Of a stretch of 64,000 nucleotides of DNA, positions 1-64,000 are shown piece after piece. The position numbers and the translations under genes were made by a program. The notes beneath the pieces were generated by a model. It was not told where the DNA came from and did not search any database. It saw only the letters and a program-made list of their open reading frames with translations. Position 1 is the first letter of the stretch. The number at the start of each line of letters is the position of its first letter. The stretch is from the NCBI GenBank assembly GCA_002269645.1, contig NIVC01003717.1, forward strand, positions 16,891 through 80,890, given 5' to 3'. This DNA comes from Macrostomum lignano. Taxonomy: Eukaryota.

Positions 1-2080
1 CGATGCTGAGCTCATTGACCAGCTCCTGGAAGGCCGTCCCGTGAGCGTGGTCAAATCTGCCAAGACCGACGGCTGTATCTTCATCTGGTGCAACTCGGAG
101 GAGAGCAACCGCAGTCTACGCGAGATTCTGCCGAAACTGAACTGGCCTAAGAAGCTCGGCAAGCTCGTCTTTGCCAGCGAGGGCGAGCGACAAAAGACCC
201 AGCGCTTTCGCTTCTGGATACCGGCCGGCAGTGTTATTAAGTCCGGAGATCAGCTTAGGCAGATCCTGCTAAAGCTCCTCGAGATCAACGGGATCCTACA
301 CCACACCACTTCCCGCTAGGAGAAGGGGGCCACGGTGATCCTAGGGCTCTCCGACGCTTGGGCTAAGCACTTGCCGCCTAAGTCGACGATCCACCTTGGT
401 TTGACTCAGCTGACCATTCTCCGTTGCGAGGAGCGGAAAGCTGACGAAGCCAAGCATGCTAGGAGGCTTCAGAAACCGGAACTAGGGCCCAGGCTCCTCC
501 AGCAAAGAAGCTGAGGCAAGCGGCTGACCCCAAGCCCGGTAAGGCAGTTTGCACCACAGACCTGCCAGGAGCACCCGGAGGTCCGGTCTGATTCAGCGCG
601 CGCTGGACAGCCCAGGAGCCTCCAGGCGTATCGTGAGCGGGTCCGCACTTCTCGCGCTCTACCCAACAGCCAGAAGGTCAGGCTGTCGGCGGGGAGGCGC
701 TAACCGACTGATTCGAGCCCGCTACTCACCAGGAGGCTGGCGTCATCCGCATCGACCTCCACCAACGAGGCTGAGGGGACGGGTAGTGACGGGAGGCGAC
801 GATAACGCCCACGCTGGTGTCACGCCCGAGGAGGACTCCTCAGCCACCCTAACTGCCGAGGACGCCGAAACTCCCATGGAGGTCTGCGGACCAACCACCT
901 CTGAAAAGGAGGAGGATGACCTGCTCCACGATTTCCCAAATGCGTGTTAATGTTCAGCAGCTAGGATATCCGATGCCTGCAGATCAACCTGCAGCACTGC
1001 GTCGCAGCCTCGGTCAACCTTATGCGTTACGCCGAGCTCGAAATGCCGGGGCTCATCCTTGTCGAGGAACCCTGATCCCTCAGAGGTAAGCCTCAGAACG
1101 CCTCTTCCGGCTGCAACTATTTCTATACTTACTCCCACAGGGCCAATCAGCCTCCCGGTGTCTAACAGGGACATCTGCGTTATCCAATCTGAGGACCTCC
1201 TTCCTGGGAAGACCACCCTCATTGCCTCGGTTTACCTACCAGGTGTTGCTGCTGTCGTCCCCAGAACCCTCGTTGCTCTGCCAAAAACTACGAGCTCATG
1301 GTTGCCGGCGACATAAATGCCCACCATACTCACTGGGGCAGCACGGGCATTAATCAGAGAGGCGAAGACTTCCTAGCCTACATTGCCTCGAGCTACGACC
1401 CTCGAGTTTTGCAACTCTGGGTCCACCCCTACATTTGACAACGCGGACGGTGGTCGGAGGTGATCGACGCCACTCTGGCAACACCCAGGCTCTACCAGAG
1501 TATTGGGGCCTGGCGGGTGCTTTCAGCGTCCTCACTCTCCGATCACAAGTTTATCTCCTTCAACCTGATGGCCGCGCGTAGCGCAAATCGTTTTACGTGG
1601 AGACGGAACGCCAGAAACATTGATTGGGAAACCTTCGAGTCGACCTAAAGGAGTTCCATCGGTTTTCCGAAATCGGAAGGATATTCGAGCCCTTGTCATG
1701 ACCTTTACGGGCCATGGCTACCTCGCCAGACACTGCTTCCTCTGAGGAGACCTCAAGAGTGAACTTTAACCTTTTTACGACGATGAAAATGCTCAGCACT
1801 TTGTTTGTCATTGCCCTTTGTTTTCCAGAGACCGGCTACGCTACCTCAGACCGAACCCGTCCATTGAAGAGGTCTGCCAGCCCGACAGCATCCCACGGCT
1901 CATCCAGTTCCTCTGGGCGACAAGACGAGCCAGTTTCTTCCCCAAGGTAGATCACGCTGCAGAACGGACAGGCGGATCAACCTGACGACCGGCCCCACGC
2001 CTCTGTCTGTCTGCAGGGCCTTCAGGGGCTAGCGGAATGGGCGACCCTCGCCTCCTCGCTGTATACGGACCACCCTGCAG
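1..2080 (+). mobile_element. Degenerate non-LTR retrotransposon (R1/LOA group): end of ORF1 plus ORF2 apurinic endonuclease, broken by frameshifts/stops and truncated before RT
   Basis: Pieced-together ORF2 translation gives APE motifs IRCLQINLQHC (965+), LVEEP, ASVYLP, GDINAHHTHWGS...N.RGEDFL, IDATL, SDHKFISF. ORF1 ends in an acidic tail at TAA 948-950 overlapping an ATG (TAATG). Confidence 0.85.
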
Positions 2081-2998
2081 CTACATGTAAGTCAAAGTAG
2101 ATTACGTACATGTACATATAAGCAAATATGCTTGAATGTGACATGCGTATAGTTTTGAATAACTGCACATCCATTTGAAAATATTTAATATCGAGTCAGT
2201 CATTGACCAGCTACAACCGTGTCTAAGATTTGACCGGCCAGTGTTGAGGCGGCTGGCGGCTGAAAATGCAGAGTTTTTGCTAATGTGTTCTCATAATATA
2301 TAAATCTCGTCTCATATATATACTCGTAATTATACTACAATAAATAATACATGTACATGCAGTATATTGGGGGACGCAATTTATAAAAATTAACTACGAT
2401 GTAGACAACAGGAAAAGTCGATCGGCTACTGTTCATATATAAGCATGCTGCTATGCATGTCTGCTGTATAAGAATCCGTAAAAACTTCTGCTTTGCAATA
2501 GACTTTGATTGTCAGCGTATCAAAGCTATTTATTTTATATTGAAAAAATTAATTTGAAAGAAAAAATGTACACTAATCTTTTTTGACAACAGAAAATTGT
2601 ATACGTAATACTATCTATAAAAATACTACCGACAAAGTACATGCTAGAAGCATATAAGAAACATGTAGCTACGTGTACATTTGCTTTAGGATTTTTTAAT
2701 TATAAATTTCCATTGCAGTAATCTTACAGTTTTAATTATTTAAAAACATACAATGCGCTATGTATTTGAAAATAATATTTCTATACTCAATGATTTATTG
2801 CCCTAAAAATACCGCTACATAAAGCTTTAATTATTTTTACCAATTTGCTAAGTGTACTATGAATGTTGTGCTGACCCAATTCAGAACGCCTTGTTCTAAG
2901 CAGGACATGAATATATTGCAGTAACATGAGCTGAAGATAACTTAAGCAATCTCCATCGAACACGCGTTCCTTTGTGCACAATTGATTAATTTGGTTAG

Positions 2999-21833
<18,835 letters not shown>

Positions 21834-21949
21834 CTCATCGTCTTGTGGAATCGTCTTGGAGTTCGCCGCGGTGTTGTTGTCGCCATTGGGACGTTCCGTC
21901 TGGGGCGGTGGTGAGCAATCGGACGGGGATTTATTGCTCTGCTCATAAT

Positions 21950-22670
21950 GTTGTTTATTCGTCTGCTCATAAAGCTGGTGATCATTCGTCTGCTCATAAA
22001 GTTAATCATTCGTCTGCTCATAAAGTTAATCATTCGTCTGCTCATAAAGTTAATCATTCGTCTGCTCATAAAGTTAATCATTCGTCTGCTCATAAAGTTA
22101 ATCATTCGTCTGCTCATAAAGTTAATCATTCGTCTGCTCATAAAGTTAATCATCCGTCTGCTCATAAAGTTAATCATCCGTCTGCTCACAAAGTTGATCA
22201 TCCGTCTGCTCATATGCTTAATCATCCGTCTGCTCATAAGGTTATTCAACCGTCTGCTCATTTGGTTAATCATCCGTCTGCTTATTAAGTTAATCATCCG
22301 TCTGCTCATAAGGTTAATCATCCGTCTGCTCATAAGTTTAATCAACCGACTGCTCATAGACTTAATCAACCGTCTGCTCATAAGGTTATTCAACCGTCTG
22401 CTCATAAGGTTATTCAACCGTCTGCTCATAAGGTTATTCAACCGTCTGCTCATAAGGTTATTCAACCGTCTGCTCATAAGGTTATTCAACCGTCTGCTCA
22501 TAAGGTTATTCAACCGTCTGCTCATAAGGTTATTCAACCGTCTGCTCATAAGGTTATTCAACCGTCTGCTCATATGGTTAATCACCCGTTTGCTCATAAG
22601 ATTAAATCATCCGTCTGCTCATGTTAAATCATCCGTCTGCTCATGTTAATCAACCGTCTGCTCATAAAGT
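21950..22670. repeat. 24-bp minisatellite (TCGTCTGCTCATAAAGTTAATCAT) at the CNT 5' end
   Basis: Seen directly; gives the MSRRLNNL pseudo-ORFs. Confidence 0.95.
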
Positions 22671-23811
22671 AGTCATGCATCATTCGGCAACCAGAGATGC
22701 AAGAATGGCTAAAATTCAGTCAATTTTAGTCATTCCTCATAAAAAACGACTCATGTAGGCACTACTAATAAAAGTATTAAATAAACTCACAAGCGGTAGA
22801 ACTTGATTGACAGCGGGCATGGCTGCGGTAACCTGTCGCTTATTTTTGTCTTTTTGATAAACTATAGTTCACCTCAACAGAACTTCAAAGGTTTTAGTGA
22901 GTTTCAATTTACAAATCTTAAATTTTCGATCTTGTATAATTGTAACATAGGTTGCTAGGGCACCCTATATACAATTTCAAAGTTTGCTTATAGTTAGCAT
23001 ATATTACAATATATTACCCAGCAAGATTCGCTCTATAGCGAACCAATCAGCTGCTTTTCAACCGCTGAAAGTCAGTTTGCCACTACGATAGCGATAAAAA
23101 GCTACCTAAATAGTAGATAAAACGGCTCGTATCATTGCCCCGTGAATCTCTTATCCGCTTAAGTCAACGTCGACGATAGAAAATTCTGAAATGAGAAGCC
23201 AACTTTGCGTAGATTGAGAACTGCAGCAGTTAAAGATTTAAAGTGTTAACCTTTCGTAACCTTTCCTAACCGGGGGGGGGGGGGGTATCCGCCATTTTTT
23301 GATCGAAGCCTTTTGCGATTTTCTTATACATGACACGGATTTACATACTTTACATTACGTTAAATTCAATTACATACATGTACATGCAACATTACTTTTA
23401 CGTCATATGCGTCGCTGCAAGGGAAACTCTTAAACTGCACAGTAATTAGTGAGTTTTTCTTTAAAAAACTATTTTACATAATTGATTTCCTTATATACAA
23501 AACAGCTTAGTTGCATGACGCATTCTGTAAGCAGGAATTCATTCATTTCATCTGGCCTAGTTAACAGGCACTTTCTCATAAATCCGAACAGTTGCAATGT
23601 TGCTTTTGGCCAATACAATCGACCTATTAAAGGGCTCGGGTTGATGATGGCGTCTGCGTAGCTGCGTTTGCTTTTTGGGCAGATCGCAAACAGAGTCAGG
23701 TTCACGTACTAAGTAGCTCGTAGTTAGCATGTGTGTGCAAAATAGCTATTCATTTCCGCTGAATGCGATGTTAACAAGCTTTCGCGGACTGAACCCTTGA
23801 TTTGCTCTTTA

Positions 23812-24030
<219 letters not shown>

Positions 24031-24462
24031 GATACTAGGTAGACCAACAATAGCGACTGTACAAGGTCAAAAAATACATTTTTATTCTTTTCTTACTTGC
24101 CTCCCCAACGGGGGGCGCAGATTGCTAGTTCATGGTTAAAAATTGAAGGCAAATGTTACAAACTGTGGTGCCAGCGCTATCGCTGTGTGTATACGGTGGT
24201 TTCTAATAGTTACCATCTACTCGCACAAAGTAGATCTTAGCTCAATAGGTGGCATTGTGAAACATTGCACTATCTAGTTATTATCTATAACTTCAAAGTG
24301 GGGTCTAGCTAACACCACTGAATTGAAAGACGAAAGTAAAATTGTGTGAAAAACTACTCGCTACGTGGTCTTCTGACTGGAGTGGTTTGTAGTGTGAAAC
24401 CTGTTTGAGTAGGCCTCGCCTTATCAGCAATATGCATGACTTAGGCAGTATACGTTATTTAC

Positions 24463-24535
<73 letters not shown>

Positions 24536-25043
24536 TTTAACAACAAAAAATATGCAACCCCGCATGCAAAATCAGTTAAAGCAGGGCGCGTCAGATGGCG
24601 CGCCGCAGAGCCTGGGAGCGAACAAAGTCCGCCCCGTTTGCAGTGTCGGACGCCCCAGCGTCGCACAGCAGGCAGTCCACGTATCGACGGGTTCGGGCCT
24701 GACCCCGCCTGAGCGGGCCCTGTAAGGTAAGCAGCAGGATGTCCTGAACAGGTTGGGGGCAGTAGCCCTCGGCCGGGATCACGTGGCCCGCCAGTTGAAG
24801 TCGCCGCCGGCGCAGGATGGTGGACGGGCGCTGCAGCTTGGCCCGATCGTACAGGGCCTCGGTCCCGACGCTCTCGTCAGCTCGAAAGGCCGCACGGAGC
24901 AGTCCTGAGTGCGCCGAGTCCAGCTGCCGCTCTAGCGTAGCCGTCAGCGTCCACGTCTCGGCGTTGTAGAGCAGGACGGTTTCGACCACCGCCTGCCACA
25001 GCCGAGCCCTCTGGCGGTCGGGCAGCGCTTCGGATTGGATGAC

Positions 25044-26560
25044 TTACTTACTTACTACTGACGGGGGGCGCAGGCGCCGCGAATAGGCCGCGAGGCCCCT
25101 ATCGCAACCCCAAGGTAAAAGAGCACAAGGATTAGCCTTGGGGGTGCGCCCAGTCCCCGCCAGTAGTCGGCAGGTCCGCAGTGGAGGCATCGGCGACCCT
25201 CATCCGGCCGGAGTCCCGGACGAAGGCGCGGAGGTCTCGGATATTGTCCGCGGTGGTCAGCTCGTCCATCCGCTGGGGGTGGCCGAGGTATTTGTGCCGC
25301 GCCTTGTTGAAGTAAGGGCAGAAGGTGACGTGATGCTCCGCGGTCTCCTCTCCTATGCCACAGAAGGGACAGGTGGGAGGGCAACCGGTTTGCAACGATA
25401 TATGTCTCTGGAAGAATCCGTGGCCGGTTAGGACCATGCACATCTCCCTGAGGTCGGTTCTGTTAAGCGAAATCAGATAATCAGAGACTTTCCTGTTCAG
25501 GTTAGGCATGGCAGAGCGGCTCTGCCTGTACTCGGTGCAGCTGTTCCAGTGGAGCTGGTGCTGCTGATGGAGCCACCTGTTGATATGGCGGGTGACTTGC
25601 GACCTGGGGGTGGGTAGCCTCATCAGACGGTGGTTGCCGTCTGGGTTGCTGCCCTCCTTGGCGAGAGAGTCCGCGAGCTCGTTGCCCAGGATGTTGCTGT
25701 GACCAGGTGTCCAGATAATTCTAATCCTGTTAAGGACTGAGAGAGATTGCACACTGCGGTGGCATTGAGATACTGTAGCAGCGGAGATATTCTCAGTGGT
25801 TAAGGCCTTAATAGCAGCTTGGCTATCAGTGTAGAAATTAATGTCAAAATTATTAATGTTCGCCTGAAACAGTTGCTGGGCACACTGCTCAATGGCGCAA
25901 ATTTCAGCTTGGAAAACTGAGGTGTTCTCACCGAGGTGCAGACTTTCCTGGAGAAGCATCTTACCCTCGTGGAAAATGGCAATACCCGCTCCAGCGCGGC
26001 CGTTGAACAGCGAGCCGTCGGTGAAGCAGTGAATGCCCTGGCTGCGCCGGTTCACACCGACATCCAGCGGAATGTTGTCTCGGCCAGGGATGGCGGTCTT
26101 GAAGCCCCTCCTGATGTTGAGGGCGGGAGGTCGACTATCCACATTGCCCAGGTCCATGTGGATGTTGTTAAGGTCGCGGCGGACAAAGTCCATATGCGGG
26201 ATTAATGTTTTCATTGGCATAAAGCCAGAGGGCGCGTTATTTAACGTTTTATCTCTGATAAGCCGGGAGGCAGACTTCATAGCCTTCGCCCTAATAAATA
26301 GGTGAAGCGGAGGTAGGTTAAGAATAGTGTTCAGCCCCTCGTAAGGGGTGGACGGGTACGCACCTGTGATGGCACGGCAAATGCTGCCCTGAAGCTGGTA
26401 CAGCCGCTGACGGGCGGCCTTCTGCTCCAGCACGCTAGTCCAGATGAGACTCGCGTATGTGATACTGGGCCGGATGATGCCGGTATAAATCCAACGGACC
26501 GTTCTAGGCGAGAGGCCCCAAGTCGGCCCGATGGCTCTGCGCAGCTGGGCAAAGCAGCGT
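25044..26560 (-). mobile_element. 5'-truncated LOA/R1-group non-LTR retrotransposon (RT C-terminus, RNase H, CCHC finger) nested in the RTE
   Basis: Open frame to stop 25132: [23 protein letters not shown], RNase H FTDGS / FQAEICAI / [11 protein letters not shown] / [23 protein letters not shown]...ETAEHH. (TAAG)n tail; 9-bp TSD TTGGATGAC at 25035-25043 and 26561-26569. Confidence 0.93.
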
Positions 26561-26879
26561 TTGGATGACGGCCCGGATTGAACGGAAGGCTGCCAAGGTA
26601 AGTCCTCGGCGCCGCCGTAGGTATTCCTCCACGTGAGGCACCAGACCGCCGAGGTAGGTGAACCGCTAGCAGCGTGCGAGCCTGGTCGTCTGCCCGTCTG
26701 CGCCGCGGCACGTCAGGTCCGCTGGGATGTAGGCCGGCACAGTCAGCACCTCGGTCTTCAGCGTGTTGACAACCAGACCGACGCTCCATGCCACCTCGAC
26801 CAGCCTAGCTGTCGATCTGGCGCTGGGCGCCTTCAACGGACGAGGACAGGAGGGCGAGGTCATCGGCGTAGCCAAGCAC

Positions 26880-26962
26880 TTGACTTAGCTTGACTTAGCT
26901 GCAGGGGGCTCTGTGCGTCCGGAAACAGAGTGGAGGCGTTGCCACCCATTTCGCTAACCCCT
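26880..26962 (-). mobile_element. 83-bp retroposed 3'-end fragment (LINE/SINE tail) inserted in the RTE YADD motif
   Basis: 15-bp TSD GGCGTAGCCAAGCAC at 26865-26879 and 26963-26977. Tandem tail (GCTAAGTCAA)2; small hairpin CTCTGT-N10-ACAGAG. Confidence 0.85.
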
Positions 26963-28248
26963 GGCGTAGCCAAGCACGCTCAGGCGCTTTTCGCCGTGGC
27001 GGCGACCGATGCGTCTGCGCAGCAGGAAGCCGTCGTCAGCCGAGGGGAGTGCGGTCCGAAGCACCCAGTCCAGCAGCAGCACGAAGAGGAACGGCGCCAG
27101 CGTGTCGTCCCGCAGAACTCCTGCATGAAGTGTCGAACAGGTCAGACAGGCTGAGTGTCGCAATACAGCGCCATGACAGCGTCGACTAGCTGCTGGGGTA
27201 CCCGGTAGGCTCGAAGACAAAAGGAAGCGCGGCTCTCAGCACCGAGTCAAATGCGCCTTGCGAAAGTCAACAAAGACAATGATCAGCGTAGACTGGCGGA
27301 TGTGCGCCTCCTCGATGACACGGCGGAGTGCAAGGATCTGTGTCACTGTACCGTGTTGCGGCCGGAATCCGTTCTGCTCGTACCGCAGGTACGGGTCCAG
27401 CACCGACAGCAGACGATCGAGCAGCAGCCGGTTGAAGAGCTTCGCGGTGCAGGGCATCAGCGAGATCCCGCGGTGGTCTTCTTTCCGCGTTGTCCCTGCC
27501 AATTCTTCGGCGAGTTTGAGCGCCTTCTAGACGAGCGGCAGCAGGCCGCTGTCGACGACGCCGTTCCGCGTCCATCACTGCAGCCGGCCCAGACGTGAAG
27601 AGCTGCGCAGTGTGGACGGCCGTCCGGACTCTAACGCGGCGCAAAAAGCGCGTGGCGCTGAATCTGGCCGGTGACACCTCGGAGGAGCGCAGAAAGGAAT
27701 TGCGCGATTTCTTTCTTCGCTGGCATCGTGAACGCGCCCGCGTCGCCGCTGCCCGCCAGCTTTGCGCTCCCACTGGACACGCTGCTCCCAGCTGAGGAGG
27801 ACTTCTGCACCAGACCAGTCACCACGGAGGACGTTGTGCTGTTCGCTCGGAAAAATTAAATGCGGCAAGGCGCTCGGTCCCGACGAAGTCCCGCCGGTCG
27901 AGGCGCTGCGGCTCCGCTGTGTGGCCTCCCAGGTCACAAGCGTCATGAACCGCGTGCTCGCCGGCGCCCCCGTGCTCACCGAGTGGACCGTCGCGCACAT
28001 CGTGCCGACTAATAAGGATGTTTCCCAATTGTGTGTCTTGTACAGTATAAATACATGTGTACTCCACAGGTACATAACATGTTAGACACCATATGCGTTT
28101 AACCACATTCTCTATACTTAAAAAAGATATTTACGTAACAATAATGCAACAATAATTAACACAAGTTTTGCTATCTCAATATTGAAGTCATATTCTCGGG
28201 AGCTCGAGTGGAGTGAATGACGACTAGTGTAAATTTTCATATATTTAA

Positions 28249-30810
28249 CCTCTACGCGACGGGTGGGGTTTAGCATCACCCCTGTCGCCGACGGCTGTCC
28301 CGAAATCGGGACATAGACTATTGGAGAGTCGCTAGAGTTGCTGCTGCAGCACCCCCTTTCCCGCCGGTTTCTCTCTGTCGCGACTGTCGTAGTCATTTCT
28401 TCAGTTCATCTGCACTTGTCTCTGTTTACTGTTTCTTCCCTCTTGGTCCAGTTCAGTCTTGTTATTTTTATCTGTTTCCATCGCTGCCTTCTGATTGGCT
28501 CTTCAACCTCGCCTCTTTTTTAGTCACGAGTTCCACCCCCTCATTTTATTATCTTCACTCCCCCCCTAGTTTAATGTCTTTTAAATATATTCGTTTAGGG
28601 CCCTGTCCAATTACAATTAAATAGCCTCTCTTATTTTTCCTGCACTTTCACTCTAACTATATATTTACTGTCTCACTGGCTGCTGCGCTTCCTCGCGTTG
28701 TTCTTGCCATGGAATCTGAAAACGAATACGCAGAAATTTTCACTGATGACGACTCGCTGGAGTCGCTAGATGGAGTCGAGGACGAGATTACGGAGGAAGA
28801 AGGCGAAGAAGCAGAAGAAGAAGAAGAAAGCATGCAGACAGAGGAAGTTGGTGATGTACCAGAGTGGCAGTTTGTTCAGGCTGGAATGGATGCTGTGCCG
28901 AATGAAGCCGAGTTTCTGGGAACACCAGGGGTTCGCCCAGATTGGAGGCCTCCAGCTTCAGCTGATGGAAACGAAGAGGAGTTTCTGCGTCTGTACCTCA
29001 CTGATGGAATTATTGCAAGCGTGAAAACCTGGACGAATCGTAGGGCGTGGAAGATATTCGAGGAGTGCGCTGACGAAGAGCAGTTGCCGAAGCTGGTAAA
29101 GAACTGGAAAGATTGTACAGACGATGAGGTGAGGAAGCTGTTCGGGATTGTTCTGTTGATGGGCCTGGACAAAAAGCCGGAGATCAGCAGCTACTGGAGC
29201 CAGGACCCTGTTTTCAATTGCTCCTTTCTGTCCATGCCCAATGCCCTCTCGAGAGATAGGTTCAAGCAGCTGCTTTCCTGCCTTCGTTTCTACGACTGCA
29301 CGGATGTTCAGGAAGGGCCCTTGGCCAAAATCCAGCCATTTTTACACCAGCTGCAACAGGTGTGCAGCAACAATTACATGCCGCGTCAGCACATTTCCGT
29401 GGACGAAACGCTCGTCTTGTACAAGGGGCGTCTGCTGTTCAAGCAGTACATCCCGACTAAGAGCAGATACGGTGTCAAGCTGTACTGCCTGTGCGAGTCG
29501 GAGACTGGCTACTTGTGGAATTTCGCAGTCCACTCCACGGAGCACGCGAATGCACAGTTTGGACTGGGACTCGAGTGCGGCGGCCTCTCTATTAGTGAGC
29601 GAATTGTGGCCGAGCTGTGCCGTGAACTCCTGCACATGAATTATAACGTGTTCACGGACAGCTGGTTCACGTCGCATCGGCTGGCCGTTTGGCTGCCAGC
29701 AAATGGAACTCGGCTGACCGGCACTGTGCGCAGCAATCGAGGCGTCCCGCAGTTGCTGCAGCAACTGCAACTGCGACCGACTGCGGCGGCTTTCGCGAGG
29801 AACGGTGAGGTGCTCGCTTGTAAGTTCGTGGACAGGAAGAGCAGCGGAACAAAGACCGTGTATCTCCTGGACACTGCTGGGCAGGCTGCCTGTGTGAACG
29901 TGCCACGAGTCCGTCGGGGAGGCGAGCAGCAGGTGATCGCGAAGCCAGTGACAGTGGTCACCTACTCGAAGAGTATGGGCGGCGTGGACCGTATGGATTC
30001 GGCAGCGAACCCCTACCTGGCCAGCCGGAAAACGCTGCGCTGGTTTCAGAAACTCGCGTTTTACCTGCTGCTGCTTCTGGTTCGTAACTCGTGGATCGTC
30101 TACCGCCAGCACGGAGGTACCAAGACTTTCGTGGCGTTTCTGCGCAAAGCGGTCAGTATTTTGGTGGAGGAGACTGGCAGGGGCAGGCGCCATTTCGCTG
30201 TCAGGGCAGGCCGTCCTGCAGCAGTCGGACCGGCAGGTGACGGCCCTGCAGTACAGCATTTGCCGACCAAAGCTCCATTGAACGCTGCCAATGTTCGGCC
30301 GCGCAATCGATGCCGCGTGTGCAGCGAGAACCGAATCGCGAAGAAGACCGTGTACATATGCCCTGATTGTCCGGGAGTACCAGCACTTTGCATAGGCCAG
30401 TGCTTTAGAAACTGGCACAGCCAACCGCACTGACTGTTACAGACCTCGTCTTCATGTTTTTTTCTTCCACACCCCCGGTTGACTTTGCTCTCTCCATTCC
30501 TAACCCGCTCTCCTTTTTGTCCCCACCCTTGAATAAAATTAAAGTAAATATTTATGGAGTACCCTTACAAGGAGCTTTCCGTTGCTATGGTGTCAATCCA
30601 AAATTATCTGTTCTAATCCTGGTTCTGTTCTGTTAGCACTTTCACTTGTTTTAAATTAAAATAAAGCAGTGTGTCCCGTTTTTGGGACATAGCCGTCGGC
30701 AACGGCAGTGCAGCGCAGCTGCAGTTTTGACCATAGAACTTAGTTTTAAGTTTTCGGCTGCAGCAGAAGTGGCTGCTTGTCCCGTATTCGGGACATCCGT
30801 CGGCTTACCG
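28249..30810 (+). mobile_element. Apparently full-length piggyBac DNA transposon
   Basis: TTAA at 28245-28248 and 30811-30814. Shared terminal/subterminal motif (GC)CGACGG-N-TGTCCCG-N4-CGGGACA at ~28287-28313 and inverted at ~30671-30700 and 30780-30804. Single long transposase ORF. Confidence 0.88.
28709..30433 (+). CDS. piggyBac transposase, 574 aa, uninterrupted
   Basis: Acidic N-terminus; DDD triad ISVDETL / VFTDSWFTS / MGGVDRMD; KYGVKL-like RYGVKLYCLCES; C-terminal cysteine-rich domain CRVC...CPDC....LC...CF..WH. Confidence 0.95.
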   Translation: MESENEYAEIFTDDDSLESLDGVEDEITEEEGEEAEEEEESMQTEEVGDVPEWQFVQAGMDAVPNEAEFLGTPGVRPDWRPPASADGNEEEFLRLYLTDGIIASVKTWTNRRAWKIFEECADEEQLPKLVKNWKDCTDDEVRKLFGIVLLMGLDKKPEISSYWSQDPVFNCSFLSMPNALSRDRFKQLLSCLRFYDCTDVQEGPLAKIQPFLHQLQQVCSNNYMPRQHISVDETLVLYKGRLLFKQYIPTKSRYGVKLYCLCESETGYLWNFAVHSTEHANAQFGLGLECGGLSISERIVAELCRELLHMNYNVFTDSWFTSHRLAVWLPANGTRLTGTVRSNRGVPQLLQQLQLRPTAAAFARNGEVLACKFVDRKSSGTKTVYLLDTAGQAACVNVPRVRRGGEQQVIAKPVTVVTYSKSMGGVDRMDSAANPYLASRKTLRWFQKLAFYLLLLLVRNSWIVYRQHGGTKTFVAFLRKAVSILVEETGRGRRHFAVRAGRPAAVGPAGDGPAVQHLPTKAPLNAANVRPRNRCRVCSENRIAKKTVYICPDCPGVPALCIGQCFRNWHSQPH

Positions 30811-31160
30811 TTAAGCAACGTCAGTTAAATATCTCTAAATTGATTTGGTATAAACGTTAATACTGAAGTTTTTTATCTGCAAGTTTAAATTATAATTAAA
30901 AAAAATTTAGATACTTTAGATGGTGGCTATATTTTAAAATTATATGTATGGCGTATGGCGTACATATATGCGTATGATGTATGGCGGCTCACCCATGCAG
31001 CCAGGAGCCAGTTGACACTTAATAAAATTGTCCTATCCTAGTCTTCGAAGCCTGCTATTGCTATGGCGTTTTAGATATTTTCTACTATTTCATTTGTGTG
31101 TTTCCTGCTCATATTTGATAGTTCATAGAAATTCATTAGGTTTAGGGCCTAGTTCATATT

Positions 31161-31850
31161 GATTGTATTCCATTTCGGTAACAGCCACTTTGGTAACAAA
31201 AAATGACCACTTCAGTAACAGCCATTTCGGTAACAGCCACTACGGTAACAAGTGAGAATAATATATAAAATGTATTAATTGATAGGTCTATGCTCCGAAA
31301 GAATGTGCGAACAAACTTTGAAGAAAGAACGACAACGACAACGCAGGTATGCATTTGTTTAAGTTGTTTAAGAATGTTTTAACCGATCTATTTAATTTCC
31401 GGATGAGTCAAAAACATGCATGCACCCGAGACATCCTGTAATTGACCAAATATTGTGTACCGTGTACATTAGAATCTCTGATCTAGTTAGCGAATAGCGA
31501 CTTGATACTACAGAATCTACTTTCTTTATTAATACTTCTTAATACTTTCTTTATTAGTTATTTAAAATATTTAAAATATATTTTTTCAATTTCAACGTAT
31601 GGCCAGGCAGGCTAGCTCGCGCGCGGTTTAATTAATTTTATTTGCCTTTAAATTTTTTACAAAGTTAACGCGCAAGTTTAAACAAAGTATAACACAGTTT
31701 AACTAGAAAGTTTAACGATATGTGACAATAAGATATTTGAGATGTTAATTGTTAAACTAACTATAGCAAAGCTAATTATTATAAAAATAAAGTGTTGACA
31801 GTCGTAAATTTGCGTTACCGAAGTGGCTGTTACCGAAATGGCTGTTACCG
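31161..31850. mobile_element. Non-autonomous DNA element (Mutator-like) with inverted subterminal tandem motif GGTAACAGCCA(C/T)TTC
   Basis: Motif repeated at 31170-31255 and inverted at 31813-31850. 9-bp direct repeat GTTCATATT at 31152-31160 and 31851-31859. The extreme left terminus does not match the right perfectly. Confidence 0.6.
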
Positions 31851-32475
31851 GTTCATATTTGCTTCGATCTTCAATTTAAATTTTTGGGATTAAGGAATAT
31901 ATTTATACAAACACCAAAGTCGAAGTTGCATACGTAATAAGATATTGTATCAATATTTTTATTATATAAAAAATAGTACGCTCCCTTGAGTTTTTTGTTA
32001 ATGCTAGGATGCCTAATGAATGTCTAATTTGAAGACACACAACTGTACAAATGTCACAAACGAAACTTAATTTCAAACTTAAAAGCAGGTCAATATAACA
32101 AAAAATATTTTTGAATATTATTTTATTCCTAAATCTAAATGAATGAATAATGCTAAGCCTAATTTGAATAATCAGTTAGCTATAAGAGATGCTAGCTGCC
32201 AATTCAATTCAATAGACAATGGGTTAGGCAAGTGTTGGCAAACTCCAATTTATAAGCTAGATCTAGCCTATGGCTATGGGCCAGATCTGGCTTGTAAAAC
32301 ATTCTAGTCTGGCTTATAGTGCTTACTAGGGCCTGTTTAACAATGCAAAAGTGGCCTGTAAATCAATTTTTTGTTAAAACAATTCAACTTTACAAGTAAA
32401 ATTAGCTTTTATCCTATCATACCTATATTAGTTTTAACTATAAAGTAGGCCCTATTTGGTCTAATTATCTAAAAC

Positions 32476-32646
32476 CTACTTGGGTGCAACCTAGGGATTC
32501 ACCTGGCCATTTCTATTGGCAACATATACATGTAAGTCATTATTGGATGGAATAGTAGTCACGTAACTACTCTTAGCCAATAGTGACTTATATGTGTGTG
32601 TTGCCAATAGAAATGGCCAAGTGATTCCTAAGGTTGCATGTGTATG
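32476..32646. mobile_element. 171-bp hairpin MITE
   Basis: Arms TGCAACC...GGCCATTTCTATTGGCAAC...AAGTCA.TATTGG are near-perfect inverted repeats; 8-bp TSD TCTAAAAC at 32468-32475 and 32647-32654. Confidence 0.85.
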
Positions 32647-32986
32647 TCTAAAACTGTCATTTATAGCCAAAATTTGTTGTGTATTTTTTTCTGGCCTGCT
32701 GCCTTTGCCAGTCTTTTAATCTGACCTTCACTGAAAAAAGTTTGCTGACCCTTAGCTTAGGTTAGGGCATATACTACTTTTTATTTTTTTATCACTTCTT
32801 ATAATAATAAATATAATAAATCTAAGTTTTTATTGAACAAAATATAATGTAGACTTTTGATTTCAAATGCAAATTAAACAGACTTTTGATCCAAATATCT
32901 TTATAAGCCACTTTGTTAATGAAAAAATGATGTAAATGCATTGGTATAGATTTTCTAAAGATAATTTTTTTGATATTCATTATTTT

Positions 32987-33589
32987 CATACATGCGCAAC
33001 CTCCAAAATTTGGTTGGCCGTGCGACTTAGTTTTAACAAAAATGCGACATAGTTTTTGGCCAAAAATGCGACTTACACGTTAAAAATTCGTAAAGCAAAA
33101 TTAAAGCAACTTTGGGTAAACGGCAGGAGTAACTATGACTGTCTTATAAGGGCCCCTATTGCAGCGCATGGCTTAAGTACGCCAGATGCCTACACAACCT
33201 GCGCCACGCTGTGAAATGACTTACCTGTGAAAGAAACCCTAAAGCAAAATTAACGCAGTTTTGGGTAAACGGCAGGAGTAACTATGACTGTCTTATCAAG
33301 CCTAAATGCCTCAGCATCTAATTAGTACTACGCCCGTATTCTATGGGGTGGCATTTTTGCGACTTACCCCTGGTCCACCACCAATGCTGCGCCACGCAGG
33401 CTGATCCGCGCCAGACGCCGTCCGCCAAAATGCCCATGCGCTGCAATCAGGATAAGGGCTAAATGCCTCGTCATCTAATTAGTACTATGTCCGTATTATT
33501 TGGGGTGGGCATTTTTGCGACTTACCCCTGGTCCACCACAATTTACGGTGGCCAGATCGGCCAGGTCGGCCAGCAGTTGCGCATGTATG
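32987..33589 (+). mobile_element. MITE family A copy 1 (TIR CATACATGCGCAAC), carries a 28S-rDNA-like core, interrupted by family B
   Basis: 14-bp perfect TIRs; 8-bp TSD ATTATTTT at 32979-32986 and 33590-33597; 297 bp after removing the nested element and one TSD. Confidence 0.92.
33154..33451 (+). mobile_element. MITE family B (TIR CC(CT/TG)ATTGCAGCGCATGG), 298 bp, nested in family A, same 28S-like core
   Basis: TIRs at 33154-33171 and 33434-33451; 8-bp TSD ATAAGGGC at 33146-33153 and 33452-33459. Confidence 0.9.
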
Positions 33590-34126
33590 ATTATTTTTCT
33601 TAAGCAAGTTACTCTTCTTAAATAATACTTAGCTATTTAAAGTAATAAATATAGAGCATTTGTTGTTAGATTAGACCCTACTTTCTATTTTTGATATCTT
33701 AGTTCTAATTTATAATTTAGGCATCAAAAAGCAAATTAGCAAACTGGGGTATAGAAATACTAGGTACCAAATGCATAGATACCTTAATTCTAATGCTAAT
33801 AGCTTTTTTATCATATATTTAATATAGTGAGAAAATAAAAATGATACTAATAGTTTCACCCATTAGTCTATTACTCATTAACAAATATAAATGTTACATA
33901 TTATATAGAAATGGCTAAGATTGTTTTGATCTTAACTTTAGTTTCTTTTGTTACAATTCTATTAATGTGTATATAGTATCAAAAATCTATTGGCAATATT
34001 CAATTATTTCTATTGATTTATAATCTTAAATATATGTATTATGGATATGATTTCTTTGGTTCAAATATTATATGCAAAGTGTAATATGTTTTCCATTTAT
34101 ATTAAATATGAGGGGTTAAAAGCTAT

Positions 34127-34424
34127 CATACATGCGCAACAGTCGGCCGAGTCAGCCGATCTGGCCGACCAATTTGGCAGCCAACCAAGGTAAGTTGCAA
34201 AAATTGCCACCCCAAAGAATACAGATGTAGTACTAATTAGGTAACGAGGCATTTAGCCCTTATAATACAGTCATAGTTACTCCTGTTGTTTACCCAAAAT
34301 TGCGTTACTTTTGCTTAATGGTTTCTTTCACAGGTAAGTCACATTTTTGGCCAAAAACTACGTCACATTTTTTGTTAAAACAAAGTCGCACAGCCGACCG
34401 AATTTTGGAGGTTGCACATGTATG
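34127..34424 (-). mobile_element. MITE family A copy 2 (298 bp, opposite orientation, empty site)
   Basis: TIR CATACATG(C/T)GCAAC; 8-bp TSD AAAGCTAT at 34119-34126 and 34425-34432; 28S-like core at 34232-34295. Confidence 0.92.
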
Positions 34425-34656
34425 AAAGCTATTAGCAAATAGCCACTAAACTAAAAAAAGGAGGTAGAAAGTCTAACAATAAACTATTACAAATTTATAT
34501 ATAGAAAAAGTCAAACTGTTATTTAACTATAATAACCTAATATGAGCTAAGGTAATATTTATACTATTGAATTGTAAGAGGGAGAAAAGTGCTTCTTTAT
34601 GAGCTTAGCTGATCTTATTTATTAGTTTAGCAATAAGGTAGTGCATATAAATAGAT

Positions 34657-34699
<43 letters not shown>

Positions 34700-34709
<10 letters not shown>

Positions 34710-34970
34710 TGCATAACCTCTTTGATTTGCACTGGCTATGCAACTTTTTTTGACCAAAAATCCAACTTACCTATGAAAGAAACCTAAGCCAATTAATGTA
34801 TGTTTTGGTAAACAATGGGAATTAGTATGGCTAGATATTATTAAATCTAAATGCCTCATAATCTAATTAGTACTAGTCTATTTTTGGGTGGGCATTTTTG
34901 TAACTTAACTTGGCTGGGGCTATTGCTAGCCAGCTAGATTGGCTGGGTCTTATGGATGTATGCATGTGTG
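34700..34970 (+). mobile_element. Old decayed copy of MITE family A
   Basis: Collinear remnants ACTTACCTATGAAAGAAACC, GGTAAAC, TAAATGCCTC..AATCTAATTAGTACTA, GGGTGGGCATTTTTG; ends degenerate, no TSD visible. Confidence 0.7.
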
Positions 34971-35774
34971 CATGGGGTCCCATGTATTTAAAGGGTTGAA
35001 TACTATGCTATTCAAATCACTAAGCTAGTCAATAGCAATGGCCATTGCTAGTGAGTCAATAATTCAGTGTAGGCAACCTAATGCAAAGTTCATTGTATCA
35101 TTATATCATAATAACAATATAAATAGTAAGAAAAAAAGATATTTTCAGAGTTAACTTGTCAGTTTTGTCAATATTTATTTATATTTATTATATTTTATAG
35201 TTGACTTATTCGAATACAAGGAAATACTTTTATATAAATGTGTACTAAGATCTCATATTGTCTTAGGAAATAGATCCAAACCAGCATTGACCATTCTCAT
35301 TCTTGCTTAATTATGCTTTGTCCATGAACTTTCTATCTAGGGTCTATCAAGATAGTGTCTTATGCAAATGAGAAAATGAATTGGTATGCCTATATACTTG
35401 AGCACATAACAGTTCTACCATAGTTAAAGATATTGCTATGTTTATGAGAAGTTACTGATATGGGGTTTTTTAGACAATATATTTATATGGATGTTTATGA
35501 AAATACACATTTTCCATATCTGTATCTAGGCCACTGAATAACTTTGTCTAAAGTTGATGGGCATTGAGTGTCACAGATACATTCTGCGCTATCTATGGAG
35601 CATAGAGACTGCATTCTAGCAACTGTAACAACCAGTAGCTAGAAGTACCAATGCCCCATTTGTGACATAGTCGCTAAGTACTGCTTAGATAGACTGACGG
35701 CAAGAAAGTATATAATAGCAGCCTTAGTAAATTTCTTTTGCATTTGTAAATTTCATCAAGCCAGTCTACAAGCA

Positions 35775-38700
35775 ATGGACTTGGACGCTATTGACAATGA
35801 AGATCAGGAATTTTCTCTACGCGAATCTTGCGGTGTCTATGGCGCCATTTTATTTAACAGTGGCATCAACTCTGAAGCTACGACAGCCGGAGCAAGTTAC
35901 AGAAATACGAGTTCCATGTTAGACTTATTAGTGTTAGGCATGACTGCTCTGCAGCACAGAGGTCAGGAGTCAGCTGGATTAGTGGTGTCAGATGGCGGGC
36001 CAAAAATCTGTGTGCAGCGTGGCATGGGCCTGGTGGCGCAGGCCTTCACGCCTGAACGGTTGGCTTCCTTGTTAGGCGCCGATAAGCCAGTTTGGCGTTT
36101 GGGCCTCGGGCATACTCGGTTGGTTGCTTGTGTTTTACTACTTACTCAGTAGGCAGTTAAGTCTGTTTAGAATTGCTCAGTAATCACCCTGGAAATCTGC
36201 TCAAAGAATCGCCCCTCAAAAAATCCCCCCTCAAAGAATCGCCCCTCAAAGAATTACCCCTCAAAACAGCGCCCTCAAAGAATAACCCCTCAATGAATCG
36301 CCAACTAAAGAATCGCCCCTCAAAGAATCACCCCTCAAAGAATCGCCCCTTAAAAATCGCTCCTTAAAGAATCGCCCCTCAAAGAATCACCCCTTTAAAG
36401 AATCGCCCCTTAAAGCATCGCCCCCAAAGCATCGCCCCTTTAAGGCATCGCCCTCCCAAAGAATCGCCCCTCAAAGCATCCCTAATTAAATTATCACCCC
36501 CTTAGAGAATCGCCCCTCGAAGAATCGCCCCTCGAAGAATCGCCCCTTAAAAATCGCTCCTTAAAGAATCGCCCCCCAAAGAATCGCCCCTCAAAGAATC
36601 GCCCCTCAAAGAATCACCCCTTTAAAGAATCACCCCTCGAAGAATCGCCCCCAAAGCATCGCCCCTTTAAGGCATCGCCCTCCCAAAGAATCGCCCCTCA
36701 AAGCATCCCTAATTAAATTATCACCCCCTTAGAGAATCGCCCCTCGAAGAATTCGCCCCTCGAAGAATCGCCCCTTAAAAATCGCTCCTTAAAGAATCGC
36801 CCCCCAAAGAATCGCCCCTCAAAGAATCGCCCCTCAAAGAATCACCCCTTTAAAGAATCACCCCTCGAAGAATCGCCCCCAAAGCATCGCCCCTTTAAGG
36901 CATCGCCCTCCCAAAGAATCGCCCCTCAAAGCATCCCTAATTAAATTATCACCCCCTTAGAGAATCGCCCCTCGAAGAATCGCCCCTCGAAGAATCGCCC
37001 CTTAAAAATCGCTCCTTAAAGAATCGCCCCCCAAAGAATCGCCCCTCAAAGAATCGCCCCTCAAAGAATCACCCCTTTAAAGAATCACCCCTCGAAGAAT
37101 CGCCCCCAAAGCATCGCCCCTTTAAGGCATCGCCCTCCCAAAGAATCGCCCCTCAAAGCATCCCTAATTAAATTATCACCCCCTTAGAGAATCGCCCCCC
37201 AAAGAATCGCCCCTCAAAGAATCGCCCCTCAAAGAATCACCCCTTTAAAGAATCACCCCTCGAAGAATCGCCCCCAAAGCATCGCCCCTTTAAGGCATCG
37301 CCCTCCCAAAGAATCGCCCCTCAAAGCATCCCTAATTAAATTATCACCCCCTTAGAGAATCGCCCCCCAAAGAATCGCCCCTCAAAGAATCGCCCCTCAA
37401 AGAATCACCCCTTTAAAGAATCACCCCTCGAAGAATCGCCCCCAAAGCATCGCCCCTTTAAGGCATCGCCCTCCCAAAGAATCGCCCCTCAAAGCATCCC
37501 TAATTAAATTATCACCCCCTTAGAGAATCGCCCCTCGAAGAATCACCCCTCAAAAATCACCTATCAAAGAATCGCCCTCAACCAAACAGACAGCAAACTA
37601 ACAAGGTACAGCATATATTATACATCTGTACCATCCGCCGCCACCATAACGCCAGATACTCCACCCTGGGCGCCTCAGAATCAATCAACTGTCAACCGTT
37701 CGTTGTTGAAACAACCTGCGGCCAATTTGCCGTAGCCCACAATGGCGAACTGGTGAATGCTAACAGATTAAAATCTGAAATACTACAAGCCGGTATTGGT
37801 CTGAGCACGGACACGGATAGCGAGTTGATCACACAGATGCTGTGCACCAGATCTCCTAGCCAGTGCTGGACAGAACGGATCACCTATTTCATGTCCAAAT
37901 GCTCCACGTCATATAGCCTGCTGATTCTGACTGGCGATTCTATCTACGCTGTCAGAGACCCGTTCGGTAATAGGCCTCTGTGTCTGGGAGAGATTCTCTG
38001 CGGCGAGTGAGTTGCTCACGTCTGTGTGCGAGCTGCTTTTTATTTGTACTTGTGTTTTATTGCTTGGCATACTTCTATCCTCTCTCTGTCTCCCTGTCTC
38101 CCTCTCTCCCTGTCTCCCTCTCTCTCTGTCTCCCACCCTGTCTCCCTCCCTGTCTCCCTCTCTCCCTGTCTCCCTCTCTCCTTGTCTCCCTCTCTCCCTG
38201 TCTCCCTCTCTCCCTGTCTCCCTCTCTCCCTGTCTCCCTCTCTCCCTGTCTCCCTCTGTCTCCCTCTCTCCCTGTCTCCCTGTCTCCCTGTCTCCCTCTC
38301 TCCCTGTCTCCCTCTCTCTCTGTCTCCCACCCTGTCTCCCTCCCTGTCTCCCTCTCTCCCTGTCTCCCTCTCTCCCTCTCTCCCTGTCTCCCTCTCTCCC
38401 TGTCTCCCTCCCTGTCTCCCTCTCTCCCTGTCTCCCTCTCTCCCTGTCTCCCTCTGTCTCCCTCTCTCCCTGTCTCCCTGTCTCCCTCTCTCCCTGTCTC
38501 CCTCTCTCTCTGTCTCCCACCCTGTCTCCCTCCCTGTCTCCCTCTCTCCCTGTCTCCCTCTCTCCCTCTCTCCCTGTCTCCCTCTCTCCCTGTCTCCCTC
38601 TCTCCCTGTCTCCCTCTCTCCCTGTCTCCCTCTGTCTCCCTCTCTCCCTGTCTCCCTCTCTCCCTGTCTCCCTCCCTGTCTCCCTCTCTCCCTGTCTCCC

Positions 38701-41700
38701 TCTCTCCCTGTCTCCCTTTCCCTGTTTCCCCCACTTTCCCTAATCCCACTTCCCTTTAATTTCCCTACTATCACATCATTCTCCAGTCTCCTACACAAGG
38801 TTTATCTTCTCAGATTCCCATTCCCCTCTTTTCCCTCATAAATTCTTCCTTTCGGCTCTCTGTTCCCTCTGCTAAAGTCAGTCTAATTCTGCACATTCTT
38901 CAACAGGTCGCATTATAATTTACTCACAAGCCAAATTTCCACTCTCTCATATCGCAGCGAAGTCATCGGCTACGCCGTATCATCCGAGAGTTGCGCATTC
39001 CAATCCACCAGCACTAGGCTGCTTCGCGAAGTTCAACCAGGCGAAATTGTTCGCCTGTCGATTCAACAACAGCCTGAATTGTCTGGCGCCGCCAGTACTA
39101 TTGAAACCTGCGCCATCGTACCCCGACCGTCTGCTTCTTCTAGTAGCAATGCAACTGGGGCGTCTGAGTCTACCGCGGTTTTGCCCGCTATGTGTATATT
39201 TGAGTACGTGTACTTTGCTCGGCCGGATTCTCAATTCGAGGGTCAGCAGGTAAATTATCAACACGTCGAGTTTTATTCCGTGTCTTCTACTTATGAGTAG
39301 AAATATGCGCATCTTATCATTCCTTTTACATGGTTTTCATCTTACATGATGTGTGTTAGTTAATTTTAAAGCAGGTCTAACGACTCAAACGACTGCAATG
39401 CGACGTTGAGTGGACACCTCTAAGGGCGCTTTTCTAGCATTATAGAAGCCCTCTTTAGAGTCATTATAGAAGCCCCCTTTAGAGTCATTTTAGAAGCCCC
39501 CTTTAGAGTCATTATAGAAGCCCCCTTTAGAGTCATTATAGAAGCCCCCTTTAGAGTCATTATAGAAGCCCCCTTTAGAGTCATTTTAGAAGCCCCCTTT
39601 AGAGTCATTATAGAAGCCCCCTTTAGAGTCATTATAGAAGCCCCCTTTAGAGTCATTATAGAAGCGCCCTTTAGAGTCATTATAGAAGCCCCCTTTAGAG
39701 TCATTATAGAAGCCCCCTTTAGAGTCATTATAGAAGCGCCCTTAGAGTCATTATAGAAGCCCCCTTTAGAGTCATTATAGAAGCGCCCTTTAAAGTCATT
39801 ATAGAAGCGCCCTTTAGAGTCATTATAGAAGCGCCCTTTAAAGTCATTATAGAAGCGCCCTTTAAAGTCATTATAGAAGCGCCCTTTAGAGTCATTATAG
39901 AAGCGCCCTTAGAGTCATTATAGAAGTGCCCTTTAAAGTCATTATAGAAGCGCCCTTTAGAGTCATTATAGAAGCGCCCTTAGAGTCATTATATAAGCGC
40001 CCTTTGAGTCATTATAGAAGCGCCCTTTGGAGTCATTATAGAAGCGCCCTTTGGAGTCATTATAGAAGCGCCCTTTGAGTCATTATAGAAGCCCCTTTAG
40101 AGTCATTATAGAAGCGCCCTTAGTAACTCAGAGACGCTTGTTGACCTAGGTACCATTTTCATCGGGGCTGTCTTGCCCACAGCACGGAATCAGTAATCAA
40201 ATGATCCTGTTTTCCTTAACCCCTACTTACCGAGTAGCAAATTATGCGAATTTTCTCTATTCTTTTCTTATTTAGGTTTATTCTGTAAGACGTCGATGCG
40301 GTGCTCAGTTGGCCAGCGAGAGTCCCTGTTCAGTAGATTTGGTTTCTACAGTGCCAGAGTCTGCCACTCCAGCTGCCATGGGCTATGCCAGCGCCTGCGG
40401 ACTGCCTTATGTGGAGGTTTGCTGCAGTTCTCTTTGCAGTGTTCTCGGTGTCTTGGGTTATCCAAATGGAACTCCTCACTGTTAGGCCCGTTGGGAGCCA
40501 GCCTCCTAGATCCTCAGTTGCTGGGCCAGCCTTCCAGATCCTCAGTTGCTGGGCCAGCCTTCCAGATCCTCGGTTGCTGGGCCAGCCTTCCAGATCCTCA
40601 GTTGCTGGGCCAGCCTTCCAGATCCTCAGTTGCTGGGCCAGCCTCCCAGATCCTCAGTTGCTGGGCCAGCCTTCCAGATCCTCAGTTGCTGGGCCAGCCT
40701 CCCAGAGTGTCAGTTGCTGGGCCAGCCTCCCAGATCCTCAGTTGCTGGGCCAGCCTCCCAGAGTGTCAGTTGCTGGGCCAGCCTCCCAGATCCTCAGTTG
40801 CTGGGCCAGCCTCCCAGATCCTCAGTTGCGGGGCCAGCCTCCCAGATCCTCAGTTGCTGGGCCAGCCTCCCAGATCCTCAGTTGCGGGGCCAGCCTCCCA
40901 GATCCTCAGTTGCGGGGCCAGCCTCCCAGATTCTCAGTTGCTGGGCCAGCCTCCCAGATTCTCAGTTGCTGGCCCAGCCTCCCAGATTCTCAGTTGCTGG
41001 GCCAGCCTTCCAGATCCTCAGTTGCTGGGCCAGCCTTCCAGATCCTCGGTTGCTGGGCCAGCCTTCCAGATCCTCAGTTGCTGGGCCAGCCTCCCAGATC
41101 CTCAGTTGCTGGGCCAGCCTCCCAGATCCTCAGTTGCTGGGCCAGCCTTCCAGATCCTCAGTTGCTGGGCCAGCCTCCCAGAGTGTCAGTTGCTGGGCCA
41201 GCCTCCTAGATCCTCAGTTGCTGGGCCAGCCTCCCAGATCCTCAGTTGCTGGGCCAGCCTCCCAGAGTGTCAGTTGCTGGGCCAGCCTCCCAGATCCTCA
41301 GTTGCTGGGCCAGCCTCCCAGATCCTCAGTTGCGGGGCCAGCCTCCCAGATCCTCAGTTGCGGGGCCAGCCTCCCAGATCCTCAGTTGCTGGGCCAGCCT
41401 CCCAGATTCTCAGTTGCTGGGCCAGCCTCCCAGATTCTCAGTTGCTGGGCCAGCCTCCCAGATTCTCAGTTGCTGGGCCAGCCTCCCAGTGTCAGAGCCC
41501 ACTCTAACCCGACCCCATCTGCCCTCAGGTATTCTGCAAGAACCGCTACATCGGTCGCACCTTCATACAGCCCAGCAATCTGCTGCGTCAAGTTGGCGTA
41601 GCAAAAAAATTCGGCGTCATCGAAGAGAACGTACGCGATAAGCGCATCGTGCTCATTGACGACTCCATTGTTCGGGGCAACACAATGGGCCCTATTGTTA

Positions 41701-41981
41701 GCCTTCTACGATCTCATGGTGCATCCGAGGTGCATATTCGCATTGCCAGTCCGCCTCTGCGTCATCCCTGCTATATGGGGATTAATATCCCAACTAAAGA
41801 GGAGCTGATCGCTAACAAGCTCACGTTGGAGCAGCTTCGAAGAGCTTTGAACGCGGATTCTTTAGCCTATCTCAGCGTTGAAGGACTGCACAAGGCTGTC
41901 TCGGCTGGGTGCACCAGCAACCCTATTGGACATTGCGATGCCTGTCTGACAGGGAAATATCCTGTGCAGCTAGACTGGTAA
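35775..41981 (+). CDS. PPAT: Amidophosphoribosyltransferase (glutamine PRPP amidotransferase), 5 exons, ~526 aa
   Basis: Exons 35775-36118, 37656-38006, 38958-39249, 40276-40416, 41529-41981. Propeptide then catalytic Cys (LRES-CGVYG), [66 protein letters not shown] (Fe-S ligands), LDW end. Confidence 0.97.
36190..37580. repeat. ~15-bp minisatellite (AAGAATCGCCCCTCA) with higher-order repeats in PPAT intron 1
   Basis: Marker CCCTAATTAAATTATC recurs at spacings 227, 228, 227, 168, 168 bp. Confidence 0.93.
38075..38725. repeat. CT-rich low-complexity repeat (TCTCCCTGTCTCCCTC)n in PPAT intron 2
   Basis: Seen directly. Confidence 0.95.
39420..40125. repeat. 24-bp minisatellite (TTTAGAGTCATTATAGAAGCCCCC) in PPAT intron 3
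   Basis: Seen directly. Confidence 0.95.
40495..41490. repeat. 28-bp minisatellite (CAGTTGCTGGGCCAGCCTCCCAGATCCT) in PPAT intron 4
   Basis: About 35 copies. Confidence 0.95.
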
Positions 41982-42989
41982 TTGCAGCAGTGCGATGCCC
42001 TCCGAACCCTAACCTAGACGACTCGATTTTTTCTAGGCTTAAGATTGTAAACCACTTATCTTACTCACTGCTGCCCTGACCGCTCTTCTCTGTCCTAGCA
42101 TGTCTGTCTGTCCTAGTGTCTGCATGCTTGCATGTCCTAGTGTCTGTCTGCCTGTCATAGTGTCTTATCTATCTGCCCTAGTGTCTGTCTGTCCAACTGT
42201 CTACATGTCCATGTGTCTGGTGAGTCTATAACACAGCATCCCATGCTCCACAGGCCTGAAAATATCTGCATGTCAAATCAGCATATCGAGCTTGAACTCT
42301 CTGATGTTTCAGTGACGTCATTGCCACAAAAAGAAACATTCAATCATCGGCTGTTAGAGCAGCCATTTTTCAAATTGAATCGCAATACTCGCTCCAATCT
42401 AAAGTGCTTTTTATATACTATAGCTAATCTAAGTGTAACTTAAAAATTTTGTCTTTTAATAGAAATCTATTAAATTTTATATTATTTTATATTATAATAA
42501 ACATGCTATAATTGAAATTCCAAACTAACTATGCAAGTCAGGAGGAAATTGATTTCATTTTTGTCCGTTACAGTTAAATCAATGCAGTGCATTCTGTCTC
42601 TTGTCCAGCTGAATCTGAAAGTGTTGGCTATCGCCCCATATTTCTATCTAAGTGATTGATATTTTTCTAATTTAACACAGTTGAATTACAACTTAACGAA
42701 CATATTTGATACATTATTTGTTTTACAAACTTTTTATTTGATCTGAATGCCATTCATTATAATTCAATGACGTTCAAATATAGCAGTTTAAGATTCTGAG
42801 ATGTACTTTAGAAAAATTATATTTAGATTTTTTGGCTCGGACCGTTTTTTCATTTGCGCGAAGTTATTGAAAGAAAAGTTGTTCACCTAATTTTCTTTGA
42901 CCATTTTATCGATGATTTAATTAACAGTGCATAAAGCATTGTTGATTTGAAGAAAAAAATGAGTGCGAAGATAAATCCTGATATGAATG

Positions 42990-43014
42990 GATGGATAGAT
43001 AGATGGATAGATAG

Positions 43015-43045
<31 letters not shown>

Positions 43046-43055
43046 GATAGATAGC

Positions 43056-43120
<65 letters not shown>

Positions 43121-43141
43121 GGATAGATAGATCGATCGATC

Positions 43142-43176
<35 letters not shown>

Positions 43177-43183
43177 TGATAGC

Positions 43184-43240
<57 letters not shown>

Positions 43241-43307
43241 TGATAGCTAGATAGATAGATAGATAGATAGATACATAGATAGATAGATAGCTAGATAGCT
43301 AGATAGC

Positions 43308-43350
<43 letters not shown>

Positions 43351-43379
43351 CTAGATAGATAGATAGATAGATAGATAGC

Positions 43380-43432
<53 letters not shown>

Positions 43433-43443
43433 TGATTGATAGC

Positions 43444-43478
<35 letters not shown>

Positions 43479-43560
43479 TTAGATAGATAGATAGATAGAT
43501 GGATAGATAGATGGACAGATATATAGACAGATAGATAAATAGGTAGGTAGGTAGGTAGGT
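42990..43560. repeat. (GATA)n microsatellite between PPAT and RFWD3
   Basis: Seen directly. Confidence 0.97.
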
Positions 43561-43957
43561 AGTTAAATAGAGATGTTAAGGCAATGATGTAAGCATGATT
43601 TATGTTTTTGGCAATCTCTTCTCCAGACGAAGTTTAGGGTTACGCAAGCAAGTCTTGCTGTAATTATAAGCAATTACATATAATCAGGAACACACCCGGC
43701 TAGTGCATAAGCCTCCATTTTAGCTCACTGGGCAGTCCACACCAAGAAAGGAATCACATTGGCTTAGATGTGACAGCAAGTCTGCAATAACGATAGTTTT
43801 AAATGCACCTATAATTTTCGAGGAATTTTTCACCTTTCCTGCATTTCTGATCCCCAGCTGTTACAAGTTAAGACCTCGATAGCCAAGGAACCAGCAAGTG
43901 CCGGCATAGCAACTTATCGTTGACAGCTACTGAAAGATTGGTTGGATTTCGTATGTG

Positions 43958-46900
43958 ATGGCAGAGGGTGTCAGTATTTCGGCTCCGAATCTTATATACG
44001 GTGGGCCATCCACGTCACAGAATAGTAGTAGTACTAATACTGAAAGCAACAGGAACAGCAACAATAATAATATTAACCATGCTGATGGCAATTCCTCCTC
44101 AGCTTCTTTGTTTGAATCGCGCTCGGACACGTCAGAAACATCATCCGTAGTACTGGAGGATGGTAATCAGAATCCCACTGTTGGTTTAGCCACTGAACAA
44201 GCTCAACAAGATGATAACGAAACAGAACAACAGGAAGTTAACGTTGTTATCGATATTAACGATGAGAATGCGAATGCCACTACTAATAACAATAATAACG
44301 ATAATGATGCAGATAATTATGATAATGAACCACAGAACGACGCTCTCGTTGGCGAGATTATTGATTTGACAGATGATGTGCCTGGTCAAATCCATCTGCC
44401 GCAGCCTATAATGATTGAAGATCTTGATAATGATGATAATGAACTGGACGATTTCCTTGTCATTGACGATCTGAGACGTTCAACTAGTAATAGTCGTCGA
44501 AGAGTTACGGCTCCTCCAGATGCTAGAACTTCTTCGCGTAGACGACAACAGCAACGGCTTGATTCGCATCCGGAATCTGGGGCATCCAACTCCAGGGTTA
44601 TCGTTAAGAAGCGTCGATTAAGCGACGGTGAAGGACCGTCTGGAAGTGGTACAACGGCGGCTTCTTTAAGTCCTCCTCAACCTGCAGATGAAGGTTGCAC
44701 AATCTGTTTTGAGCCCTGGACATCGTCTGGCGAGCATCGAGTCTGCGCGTTGCGTTGCGGCCATCTGTTTGGCAAATCTTGCGTCGAGCGTTGGTTAGAA
44801 ACCCGGCAACAGTGCCCGCAGTGCAATAGAAATTGCCGACGTCACGAAGTGCTGCCCTTGTATGTTACCAATCTCAGAGCTGTAGATAATAGCGAGAATG
44901 AAGCTCTAAAACTCGAGATTGACAAGATTAAACGAGCTAAACTAACCGCCGAGCAGGAGGCTGGGGACATGCGGTTGAGACTAGACATGCTCAGAGATGA
45001 GAACAGGCGACTATCTCGCCAATTGGAGTTCTATCGAAGTCATTCTTCCAAGCTGACTATTGATCTGACCGATGCTGGCGGCGAGACTTGCTCTTATCAT
45101 TTGGAAGACAATGTCATGATTTCTCAGGTGGGTGGATGCGAGGTCATGATCCCTATAGATGCCTGTTTAGAATGGGTCATGATCCCTATAGATGTGTCTG
45201 TTTAGAATGGGTCATGATCCCTATAGATGTGTTTAGAAAGGGTCATGATCCCTATAGATGTGTTTAGAATGGGTCATGATCCCTATAGATGTGCTTAGAA
45301 TGGGTCATGATCCCTATAGATGCCTGTTTAGAATGGGTCATGATCCCTATAGATGTGTCTGTTTAGAATGGGTCATGATCCCTATAGATGTGTTTAGAAT
45401 GGGTCATGATCCCTATAGATGTGTTTAGAATGGGTCATGATCCCTATTGATGTATGTTTAGAATGGGTCATGATCCCTATAGATGTGTCTGTTTAGAATG
45501 GGTCATGATCCCTATAGATGTGTTTAGAATGGGTCATGATCCCTATAGATGTGTTTAGAATGGGTCATGATCCCTATAGATGTGTCTGTTTAGAATGGGT
45601 CATGATCCCTATAGATGTGTTTAGAATGGGTCATGATCCCTATAGATGTGTTTAGAATGGGTCATGATCCCTATAGATGTGTATGTTTAGAATGGGTCAT
45701 GATTCCTCCAAGTCAATAGGAGATCTCCCTAACTAATCAACCGCCTCTTTGCGCTTCCCAGGTAGGCGAGTGCCGAGTACTCGCTCTCAACCAGCAGCTC
45801 GACGTGCTGTGCATCTCCCAGCCTAGCCGAAATCCTCTATTCCGCGGCTACGGCCTTCGCAAGTTGGATTTAGTAGACTTTCGCAATTCCAGCTACATTC
45901 ATTTGCACACTAATAAACTGCGGGATGCCTGCTTTAATCCCGAGGGCACCCTGCTGCTCACCGCCAGCATGGACAAGCAGATCAGGTTAACCGGCTTTCA
46001 CTCCGAGCAGACTGTTTGCTATTTCGATTGCCCCACAGCTGTGTGGTCCTGCTGCTGGAGTCCGTATGATCCCAATCAGTTCTATGCAGGCCTAGCCAAT
46101 GGCAGGGTGATGTGCTTCGATATGCGTCACATTGGCAGTCACGTGAGCGTGCTGCCGTGCGCCGAAGAGCCGCCCAGTGTCACCTCGGTGGTGTCCATGG
46201 CTTCGGTGAGTGCGGCGGCGCCCCTCTCCTTGAAAAATCTGAATCCCCTCCTTTGTCAAAATCGACAAAATCCGCCCCTTAAAAAATTATTTAAAAATCC
46301 GCCCGTTAATTAAAAAATGCGCCCTTCCAGTTTTCTTTAAATCCGCCCTCACAAAAATCTACTAAATCCGCGCCCTCCTTATAAAAATCTACTAAACCCG
46401 CCCCCTCATTATAAAAATCTACTAAACCCGCCCCCTCATTATAAAAATCTACTAAACCCGCCCCCTCATTATAAAAATCTACTAAACCCGCCCCTCATTA
46501 TAAAAATCTACTAAATCCGCCCCCTCATTATAAAAATCTACTAAACCCGCCCCCTCATTATAAAAATCTACTAAACCCGCCCCCTCATTATAACAATCTT
46601 CTAAATCCGCCCCATTAAAAGCTACCAAAAACCGCCCCATACCGCCAGCTGCCAGCCGGTGCCCCAGCCGCAGGCGTCGCTGCACCATCAGCTTTGCTAG
46701 CCGGCCAGTTTGATCGGCTGAGTCTCTACCGTCGGCCAGCGGCAGTCGCCGCAGCCGCAGCAGCAGCAACCGAAGCCGACAATCACCAGGCCGCACTGCT
46801 CCCGATGCCCGGCCCTGGCAGCGGTCAACAGCTGGCTTGGCTGGCCGCAGATCCAGACAGTCGACACGTCCTGTTGACTCACCGACCGACTGCCAACCAC

Positions 46901-47299
46901 CAGCAACAGCAGCCGCAGCAGCAACGTCCGGGTGTTGAGCACTCCGTCTACAGTTTAGATTTCATTCGCACCAGCGCTGATAGCAGCGATTCGACAGCAA
47001 CCATGGAATCCGCACTGAGACCTCTGAGTCGAATTCGAGCTGGCCAATCGATGAAGCTCCTAGCTAGGAGTCGACTATTTCAACAGGCTAGCAGATCCGG
47101 CGGAGCTCTGACCGTGGCGGCCGGAGATGAAGCTACCTGTAGGTTAAACCTGTGGGACGCGGCAACTGGAGAGAAGCTGCAGTCCATGGCTAGACTGCCC
47201 AGTCCAGTGCTGGACATTGCGCCAGTCAGGCATGGCCGGTTCCTCGCCTGCCTGACAGAACAGTCGGTGTATGTTTATAAAGATACTAAAGCTGAGTGA
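43958..47299 (+). CDS. RFWD3: E3 ubiquitin ligase RFWD3 (RING + coiled coil + WD40), 3 exons, ~754 aa
   Basis: Exons 43958-45127, 45762-46205, ~46649-47299. RING CTICFEPWT.SGEHRVCALRCGHLFGKSCV..WL....QCPQC is RFWD3-type; WD40 with LLLTASMDK, WSCCWS, FYAGLANG.V..FD.R, AGDEA. Confidence 0.92.
45140..45705. repeat. ~31-35-bp minisatellite (GGGTCATGATCCCTATAGATGTGTTTAGAAT) in RFWD3 intron 1
   Basis: Seen directly. Confidence 0.95.
46260..46620. repeat. ~31-bp minisatellite (AAAAATCTACTAAACCCGCCCCCTCATTAT) in RFWD3 intron 2
   Basis: Seen directly. Confidence 0.9.
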
Positions 47300-48284
47300 G
47301 GCTGGTCTATATTGTGTGCGTGTAGGCTTGATTTAGTTCTATTTACTTATTCTAAGTTGGGCAATGTCTGTCTATCTGCCTATTTTTATTTTAGTAAAGA
47401 ATGTTTGACTTAAATTGCCTCCTTCACTCTCCTCCCTACTCCTTACTTCCTCTCCTCTCCTCTTCTGTACTCTCCTCTCTACTCTCCCTACTCTCCTCTC
47501 TCCTCTCTACTCTCGTGCTATTGTGTTCTGCTTATTAGATATCCCCATATTGAACATATATATTTCTCGCCTAAATCTCTTGTCCCAGTAAGACAAGATT
47601 AACCATTTTATACTTCTAATTCTACTGAACCTACACTGTATACACAATGTCAATATTTCGTTCAACAATTTAAAACTAAAATATATTATTTTAGTTACAA
47701 GCTAGCGAAAATACAATCTTTTTTATGTTGTCTTTCAGTTTACTGATAAAGCAAATAAATATGTATAGGCCTACTCTTTAGTATGAACACTTAGTCAGAC
47801 AAAAATGTCCCATTCACCTCTAGCTTGTTAAAAAGCGCAGGTGTGTTTTTACTAAACGTTGGCTTGACCCCTTTGCGCGGCTGTGGCTATATGCCTAAAA
47901 TTGCTTCTCCAAATTACAAATAGCGGCAGAAGAAAAACAGATTATGAAATATTTATAATAAATGGAAATTGCTATATATGTCAGTTGCTTTGATTATTTT
48001 CCTAGTTTTTCTGTCAGCAATTATTTCAACTGATTGCCGATGGGAAATCTGCCCCAGGAATGATGTGTACAATTTTAAACTTCTATACTGTACGGTTTTA
48101 TTATTATTGTCGTTATTATTTAGTATATGCCACAGATACTTCAATATCTATATATGTCACTCGCAAAAATCCGCTTATCTGGTCTTTGTTCAGTAGCAAA
48201 ATTACTTCTAGCAAAAAGTGGTGCACCAAGTCAGGTCAATAAACAGTTCTTTCCTCTTGTCCACTGGTGTCGGGCTTTGTCCTC

Positions 48285-48660
48285 TCTCGTTACTGCTCTC
48301 TCATTGGCTGAGCTAGATTGGGCCTGCCCCTAGGCTGAGTTTCGTCCGTCTGACTTTTACCTCTCTCCTTACTGCTTTCTCATTGGCTGAGCTAGATTGA
48401 GCCTGCCCCTAGGCTGAGTTTCGTTTGAATTTGCCCTCTCTCCTTTCTGCTCTCTCATTGGCTGAGCTAGATTGGGCCTGCCCCCTAGGCTGAGTTTCGT
48501 TTGTCTGAATTTGCCCTCTCTCCTTTCTGCCCTCTCATTGGCTGAGCTAGATTGGGCCTGCCCCCTAGTCTGAGTTTCGTCCGTCTAACATTCGCCAGTC
48601 TTTACTGCTCTCTCAATGGCTGAACTAGATTGTACCTCCCCCCCCCTAGGCTGTTTCGTC
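48285..48660. repeat. Five tandem 75-80-bp units each with two ATTGG (CCAAT) boxes
   Basis: TCATTGGCTGAGCTAGATTGGGCC recurs at ~48301, 48380, 48455, 48535, 48613. Confidence 0.85.
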
Positions 48661-48711
48661 TGTCTTGCGTTCACTTGTGTACATCGAGTTAAATGATTGC
48701 TGTTTACTATA

Positions 48712-50304
48712 GCTTTTTGCAGCCCATTTGGGCTTGCGCGCATTGAATTTAATCCAAGATACGTTTGCCAATGCAATGGAGCTTTTGTCTATGGTAGCAA
48801 GGCTGGCACAGTGGCATTTGATTTGGTCCAACAAGTATCAATTTGGTCCAACAAGCATCAATTTGGTCCAACAAGCATCAATTTGGTCCAACAAGCATCA
48901 ATTTGGTCCAACAAGTATCAATTTGGTCCAACAAGTATCAATTTGGTCCAACAAGTATCAATTTGGTCCAACAAGCATCAATTTGGTCCAACAAGCATCA
49001 ATTTGGTCCAACAAGCATCAATTTGGTCCAACAAGCATCAATTTGGTCCAACAAGTATCAATTTGGTCCAACAAGTATCAATTTGGTCCAACAAGTATCA
49101 ATTTGGTCCAACAAGCATCAATTTGGTCCAACAAGCATCAATTTGGTCCAACAAGTATCAATTTGGTCCAACAAGCATCAATTTGGTCCAACAAGCATCA
49201 ATTTGGTCCAACAAGCATCAATTTGGTCCAACAAGTATCAATTTGGTCCAACAAGTATCAATTTGGTCCAACAAGCATCAATTTGGTCCAACAAGTATCA
49301 ATTTGGTCCAACAAGCATCAATTTGGTCCAACAAGTATCAATTTGGTCCAACAAGCATCAATTTGGTCCAACAAGCATCAATTTGGTCCAACAAGCATCA
49401 ATTTGGTCCAACAAGTATCAATTTGGTCCAACAAGCATCAATTTGGTCCAACAAGCATCAATTTGGTCCAACAAGCATCAATTTGGTCCAACAAGTATCA
49501 ATTTGGTCCAACAAGCATCAATTTGGTCCAACAAGCATCAATTTGGTCCAACAAGCATCAATTTGGTCCAACAAGTATCAATTTGGTCCAACAAGCATCA
49601 ATTTGGTCCAAACGCTCGTGAGCCATTCGGCAGACTCTTGCCTTTTCGCAACTGCCTTTCGCAACGGCTGGAATTTCAGCGTCTCTACCAGCAGTTTCCA
49701 GTCGCTTTTCCATAGCACTGCCAATAGTCGAAATCTGATAACCAACTGGAACTGTTCTTTCAACTTCTGCTGCATTTTTGCACCGTTAACAAAGGGTTTC
49801 TCAACTGCATCGAGTAGCAGTTGGACCTGAGGCTCTCGCAACTTGCCTTGGCGATTGCCACCCTTTCGCAGGCGACCTCTGCCGCCAGTGGTTTCAACGC
49901 GCTGATAGATGCTGTAAACCATATTTTCTTTTACATTCAGCAGCCTTGCAATGTCCTTTGGGTATTCACCTCTGTTCAGTGCTTCAATCACAAGCCAATG
50001 GTTCGACAGCCCAGCATATGGTTCAAAGAAAAGATGGTTTACAGAGAGCTGTGGAAAAGCGACAGAAAATTGTTGGTAGAGACGCTGACATTCCAGCGGT
50101 ACGCAACAACCTGCAGGCAGTTGCCAAAAAGCGGGAGTTTGCCGAATGGCTCACGAGCGAGCGTTTGGACCAAATTGATGCTTGTTGGACCAAGTTAAAT
50201 GCCGCTGTGGCAGCCTTGCTACCATAGACAGAAGCTCCGTTACATTGGCAAACGTATATTGGATTAAATCCAATGTGTGTAAGCCCAAATGGGCTGCAAA
50301 AAGC
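48712..50304 (-). mobile_element. Internally deleted IS630/Tc1-mariner-like element with long (foldback) TIRs and an internal 20-bp satellite
   Basis: TIR GCTTTTTGCAGCCCATTTGGGCTT... flanked by TA at 48710-48711 and 50305-50306; inverted homology extends ~270 bp. ORF 49578-49991 encodes a paired-like HTH (IARLLNVKENMVYSIYQRVETTG...KGGNRQGKL); no DDE domain. Confidence 0.8.
48821..49610. repeat. 20-bp tandem array ATTTGGTCCAACAAG(C/T)ATCA, 39.5 copies
   Basis: Exact register from 48821 to 49610; two variants differing at one base. Confidence 0.98.
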
Positions 50305-50792
50305 TACATTAGTCTTAACCCCATATGCTCCTGAGGCTGCAAAACCTAGGAAGGAAAGGTCATTTTAGCTGCCACATTAATTTAAATGACACTGCGCAGA
50401 CAAACTATTAAGAAAAAGAGTAGACGCTCTACTTTTTAACTATTTTAGTTGCATAGTCATTCTCGTATCTATGGTATCTACTATCTGGTTGATTTATGTC
50501 CAATCTTATACTTTATTGTAATTGTTTTTTATTAACTTTAACAATTTATCCTAGAAACATAACAAACATTTTAATCAAGTACGTCTACGTCTTGTATGTC
50601 TTTAATTGTAGTCGAGTTCGAAACTTACTAATTTCTTTACTTGCATTTTAGTGCATTATTTGCTTATAAAATGTTGAAATTGACTGTAACCAAGCGTTCT
50701 TAATGTTAATTTCAGTTTTTATGAAACTTCAATAAATAAAATTAATGCTTATTTTTTTAATTGATGATATTTTTAAGCCTTATTTTTTGTAG

Positions 50793-53131
50793 AAAGAAAT
50801 TATCTTGGCCGTAGATTTGGTTAGCCTCACCGAATCTGCCAATCTTCACCGAATCTGCCAATCTTCACTGAATCTGCCAATCGTCACTGAATCTGCCAAT
50901 CTTCACCGAATCTGCCAATCGTCACCGAATCTGCCAATCTTCACCGAATCTGCCAATCTTCACCGAATCTGCCAATCTTCACCGAATCTGCCAATCTTCA
51001 CCGAATCTGCCAATCTTCACCGAATCTGCCAATCGTCACCGAATCTGCCAATCTTCACCTCACCGAATCTGCCAATCTTCACTGAATGTGCCAATCTTCA
51101 CCGAATCTGCCAATCTTCACCGAATCTGCCAATCTTCACCGAATCTACCAATCTTCACTAAATCACAGTAATTACTGCTAAATCCCACAGCTACCCGCCC
51201 AGTTGCTAAGCGAGCCGGAGCGGCAGTACATATTCGATAGCGTTCAAGACGCTGTTCGAATCGATGGCCGGCAATGCCTGGCCTATCGGCAGGCCGCGCT
51301 CAGACTCGACCTGCTGTGTTACGCCACCGCCTCAGCCCAGGTCAGCCTAGGGGAGACAGACGTGCTCGTGTCTGTGCGAGAGGAAGATAATCCCGGTGCG
51401 ACTGCCCAGCAACAGGGATCTACTGGCTCTGTTGGTATGACTGCTATGTGTTGTATGACTGTCTCTGATCGTTTGTACCTCATTTCCTCATTTCCATAAA
51501 CCACATACCAGATTTCCGCCCCCTCATTATTATCCATACCTGATTTCCGCCCCCTCATTATTATCCATACCAGATTTCCACCCCCTCATTATTATCCATA
51601 CCAGATTTCCACCCCCTCATTATTATCCATACCAGATTTCCACCCCCTCATTATTATCCATACCAGATTTCCACCCCCTCATTATTATCCATACCTGATT
51701 TCCACCCCCTCATTATTATCCATACCAGATTTCCGCCCCTCACCATCATCCATACCCGATTTCCGCCCCCTCACTATCATCCATACCCGATTTCCGCCCC
51801 CTCACCATCATCCATACCCGATTTCCGCCCCCTCACCATCATCCATACCCGATTTCCGCCCCCTCACCATCATCCATACCCGATTTCCGCCCCCTCACCA
51901 TCTTCCATACCTGATTTCCGCCCCCCTCATAATCATCCATACATGATATCCGCCCCTCATCATAATCCATACCTGATTTCCGCCCCCTCATAATCATCCA
52001 TACATGATATCCGCCCCTCATCATAATCCATACCTGATTTCTGCCCCCTCATAATCATCCATACATGATATCCGCCCCTCATCATAATCCATACCTGATT
52101 TCCGCCCCCTCATAATCATCCATACATGATATCCGCCCTTCATCATAATCCATGCCTGATTTCTGCCCCCTCATAATCATCCATACATGATATCCGCCCT
52201 TCATCATAATCCATGCCTGATTTCCGCCCCCTCATAATCATCCATACATGATATCCGCCCCTCATCATAATCCATACCTGATTTCTGCCCCCTCATAATC
52301 ATCCATACATGATATCCGCCCCTCATCATAATCCATACCTGATTTCCGCCCCCTCATAATCATCCATACATGATATCCGCCCTTCATCATAATCCATGCC
52401 TGATTTCTGCCCCCTCATAATCATCCATACATGATATCCGCCCTTCATCATAATCCATGCCTGATTTCCGCCCCCTCATAATCATCCATACATGATATCC
52501 GCCCCTCATCATAATCCATACCTGATTTCTGCCCCCTCATAATCATCCATACATGATATCCGCCCCTCATCATAATCCATACCTGATTTCCGCCCCAACC
52601 CTTTCCTCAGTTGCAGCAGCTCAGCAGCAGCAGCCGGTCAGCCATCCAGTATCAGTGTGGGTGGACTGCAGCTGCCTCGGCTCCGGCCCAGAGCAGCAGC
52701 AGCTCGCTGATGAGGCCCAAGCTCACCTATCCAGCCTCTACCGCTGCCTGCGCACCCCGACTCCAGTGTTTGTTGACATCCTGTTGCTAGGCTACGACGG
52801 CGATTTACTAGACGCAGCCAGTATCGCCGCGTCAGCCGCGTTGATGCGCGCTTTGCCAGCCAGCCTGTTGTCTGCCCAGGCGCTGCCTCTGTTTGCCACC
52901 GTGCACCGGATCGGCTCGCAACAGATTGTGGACGCTAATCAACTCGAGGAGTCCTGCTCGATGGCCAGAGTAACTGTGGGAGTTGATTCGAATGGTCGGC
53001 TGGTGGCCTGCCAGACTTGCGGCGAAGGCTCGCTACAGTTCGAGTCCATGACGGAGATGATTGAGACTGGAGTGCGCAAGGCTATGATGTTGCACGATTC
53101 GGTTGCTAAACTGGTTGCTAGGGTGCTTTAA
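50793..53131 (+). CDS. EXOSC7: Exosome complex component RRP42 (RNase PH-like), 3 exons, no genomic ATG found
   Basis: Exons 50793-50819 (inferred), 51191-51434, 52611-53131. LSEPERQYIFDSVQDAVRIDGRQC..YR, ASAQVSLGETDVLVSV, FVDILLLGYDGDLLDAASIAA, PLFATV..IG...IVDA...EE match RRP42. Confidence 0.88.
50828..51160. repeat. 19-bp minisatellite (CCGAATCTGCCAATCTTCA) in EXOSC7 intron 1
   Basis: Seen directly. Confidence 0.95.
51500..52595. repeat. ~31-bp minisatellite (CATACCTGATTTCCGCCCCCTCATAATCATC) in EXOSC7 intron 2
   Basis: Seen directly. Confidence 0.95.
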
Positions 53132-53214
53132 TGGTGCATTTCTTAGGCGTTTATGTGGATAGTGTATAATCTAATAAGATTGGGTAGAAATATCATATCG
53201 AACCTCCTTAACCG

Positions 53215-55785
53215 GCCTTCCAAAACTGCCATCTTCTCAAATTTGCCGTTCTTTCGAACCTGCCATCCTCTTCCCCCAAATCTGCCGTTCTTCTACCGAA
53301 ACTGCCATCCTCTTTCCCCCCAAATCTGCCCTTCTACCGAAATTGCCATCCTCTTCTCCCCCCCAAATCTGCGCTTCTACCGAAATTGCCATCCTCTTCT
53401 CCCCCCCCAAATCTGCGCTTCTACCGAAACTGCCATCCTCTTTCCCACCAAATCTGCCGTTCCTCTACCAAAACTGCCATCATCTTTCCCCATCAAAATC
53501 TGCCGTTCCTCTACCAAAACTGCCATCATCTTTCCCCATCAAAATCTGCCGTTATTCTACCGAAACTGCCATCATCTTTCCCCATCAAAATCTGCCGTTC
53601 TTCTACCGAAACTGCCATCATCTTTCCCCATCAAAATCTGCCGTTCTTCTACCGAAACTGCCATCATCTTTCCCCATCAAAAGCTGCCGTTCTTCTACCG
53701 AAACTGCCATCCTCTTCTCCCCCCAAATCTGCTGTTCCTCTACCGAAACTGCCATCCTCTTCCCCCAAATCTGCCGTTATTCTACCGAAACTGCCATCCT
53801 CTTTCCCCACCAAATCTGCCGTTCTTCTACCGAAACTGCCATCCTCTTCTCCCCCAAATCTGCTGTTCCTCTACCGAAACTGCCATCCTCTTCCCCCCAA
53901 ATCTGCCGTTATTCTATCGAAACTGCCATCCTCTTTCCCCACCAAATCTGCCGTTATTCTACCGAAACTGCCATCCTCTTCCCCCCAAATCTGCCGTTAT
54001 TCTACCGAAACTGCCATCCTCTTCCCCCCAAATCTGCCGTTCTTCTACCGAAACTGCCATCCTCTTCTCCCCCCAAATCTGCCGTTCTTCTACCGAAACT
54101 GCCATCCTCTTTCCCCCCAAATCTGCCCTTCTACCGAAATTGCCATCCTCTTCTCCCCCCCAAATCTGCGCTTCTACCGAAACTGCCATCCTCTTTCCCA
54201 CCAAATCTGCCGTTCCTCTACCAAAACTGCCATCATCTTTCCCCATCAAAATCTGCCGTTATTCTACCGAAACTGCCATCATCTTTCCCCATCAAAATCT
54301 GCCGTTCTTCTACTGAAACTGCCATCATCTTTCCCCATCAAAATCCGCCGTTCTTTTACCAAAACTGCCATCATCTTTCCCCATCAAAATCTGCCGTTCT
54401 TCTACCGAAACTGCCATCATCTTTCCCCATCAAAATCTGCCGTTCTTCTACCGAAACTGCCATCATCTTTCCCCATCAAAATCTGCCGTTCCTCTACCAA
54501 AACTGCCATCATCTTTCCCCATCAAAATCTGCCGTTCTTCTACCGAAACTGCCATCATCTTTCCCCATCAAAAGCTGCCGTTCTTCTACCGAAACTGCCA
54601 TCCTCTTCTCCCCCCAAATCTGCTGTTCCTCTACCGAAACTGCCATCCTCTTCCCCCCAAATCTGCCGTTATTCTACCGAAACTGCCATCCTCTTTCCCC
54701 ACCAAATCTGCCGTTCTTCTACCGAAACTGCCATCCTCTTCTCCCCCCAAATCTGCCGTTATTCTACCGAAACTGCCATCCTCTTTCCCCACCAAATCTG
54801 CCGTTCTTCTACCGAAACTGCCATCCTCTTCTCCCCCCAAATCTGCTGTTCCTCTACCGAAACTGCAATCCTCTTTCCCCCCCCCAAATCTGCCGTTATT
54901 CTACCGAAACTGCCATCCTCTTTCCCCCCCAAATCTGCCGTTATTCGACCGAAACTGCCATCCTCTTTCCCCCCCCCCAAATCTGCCGTTTCTCTACCAA
55001 AACTGCCATCCTCTTTCCCCACCAAATCTGCCGTTATTCTATCGAAACTGCCATCCTCTTTCCCCACCAAATCTGCCGTTATTCTATCGAAACTGCCATC
55101 CTCTTTCCCCACCAAATCTGCCGTTATTCTACCGAAACTGCCATCCTCTTTCCCCACCAAATCTGCCGTTTCTCTACCAAAACTGCCATCCTCTTTCCCC
55201 CCCAAATCTGCCGTTATTCTACCGAAACTGCCATCCTCTTTCCCCACCAAATCTGCCGTTCTTCTACCGAAACTGCCATCCTCTTTCCCCCCAAATCTGC
55301 CGTTATTCTACCGAAACTGCCATCCTCTTTCCCCACCAAATCTTCCGTTTCTCTACCAAAACTGCCATCCTCTTTCCCCACCAAATCTGCCGTTATTCTA
55401 TCGAAACTGCCATCCTCTTTCCCCACCAAATCTGCCGTTATTCTATCGAAACTGCCATCCTCTTTCCCCACCAAATCTGCCGTTATTCTATCGAAACTGC
55501 CATCCTCTTTCCCCACCAAATCTGCCGTTTCTCTACCAAAACTGCCATCCTCTTTCCCCACCAAATCTGCCGTTATTCTATCGAAACTGCCATCCTCTTT
55601 CCCCACCAAATCTGCCGTTATTCTATCGAAACTGCCATCCTCTTTCCCCACCAAATCTGCCGTTTCTCTACCAAAACTGCCATCCTCTTTCCCCACCAAA
55701 TCTGCCGTTATTCTATCGAAACTGCCATCCTCTTTCCCCACCAAATCTGCCGTTATTCTATCGAAACTGCTATCCTGTTTGCCCC
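53215..55785. repeat. 2.6-kb array of a ~43-bp unit (AAATCTGCCGTTATTCTACCGAAACTGCCATCCTCTTTCCCC) downstream of EXOSC7
   Basis: Seen directly; source of the two 826-aa pseudo-ORFs. Confidence 0.97.
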
Positions 55786-56329
55786 CAAATAGTAGAAGCC
55801 AGTTTTGCGTCAGTCCACGCTAGGGAACTTAATAATTGGAGGAAGTTTGGTTGTTCTCATGCTTAGTCCGATGGGGGCAGCATTTGCTTCGATGCGAAGC
55901 GGTCTTTCAACAAGTTTCTTTTCTTTTAGCTTGTGGAAGATAATTGCCGGTGAAAATCGGCACTTTGATGTCACTTCCCAGCCCTCCCCCATCTTCTGTC
56001 GGGAGTTTTTTCTCTTTTTTGTTCTAATTTTAGCTGTATTTCTTCTTGTATCGTAGGGGACACTTTGCTCGTCACAATATTGGTAGCTAGGCGACTCTAG
56101 TGAAAGCGCACGGGATGCTTTAATTCAATTGTTGCTACAATATGTTCTGTAAGCATTTTTCTTAATTAAATATAATTACAAAGTTAACAGCAATCGTTCC
56201 ATTTATGATATTTGTCTACCGTGTGTCTTATTAATTTGTACTTTGGTGTAGCTTATATGCGTCATATTGTAACTCTGGAGATCCACTAGGAATCGTTAAG
56301 AATCTTCATCTGCACAAAATCAGTGGAAT

Positions 56330-56630
56330 TCTCACCTGGAGATCTTTAGATAATCAAGACTCTCACCTGGAGATCTGTAGATAATCAAGACTCTCACCTG
56401 GAGATCTGTAGAGAATCAAGACTCTCACCTGGAGATCTTTAGATAATCAAGACTCTCACCTGGAGATCTGTAGATAACCAAGACTCTCACCTGGAGATCC
56501 GTAGATAATCAAGACTCTCACCTGGAGATCTGTAGATAACCAAGACTCTCACCTGGAGATCTGTAGATAATCAAGACTCTCACCTGGAGATCTGTAGAGA
56601 ATCAAGACTCTCACCTGGAGATCTGTAGAT
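56330..56630. repeat. 31-bp minisatellite (CTCACCTGGAGATCTGTAGATAATCAAGACT) just upstream of the VPS18 ATG
   Basis: About 9-10 copies. Confidence 0.95.
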
Positions 56631-56668
56631 AAAAATGAACCTACAAAAATTGCCATTCCCAGCCAGCC

Positions 56669-59326
56669 ATGGACTACCAGCAGCAGGAACAGCAGCACCA
56701 GCAACAGCTGGAAGTAGCAGCGGGTCAATTGCTTCGAATTCAACGAATCGAAGCGTTCCAACCGCCGCTGCCCATTACTCACCTGCTAGCCGCTTCCGGT
56801 CGGTTACTAATGGCTTTCCCTAGCAACTATTTGCACTGCATTGACACTCGCCGATCTGATAACAAAGCTTTGCAACGCTTAGATTTAGCCAAGAGTGGCG
56901 GCTCAGACGATCGGCTACACAGTCTGTTCTTCGATCCCACTGGTACCCACATCATTGCTAGCATGCAGTCCGGCTGCGTTCTATATGCCTGCTGGTCTAA
57001 CAACAGGCATAATCAAGATGCTGGCATAGCAATTAAACCCATCGCTAAACTGAAGAATCAACTAGTGGATAGCGTGGCTTGGTGCCCTTCGGGCGAGGAT
57101 GGAATCGCTTATAGCGGCAAAGGTGCCAGTGGGACTGGACCGATTCTGGTTGGCACGGCCGATGGTCACATCTACGAGTTGGCCCTGTTCGCTGATGCTG
57201 GCGGCACCGGCGGCGGCAGCGGAGGCGGCGGAATGCGACACGCTATGGGGCTGCTTGGTGGAGATGATAAAAAAGTCTGTCTGGTTATGTAAATTAGTGT
57301 AATAATTGCTTGCTCGTAAATTTAGGGTGCTTTAGTACTAATGCTAATGAGGTGCTTATGCTGATATACTCGGAAAATAATACTCGGAACATTCACATTA
57401 TTGTGCTCTGAATTAAAATGTGCTCTTGGATACCAGTGGAAGTGCTCAGATATTATTTAGAATGCTGAGATACTATTGTGAGTGCTCAGATACATGTACT
57501 ATTGAGGGTGCTCAGATACTATTGTGAGTGCTCAGATACATGTACTATTGAGGGTGCTCAGATACTATTGTGAGTGCTCAGATACTATCAAGGGTGCTCA
57601 GATACATGTACTATTGAGGGTGCTCAGATACTATTGTGAGTGCTCAGATACTATCAAGGGTGCTCAGATACTATTGAGAGTGCTCAGATACTATTGAGAG
57701 GGCTCAGATACCATTGAGAGTGCTTAGATACTATTGAGAGTGCTCAGATACTATTGAGGCTGCTCAGATACTATTGAGGGTGCTCAGATACTATTGAGAG
57801 TGCTCAGATACTATTGAGAGTGCTCAGATACTATTGAGAGTACAGTGCTCAGATACTATTCAGGTTGCTTAGGCACTATTGAGGTTGTTTAGAAAGTGCT
57901 CAGATCCCATTGGAGTACCCATACTAGTGGGAGTGCTCAGACACTAACCTGAGCATACCGCACTACTTGAACCTATATTCTCCGCATTGCCAACATCCGC
58001 AGGCCGACCAATACTGTCACCAGCTGTTCAGCCTGGGCAAGTCCGTCACCGGCCTTCAACTGGGCGTCATTCAATCAGCCGACGTGGCCGACTCCAGTCG
58101 AAACAAAAAGCGTCGCTACTTCCTATTGGCCAGCACTCCTGTGCACCTGTACGAATTCAAAGGCAAGCTGGCTATCACAGCTGACGGCTCATCTGCTCAC
58201 TATGCTCCTCTCTTTGCTAAAGCTTTAAGCGAAGCCGGCGGGCCGCCCTTCAAAAGTCATCCGCCAGATTTGGGCCGAAGCTGTTTGAAATTGTTGCGCA
58301 CGTCGCCTAAAGGGGCGGATTATACTGTGGCCTGGCTGTCCGGCCTGGGCTGCTACTGCGGCTTTCTTGACCACGGCCTGCCGAACTTTTGCACTGACAA
58401 ATGCATCCTGTTGCCCTATGAGAATAAGCAGGTAGGCTGGCTTGCTTGCTTTATCCGCTTTGTGCTCTAATCCGCTCTTTTTCGATCTGCTTCATCTTCC
58501 ATCCTCCCTTCAATCCACCCCATCCGCCCTTCAATCCGCCCCATCCGCCCTTCAATCCGCTCCATCCGCCCTTCAATCCGCTCCATCCGCCCTTCAATCC
58601 GCCCCATCCGCCCTTCAATCCGCTCCATCCGCCCTTCAATCCGCCCCATCCGCCCTTCAATCCGCCCCATCCGCCCTTCAACATGCTCCATCCGCCCTTC
58701 AATCCGCTCCATCCGCCCTTCAATCCGCCCCATCCGCCCTTCAATCCGCCCCATCCGCCCTTCAATCCGCTCCATCCGCCCTTCAATCCGCCCCATCAGC
58801 CCTTCAATCCGCCCTTCAATCCGCTCTATCCGTTCCTCAATTCTCCTTCCGCCCCTCAACCTTAATATTTCCGCCCCTAACTCCGCTCCTTAGTCCGGTC
58901 TATCCGCCTAAGTAAAATAATACTCAAGTTTCTTCGCTATAATAGCTCGCGTTAAATCTCGTAAAAAGTACATGCACTTTTCTATGATTCTCTTCACTGC
59001 GCAGGTTCCAATCACGGCCGAGTCGCTTAATTATCACGTGGTGCTTCTGTACACCGACCGGCTGGCAGTGCACAGCCTGCTCAATGGGCTGGCTGTGTCC
59101 AGGGTTGACGCCCAGGACAGGTGCCAGCTGACCTACCGGGGCATGGCCTTCGACTCCTCTGCCAGGCTGCTATGGGCCTTCACCGAAGTTGGCGTGTATA
59201 AGGTGATTGCGATTGCTGATTGTGGCTGCCTGTCTGTCTGTCTGTCTGTCTTCTGTCTGTCTTCTGTCTGTCTGTCGGTCTGTCTTCTGTCTGTCTGTCT
59301 GTCTGTCTATCTATATATCTATCTAT

Positions 59327-59360
<34 letters not shown>

Positions 59361-59472
59361 ATCTATCTATCTATCTATCTGTCTGTCTGTCTATCCATCT
59401 ATCTATATATATATATATATATCTACCTATCTACCTATCTATCTATCCATCTATCTATCTATCTATCTATCA

Positions 59473-59517
<45 letters not shown>

Positions 59518-59634
59518 CCTATCTATCTATCCATCTATCTATCTATCTATCCATCTATCTATCTATCCATCTATCTGTCTATCTATCTATCTATCCATCC
59601 ATCTATCTATCCATCTATCTATCTATCTATCCTT

Positions 59635-59672
<38 letters not shown>

Positions 59673-62626
59673 GTCTGTCTGTCTATCCATCTATCTATCT
59701 ATATCTACCTATCTATCTATCTATCTATCTATCCATCTATCTATCCATCTATCTATCTATCTATCTATCCATCTATCTATCTATCCATCTATCCATCTAT
59801 CTATCCATCTATCTATCCATCTATCCATCTATCTATCCATCTATCCATCTATCTATCCATCTATCTATCTCCAACAACCCCAGGTGGACATCGGTGACGA
59901 GCGCAGCCTAGCGTGGCGCATCTACCTGCAGCTGGGCCAGCACGAACAGGCCCTGCAGTGCTGCCCCAGCCAGGCGGAGCGCTCCCAGGTGTACGCCCTG
60001 CTAGCCGAGAAATTTTTCGCCAACGGCAAATTCGTTGACAGCGCCAATCTGTTCAGCAAAAGCGACCGGCCGTTCGAGCACACGGCGCTGAAGTTCCTCT
60101 CCGCTCCGAATGGCGACGTAGACGGATTGAAAATTCTGCTCAAATGCCGACTAAATGCCGACCTGAGTTCGGCGTCGGGTGCCGGCGGCGGGGATGCCGT
60201 GCTGCTCATCTGGCTGACAGAACTCTACCTGAAGAAGCTGGGCGCCTGGCGAGACAGCGGCCGTCAGGGCAGTCAGGACTACGCGTTGGAGAGCGAAGAG
60301 TTTCGCCGATTTCTGGCTAAGCCGCAGTTGAGGCCGCTGTTGGAACGGCTGCGTCACGTGATCTATCAGCTGATGCAGAGTCACGCGGATTCGGAGAACT
60401 TGGTGTACCTGGCCTGCTTGCTAAACGATCAGGATTCCATTGTGCTGTTCTATTTGGAGAATGAGGATTATACTGAGGCGCTTAAGACTATTGATAGGCA
60501 TCCCAGGTGTGTGTAATTCTCTTTTGTGTCAGTTCTTGTGTCAGGCAGAGTGTTATGGGTATTTTCTCATGTTAGTAAGTTTTAGCTTTCTAGTGTCGTT
60601 TCGAGTGTCAGATTGTCAGTAGGTTGTCATTCAGTTTGACACTAGGCGTGTCAGATATTCAGTTTGTGTCAGTAGGTGTGTCAGAGCTACAGTTTGTGTC
60701 AGTAGGTGTGTCAGATATTCAGTAGGTGTCAGTAGGTGTGTCAGATATTCATTATATGTAAGATGTGTCAGAGTTACAGTTTGTGTCAGTAGGTGTGTCA
60801 GTAGTTTGGTCAGCTTCATTTCTTTCAGTTCAATAGTTGTGTCAGTTTCAGTATGTGTGTCAGGGTTTCAGTTTGTGTCAGTAGGTGTGTCAATTTCATT
60901 TCGTGTTTCATTTTTGCTTCTGCTCCCCCTCGCTCTTGCAGGTGTCCAGTTTTGCACGTTCGACACGCCCAACTGCTCCTGAGCCAGGTCCCCGAGAAGA
61001 CTGTGGACTCCTGGATCAGTCTGGGCAATAAGCTGGATCCCAGACTTCTGTTGCCAGCTCTCCTCACCGCGCCTAGGGATCAGGCGCTTCGGTGAGTTGC
61101 TCATTGATTTATTTATTATGTTTATCCTGTTTACTGTCTCACTGACTCACTGACTCACTCACTGACTCACTGACTCACTCACTTACTGCCTCACTCACTC
61201 ACTCACTCACTCACTCTCTCACTGACTCACTCACTCACTCACTCACTCACTCACTGACTCACTCATTCACTCACTCACTCACTGACTCACTGACTCACTC
61301 ACTTACTGCCTCACTCACTCACTCACTCACTCACTCACTCACTCACTCACTCACTCTCTCACTCACTCACTCACTCATTGACTCACTCACTCACTCACTC
61401 ACTCACTCACTCACTCACTCACTCATTGACTCACTCACTCACTCACTCACTCACTCACTCACTCACTCACTGACTCACTCATTCACTCACTCACTCACTC
61501 ACTCACTGACTCACTCACTCACTCACTCACTCACTCACTCACTCACTCACTGACTCACTCACTCACTCACTCACTCACTCATTGACTCACTCACTCACTC
61601 ACTCACTCACTCACTCACTCACTCACTCACTGACTCACTCACTCACTCACTCACTACTCACTCACTCACTCACTCACTGACTCACTCATTCACTCACTCA
61701 CTCACTCACTCACTCACTCACTCACTGACTCACTCATTGACTCACTCACTCACCAACTGACTGACTCATTAACTGGCTCTTCCAGATACCTGGAGTACGC
61801 AGTCAACACACTGAGAAGTGAGTACAAGCCTCTGCACAATCTGCTGTTGCACATTTATGCCGAGTCGTATCCGGGCCGCTTAGTAACGTACATCGAAACC
61901 GCCTCGGCGAAGGCCTCGCTAGCTGCTGACCGGCATCAGCAGTCTGTTAGTCTACCATTCGATGCCAATACGCGTTGGATTTGTGCCAGCGAAGCAACCT
62001 GAAGAAGCCCTGCGTCCGGCTGCACCACCTGCTTGGACACTATCGCGAAGGTGTCGCCTTGGCTCTGGAATTCGACGTCGGCCTGGCGAAGTCTTTGGCC
62101 AATCTGCCGCAGGAGCAGGACGAGAAGCGAGCCCTCTGGCTGATGGTGGCGCGTCACGTGATCACAGAAGAGAAAGACGTGCCCAGAGCGATGGAGTTCC
62201 TGGACGATTGTCCGGATTTATTGAGCATCGAAGATGTGCTGCCATTTTTTCCTGACTTTGCCACCATAGACAGCTTCAAGGATGCAATCTGTAGATCGTT
62301 GGATCAGTATAAAGAGCGGATGGACGCGCTGAGGCATGGATAAGTGCACCGAGTACGCCACGGCCGTGCGATCGCGTATGGCGAGCAACAAGATGGCCTG
62401 CCAGACTGTGAGCGCCAGTCAAGTCTGCAGTGCCAGCTCGTGCAGCTACGGCGGTCCGCTGCTGACTGGCACTTTTCTGGCCTATCCGTGCGGCCACTGC
62501 CTGCATCTGGACTGCGCCAAAGCTGCTGTGCTCTCGGCTGGACAGGTGGGTCCGCTGCCCAGGCCGGAGGATGACTGTCCGCTGTGCGGCGAACTCGCCA
62601 TCGCCTGCATTGATGTACCGATTTGA
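56669..62626 (+). CDS. VPS18: Vacuolar protein sorting 18 (Pep3/deep orange; CORVET/HOPS core), 6 exons; last exon shows two frame breaks in this sequence
   Basis: Exons 56669-57274 (or 57283), 58003-58431, 59005-59202, 59884-60506, 60942-61091, 61786-62626. Motifs [99 protein letters not shown]-terminal RING (PCGH..HLDC...CPLCGE). Frameshifts near 61968 and 62335. Confidence 0.93.
57420..57905. repeat. ~20-bp minisatellite (GTGCTCAGATACTATTGAGA) in VPS18 intron 1
   Basis: Seen directly. Confidence 0.93.
58495..58835. repeat. 21-bp minisatellite (CAATCCGCCCCATCCGCCCTT) in VPS18 intron 2
   Basis: Seen directly. Confidence 0.95.
59230..59870. repeat. (TCTG)n/(TCTA)n microsatellite in VPS18 intron 3
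   Basis: Seen directly. Confidence 0.97.
60600..60895. repeat. Degenerate TGTGTCAGTAGG-type repeat in VPS18 intron 4
   Basis: GTGTCAG recurs about 15 times. Confidence 0.85.
61135..61765. repeat. (TCAC)n microsatellite in VPS18 intron 5
   Basis: Seen directly. Confidence 0.97.
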
Positions 62627-63764
62627 CTTGGCGCTTGAATTGGGCTGATGCAGCTATCTATTGAATATAGATATCCAAGCTCTGTGACTTCATGTATCCA
62701 GTTCAAACCCTTGGCTAGAATAATGTACTTTAAAAGATTTTGGTCACTCATTCAAACTATAATCGTATTCGAATTAATTTATATATAAAGCCTCATCAAT
62801 ATTGATTGATATTTAACCTATGAATAATATTGATTTGATTGAATCTGTACGTCAATAAGCATAATAATAAATACTAAGATTCTGAACAAAATCGAATAAT
62901 ACAAAATGAGTATTATGATGAATAAAACGTAGTGTGTATATGCCAGACAAATAAAACTTTGTGTGTTTGCCATTTAGTTTATTTTTACCTTCTTACTCTT
63001 TAAAACTGTTTGTAAACTTTTTTCTCAATTGAAAGTATTGCTTTGAATACGAGTAGACGGTCGACGCAATAGTGGATACAGATATAAATAGCTAAGAATA
63101 ACAGTGTCGAATTGAAGCTTTTGAACGCACAAAAAGCTTGTTGTAGAGACAAAAATGTGTTTAAAAAATACAGAGTGGATTTTTAAAAGCGGACACAAAT
63201 TCAGCGTACACACTGCTATAAGTGAGTGAATTATAATTTTGTATTCTCTAGGTGTAGCTTTAAGGTGCGGAGTGTACCAGAGCCAGGTAAAGAGTTATAA
63301 GAGTTGCTTCTATCAATTAATACAGAGAAATGTTGATAAAAAATATTGATTCTGTTAGTGTTAACTTGTCTTAAGCGTAGTGCATCGAGTGTGTAGACAG
63401 TGCAGTGCTAATCGAAACAGTAAACGTCTGAGTAAGAGTTCTTTGTTAGTTTTGTGGCGCAATATATATTAGCAAATTGTTAGGATTGACTCCGCGTTGG
63501 TGGTTAAAGCAGTTTTTTTATTTTCTTTTTAACTCGTTGATCGTTCGGTCGGCTCTAGTAGGACGTCGCGGTTTTTCAAGAGCTGGATCAGAAGCTGAAA
63601 TGACAGTTTTATCATAATGGTTAGTATTAAATAACCGATTATGTAGCACATGCACATGTAATCGAGTTAAGCGGAAGTTAAGCAAATGCGGCGTAGTGCC
63701 TTTAGTTCCGCTTTTATTTTTACACAATCTTCAATTGCATAGGTCATTGTGGTCCCCTGTTTCT

Positions 63765-63880
63765 TGTTGGGCGCCCCTGTGTCTTAGGTGGTGGGCGCCC
63801 CAGTGTCTGAGGTGGTGGGCGCCACTGTGTCTTTAGGTGGTGGGGCGTTTTTGTGTCTTAGGTGGTGGGCGCCACTGTCT
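63765..63880. repeat. Short ~23-bp GC-rich tandem repeat (TGTGTCTTAGGTGGTGGGCGCC)
   Basis: About 5 imperfect copies near the window end. Confidence 0.8.
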
Positions 63881-64000
63881 GTTGGTGGAAACTTACCCCC
63901 GCTAGCTTACTCTTAAGTCTCTAATTAAGGCCGGTAGATGCCACGTCAAGAGGTCTTGTCTTTGATTTAAATGTAGCTCACAATAGTTCTAATTGATGTT

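Follow-up and report, generated by a model that had tools for sequence, protein, structure and literature searches.

In the current study, a 64,000-nt stretch of DNA from the flatworm Macrostomum lignano (hereafter the window, numbered from its first letter) was found to carry two families of small transposable elements, A and B, both of which hold a 64–66 nt piece that derives from 28S rDNA and is centred on the site at which R2, I-PpoI and Pokey act. The piece was acquired once, most likely as passive filler, was then amplified with family A, and probably passed from there into family B. An earlier note on the same DNA had offered two readings of the piece, a target-site mimic kept for a function and a captured rDNA piece or excision footprint. 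The second of these is compatible with everything seen, the changes relative to 28S being clustered at the R2/Pokey site.

Anatomy and affiliation of the elements

Four elements lie where the earlier note had placed them, with TIRs and 8-bp TSDs. The features read in the window are as follows.

32987–33589, forward strand: A1, with the 14-bp TIR CATACATGCGCAAC at each end (pattern search)
32979–32986 and 33590–33597: left and right copies of the A1 TSD, ATTATTTT, identical 8-mers read directly
32987–33153, forward strand: left part of A1, with the TIR CATACATGCGCAAC, three subterminal motifs AAAAATGCGAC(T/A)TA and the start of the 28S-like segment
33114–33153, forward strand: first 40 nt of the A1 28S-like segment
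33154–33451, forward strand: B (298 bp), nested in A1, with TIRs CCCTATTGCAGCGCATGG / CCTGATTGCAGCGCATGG
33146–33153 and 33452–33459: the two copies of the 8-bp TSD of B, ATAAGGGC
33263–33326, forward strand: the 28S-like segment of B itself
33452–33589, forward strand: right part of A1, beginning with the second TSD copy of B (33452–33459), followed by the end of the 28S-like segment, the right arm and the TIR
33460–33483, forward strand: last 24 nt of the A1 28S-like segment
34127–34424, reverse strand: A2, a complete A-type element of 298 bp with ends as in A1
34119–34126 and 34425–34432: the two copies of the A2 TSD, AAAGCTAT
34232–34295: the 28S-like segment of A2, uninterrupted
about 34705–34971, forward strand: A3, a decayed A-type element whose start adjoins a (TA)n microsatellite and whose TSD is not definable
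about 34806–34871: 28S-like remnant of A3, with TAAATGCCTCATAATCTAATTAGTAC at 34848–34873

Additional copies were found with an nhmmer model of the window's copies. The sequence searched comprised about 129 kb of M. lignano DNA (about 112 kb non-overlapping), including about 48 kb from three unrelated contigs of assembly GCA_002269645.1 (L001, L002 and L123). Within the window, A2 and A3 match the MITE model with E = 1.4e-94 and E = 2.4e-61, respectively (nhmmer). The three contigs contributed four copies.

L001, 20381–20673: full A-type copy, TSD T(A/G)TACGCA
L002, 14590–14825: short A-type copy, TSD TTCATGCA
L002, about 15420–15660: decayed A-type copy
L123, 1135–1432: a second B (B2), TSD ACCTAAAC, about 97% identical to the B of the window

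The elements are 235–298 bp long, and stops close all six of their reading frames. Six TSDs could be read, and all are 8 bp in length (ATTATTTT, AAAGCTAT, T(A/G)TACGCA, TTCATGCA, ATAAGGGC and ACCTAAAC). Having TIRs, TSDs of fixed length, small size, no coding sequence and multiple copies, A and B are non-autonomous TIR DNA transposons (MITEs), in keeping with the non-autonomous TIR/8-bp-TSD family that had been proposed. The 64-mer on which that proposal was centred is a reconstruction, namely A1 minus B and one copy of the B TSD. Because it was reconstructed across the B insertion, an exact search of the window gave no contiguous match, while both halves are each present exactly. A2, as a paralogous copy, shows this site empty, with the sequence CTTATAAGGGCTAAATG uninterrupted, and this confirms the reconstruction.

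A TSD of 8 bp fits either hAT or P elements. The hAT pattern includes a terminal YARNG motif and an nTnnnnAn target preference. The termini CATAC (A) and CCCTA (B) differ from YARNG, and none of the six TSDs (0/6) combines T at position 2 with A at position 7; the suggested hAT-like affinity is at odds with both features. No autonomous partner was detected in the window or the three additional loci, as searches there turned up neither additional TIR-A or TIR-B ends nor transposase domains of the hAT or P type. Membership in the piggyBac/Pokey group was rejected, as none of the six TSDs is TTAA and all are 8 bp. A link to the neighbouring piggyBac element (28245–30814) was likewise rejected, this element being flanked on both sides by TTAA, unlike the 8-bp TSDs of the MITEs. 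The transposase ORF of the piggyBac element is intact and 98% identical to an M. lignano BOX15 protein, and an innexin exon in the window is 100% identical to BOX15_Mlig007683g2. M. lignano is a neopolyploid flatworm. The window is 95–98% identical to contig NIVC01000421.1 (GCA_002269645.1) and, being similar rather than identical, represents another haplotype, a subgenome copy or a different assembly. The window is also packed with minisatellite arrays.

Extent and origin of the 28S-like piece

The canonical 28S sequence at the R2 site is fixed by a published R2 target oligonucleotide (PMC13000458, Table 1), to which the 64-mer is identical at 49 of 53 overlapping positions. Against the 28S sequence given in the earlier note, 56 of its 64 positions are identical in an ungapped alignment. 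The oligonucleotide stops 11 nt short of the end of the 64-mer, and these last 11 nt match a 28S pattern that is present exactly in 120+ metagenome contigs. Relative to the R2 nick, the 28S-like segment spans −36 to +28.

A 28S profile of 469 columns, derived from 75 real eukaryotic 28S segments fetched from metagenomes, matched every intact copy with E = 2e-14 to 1e-9 (nhmmer), at columns ~186–253 (66–68 columns). In the window the values were 4.5e-13 for B and 4.2e-11 for A2, and the interrupted segment of A1 was detected in two parts, on the left at 33099–33146 (E = 1.2e-7) and on the right at 33454–33483 (E = 2.8e-5). The decayed A3 reached only E = 0.07. Across the ~129 kb of M. lignano DNA this profile matched nothing except the MITE copies. 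These values place the similarity far beyond chance and argue that the segment is truly 28S-derived; the earlier observation that each element holds a 28S-like piece at the R2/I-PpoI/Pokey site is upheld by the scores of the intact copies. The Rfam model LSU_rRNA_eukarya (positions 2199–2320) also matched the core of B (33217–33339), with 21.5 bits and E = 0.0016, in a search of a 176-nt stretch. This score lies below the gathering score of 50, and no LSU match was obtained at the gathering score, nor by E-value in a scan of 2 kb. The low Rfam score and the lack of an LSU match in the 2 kb scan might be taken to favour a chance match, contaminating rDNA or an error of assembly, but this reading is refuted by the profile values of the intact copies, with nothing else found in ~129 kb, and by the fact that the copies have TSDs of their own at different loci, in the window and in three contigs of GCA_002269645.1.

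The homology to 28S is confined to 64–66 nt, with sharp edges (GGGTAAAC ... AATTAGT). When the flanks were compared with the adjacent 28S sequence, 199/300 and 186/300 shuffles scored equally well. The former figure applies to the upstream stretch GTGAAAGAAA..AAGC, for which a resemblance to adjacent 28S had been claimed and can now be discounted. Sharp edges and shuffle-like flanks give the piece the look of an inserted filler block. A 28S gene or pseudogene was rejected as an explanation, given a score of 21.5 bits where the gathering score is 50, a match of 64–66 nt only and flanks that are not 28S-like. No rRNA gene was found within the window (Rfam at the gathering score), in agreement with the earlier statement that no other rDNA is nearby.

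Eight copies in total are present in ~112 kb of non-overlapping sequence, four of them in the ~48 kb outside the window. Extrapolated from this small sample, a density of one copy per 12–14 kb points to a family of very high abundance. When metagenome and viral contigs were scanned for exact patterns, no copies turned up beyond M. lignano. Three changes relative to 28S are common to all copies (G->A in GGCGGGAG, C->G in GACTCTC and C->T in GCCAAAT), and every A and B copy has the derived states GGCAGGAG, GACTGT and GCTAAAT together with a rearranged centre. The same derived differences in all copies point to one capture, and indicate that the 28S piece was acquired before the A subtypes and B diverged. 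Compared with 28S, the ancestral consensus has two substitutions in the left 29 nt and no changes in the right 23 nt, while in the centre of 12 nt, where R2, I-PpoI and Pokey act, TTA has been gained and TAG lost. The differences do cluster at the cut site, as had been noticed before.

The arms of A and B are unrelated (~25% identity), as are their TIRs, and the arms of B are GC-rich. What the two families have in common is a module of about 165 nt that starts with GACTTACCTGTGAAAG... and finishes with ...GCGACTTACCCCTGGTCCACCAC; the 28S piece forms only its middle. Between A and B, the non-28S flanks of the module (~45 nt and ~45–55 nt) are 79–81% identical and the 28S piece 86%; what passed between the families was the module as a whole and not the mimic. 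Units of the A-family subterminal motif AAAAATGCGACTTA, which is present three times in the left arm of A, mark the ends of the module, and the subterminal repeat motifs of the two arms flank the 28S piece. On its right side, the module of B is nearest to the A1 subtype (38/42). The A family comprises long, short and decayed subtypes. Copies of B are ~97% identical to each other and those of A ~80% over their full length; by this measure, B is the young family and A the older.

Functional mimicry and competing explanations

Several features bear on whether the piece could still act as a surrogate for 28S. The I-PpoI core of A1 reads CTGTCTTATAAGGGC in place of CTCTCTTAAGGTAGC, with mismatches at 6 of 15 positions. 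The R2 nick in 28S lies between AAGG and TAGC, and the TAG on its 3' side is absent from the family consensus, GTATTATTAAGGCT. As reconstructed from the copies, the I-PpoI/R2 recognition core is destroyed in the ancestral consensus. In terms of helix 69, the G->A and C->G changes, the two substitutions of the left part, break different stem pairs and leave four of six intact (Rfam structure line). The 64-mer (z = -0.37) and the 150-nt core (z = +0.21) show no unusual folding energy, and the predicted fold is one without H69. A role in RNA structure, as a helix-69 mimic, was rejected on these grounds, with 2/6 stem pairs broken and no excess folding. The B within A1 sits exactly at the equivalent of the 28S cut site. 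The idea that B is a 28S-site-specific transposon was discarded, as B2 at L123 sits in ACCTAAAC, an unrelated sequence that is not 28S-like. Apart from this single B in A1, the site is free of R2 and of other insertions in all eight copies.

Conservation was assessed as mismatch to the consensus over seven lineages, which are few and not independent.

28S piece, whole: 11.8% mismatch
28S piece, left 29 nt: 10.3% mismatch
28S piece, centre 12 nt: 21.4% mismatch
28S piece, right 23 nt: 8.7% mismatch
Adjacent non-28S core: 17.4% mismatch

The 28S piece as a whole is modestly better conserved than the adjacent core (Fisher p = 0.014, over 7 non-independent lineages), but non-28S patches such as GGGCATTTTTGCGACTTAC are equally conserved, and in the A-type trio the left arm is more conserved (91%) than the 28S piece (86%). 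With eight copies sampled the comparison has low power, and the excess hints at rate heterogeneity without amounting to evidence of selection. The low mismatch of the outer 28S parts (8.7–10.3%, against 17.4% in the core) does count against passive filler. A functional mimic is nevertheless unsupported, because the recognition core is destroyed, helix 69 is broken, the B2 target is unrelated and the conservation excess is modest; the earlier proposal of a mimic kept for its function does not accord with this, nor with eight copies free of R2.

The view that selection on the MITE masters maintains the 28S-like segment as a decoy or landing pad, which would attract or titrate a putative rDNA-site factor (R2 protein, another endonuclease or a transposase) or guide homology-dependent events, is considered very unlikely. 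It has in its favour that the segment covers −36 to +28 around the R2 nick, that conservation in its outer parts is somewhat higher than in the neighbouring core, that it persists in two TIR families, that B inserted exactly at the equivalent site in A1, and that variation among the copies peaks in the centre (21%), as repeated insertion and excision would yield. R2 lineages occur in flatworms, and fish R2 elements carry 28S-like sequence in the 3' UTR (PMC5035012). Against it, the ancestral consensus already departs from the I-PpoI site at 6/15 positions and lacks the TAG of the nick, the second B copy lies in an unrelated 8-mer, the site in the eight copies is free of R2 and, save for one B, of insertions altogether, and the slight excess of conservation is matched by other parts of the elements. 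A specific form of this view would have the block as a maintained surrogate site, in tens of thousands of MITEs, for a putative rDNA-specific endonuclease or transposase of M. lignano, from R2 or from a 28S-targeting DNA transposon. Such a near-cognate site would titrate the enzyme off rDNA or seed insertions outside rDNA, and its hypervariable centre would have recorded successive rounds of cutting and repair. The surrogate-site reading is given only a slight chance of being correct. In a weaker version, the block would be the fossil R2-site repair scar of an rDNA unit, preserved and amplified by the MITE.

Less improbable, though still unlikely, is a separate acquisition by A and by B of an independent dispersed repeat of ~165 nt that already existed, for instance an older element or a retroposon derived from 28S. 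Similar module boundaries in A and B, bracketed by the direct repeat GACTTACC / GCGACTTAC, would be accounted for in this way. The bracketing repeat, however, is a unit of the A-family subterminal motif found three times in the left arm and belongs to A, and in ~129 kb every occurrence of the module lay within a TIR-bounded A or B element, solo copies being absent (nhmmer). The similarity of the right side of B to the A1 subtype (38/42) also fits an origin from an A copy.

Capture of the 28S piece as passive filler is the explanation we regard as probable. Filler DNA and gene fragments are found in non-autonomous hAT elements, e.g. maize Ds-l4 (PMC3260210), and rDNA pieces are known from other transposable elements, such as SINE28, and Pokey with its IGS repeats (PMC10946416). 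The A founder would have arisen when 64–66 nt of 28S rDNA were copied in as filler between two transposon ends, probably in the course of abortive gap repair that followed the excision of a larger element. Ribosomal DNA, being multicopy and subject to breakage exactly here by rDNA-specific elements, is a likely donor, and the donor may already have carried an R2/Pokey repair scar, CTTATTAAGGCT (TTA gained, TAG lost). The founder evidently amplified to high copy and diversified into the long, short and decayed subtypes. A fragment of an abundant A copy would then have served as filler when a B-type deletion derivative newly formed, the direction from A to B being the one we infer, and the 28S piece would have been carried passively thereafter. 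The landing of B in the 28S-like centre of A1 would be one ordinary nested insertion. The firm points of this scheme are the anatomy of the elements, the single 28S origin, the sharp edges, the loss of the core and the non-specific target of B. A 28S stretch centred on the R2/I-PpoI/Pokey site, with the sole nested insertion there too, is unpredicted by pure chance capture.

Comparison with known systems and significance

Maize Ds-l4 and Ds2 (PMC3260210) resemble the M. lignano MITEs in having short TIRs, an 8-bp TSD and a non-coding interior that is unrelated to the transposase gene and partly copied from host sequence. In M. lignano, by contrast, the filler comes from rDNA in a high-copy family and is found again in a second TIR family, and the termini (CATAC..., CCCTA...) are off the hAT pattern. 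Pokey and mPok, piggyBac elements of Daphnia (PMC3849761, PMC10946416), are also rDNA-linked DNA transposons with MITE derivatives. Pokey inserts at TTAA within the same 28S stretch and carries internal rDNA-derived sequence. However, Pokey has TTAA duplications, resides in rDNA and contains IGS repeats, whereas the M. lignano MITEs have 8-bp TSDs, lie outside rDNA and contain 28S coding sequence. SINE28 of mammals (in PMC10946416, Table 2) is a dispersed repeat built around a 28S rDNA fragment; it is a retroposon, while the M. lignano elements are of the TIR/TSD cut-and-paste type and the 28S piece makes up ~20% of their length. Actinopterygian R2 lineages (PMC5035012) are similar in holding an internal, diverged copy of 28S from beside the R2 site. 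In fish R2 the 28S sequence was probably gained at the same time as the insertion site apparently shifted, and the retrotransposon still targets rDNA; the M. lignano MITEs, by contrast, include no retrotransposon, do not target rDNA and give no evidence of use of the piece.

A 2024 review of the interplay between rDNA and transposable elements (PMC10946416) describes no MITE with a 28S coding fragment, the M. lignano transposable element and piRNA papers examined make no mention of MITEs, hAT elements or rRNA-like repeats, and diagnostic strings of the MITEs were absent from the literature searched.

If the ordinary reading, passive filler, is true, the M. lignano families provide a clean and datable case of serial filler capture in an animal MITE, from rDNA into A and from A into B. 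Tens of thousands of dispersed 28S-like 64-mers would attract rRNA annotation and rRNA-depletion probes, as well as small-RNA mappings and searches for R2 sites. A functional block, on the other hand, would make these families the first case of a decoy spread across a genome against an rDNA-specific mobile element, and such a decoy would bear on the loss of target specificity by R2-type elements in flatworms.

The 28S piece of a short A-type copy

A short copy of the A-type MITE, a family also present in the window whose elements make 8-bp target site duplications and carry an internal piece of 28S rDNA, lies on another M. lignano contig (L002, nt 14590–14825). Its 28S piece (nt 14663–14728 of L002, minus strand) has an unrelated 8–9 nt (GTAACATCACTGCT) in place of the centre, while the piece remains intact on both sides. 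The replaced centre looks like a local repair footprint. It occupies the same spot as that at which B, the second MITE family, entered A1, the A-type element at nt 32987–33589 of the window.

Repeats, genes and relationship to a second contig

The following features of the window (window coordinates) surround the MITEs:

13416–15269, minus strand: ORFs with GIY-YIG and reverse-transcriptase domains, in a Penelope-like arrangement
24500–28100, minus strand: retroelement remnant, rich in GC and carrying an RNase H domain
43955–47296, plus strand: host gene for an RFWD3-like E3 ligase (RING finger and RFWD3 WD40 domain)
56639–57289, plus strand: Vps18/Pep3 beta-propeller exon of a host gene
8545–12060, 36200–37581, 40497–41489 and 53238–55790: examples of minisatellite arrays

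The two host genes border the repeat-rich stretch. Minisatellite density is extraordinary across the whole window (TRF, 73 rows; periods of 15–45 bp, up to 110 copies), and these arrays are the cause of strong local swings in GC skew. The Penelope-like ORFs are fused in frame with nucleoside-transporter exon sequence, and are located within a nucleoside transporter gene annotated on a matching locus (L123; NIVC01000421.1, GCA_002269645.1). Since nt 1–13268 of the window share only 95–98% identity with that locus, the window represents another haplotype, subgenome copy or assembly. Dozens of partial matches to the RNase H remnant (92–100% identical) occur inside chimeric M. lignano UniRef gene models.

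Other DNA elements upstream of A1

28245–30814, plus strand: complete piggyBac element, flanked on each side by TTAA
28709–30433, plus strand: open piggyBac transposase ORF of 574 aa (PF13843, E = 7e-67) with a C-terminal zinc finger
31170–31848: element of about 680 bp bounded by TIRs; repeated GGTAACAGCCA-type motifs make up its ends
32485–32638: near-perfect hairpin element (62-nt arms, 87% complementary; 30-nt loop)

The hairpin element, positioned just upstream of A1, is probably a further MITE family. The inverted arms of the TIR-bounded element are 35–42 nt long and 86–97% identical. The piggyBac element is not related to the MITEs with 8-bp TSDs that lie 2.2 kb downstream of it. A second copy, 97% identical, is found on another contig (L001, nt 9571–12112), and the element of the window has probably been active recently.

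Follow-up and report, generated by a model that had tools for sequence, protein, structure and literature searches.

The locus described here raises the question of whether a DNA transposon was directed to its target or came there by ordinary nesting. In the flatworm Macrostomum lignano, a MITE (B) lies inside another MITE (A1), at a position of A1 that corresponds to the place in the 28S rRNA gene where R2 nicks the DNA. The locus is part of a 64,000-nt stretch of M. lignano DNA (GCA_002269645.1, NIVC01003717.1, 16,891-80,890), called the window below, which is AT-rich and repeat-rich. Seven further loci of the same assembly (L001-L007, 137 kb) were picked via piggyBac genes by protein look-up, with L003-L007 (94 kb) reached via piggyBac cluster members, and the total scanned was 201 kb (201,131 bp). 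A profile search (nhmmer) of the 201 kb returned one B and six A-like copies, of which the window contributed three, L002 two and L001 one; it found no copy of either in L003-L007. What we favour, with a probability of roughly 0.55, is that a chimeric MITE really did insert into another MITE, by nesting of the ordinary kind and maybe aided by a regional preference.

MITE-in-MITE nesting is common and has been catalogued in maize and rice. As in such cases, one short TIR element lies inside another and has a clean TSD, the setting is an AT-rich intergenic nest, and a sister copy gives the empty site. Unlike them, the two elements have a common core, and B landed at what is, by position, the counterpart of a well-known rDNA insertion site.

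The original prediction described B as a 298-bp element with its own TIRs and an 8-bp TSD, and this was confirmed base for base, with a perfect ATAAGGGC on both sides. The features of B are the following:

33146-33153, no strand: left TSD copy of B, ATAAGGGC, positional homologue of 28S AAGGTAGC
33154-33451, plus strand: B, chimeric MITE of 298 bp, from self-BLAST and nhmmer, with no ORF above 50 codons
33154-33171, plus strand: left TIR of B, CCCTATTGCAGCGCATGG, pairing with 33434-33451 at 16/18
33180-33209, plus strand: left subterminal motifs of B, CGCCAGATGCC at 33180-33190 and CTGCGCCACGC at 33199-33209
33217-33381, plus strand: core of B common with the A family, about 165 bp, bounded by the A-type motif (T)GCGACTTAC
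33434-33451, minus strand: right TIR of B, CCATGCGCTGCAATCAGG in plus-strand letters, read from sequence
33452-33459, no strand: right TSD copy of B, ATAAGGGC, read from sequence and seen in self-BLAST

The ATAAGGGC repeat is not extendable on either side, and the TSD is thus exactly 8 bp. With TIRs of 18 bp (16/18), a TSD identical at 8/8 positions, a length of 298 bp and a longest open frame of 50 codons, B has the appearance of a MITE. A 14-bp core of the TIRs, ATTGCAGCGCATGG, is exact at both ends. The arms are GC-rich (56% in 33154-33216 and 66% in 33382-33451), and the left subterminal motifs recur in the right arm as direct repeats, the CGCCAGATGCC-type (CGCCAGAYGCC) at 33409-33419 and CTGCGCCACGC at 33387-33397; these repeats are plausibly transposase-binding sites. 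Single-strand folding of B revealed nothing beyond TIR pairing (z = -1.9).

B occurs as a single copy in the 201 kb, in the same orientation as its host A1, and a B family is on that count putative. Exact look-ups of three ORFs within or across B gave no further copy, and exact-pattern scans of JGI metagenome and GTDB genome contigs gave 0 matches for the paired B TIRs and 0 for the mimic-specific core. A 42-codon frame inside B, compared by HMMER with 1.8 billion representative proteins, retrieved only unrelated tandem-repeat translations. A protein search with an amidophosphoribosyltransferase-like exon (35775-36152), as a route to a paralogous or allelic locus, returned no match, and in the literature no description of A or B elements was found.

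The host A1 and its relatives were delimited in the same DNA:

32979-32986, no strand: left TSD of A1, ATTATTTT, the same octamer standing at 33590-33597, directly outside the A1 TIRs
32987-33589, plus strand: A1, young A-family MITE split by B, TIRs with 0 mismatches at 32987 and 33576
33590-33597, no strand: right TSD of A1, ATTATTTT, read from sequence
34127-34424, minus strand: A2, uninterrupted A copy, TSD AAAGCTAT at 34119-34126 and 34425-34432
34701-34972, plus strand: A3, old decayed A-like copy, nhmmer E=5e-63, 0 CpG
L001 20380-20674: A4, A-like copy, TSD TGCGTACA/TGCGTATA (TGCGTAYA)
L002 15419-15660: A6, A-like copy, 0 CpG

Without B and one TSD copy, A1 measures 297 bp, and the similar length of the two elements (about 298 bp each in the original prediction) is real. 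The characters of a MITE are found in A as well: a 14-bp TIR that is exact in A1 (CATACATGCGCAAC / GTTGCGCATGTATG), an 8-bp TSD in four copies, a length of 297 bp and, as in B, no open frame above 50 codons. Its A-like copies number six in the 201 kb. A1 and A2 are 83% identical over their full length (self-BLAST). A2 had been named as the empty site, and rightly: it is uninterrupted, it reads ...GTATTATAAGGGCTAAATGCC... across the site, with GCCCTTAT, the reverse complement of ATAAGGGC, at 34256-34263, and it therefore serves as the empty site for the insertion of B.

Several properties of the A family agree with ordinary nesting. The four readable A-family TSDs, ATTATTTT, AAAGCTAT, TGCGTAYA and, for A5 in L002, TTCATGCA, are all 8 bp long and mutually unrelated, and A insertion is thus not site-specific, which also weakens the proposal of a system aimed at the 28S site. 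Core-bearing MITEs are clumped, with four within 2 kb in the window (32987-34972), two within 1.1 kb in L002 (14590-15660) and none in the 94 kb of L003-L007. Such clumping raises the chance of nesting, and it suggests nests, local hopping or mutual attraction. As to age, the CpG count in A1 is near expectation and A1, A2, A5 and B keep their CpGs, while observed against expected counts are 0 and 9 in A3, 0 and 3.5 in A6, and 3 and 11 in A4. Because A1 and B both retain CpGs, both are judged young. Transitions at the CpG positions of A1 make up 42% of comparisons versus 18% at other G/C positions, which points to CpG hypermutability in M. lignano and possibly to cytosine methylation of repeats.

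The view that A and B have different ends around the same core of about 165 bp also held, the core of B being 88% identical to A1 and 84% to A2. The A motif TGCGACTTAC bounds the common core on both sides and occurs twice more in the left arm of A, outside the common segment. A core bounded by an A-specific motif that is repeated elsewhere in A indicates that an A element donated the core of B, and that B is a chimera. The core is a mosaic: its right half (33300-33381) is 92% identical to the corresponding part of its own host (A1, 33460-33539) and 78% to A2, with at most 78% to any other copy, and shares CCCCTGGTCCACCAC with A1 and otherwise with none, while its left half is nearer to A2 (88%) than to A1 (85%). 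The mosaic agrees with recombination between subfamilies, with gene conversion of limited extent or with common subfamily descent, and an origin in place is not demonstrated by it.

Such an origin in place would mean that a core-less B-type element inserted first and that A-core sequence later came to occupy its interior, through abortive gap repair or gene conversion. We hold this to be very doubtful. Deletion derivatives of cut-and-paste elements are known to arise with filler DNA taken up from nearby sequence, and this counts for the idea together with the closeness of the right core half to A1. The left half, being nearer to A2, counts against it, and so does the overall divergence from A1, which at 12% is hard to square with a recent copy of the host; nor is an intact core copyable from the interrupted A1 itself. 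The corollary, that the coincidence of position reflects how B arose and not where B chose to land, is accordingly a faint prospect.

The position of B acquires its interest from a 28S-derived block in the core. Searches with Rfam LSU gave no match at gathering thresholds, nor at E<=10 on 32900-35000, and the elements were therefore aligned directly to the 28S target oligonucleotides of two R2 papers, one of them 84 nt long, which established the similarity to 28S. Three segments align:

33114-33153, plus strand: left part of the 28S-derived block of A1, GGGTAAACGGCAGGAGTAACTATGACTGTCTTATAAGGGC, ungapped alignment to the 84-nt 28S oligonucleotide
33460-33483, plus strand: right part of the 28S-derived block of A1, TAAATGCCTCGTCATCTAATTAGT, ungapped alignment to the 28S oligonucleotide
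33263-33326, plus strand: 28S-derived block of B, 53/64 ungapped identity to the 28S oligonucleotide

The two parts in A1 form 64 nt that align without gaps and are identical at 56/64 positions, and the local alignment score is 37, against at most 13 in 500 shuffles. In this ungapped register the TSD of B falls on 28S AAGGTAGC, with the R2 first-strand nick at its exact centre. The nick lies between AAGG and TAGC, as read from cleaved oligonucleotides (PMC13000458).

The original prediction had equated the TSD with the R2/I-PpoI segment of the 28S mimic. In positional register this is exact; in its letters the octamer matches 28S at only 3/8 bases, and the correspondence is positional only. 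The low match arises because five consecutive bases at the nick differ, 28S having AGGTA and A1 TAAGG. Outside this 5-nt lesion (33146-33150), the A1 block is identical to 28S at 56/59 positions (95%). A run of at least five among eight mismatches in 64 positions has P ~4e-4, and such clustering argues for a single complex event or a selected change and not for drift. The lesion may be a scar that repair left in the 28S copy from which the block came; it may also reflect selection for a pad that R2-type nucleases do not cut. It concerns the corresponding columns of A2-A6 and B; in the family-majority form the change reads as a TTA duplication with a TAG deletion, and TAAGG occurs in A1 and A2.

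Two enzymatic systems, R2 and I-PpoI, act in this phosphodiester neighbourhood of 28S. I-PpoI cuts 28S between CTCTCTTAA and GGTAGC, and the TTAA of I-PpoI and Pokey lies two bases upstream of the R2-nick position. R2 is RNA-mediated and I-PpoI is an intron-encoded nuclease; unlike B, neither has TIRs or an 8-bp TSD. Since the MITE has other bases at five positions of the R2/I-PpoI recognition core, cleavage of it by either would not be expected.

Among the copies, the site octamer reads ATAAGGGC in A1 and A2, ATTAAGGC in A6, ATTAAGCC in A4, ATTAAATC in A3 and ATCAAGCC in B (33295-33302), and A5 has a replaced block. The site in B is indeed altered, as had been pointed out; the change amounts to ordinary family variation of the kind seen in A4, A6 and A3. 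The further proposal that a changed site protects B from self-insertion found no support, for ATCAAGCC is one base from the octamer of A4 and nearer to the family majority than is ATAAGGGC. Hypervariability of the site, as possible excision footprints would leave, was considered and found no support, the octamer ranking only 29th-59th of 175 eight-column windows. Five of the six A cores are unoccupied, that of A3 among them, and the core of B itself is uninterrupted too. The variability of the octamer, its poor match to 28S and the empty A cores fit ordinary nesting, as do the clustering of the copies and the non-specific TSDs of A.

Against ordinary nesting stand the low chance figures. With six targets in 201,131 bp, the chance that an 8-bp duplication spans the nick-homologous bond is 2e-4 under uniform insertion and 1.2% within the 1.7-kb nest. 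It is 2.4% for an insertion that falls somewhere in an A element, and under each of the three models a duplication centred exactly on the nick is seven times rarer. With a generous class of 15 'interesting' offsets, the chance rises to as much as 5%. These are small figures for one event that was picked after the fact from a scan, and the position of B may be coincidence. Two further points do not sit easily with ordinary nesting: the sole B copy found sits at this very site, oriented as its host, and if B is as rare as it appears, an occupancy of 1/6 is what would be expected if all B copies sat in A cores.

These points lead to the reading in which B is site-specific. The B transposase would read 28S-like flanks (GGAGTAACTATGACT... 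/ ...AAATGCCTCGTCATCTAATTAGT) and cut 8 bp apart around the R2-nick position, which we consider unlikely. The exact register with 28S AAGGTAGC, with the nick central, the low chance probability and the 56/59 identity of the flanks speak for it. Since the octamer that was hit is not 28S-like, any 28S-directed recognition would need the conserved flanks. Besides the octamer, the reading is weakened by the single event, chosen after the fact, by the five other A cores and the B core that stand unoccupied, by the lack of site specificity in the A family and by the failure of the self-immunity claim, the B octamer being one base from that of A4. That the natural targets are 28S genes, with the 28S-derived A and B cores as dispersed landing pads, is a tentative idea of similarly low standing; the 28S junction for B-type termini in rDNA would be TCTTAAGG/TAGCC. 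In its widest form, B or an autonomous partner would recognise the R2/I-PpoI/Pokey flanks of 28S, and the A and B MITEs would spread thousands of harmless pads as a self-propagating safe harbour, with the lesion shielding the pads from R2-type nucleases; this, too, is possible at rather long odds. On this one event, the 28S-site-specific transposon system that was originally proposed is a minority possibility.

The strongest precedent is Pokey, a DNA transposon with MITE derivatives, TTAA duplications, piggyBac TIRs and a known transposase, for which the 28S site is a proven target and which reads extended flanks. Like B, Pokey uses a site in the same 28S stretch, a single TTAA (that of TCTTAAGGTAGCC), and carries internal rDNA-derived sequence, and its sites outside rDNA echo the 28S flanks, including AAATG. 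This favours targeting and weighs against ordinary nesting, as Pokey proves that the same 28S site is a DNA-transposon target and the extended flanks that it reads are 95% conserved in the A core. Unlike in B, the rDNA piece of Pokey comes from the IGS and not from the target, and the TSD is TTAA as opposed to 8 bp; B, for its part, is known from an A core and not from a 28S gene.

Dada elements offer a second precedent for strict target specificity (PMC3706591). They are DNA transposons confined to multicopy RNA genes, and short subterminal sequences of theirs are found again in the target, always equally far from the TSD, which makes them comparable to the system proposed for B; they differ in having 6-7-bp TSDs and no TIRs, in targeting snRNA and tRNA genes and in being defined by their transposase. 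The heptamer AAATGCC occurs in B at 33422-33428 (right subterminal region, 17 nt from the end) and in the target flank at 33461-33467, one base past the right TSD. This recurrence is reminiscent of the target-matching subterminal repeats of Dada, though a 7-mer match could be due to chance.

B might also have been drawn to A1 by its payload, with an A transposase or a host factor, bound to the A-derived core of B and its A-type subterminal motifs, tethering it to resident A copies, so that B would insert by preference into or beside these without recognition of 28S as such. In an analogous case, P elements with a fragment of engrailed or linotte are known to insert near the locus from which the fragment was taken. 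Like them, B would be an 8-bp-TSD cut-and-paste element with an internal payload that matches the landing sequence. To our knowledge, homing of P elements has been shown experimentally only in Drosophila and with regulatory fragments, and for B, tethering is an analogy only. The 88% core identity of B and its host in the same orientation, the right core half closest (92%) to that host, the strong clustering of the elements and the A motif TGCGACTTAC in both the core of B and the target would be in keeping with homing. Homing by itself, with one event to explain, gives merely a 2.4% chance of spanning the nick position, and the clustering may equally stem from a common preference for AT-rich intergenic DNA; the reading is therefore quite improbable in our view.

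As to superfamily, a TSD of 8 bp makes hAT, P, Merlin and MULE-like transposons the candidates for B. The 8-bp TSD agrees with hAT; the hAT terminal and target consensus does not, as the ends of B (CCCTA/CCTGA) and A (CATAC) depart from TIR YARNG, and 0/5 TSDs have both the T2 and the A7 of the weak target consensus nTnnnnAn. In the 201 kb, no autonomous partner with matching TIRs or subterminal motifs and an ORF was found. Membership in the Dada superfamily (6-7-bp TSD, no TIRs, snRNA/tRNA genes) was rejected, B having an 8-bp TSD, 18-bp TIRs and a MITE core as its target. Neither the length of the TSD (8 bp, not TTAA) nor the TIRs agree with a piggyBac or Pokey affiliation, which was rejected.

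A form of the piggyBac assignment would survive if B were a Pokey-like, piggyBac-type MITE with a variant 4-bp TSD, ATAA, and if the extra identity, GGGC, were coincidental. The ends of B begin with CCC and CCT, like piggyBac-superfamily TIRs, and ATAA is a documented minor TSD of Pokey. The DNA also contains two young piggyBac families whose transposase genes are intact, and a member of one lies 2.3 kb upstream of the nest. To set against this, the idea calls for a coincidence of 1/256 and leaves GGGC unpaired at one end, the TSDs of the related A family are plainly 8 bp long, and both local piggyBac families have TTAA TSDs and TIRs (CCTCTACGCGACGG / CGGTAAGCCGACGG and CCTCTTCAAGACTG / CCTCCAAAAGTCTG) unrelated to those of B. 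We therefore give it hardly any credence.

A complete piggyBac element (window 28244-30814) has TTAA flanks, TIRs CCTCTACGCGACGG / CGGTAAGCCGACGG and an intact transposase ORF of 574 codons (28709-30433) with 98% identity to M. lignano BOX15_Mlig002331g1, and it is 98.6% identical to a copy at L001 9571-12112. The second family, in L002-L007, has 99.4% identity between loci. From these identities, both families look recently active.

Taken together, the history of the locus runs as follows. A is an abundant non-autonomous cut-and-paste family of about 297 bp, with a 14-bp TIR and 8-bp TSDs of unrelated sequence, whose centre contains a 64-nt 28S fragment that spans the R2/I-PpoI/Pokey site with the five nick bases replaced. 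B, likewise non-autonomous, differs from A in its 18-bp TIRs and in its GC-rich arms with subterminal direct repeats, and its central 165 bp most likely came from an A element. A transposase with 8-bp staggered cuts put B into the middle of A1, duplicating ATAAGGGC. The insertion with its TSD, the empty site in A2, the common core, the 28S derivation and the exact register with the R2 nick are all seen in the sequence. The position itself is probably due to ordinary nesting in a dense MITE nest, perhaps with a general preference for AT-rich nests or for A elements, and not to a 28S-site-specific transposase.

If the position is due to chance, what remains is a tidy, ordinary MITE nesting and one modestly new finding, namely that MITEs of a flatworm carry part of the 28S coding sequence, R2 site included. 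TEs with rDNA fragments include SINE28, 5S-derived SINEs, Cassandra and Pokey with its IGS repeats (reviewed in 2024, PMC10946416). Like these, A is a non-autonomous element with a captured rDNA piece; unlike them, its fragment spans the R2 site with a lesion exactly at the nick, and among the elements tabulated in that review, none with a piece of 28S coding sequence is a DNA transposon or a MITE (PMC10946416). If targeting were true, B would represent only the second rDNA-site-directed lineage of DNA transposons after Pokey, and the first case of non-autonomous elements that disseminate copies of the target itself. The landing-pad system would then be a variation on the theme of Pokey and Dada, and it would matter both for how transposons find safe harbours and for how site-directed integration tools are designed.

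The window contains further repeats. Just upstream of the nest (window 32485-32638) lies an unrelated hairpin-like MITE, the 62-nt arms of which are 87% complementary and separated by 30 nt. A large tandem array with a 32-bp period starts at 8430 and has 107 registered copies, and two CT/GA-rich satellite blocks of about 650 bp each (15270-15920 and 38074-38740) stand in inverted orientation, 22 kb apart. Coding-frame-like satellites are many more, at 40300-41600, 48700-49800 and 53150-55870. Retroelement fragments are frequent in the window, many with 92-100% identity to M. lignano proteins, and the search with retroelement ORFs matched chiefly M. lignano UniProt proteins. On the minus strand, a GIY-YIG (Penelope-like) endonuclease ORF (13416-14255) continues in frame into a nucleoside-transporter exon, and a 433-codon retroelement ORF with RNase H (25132-26433) has UniProt relatives that form fusions with a wide variety of M. 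lignano gene models.
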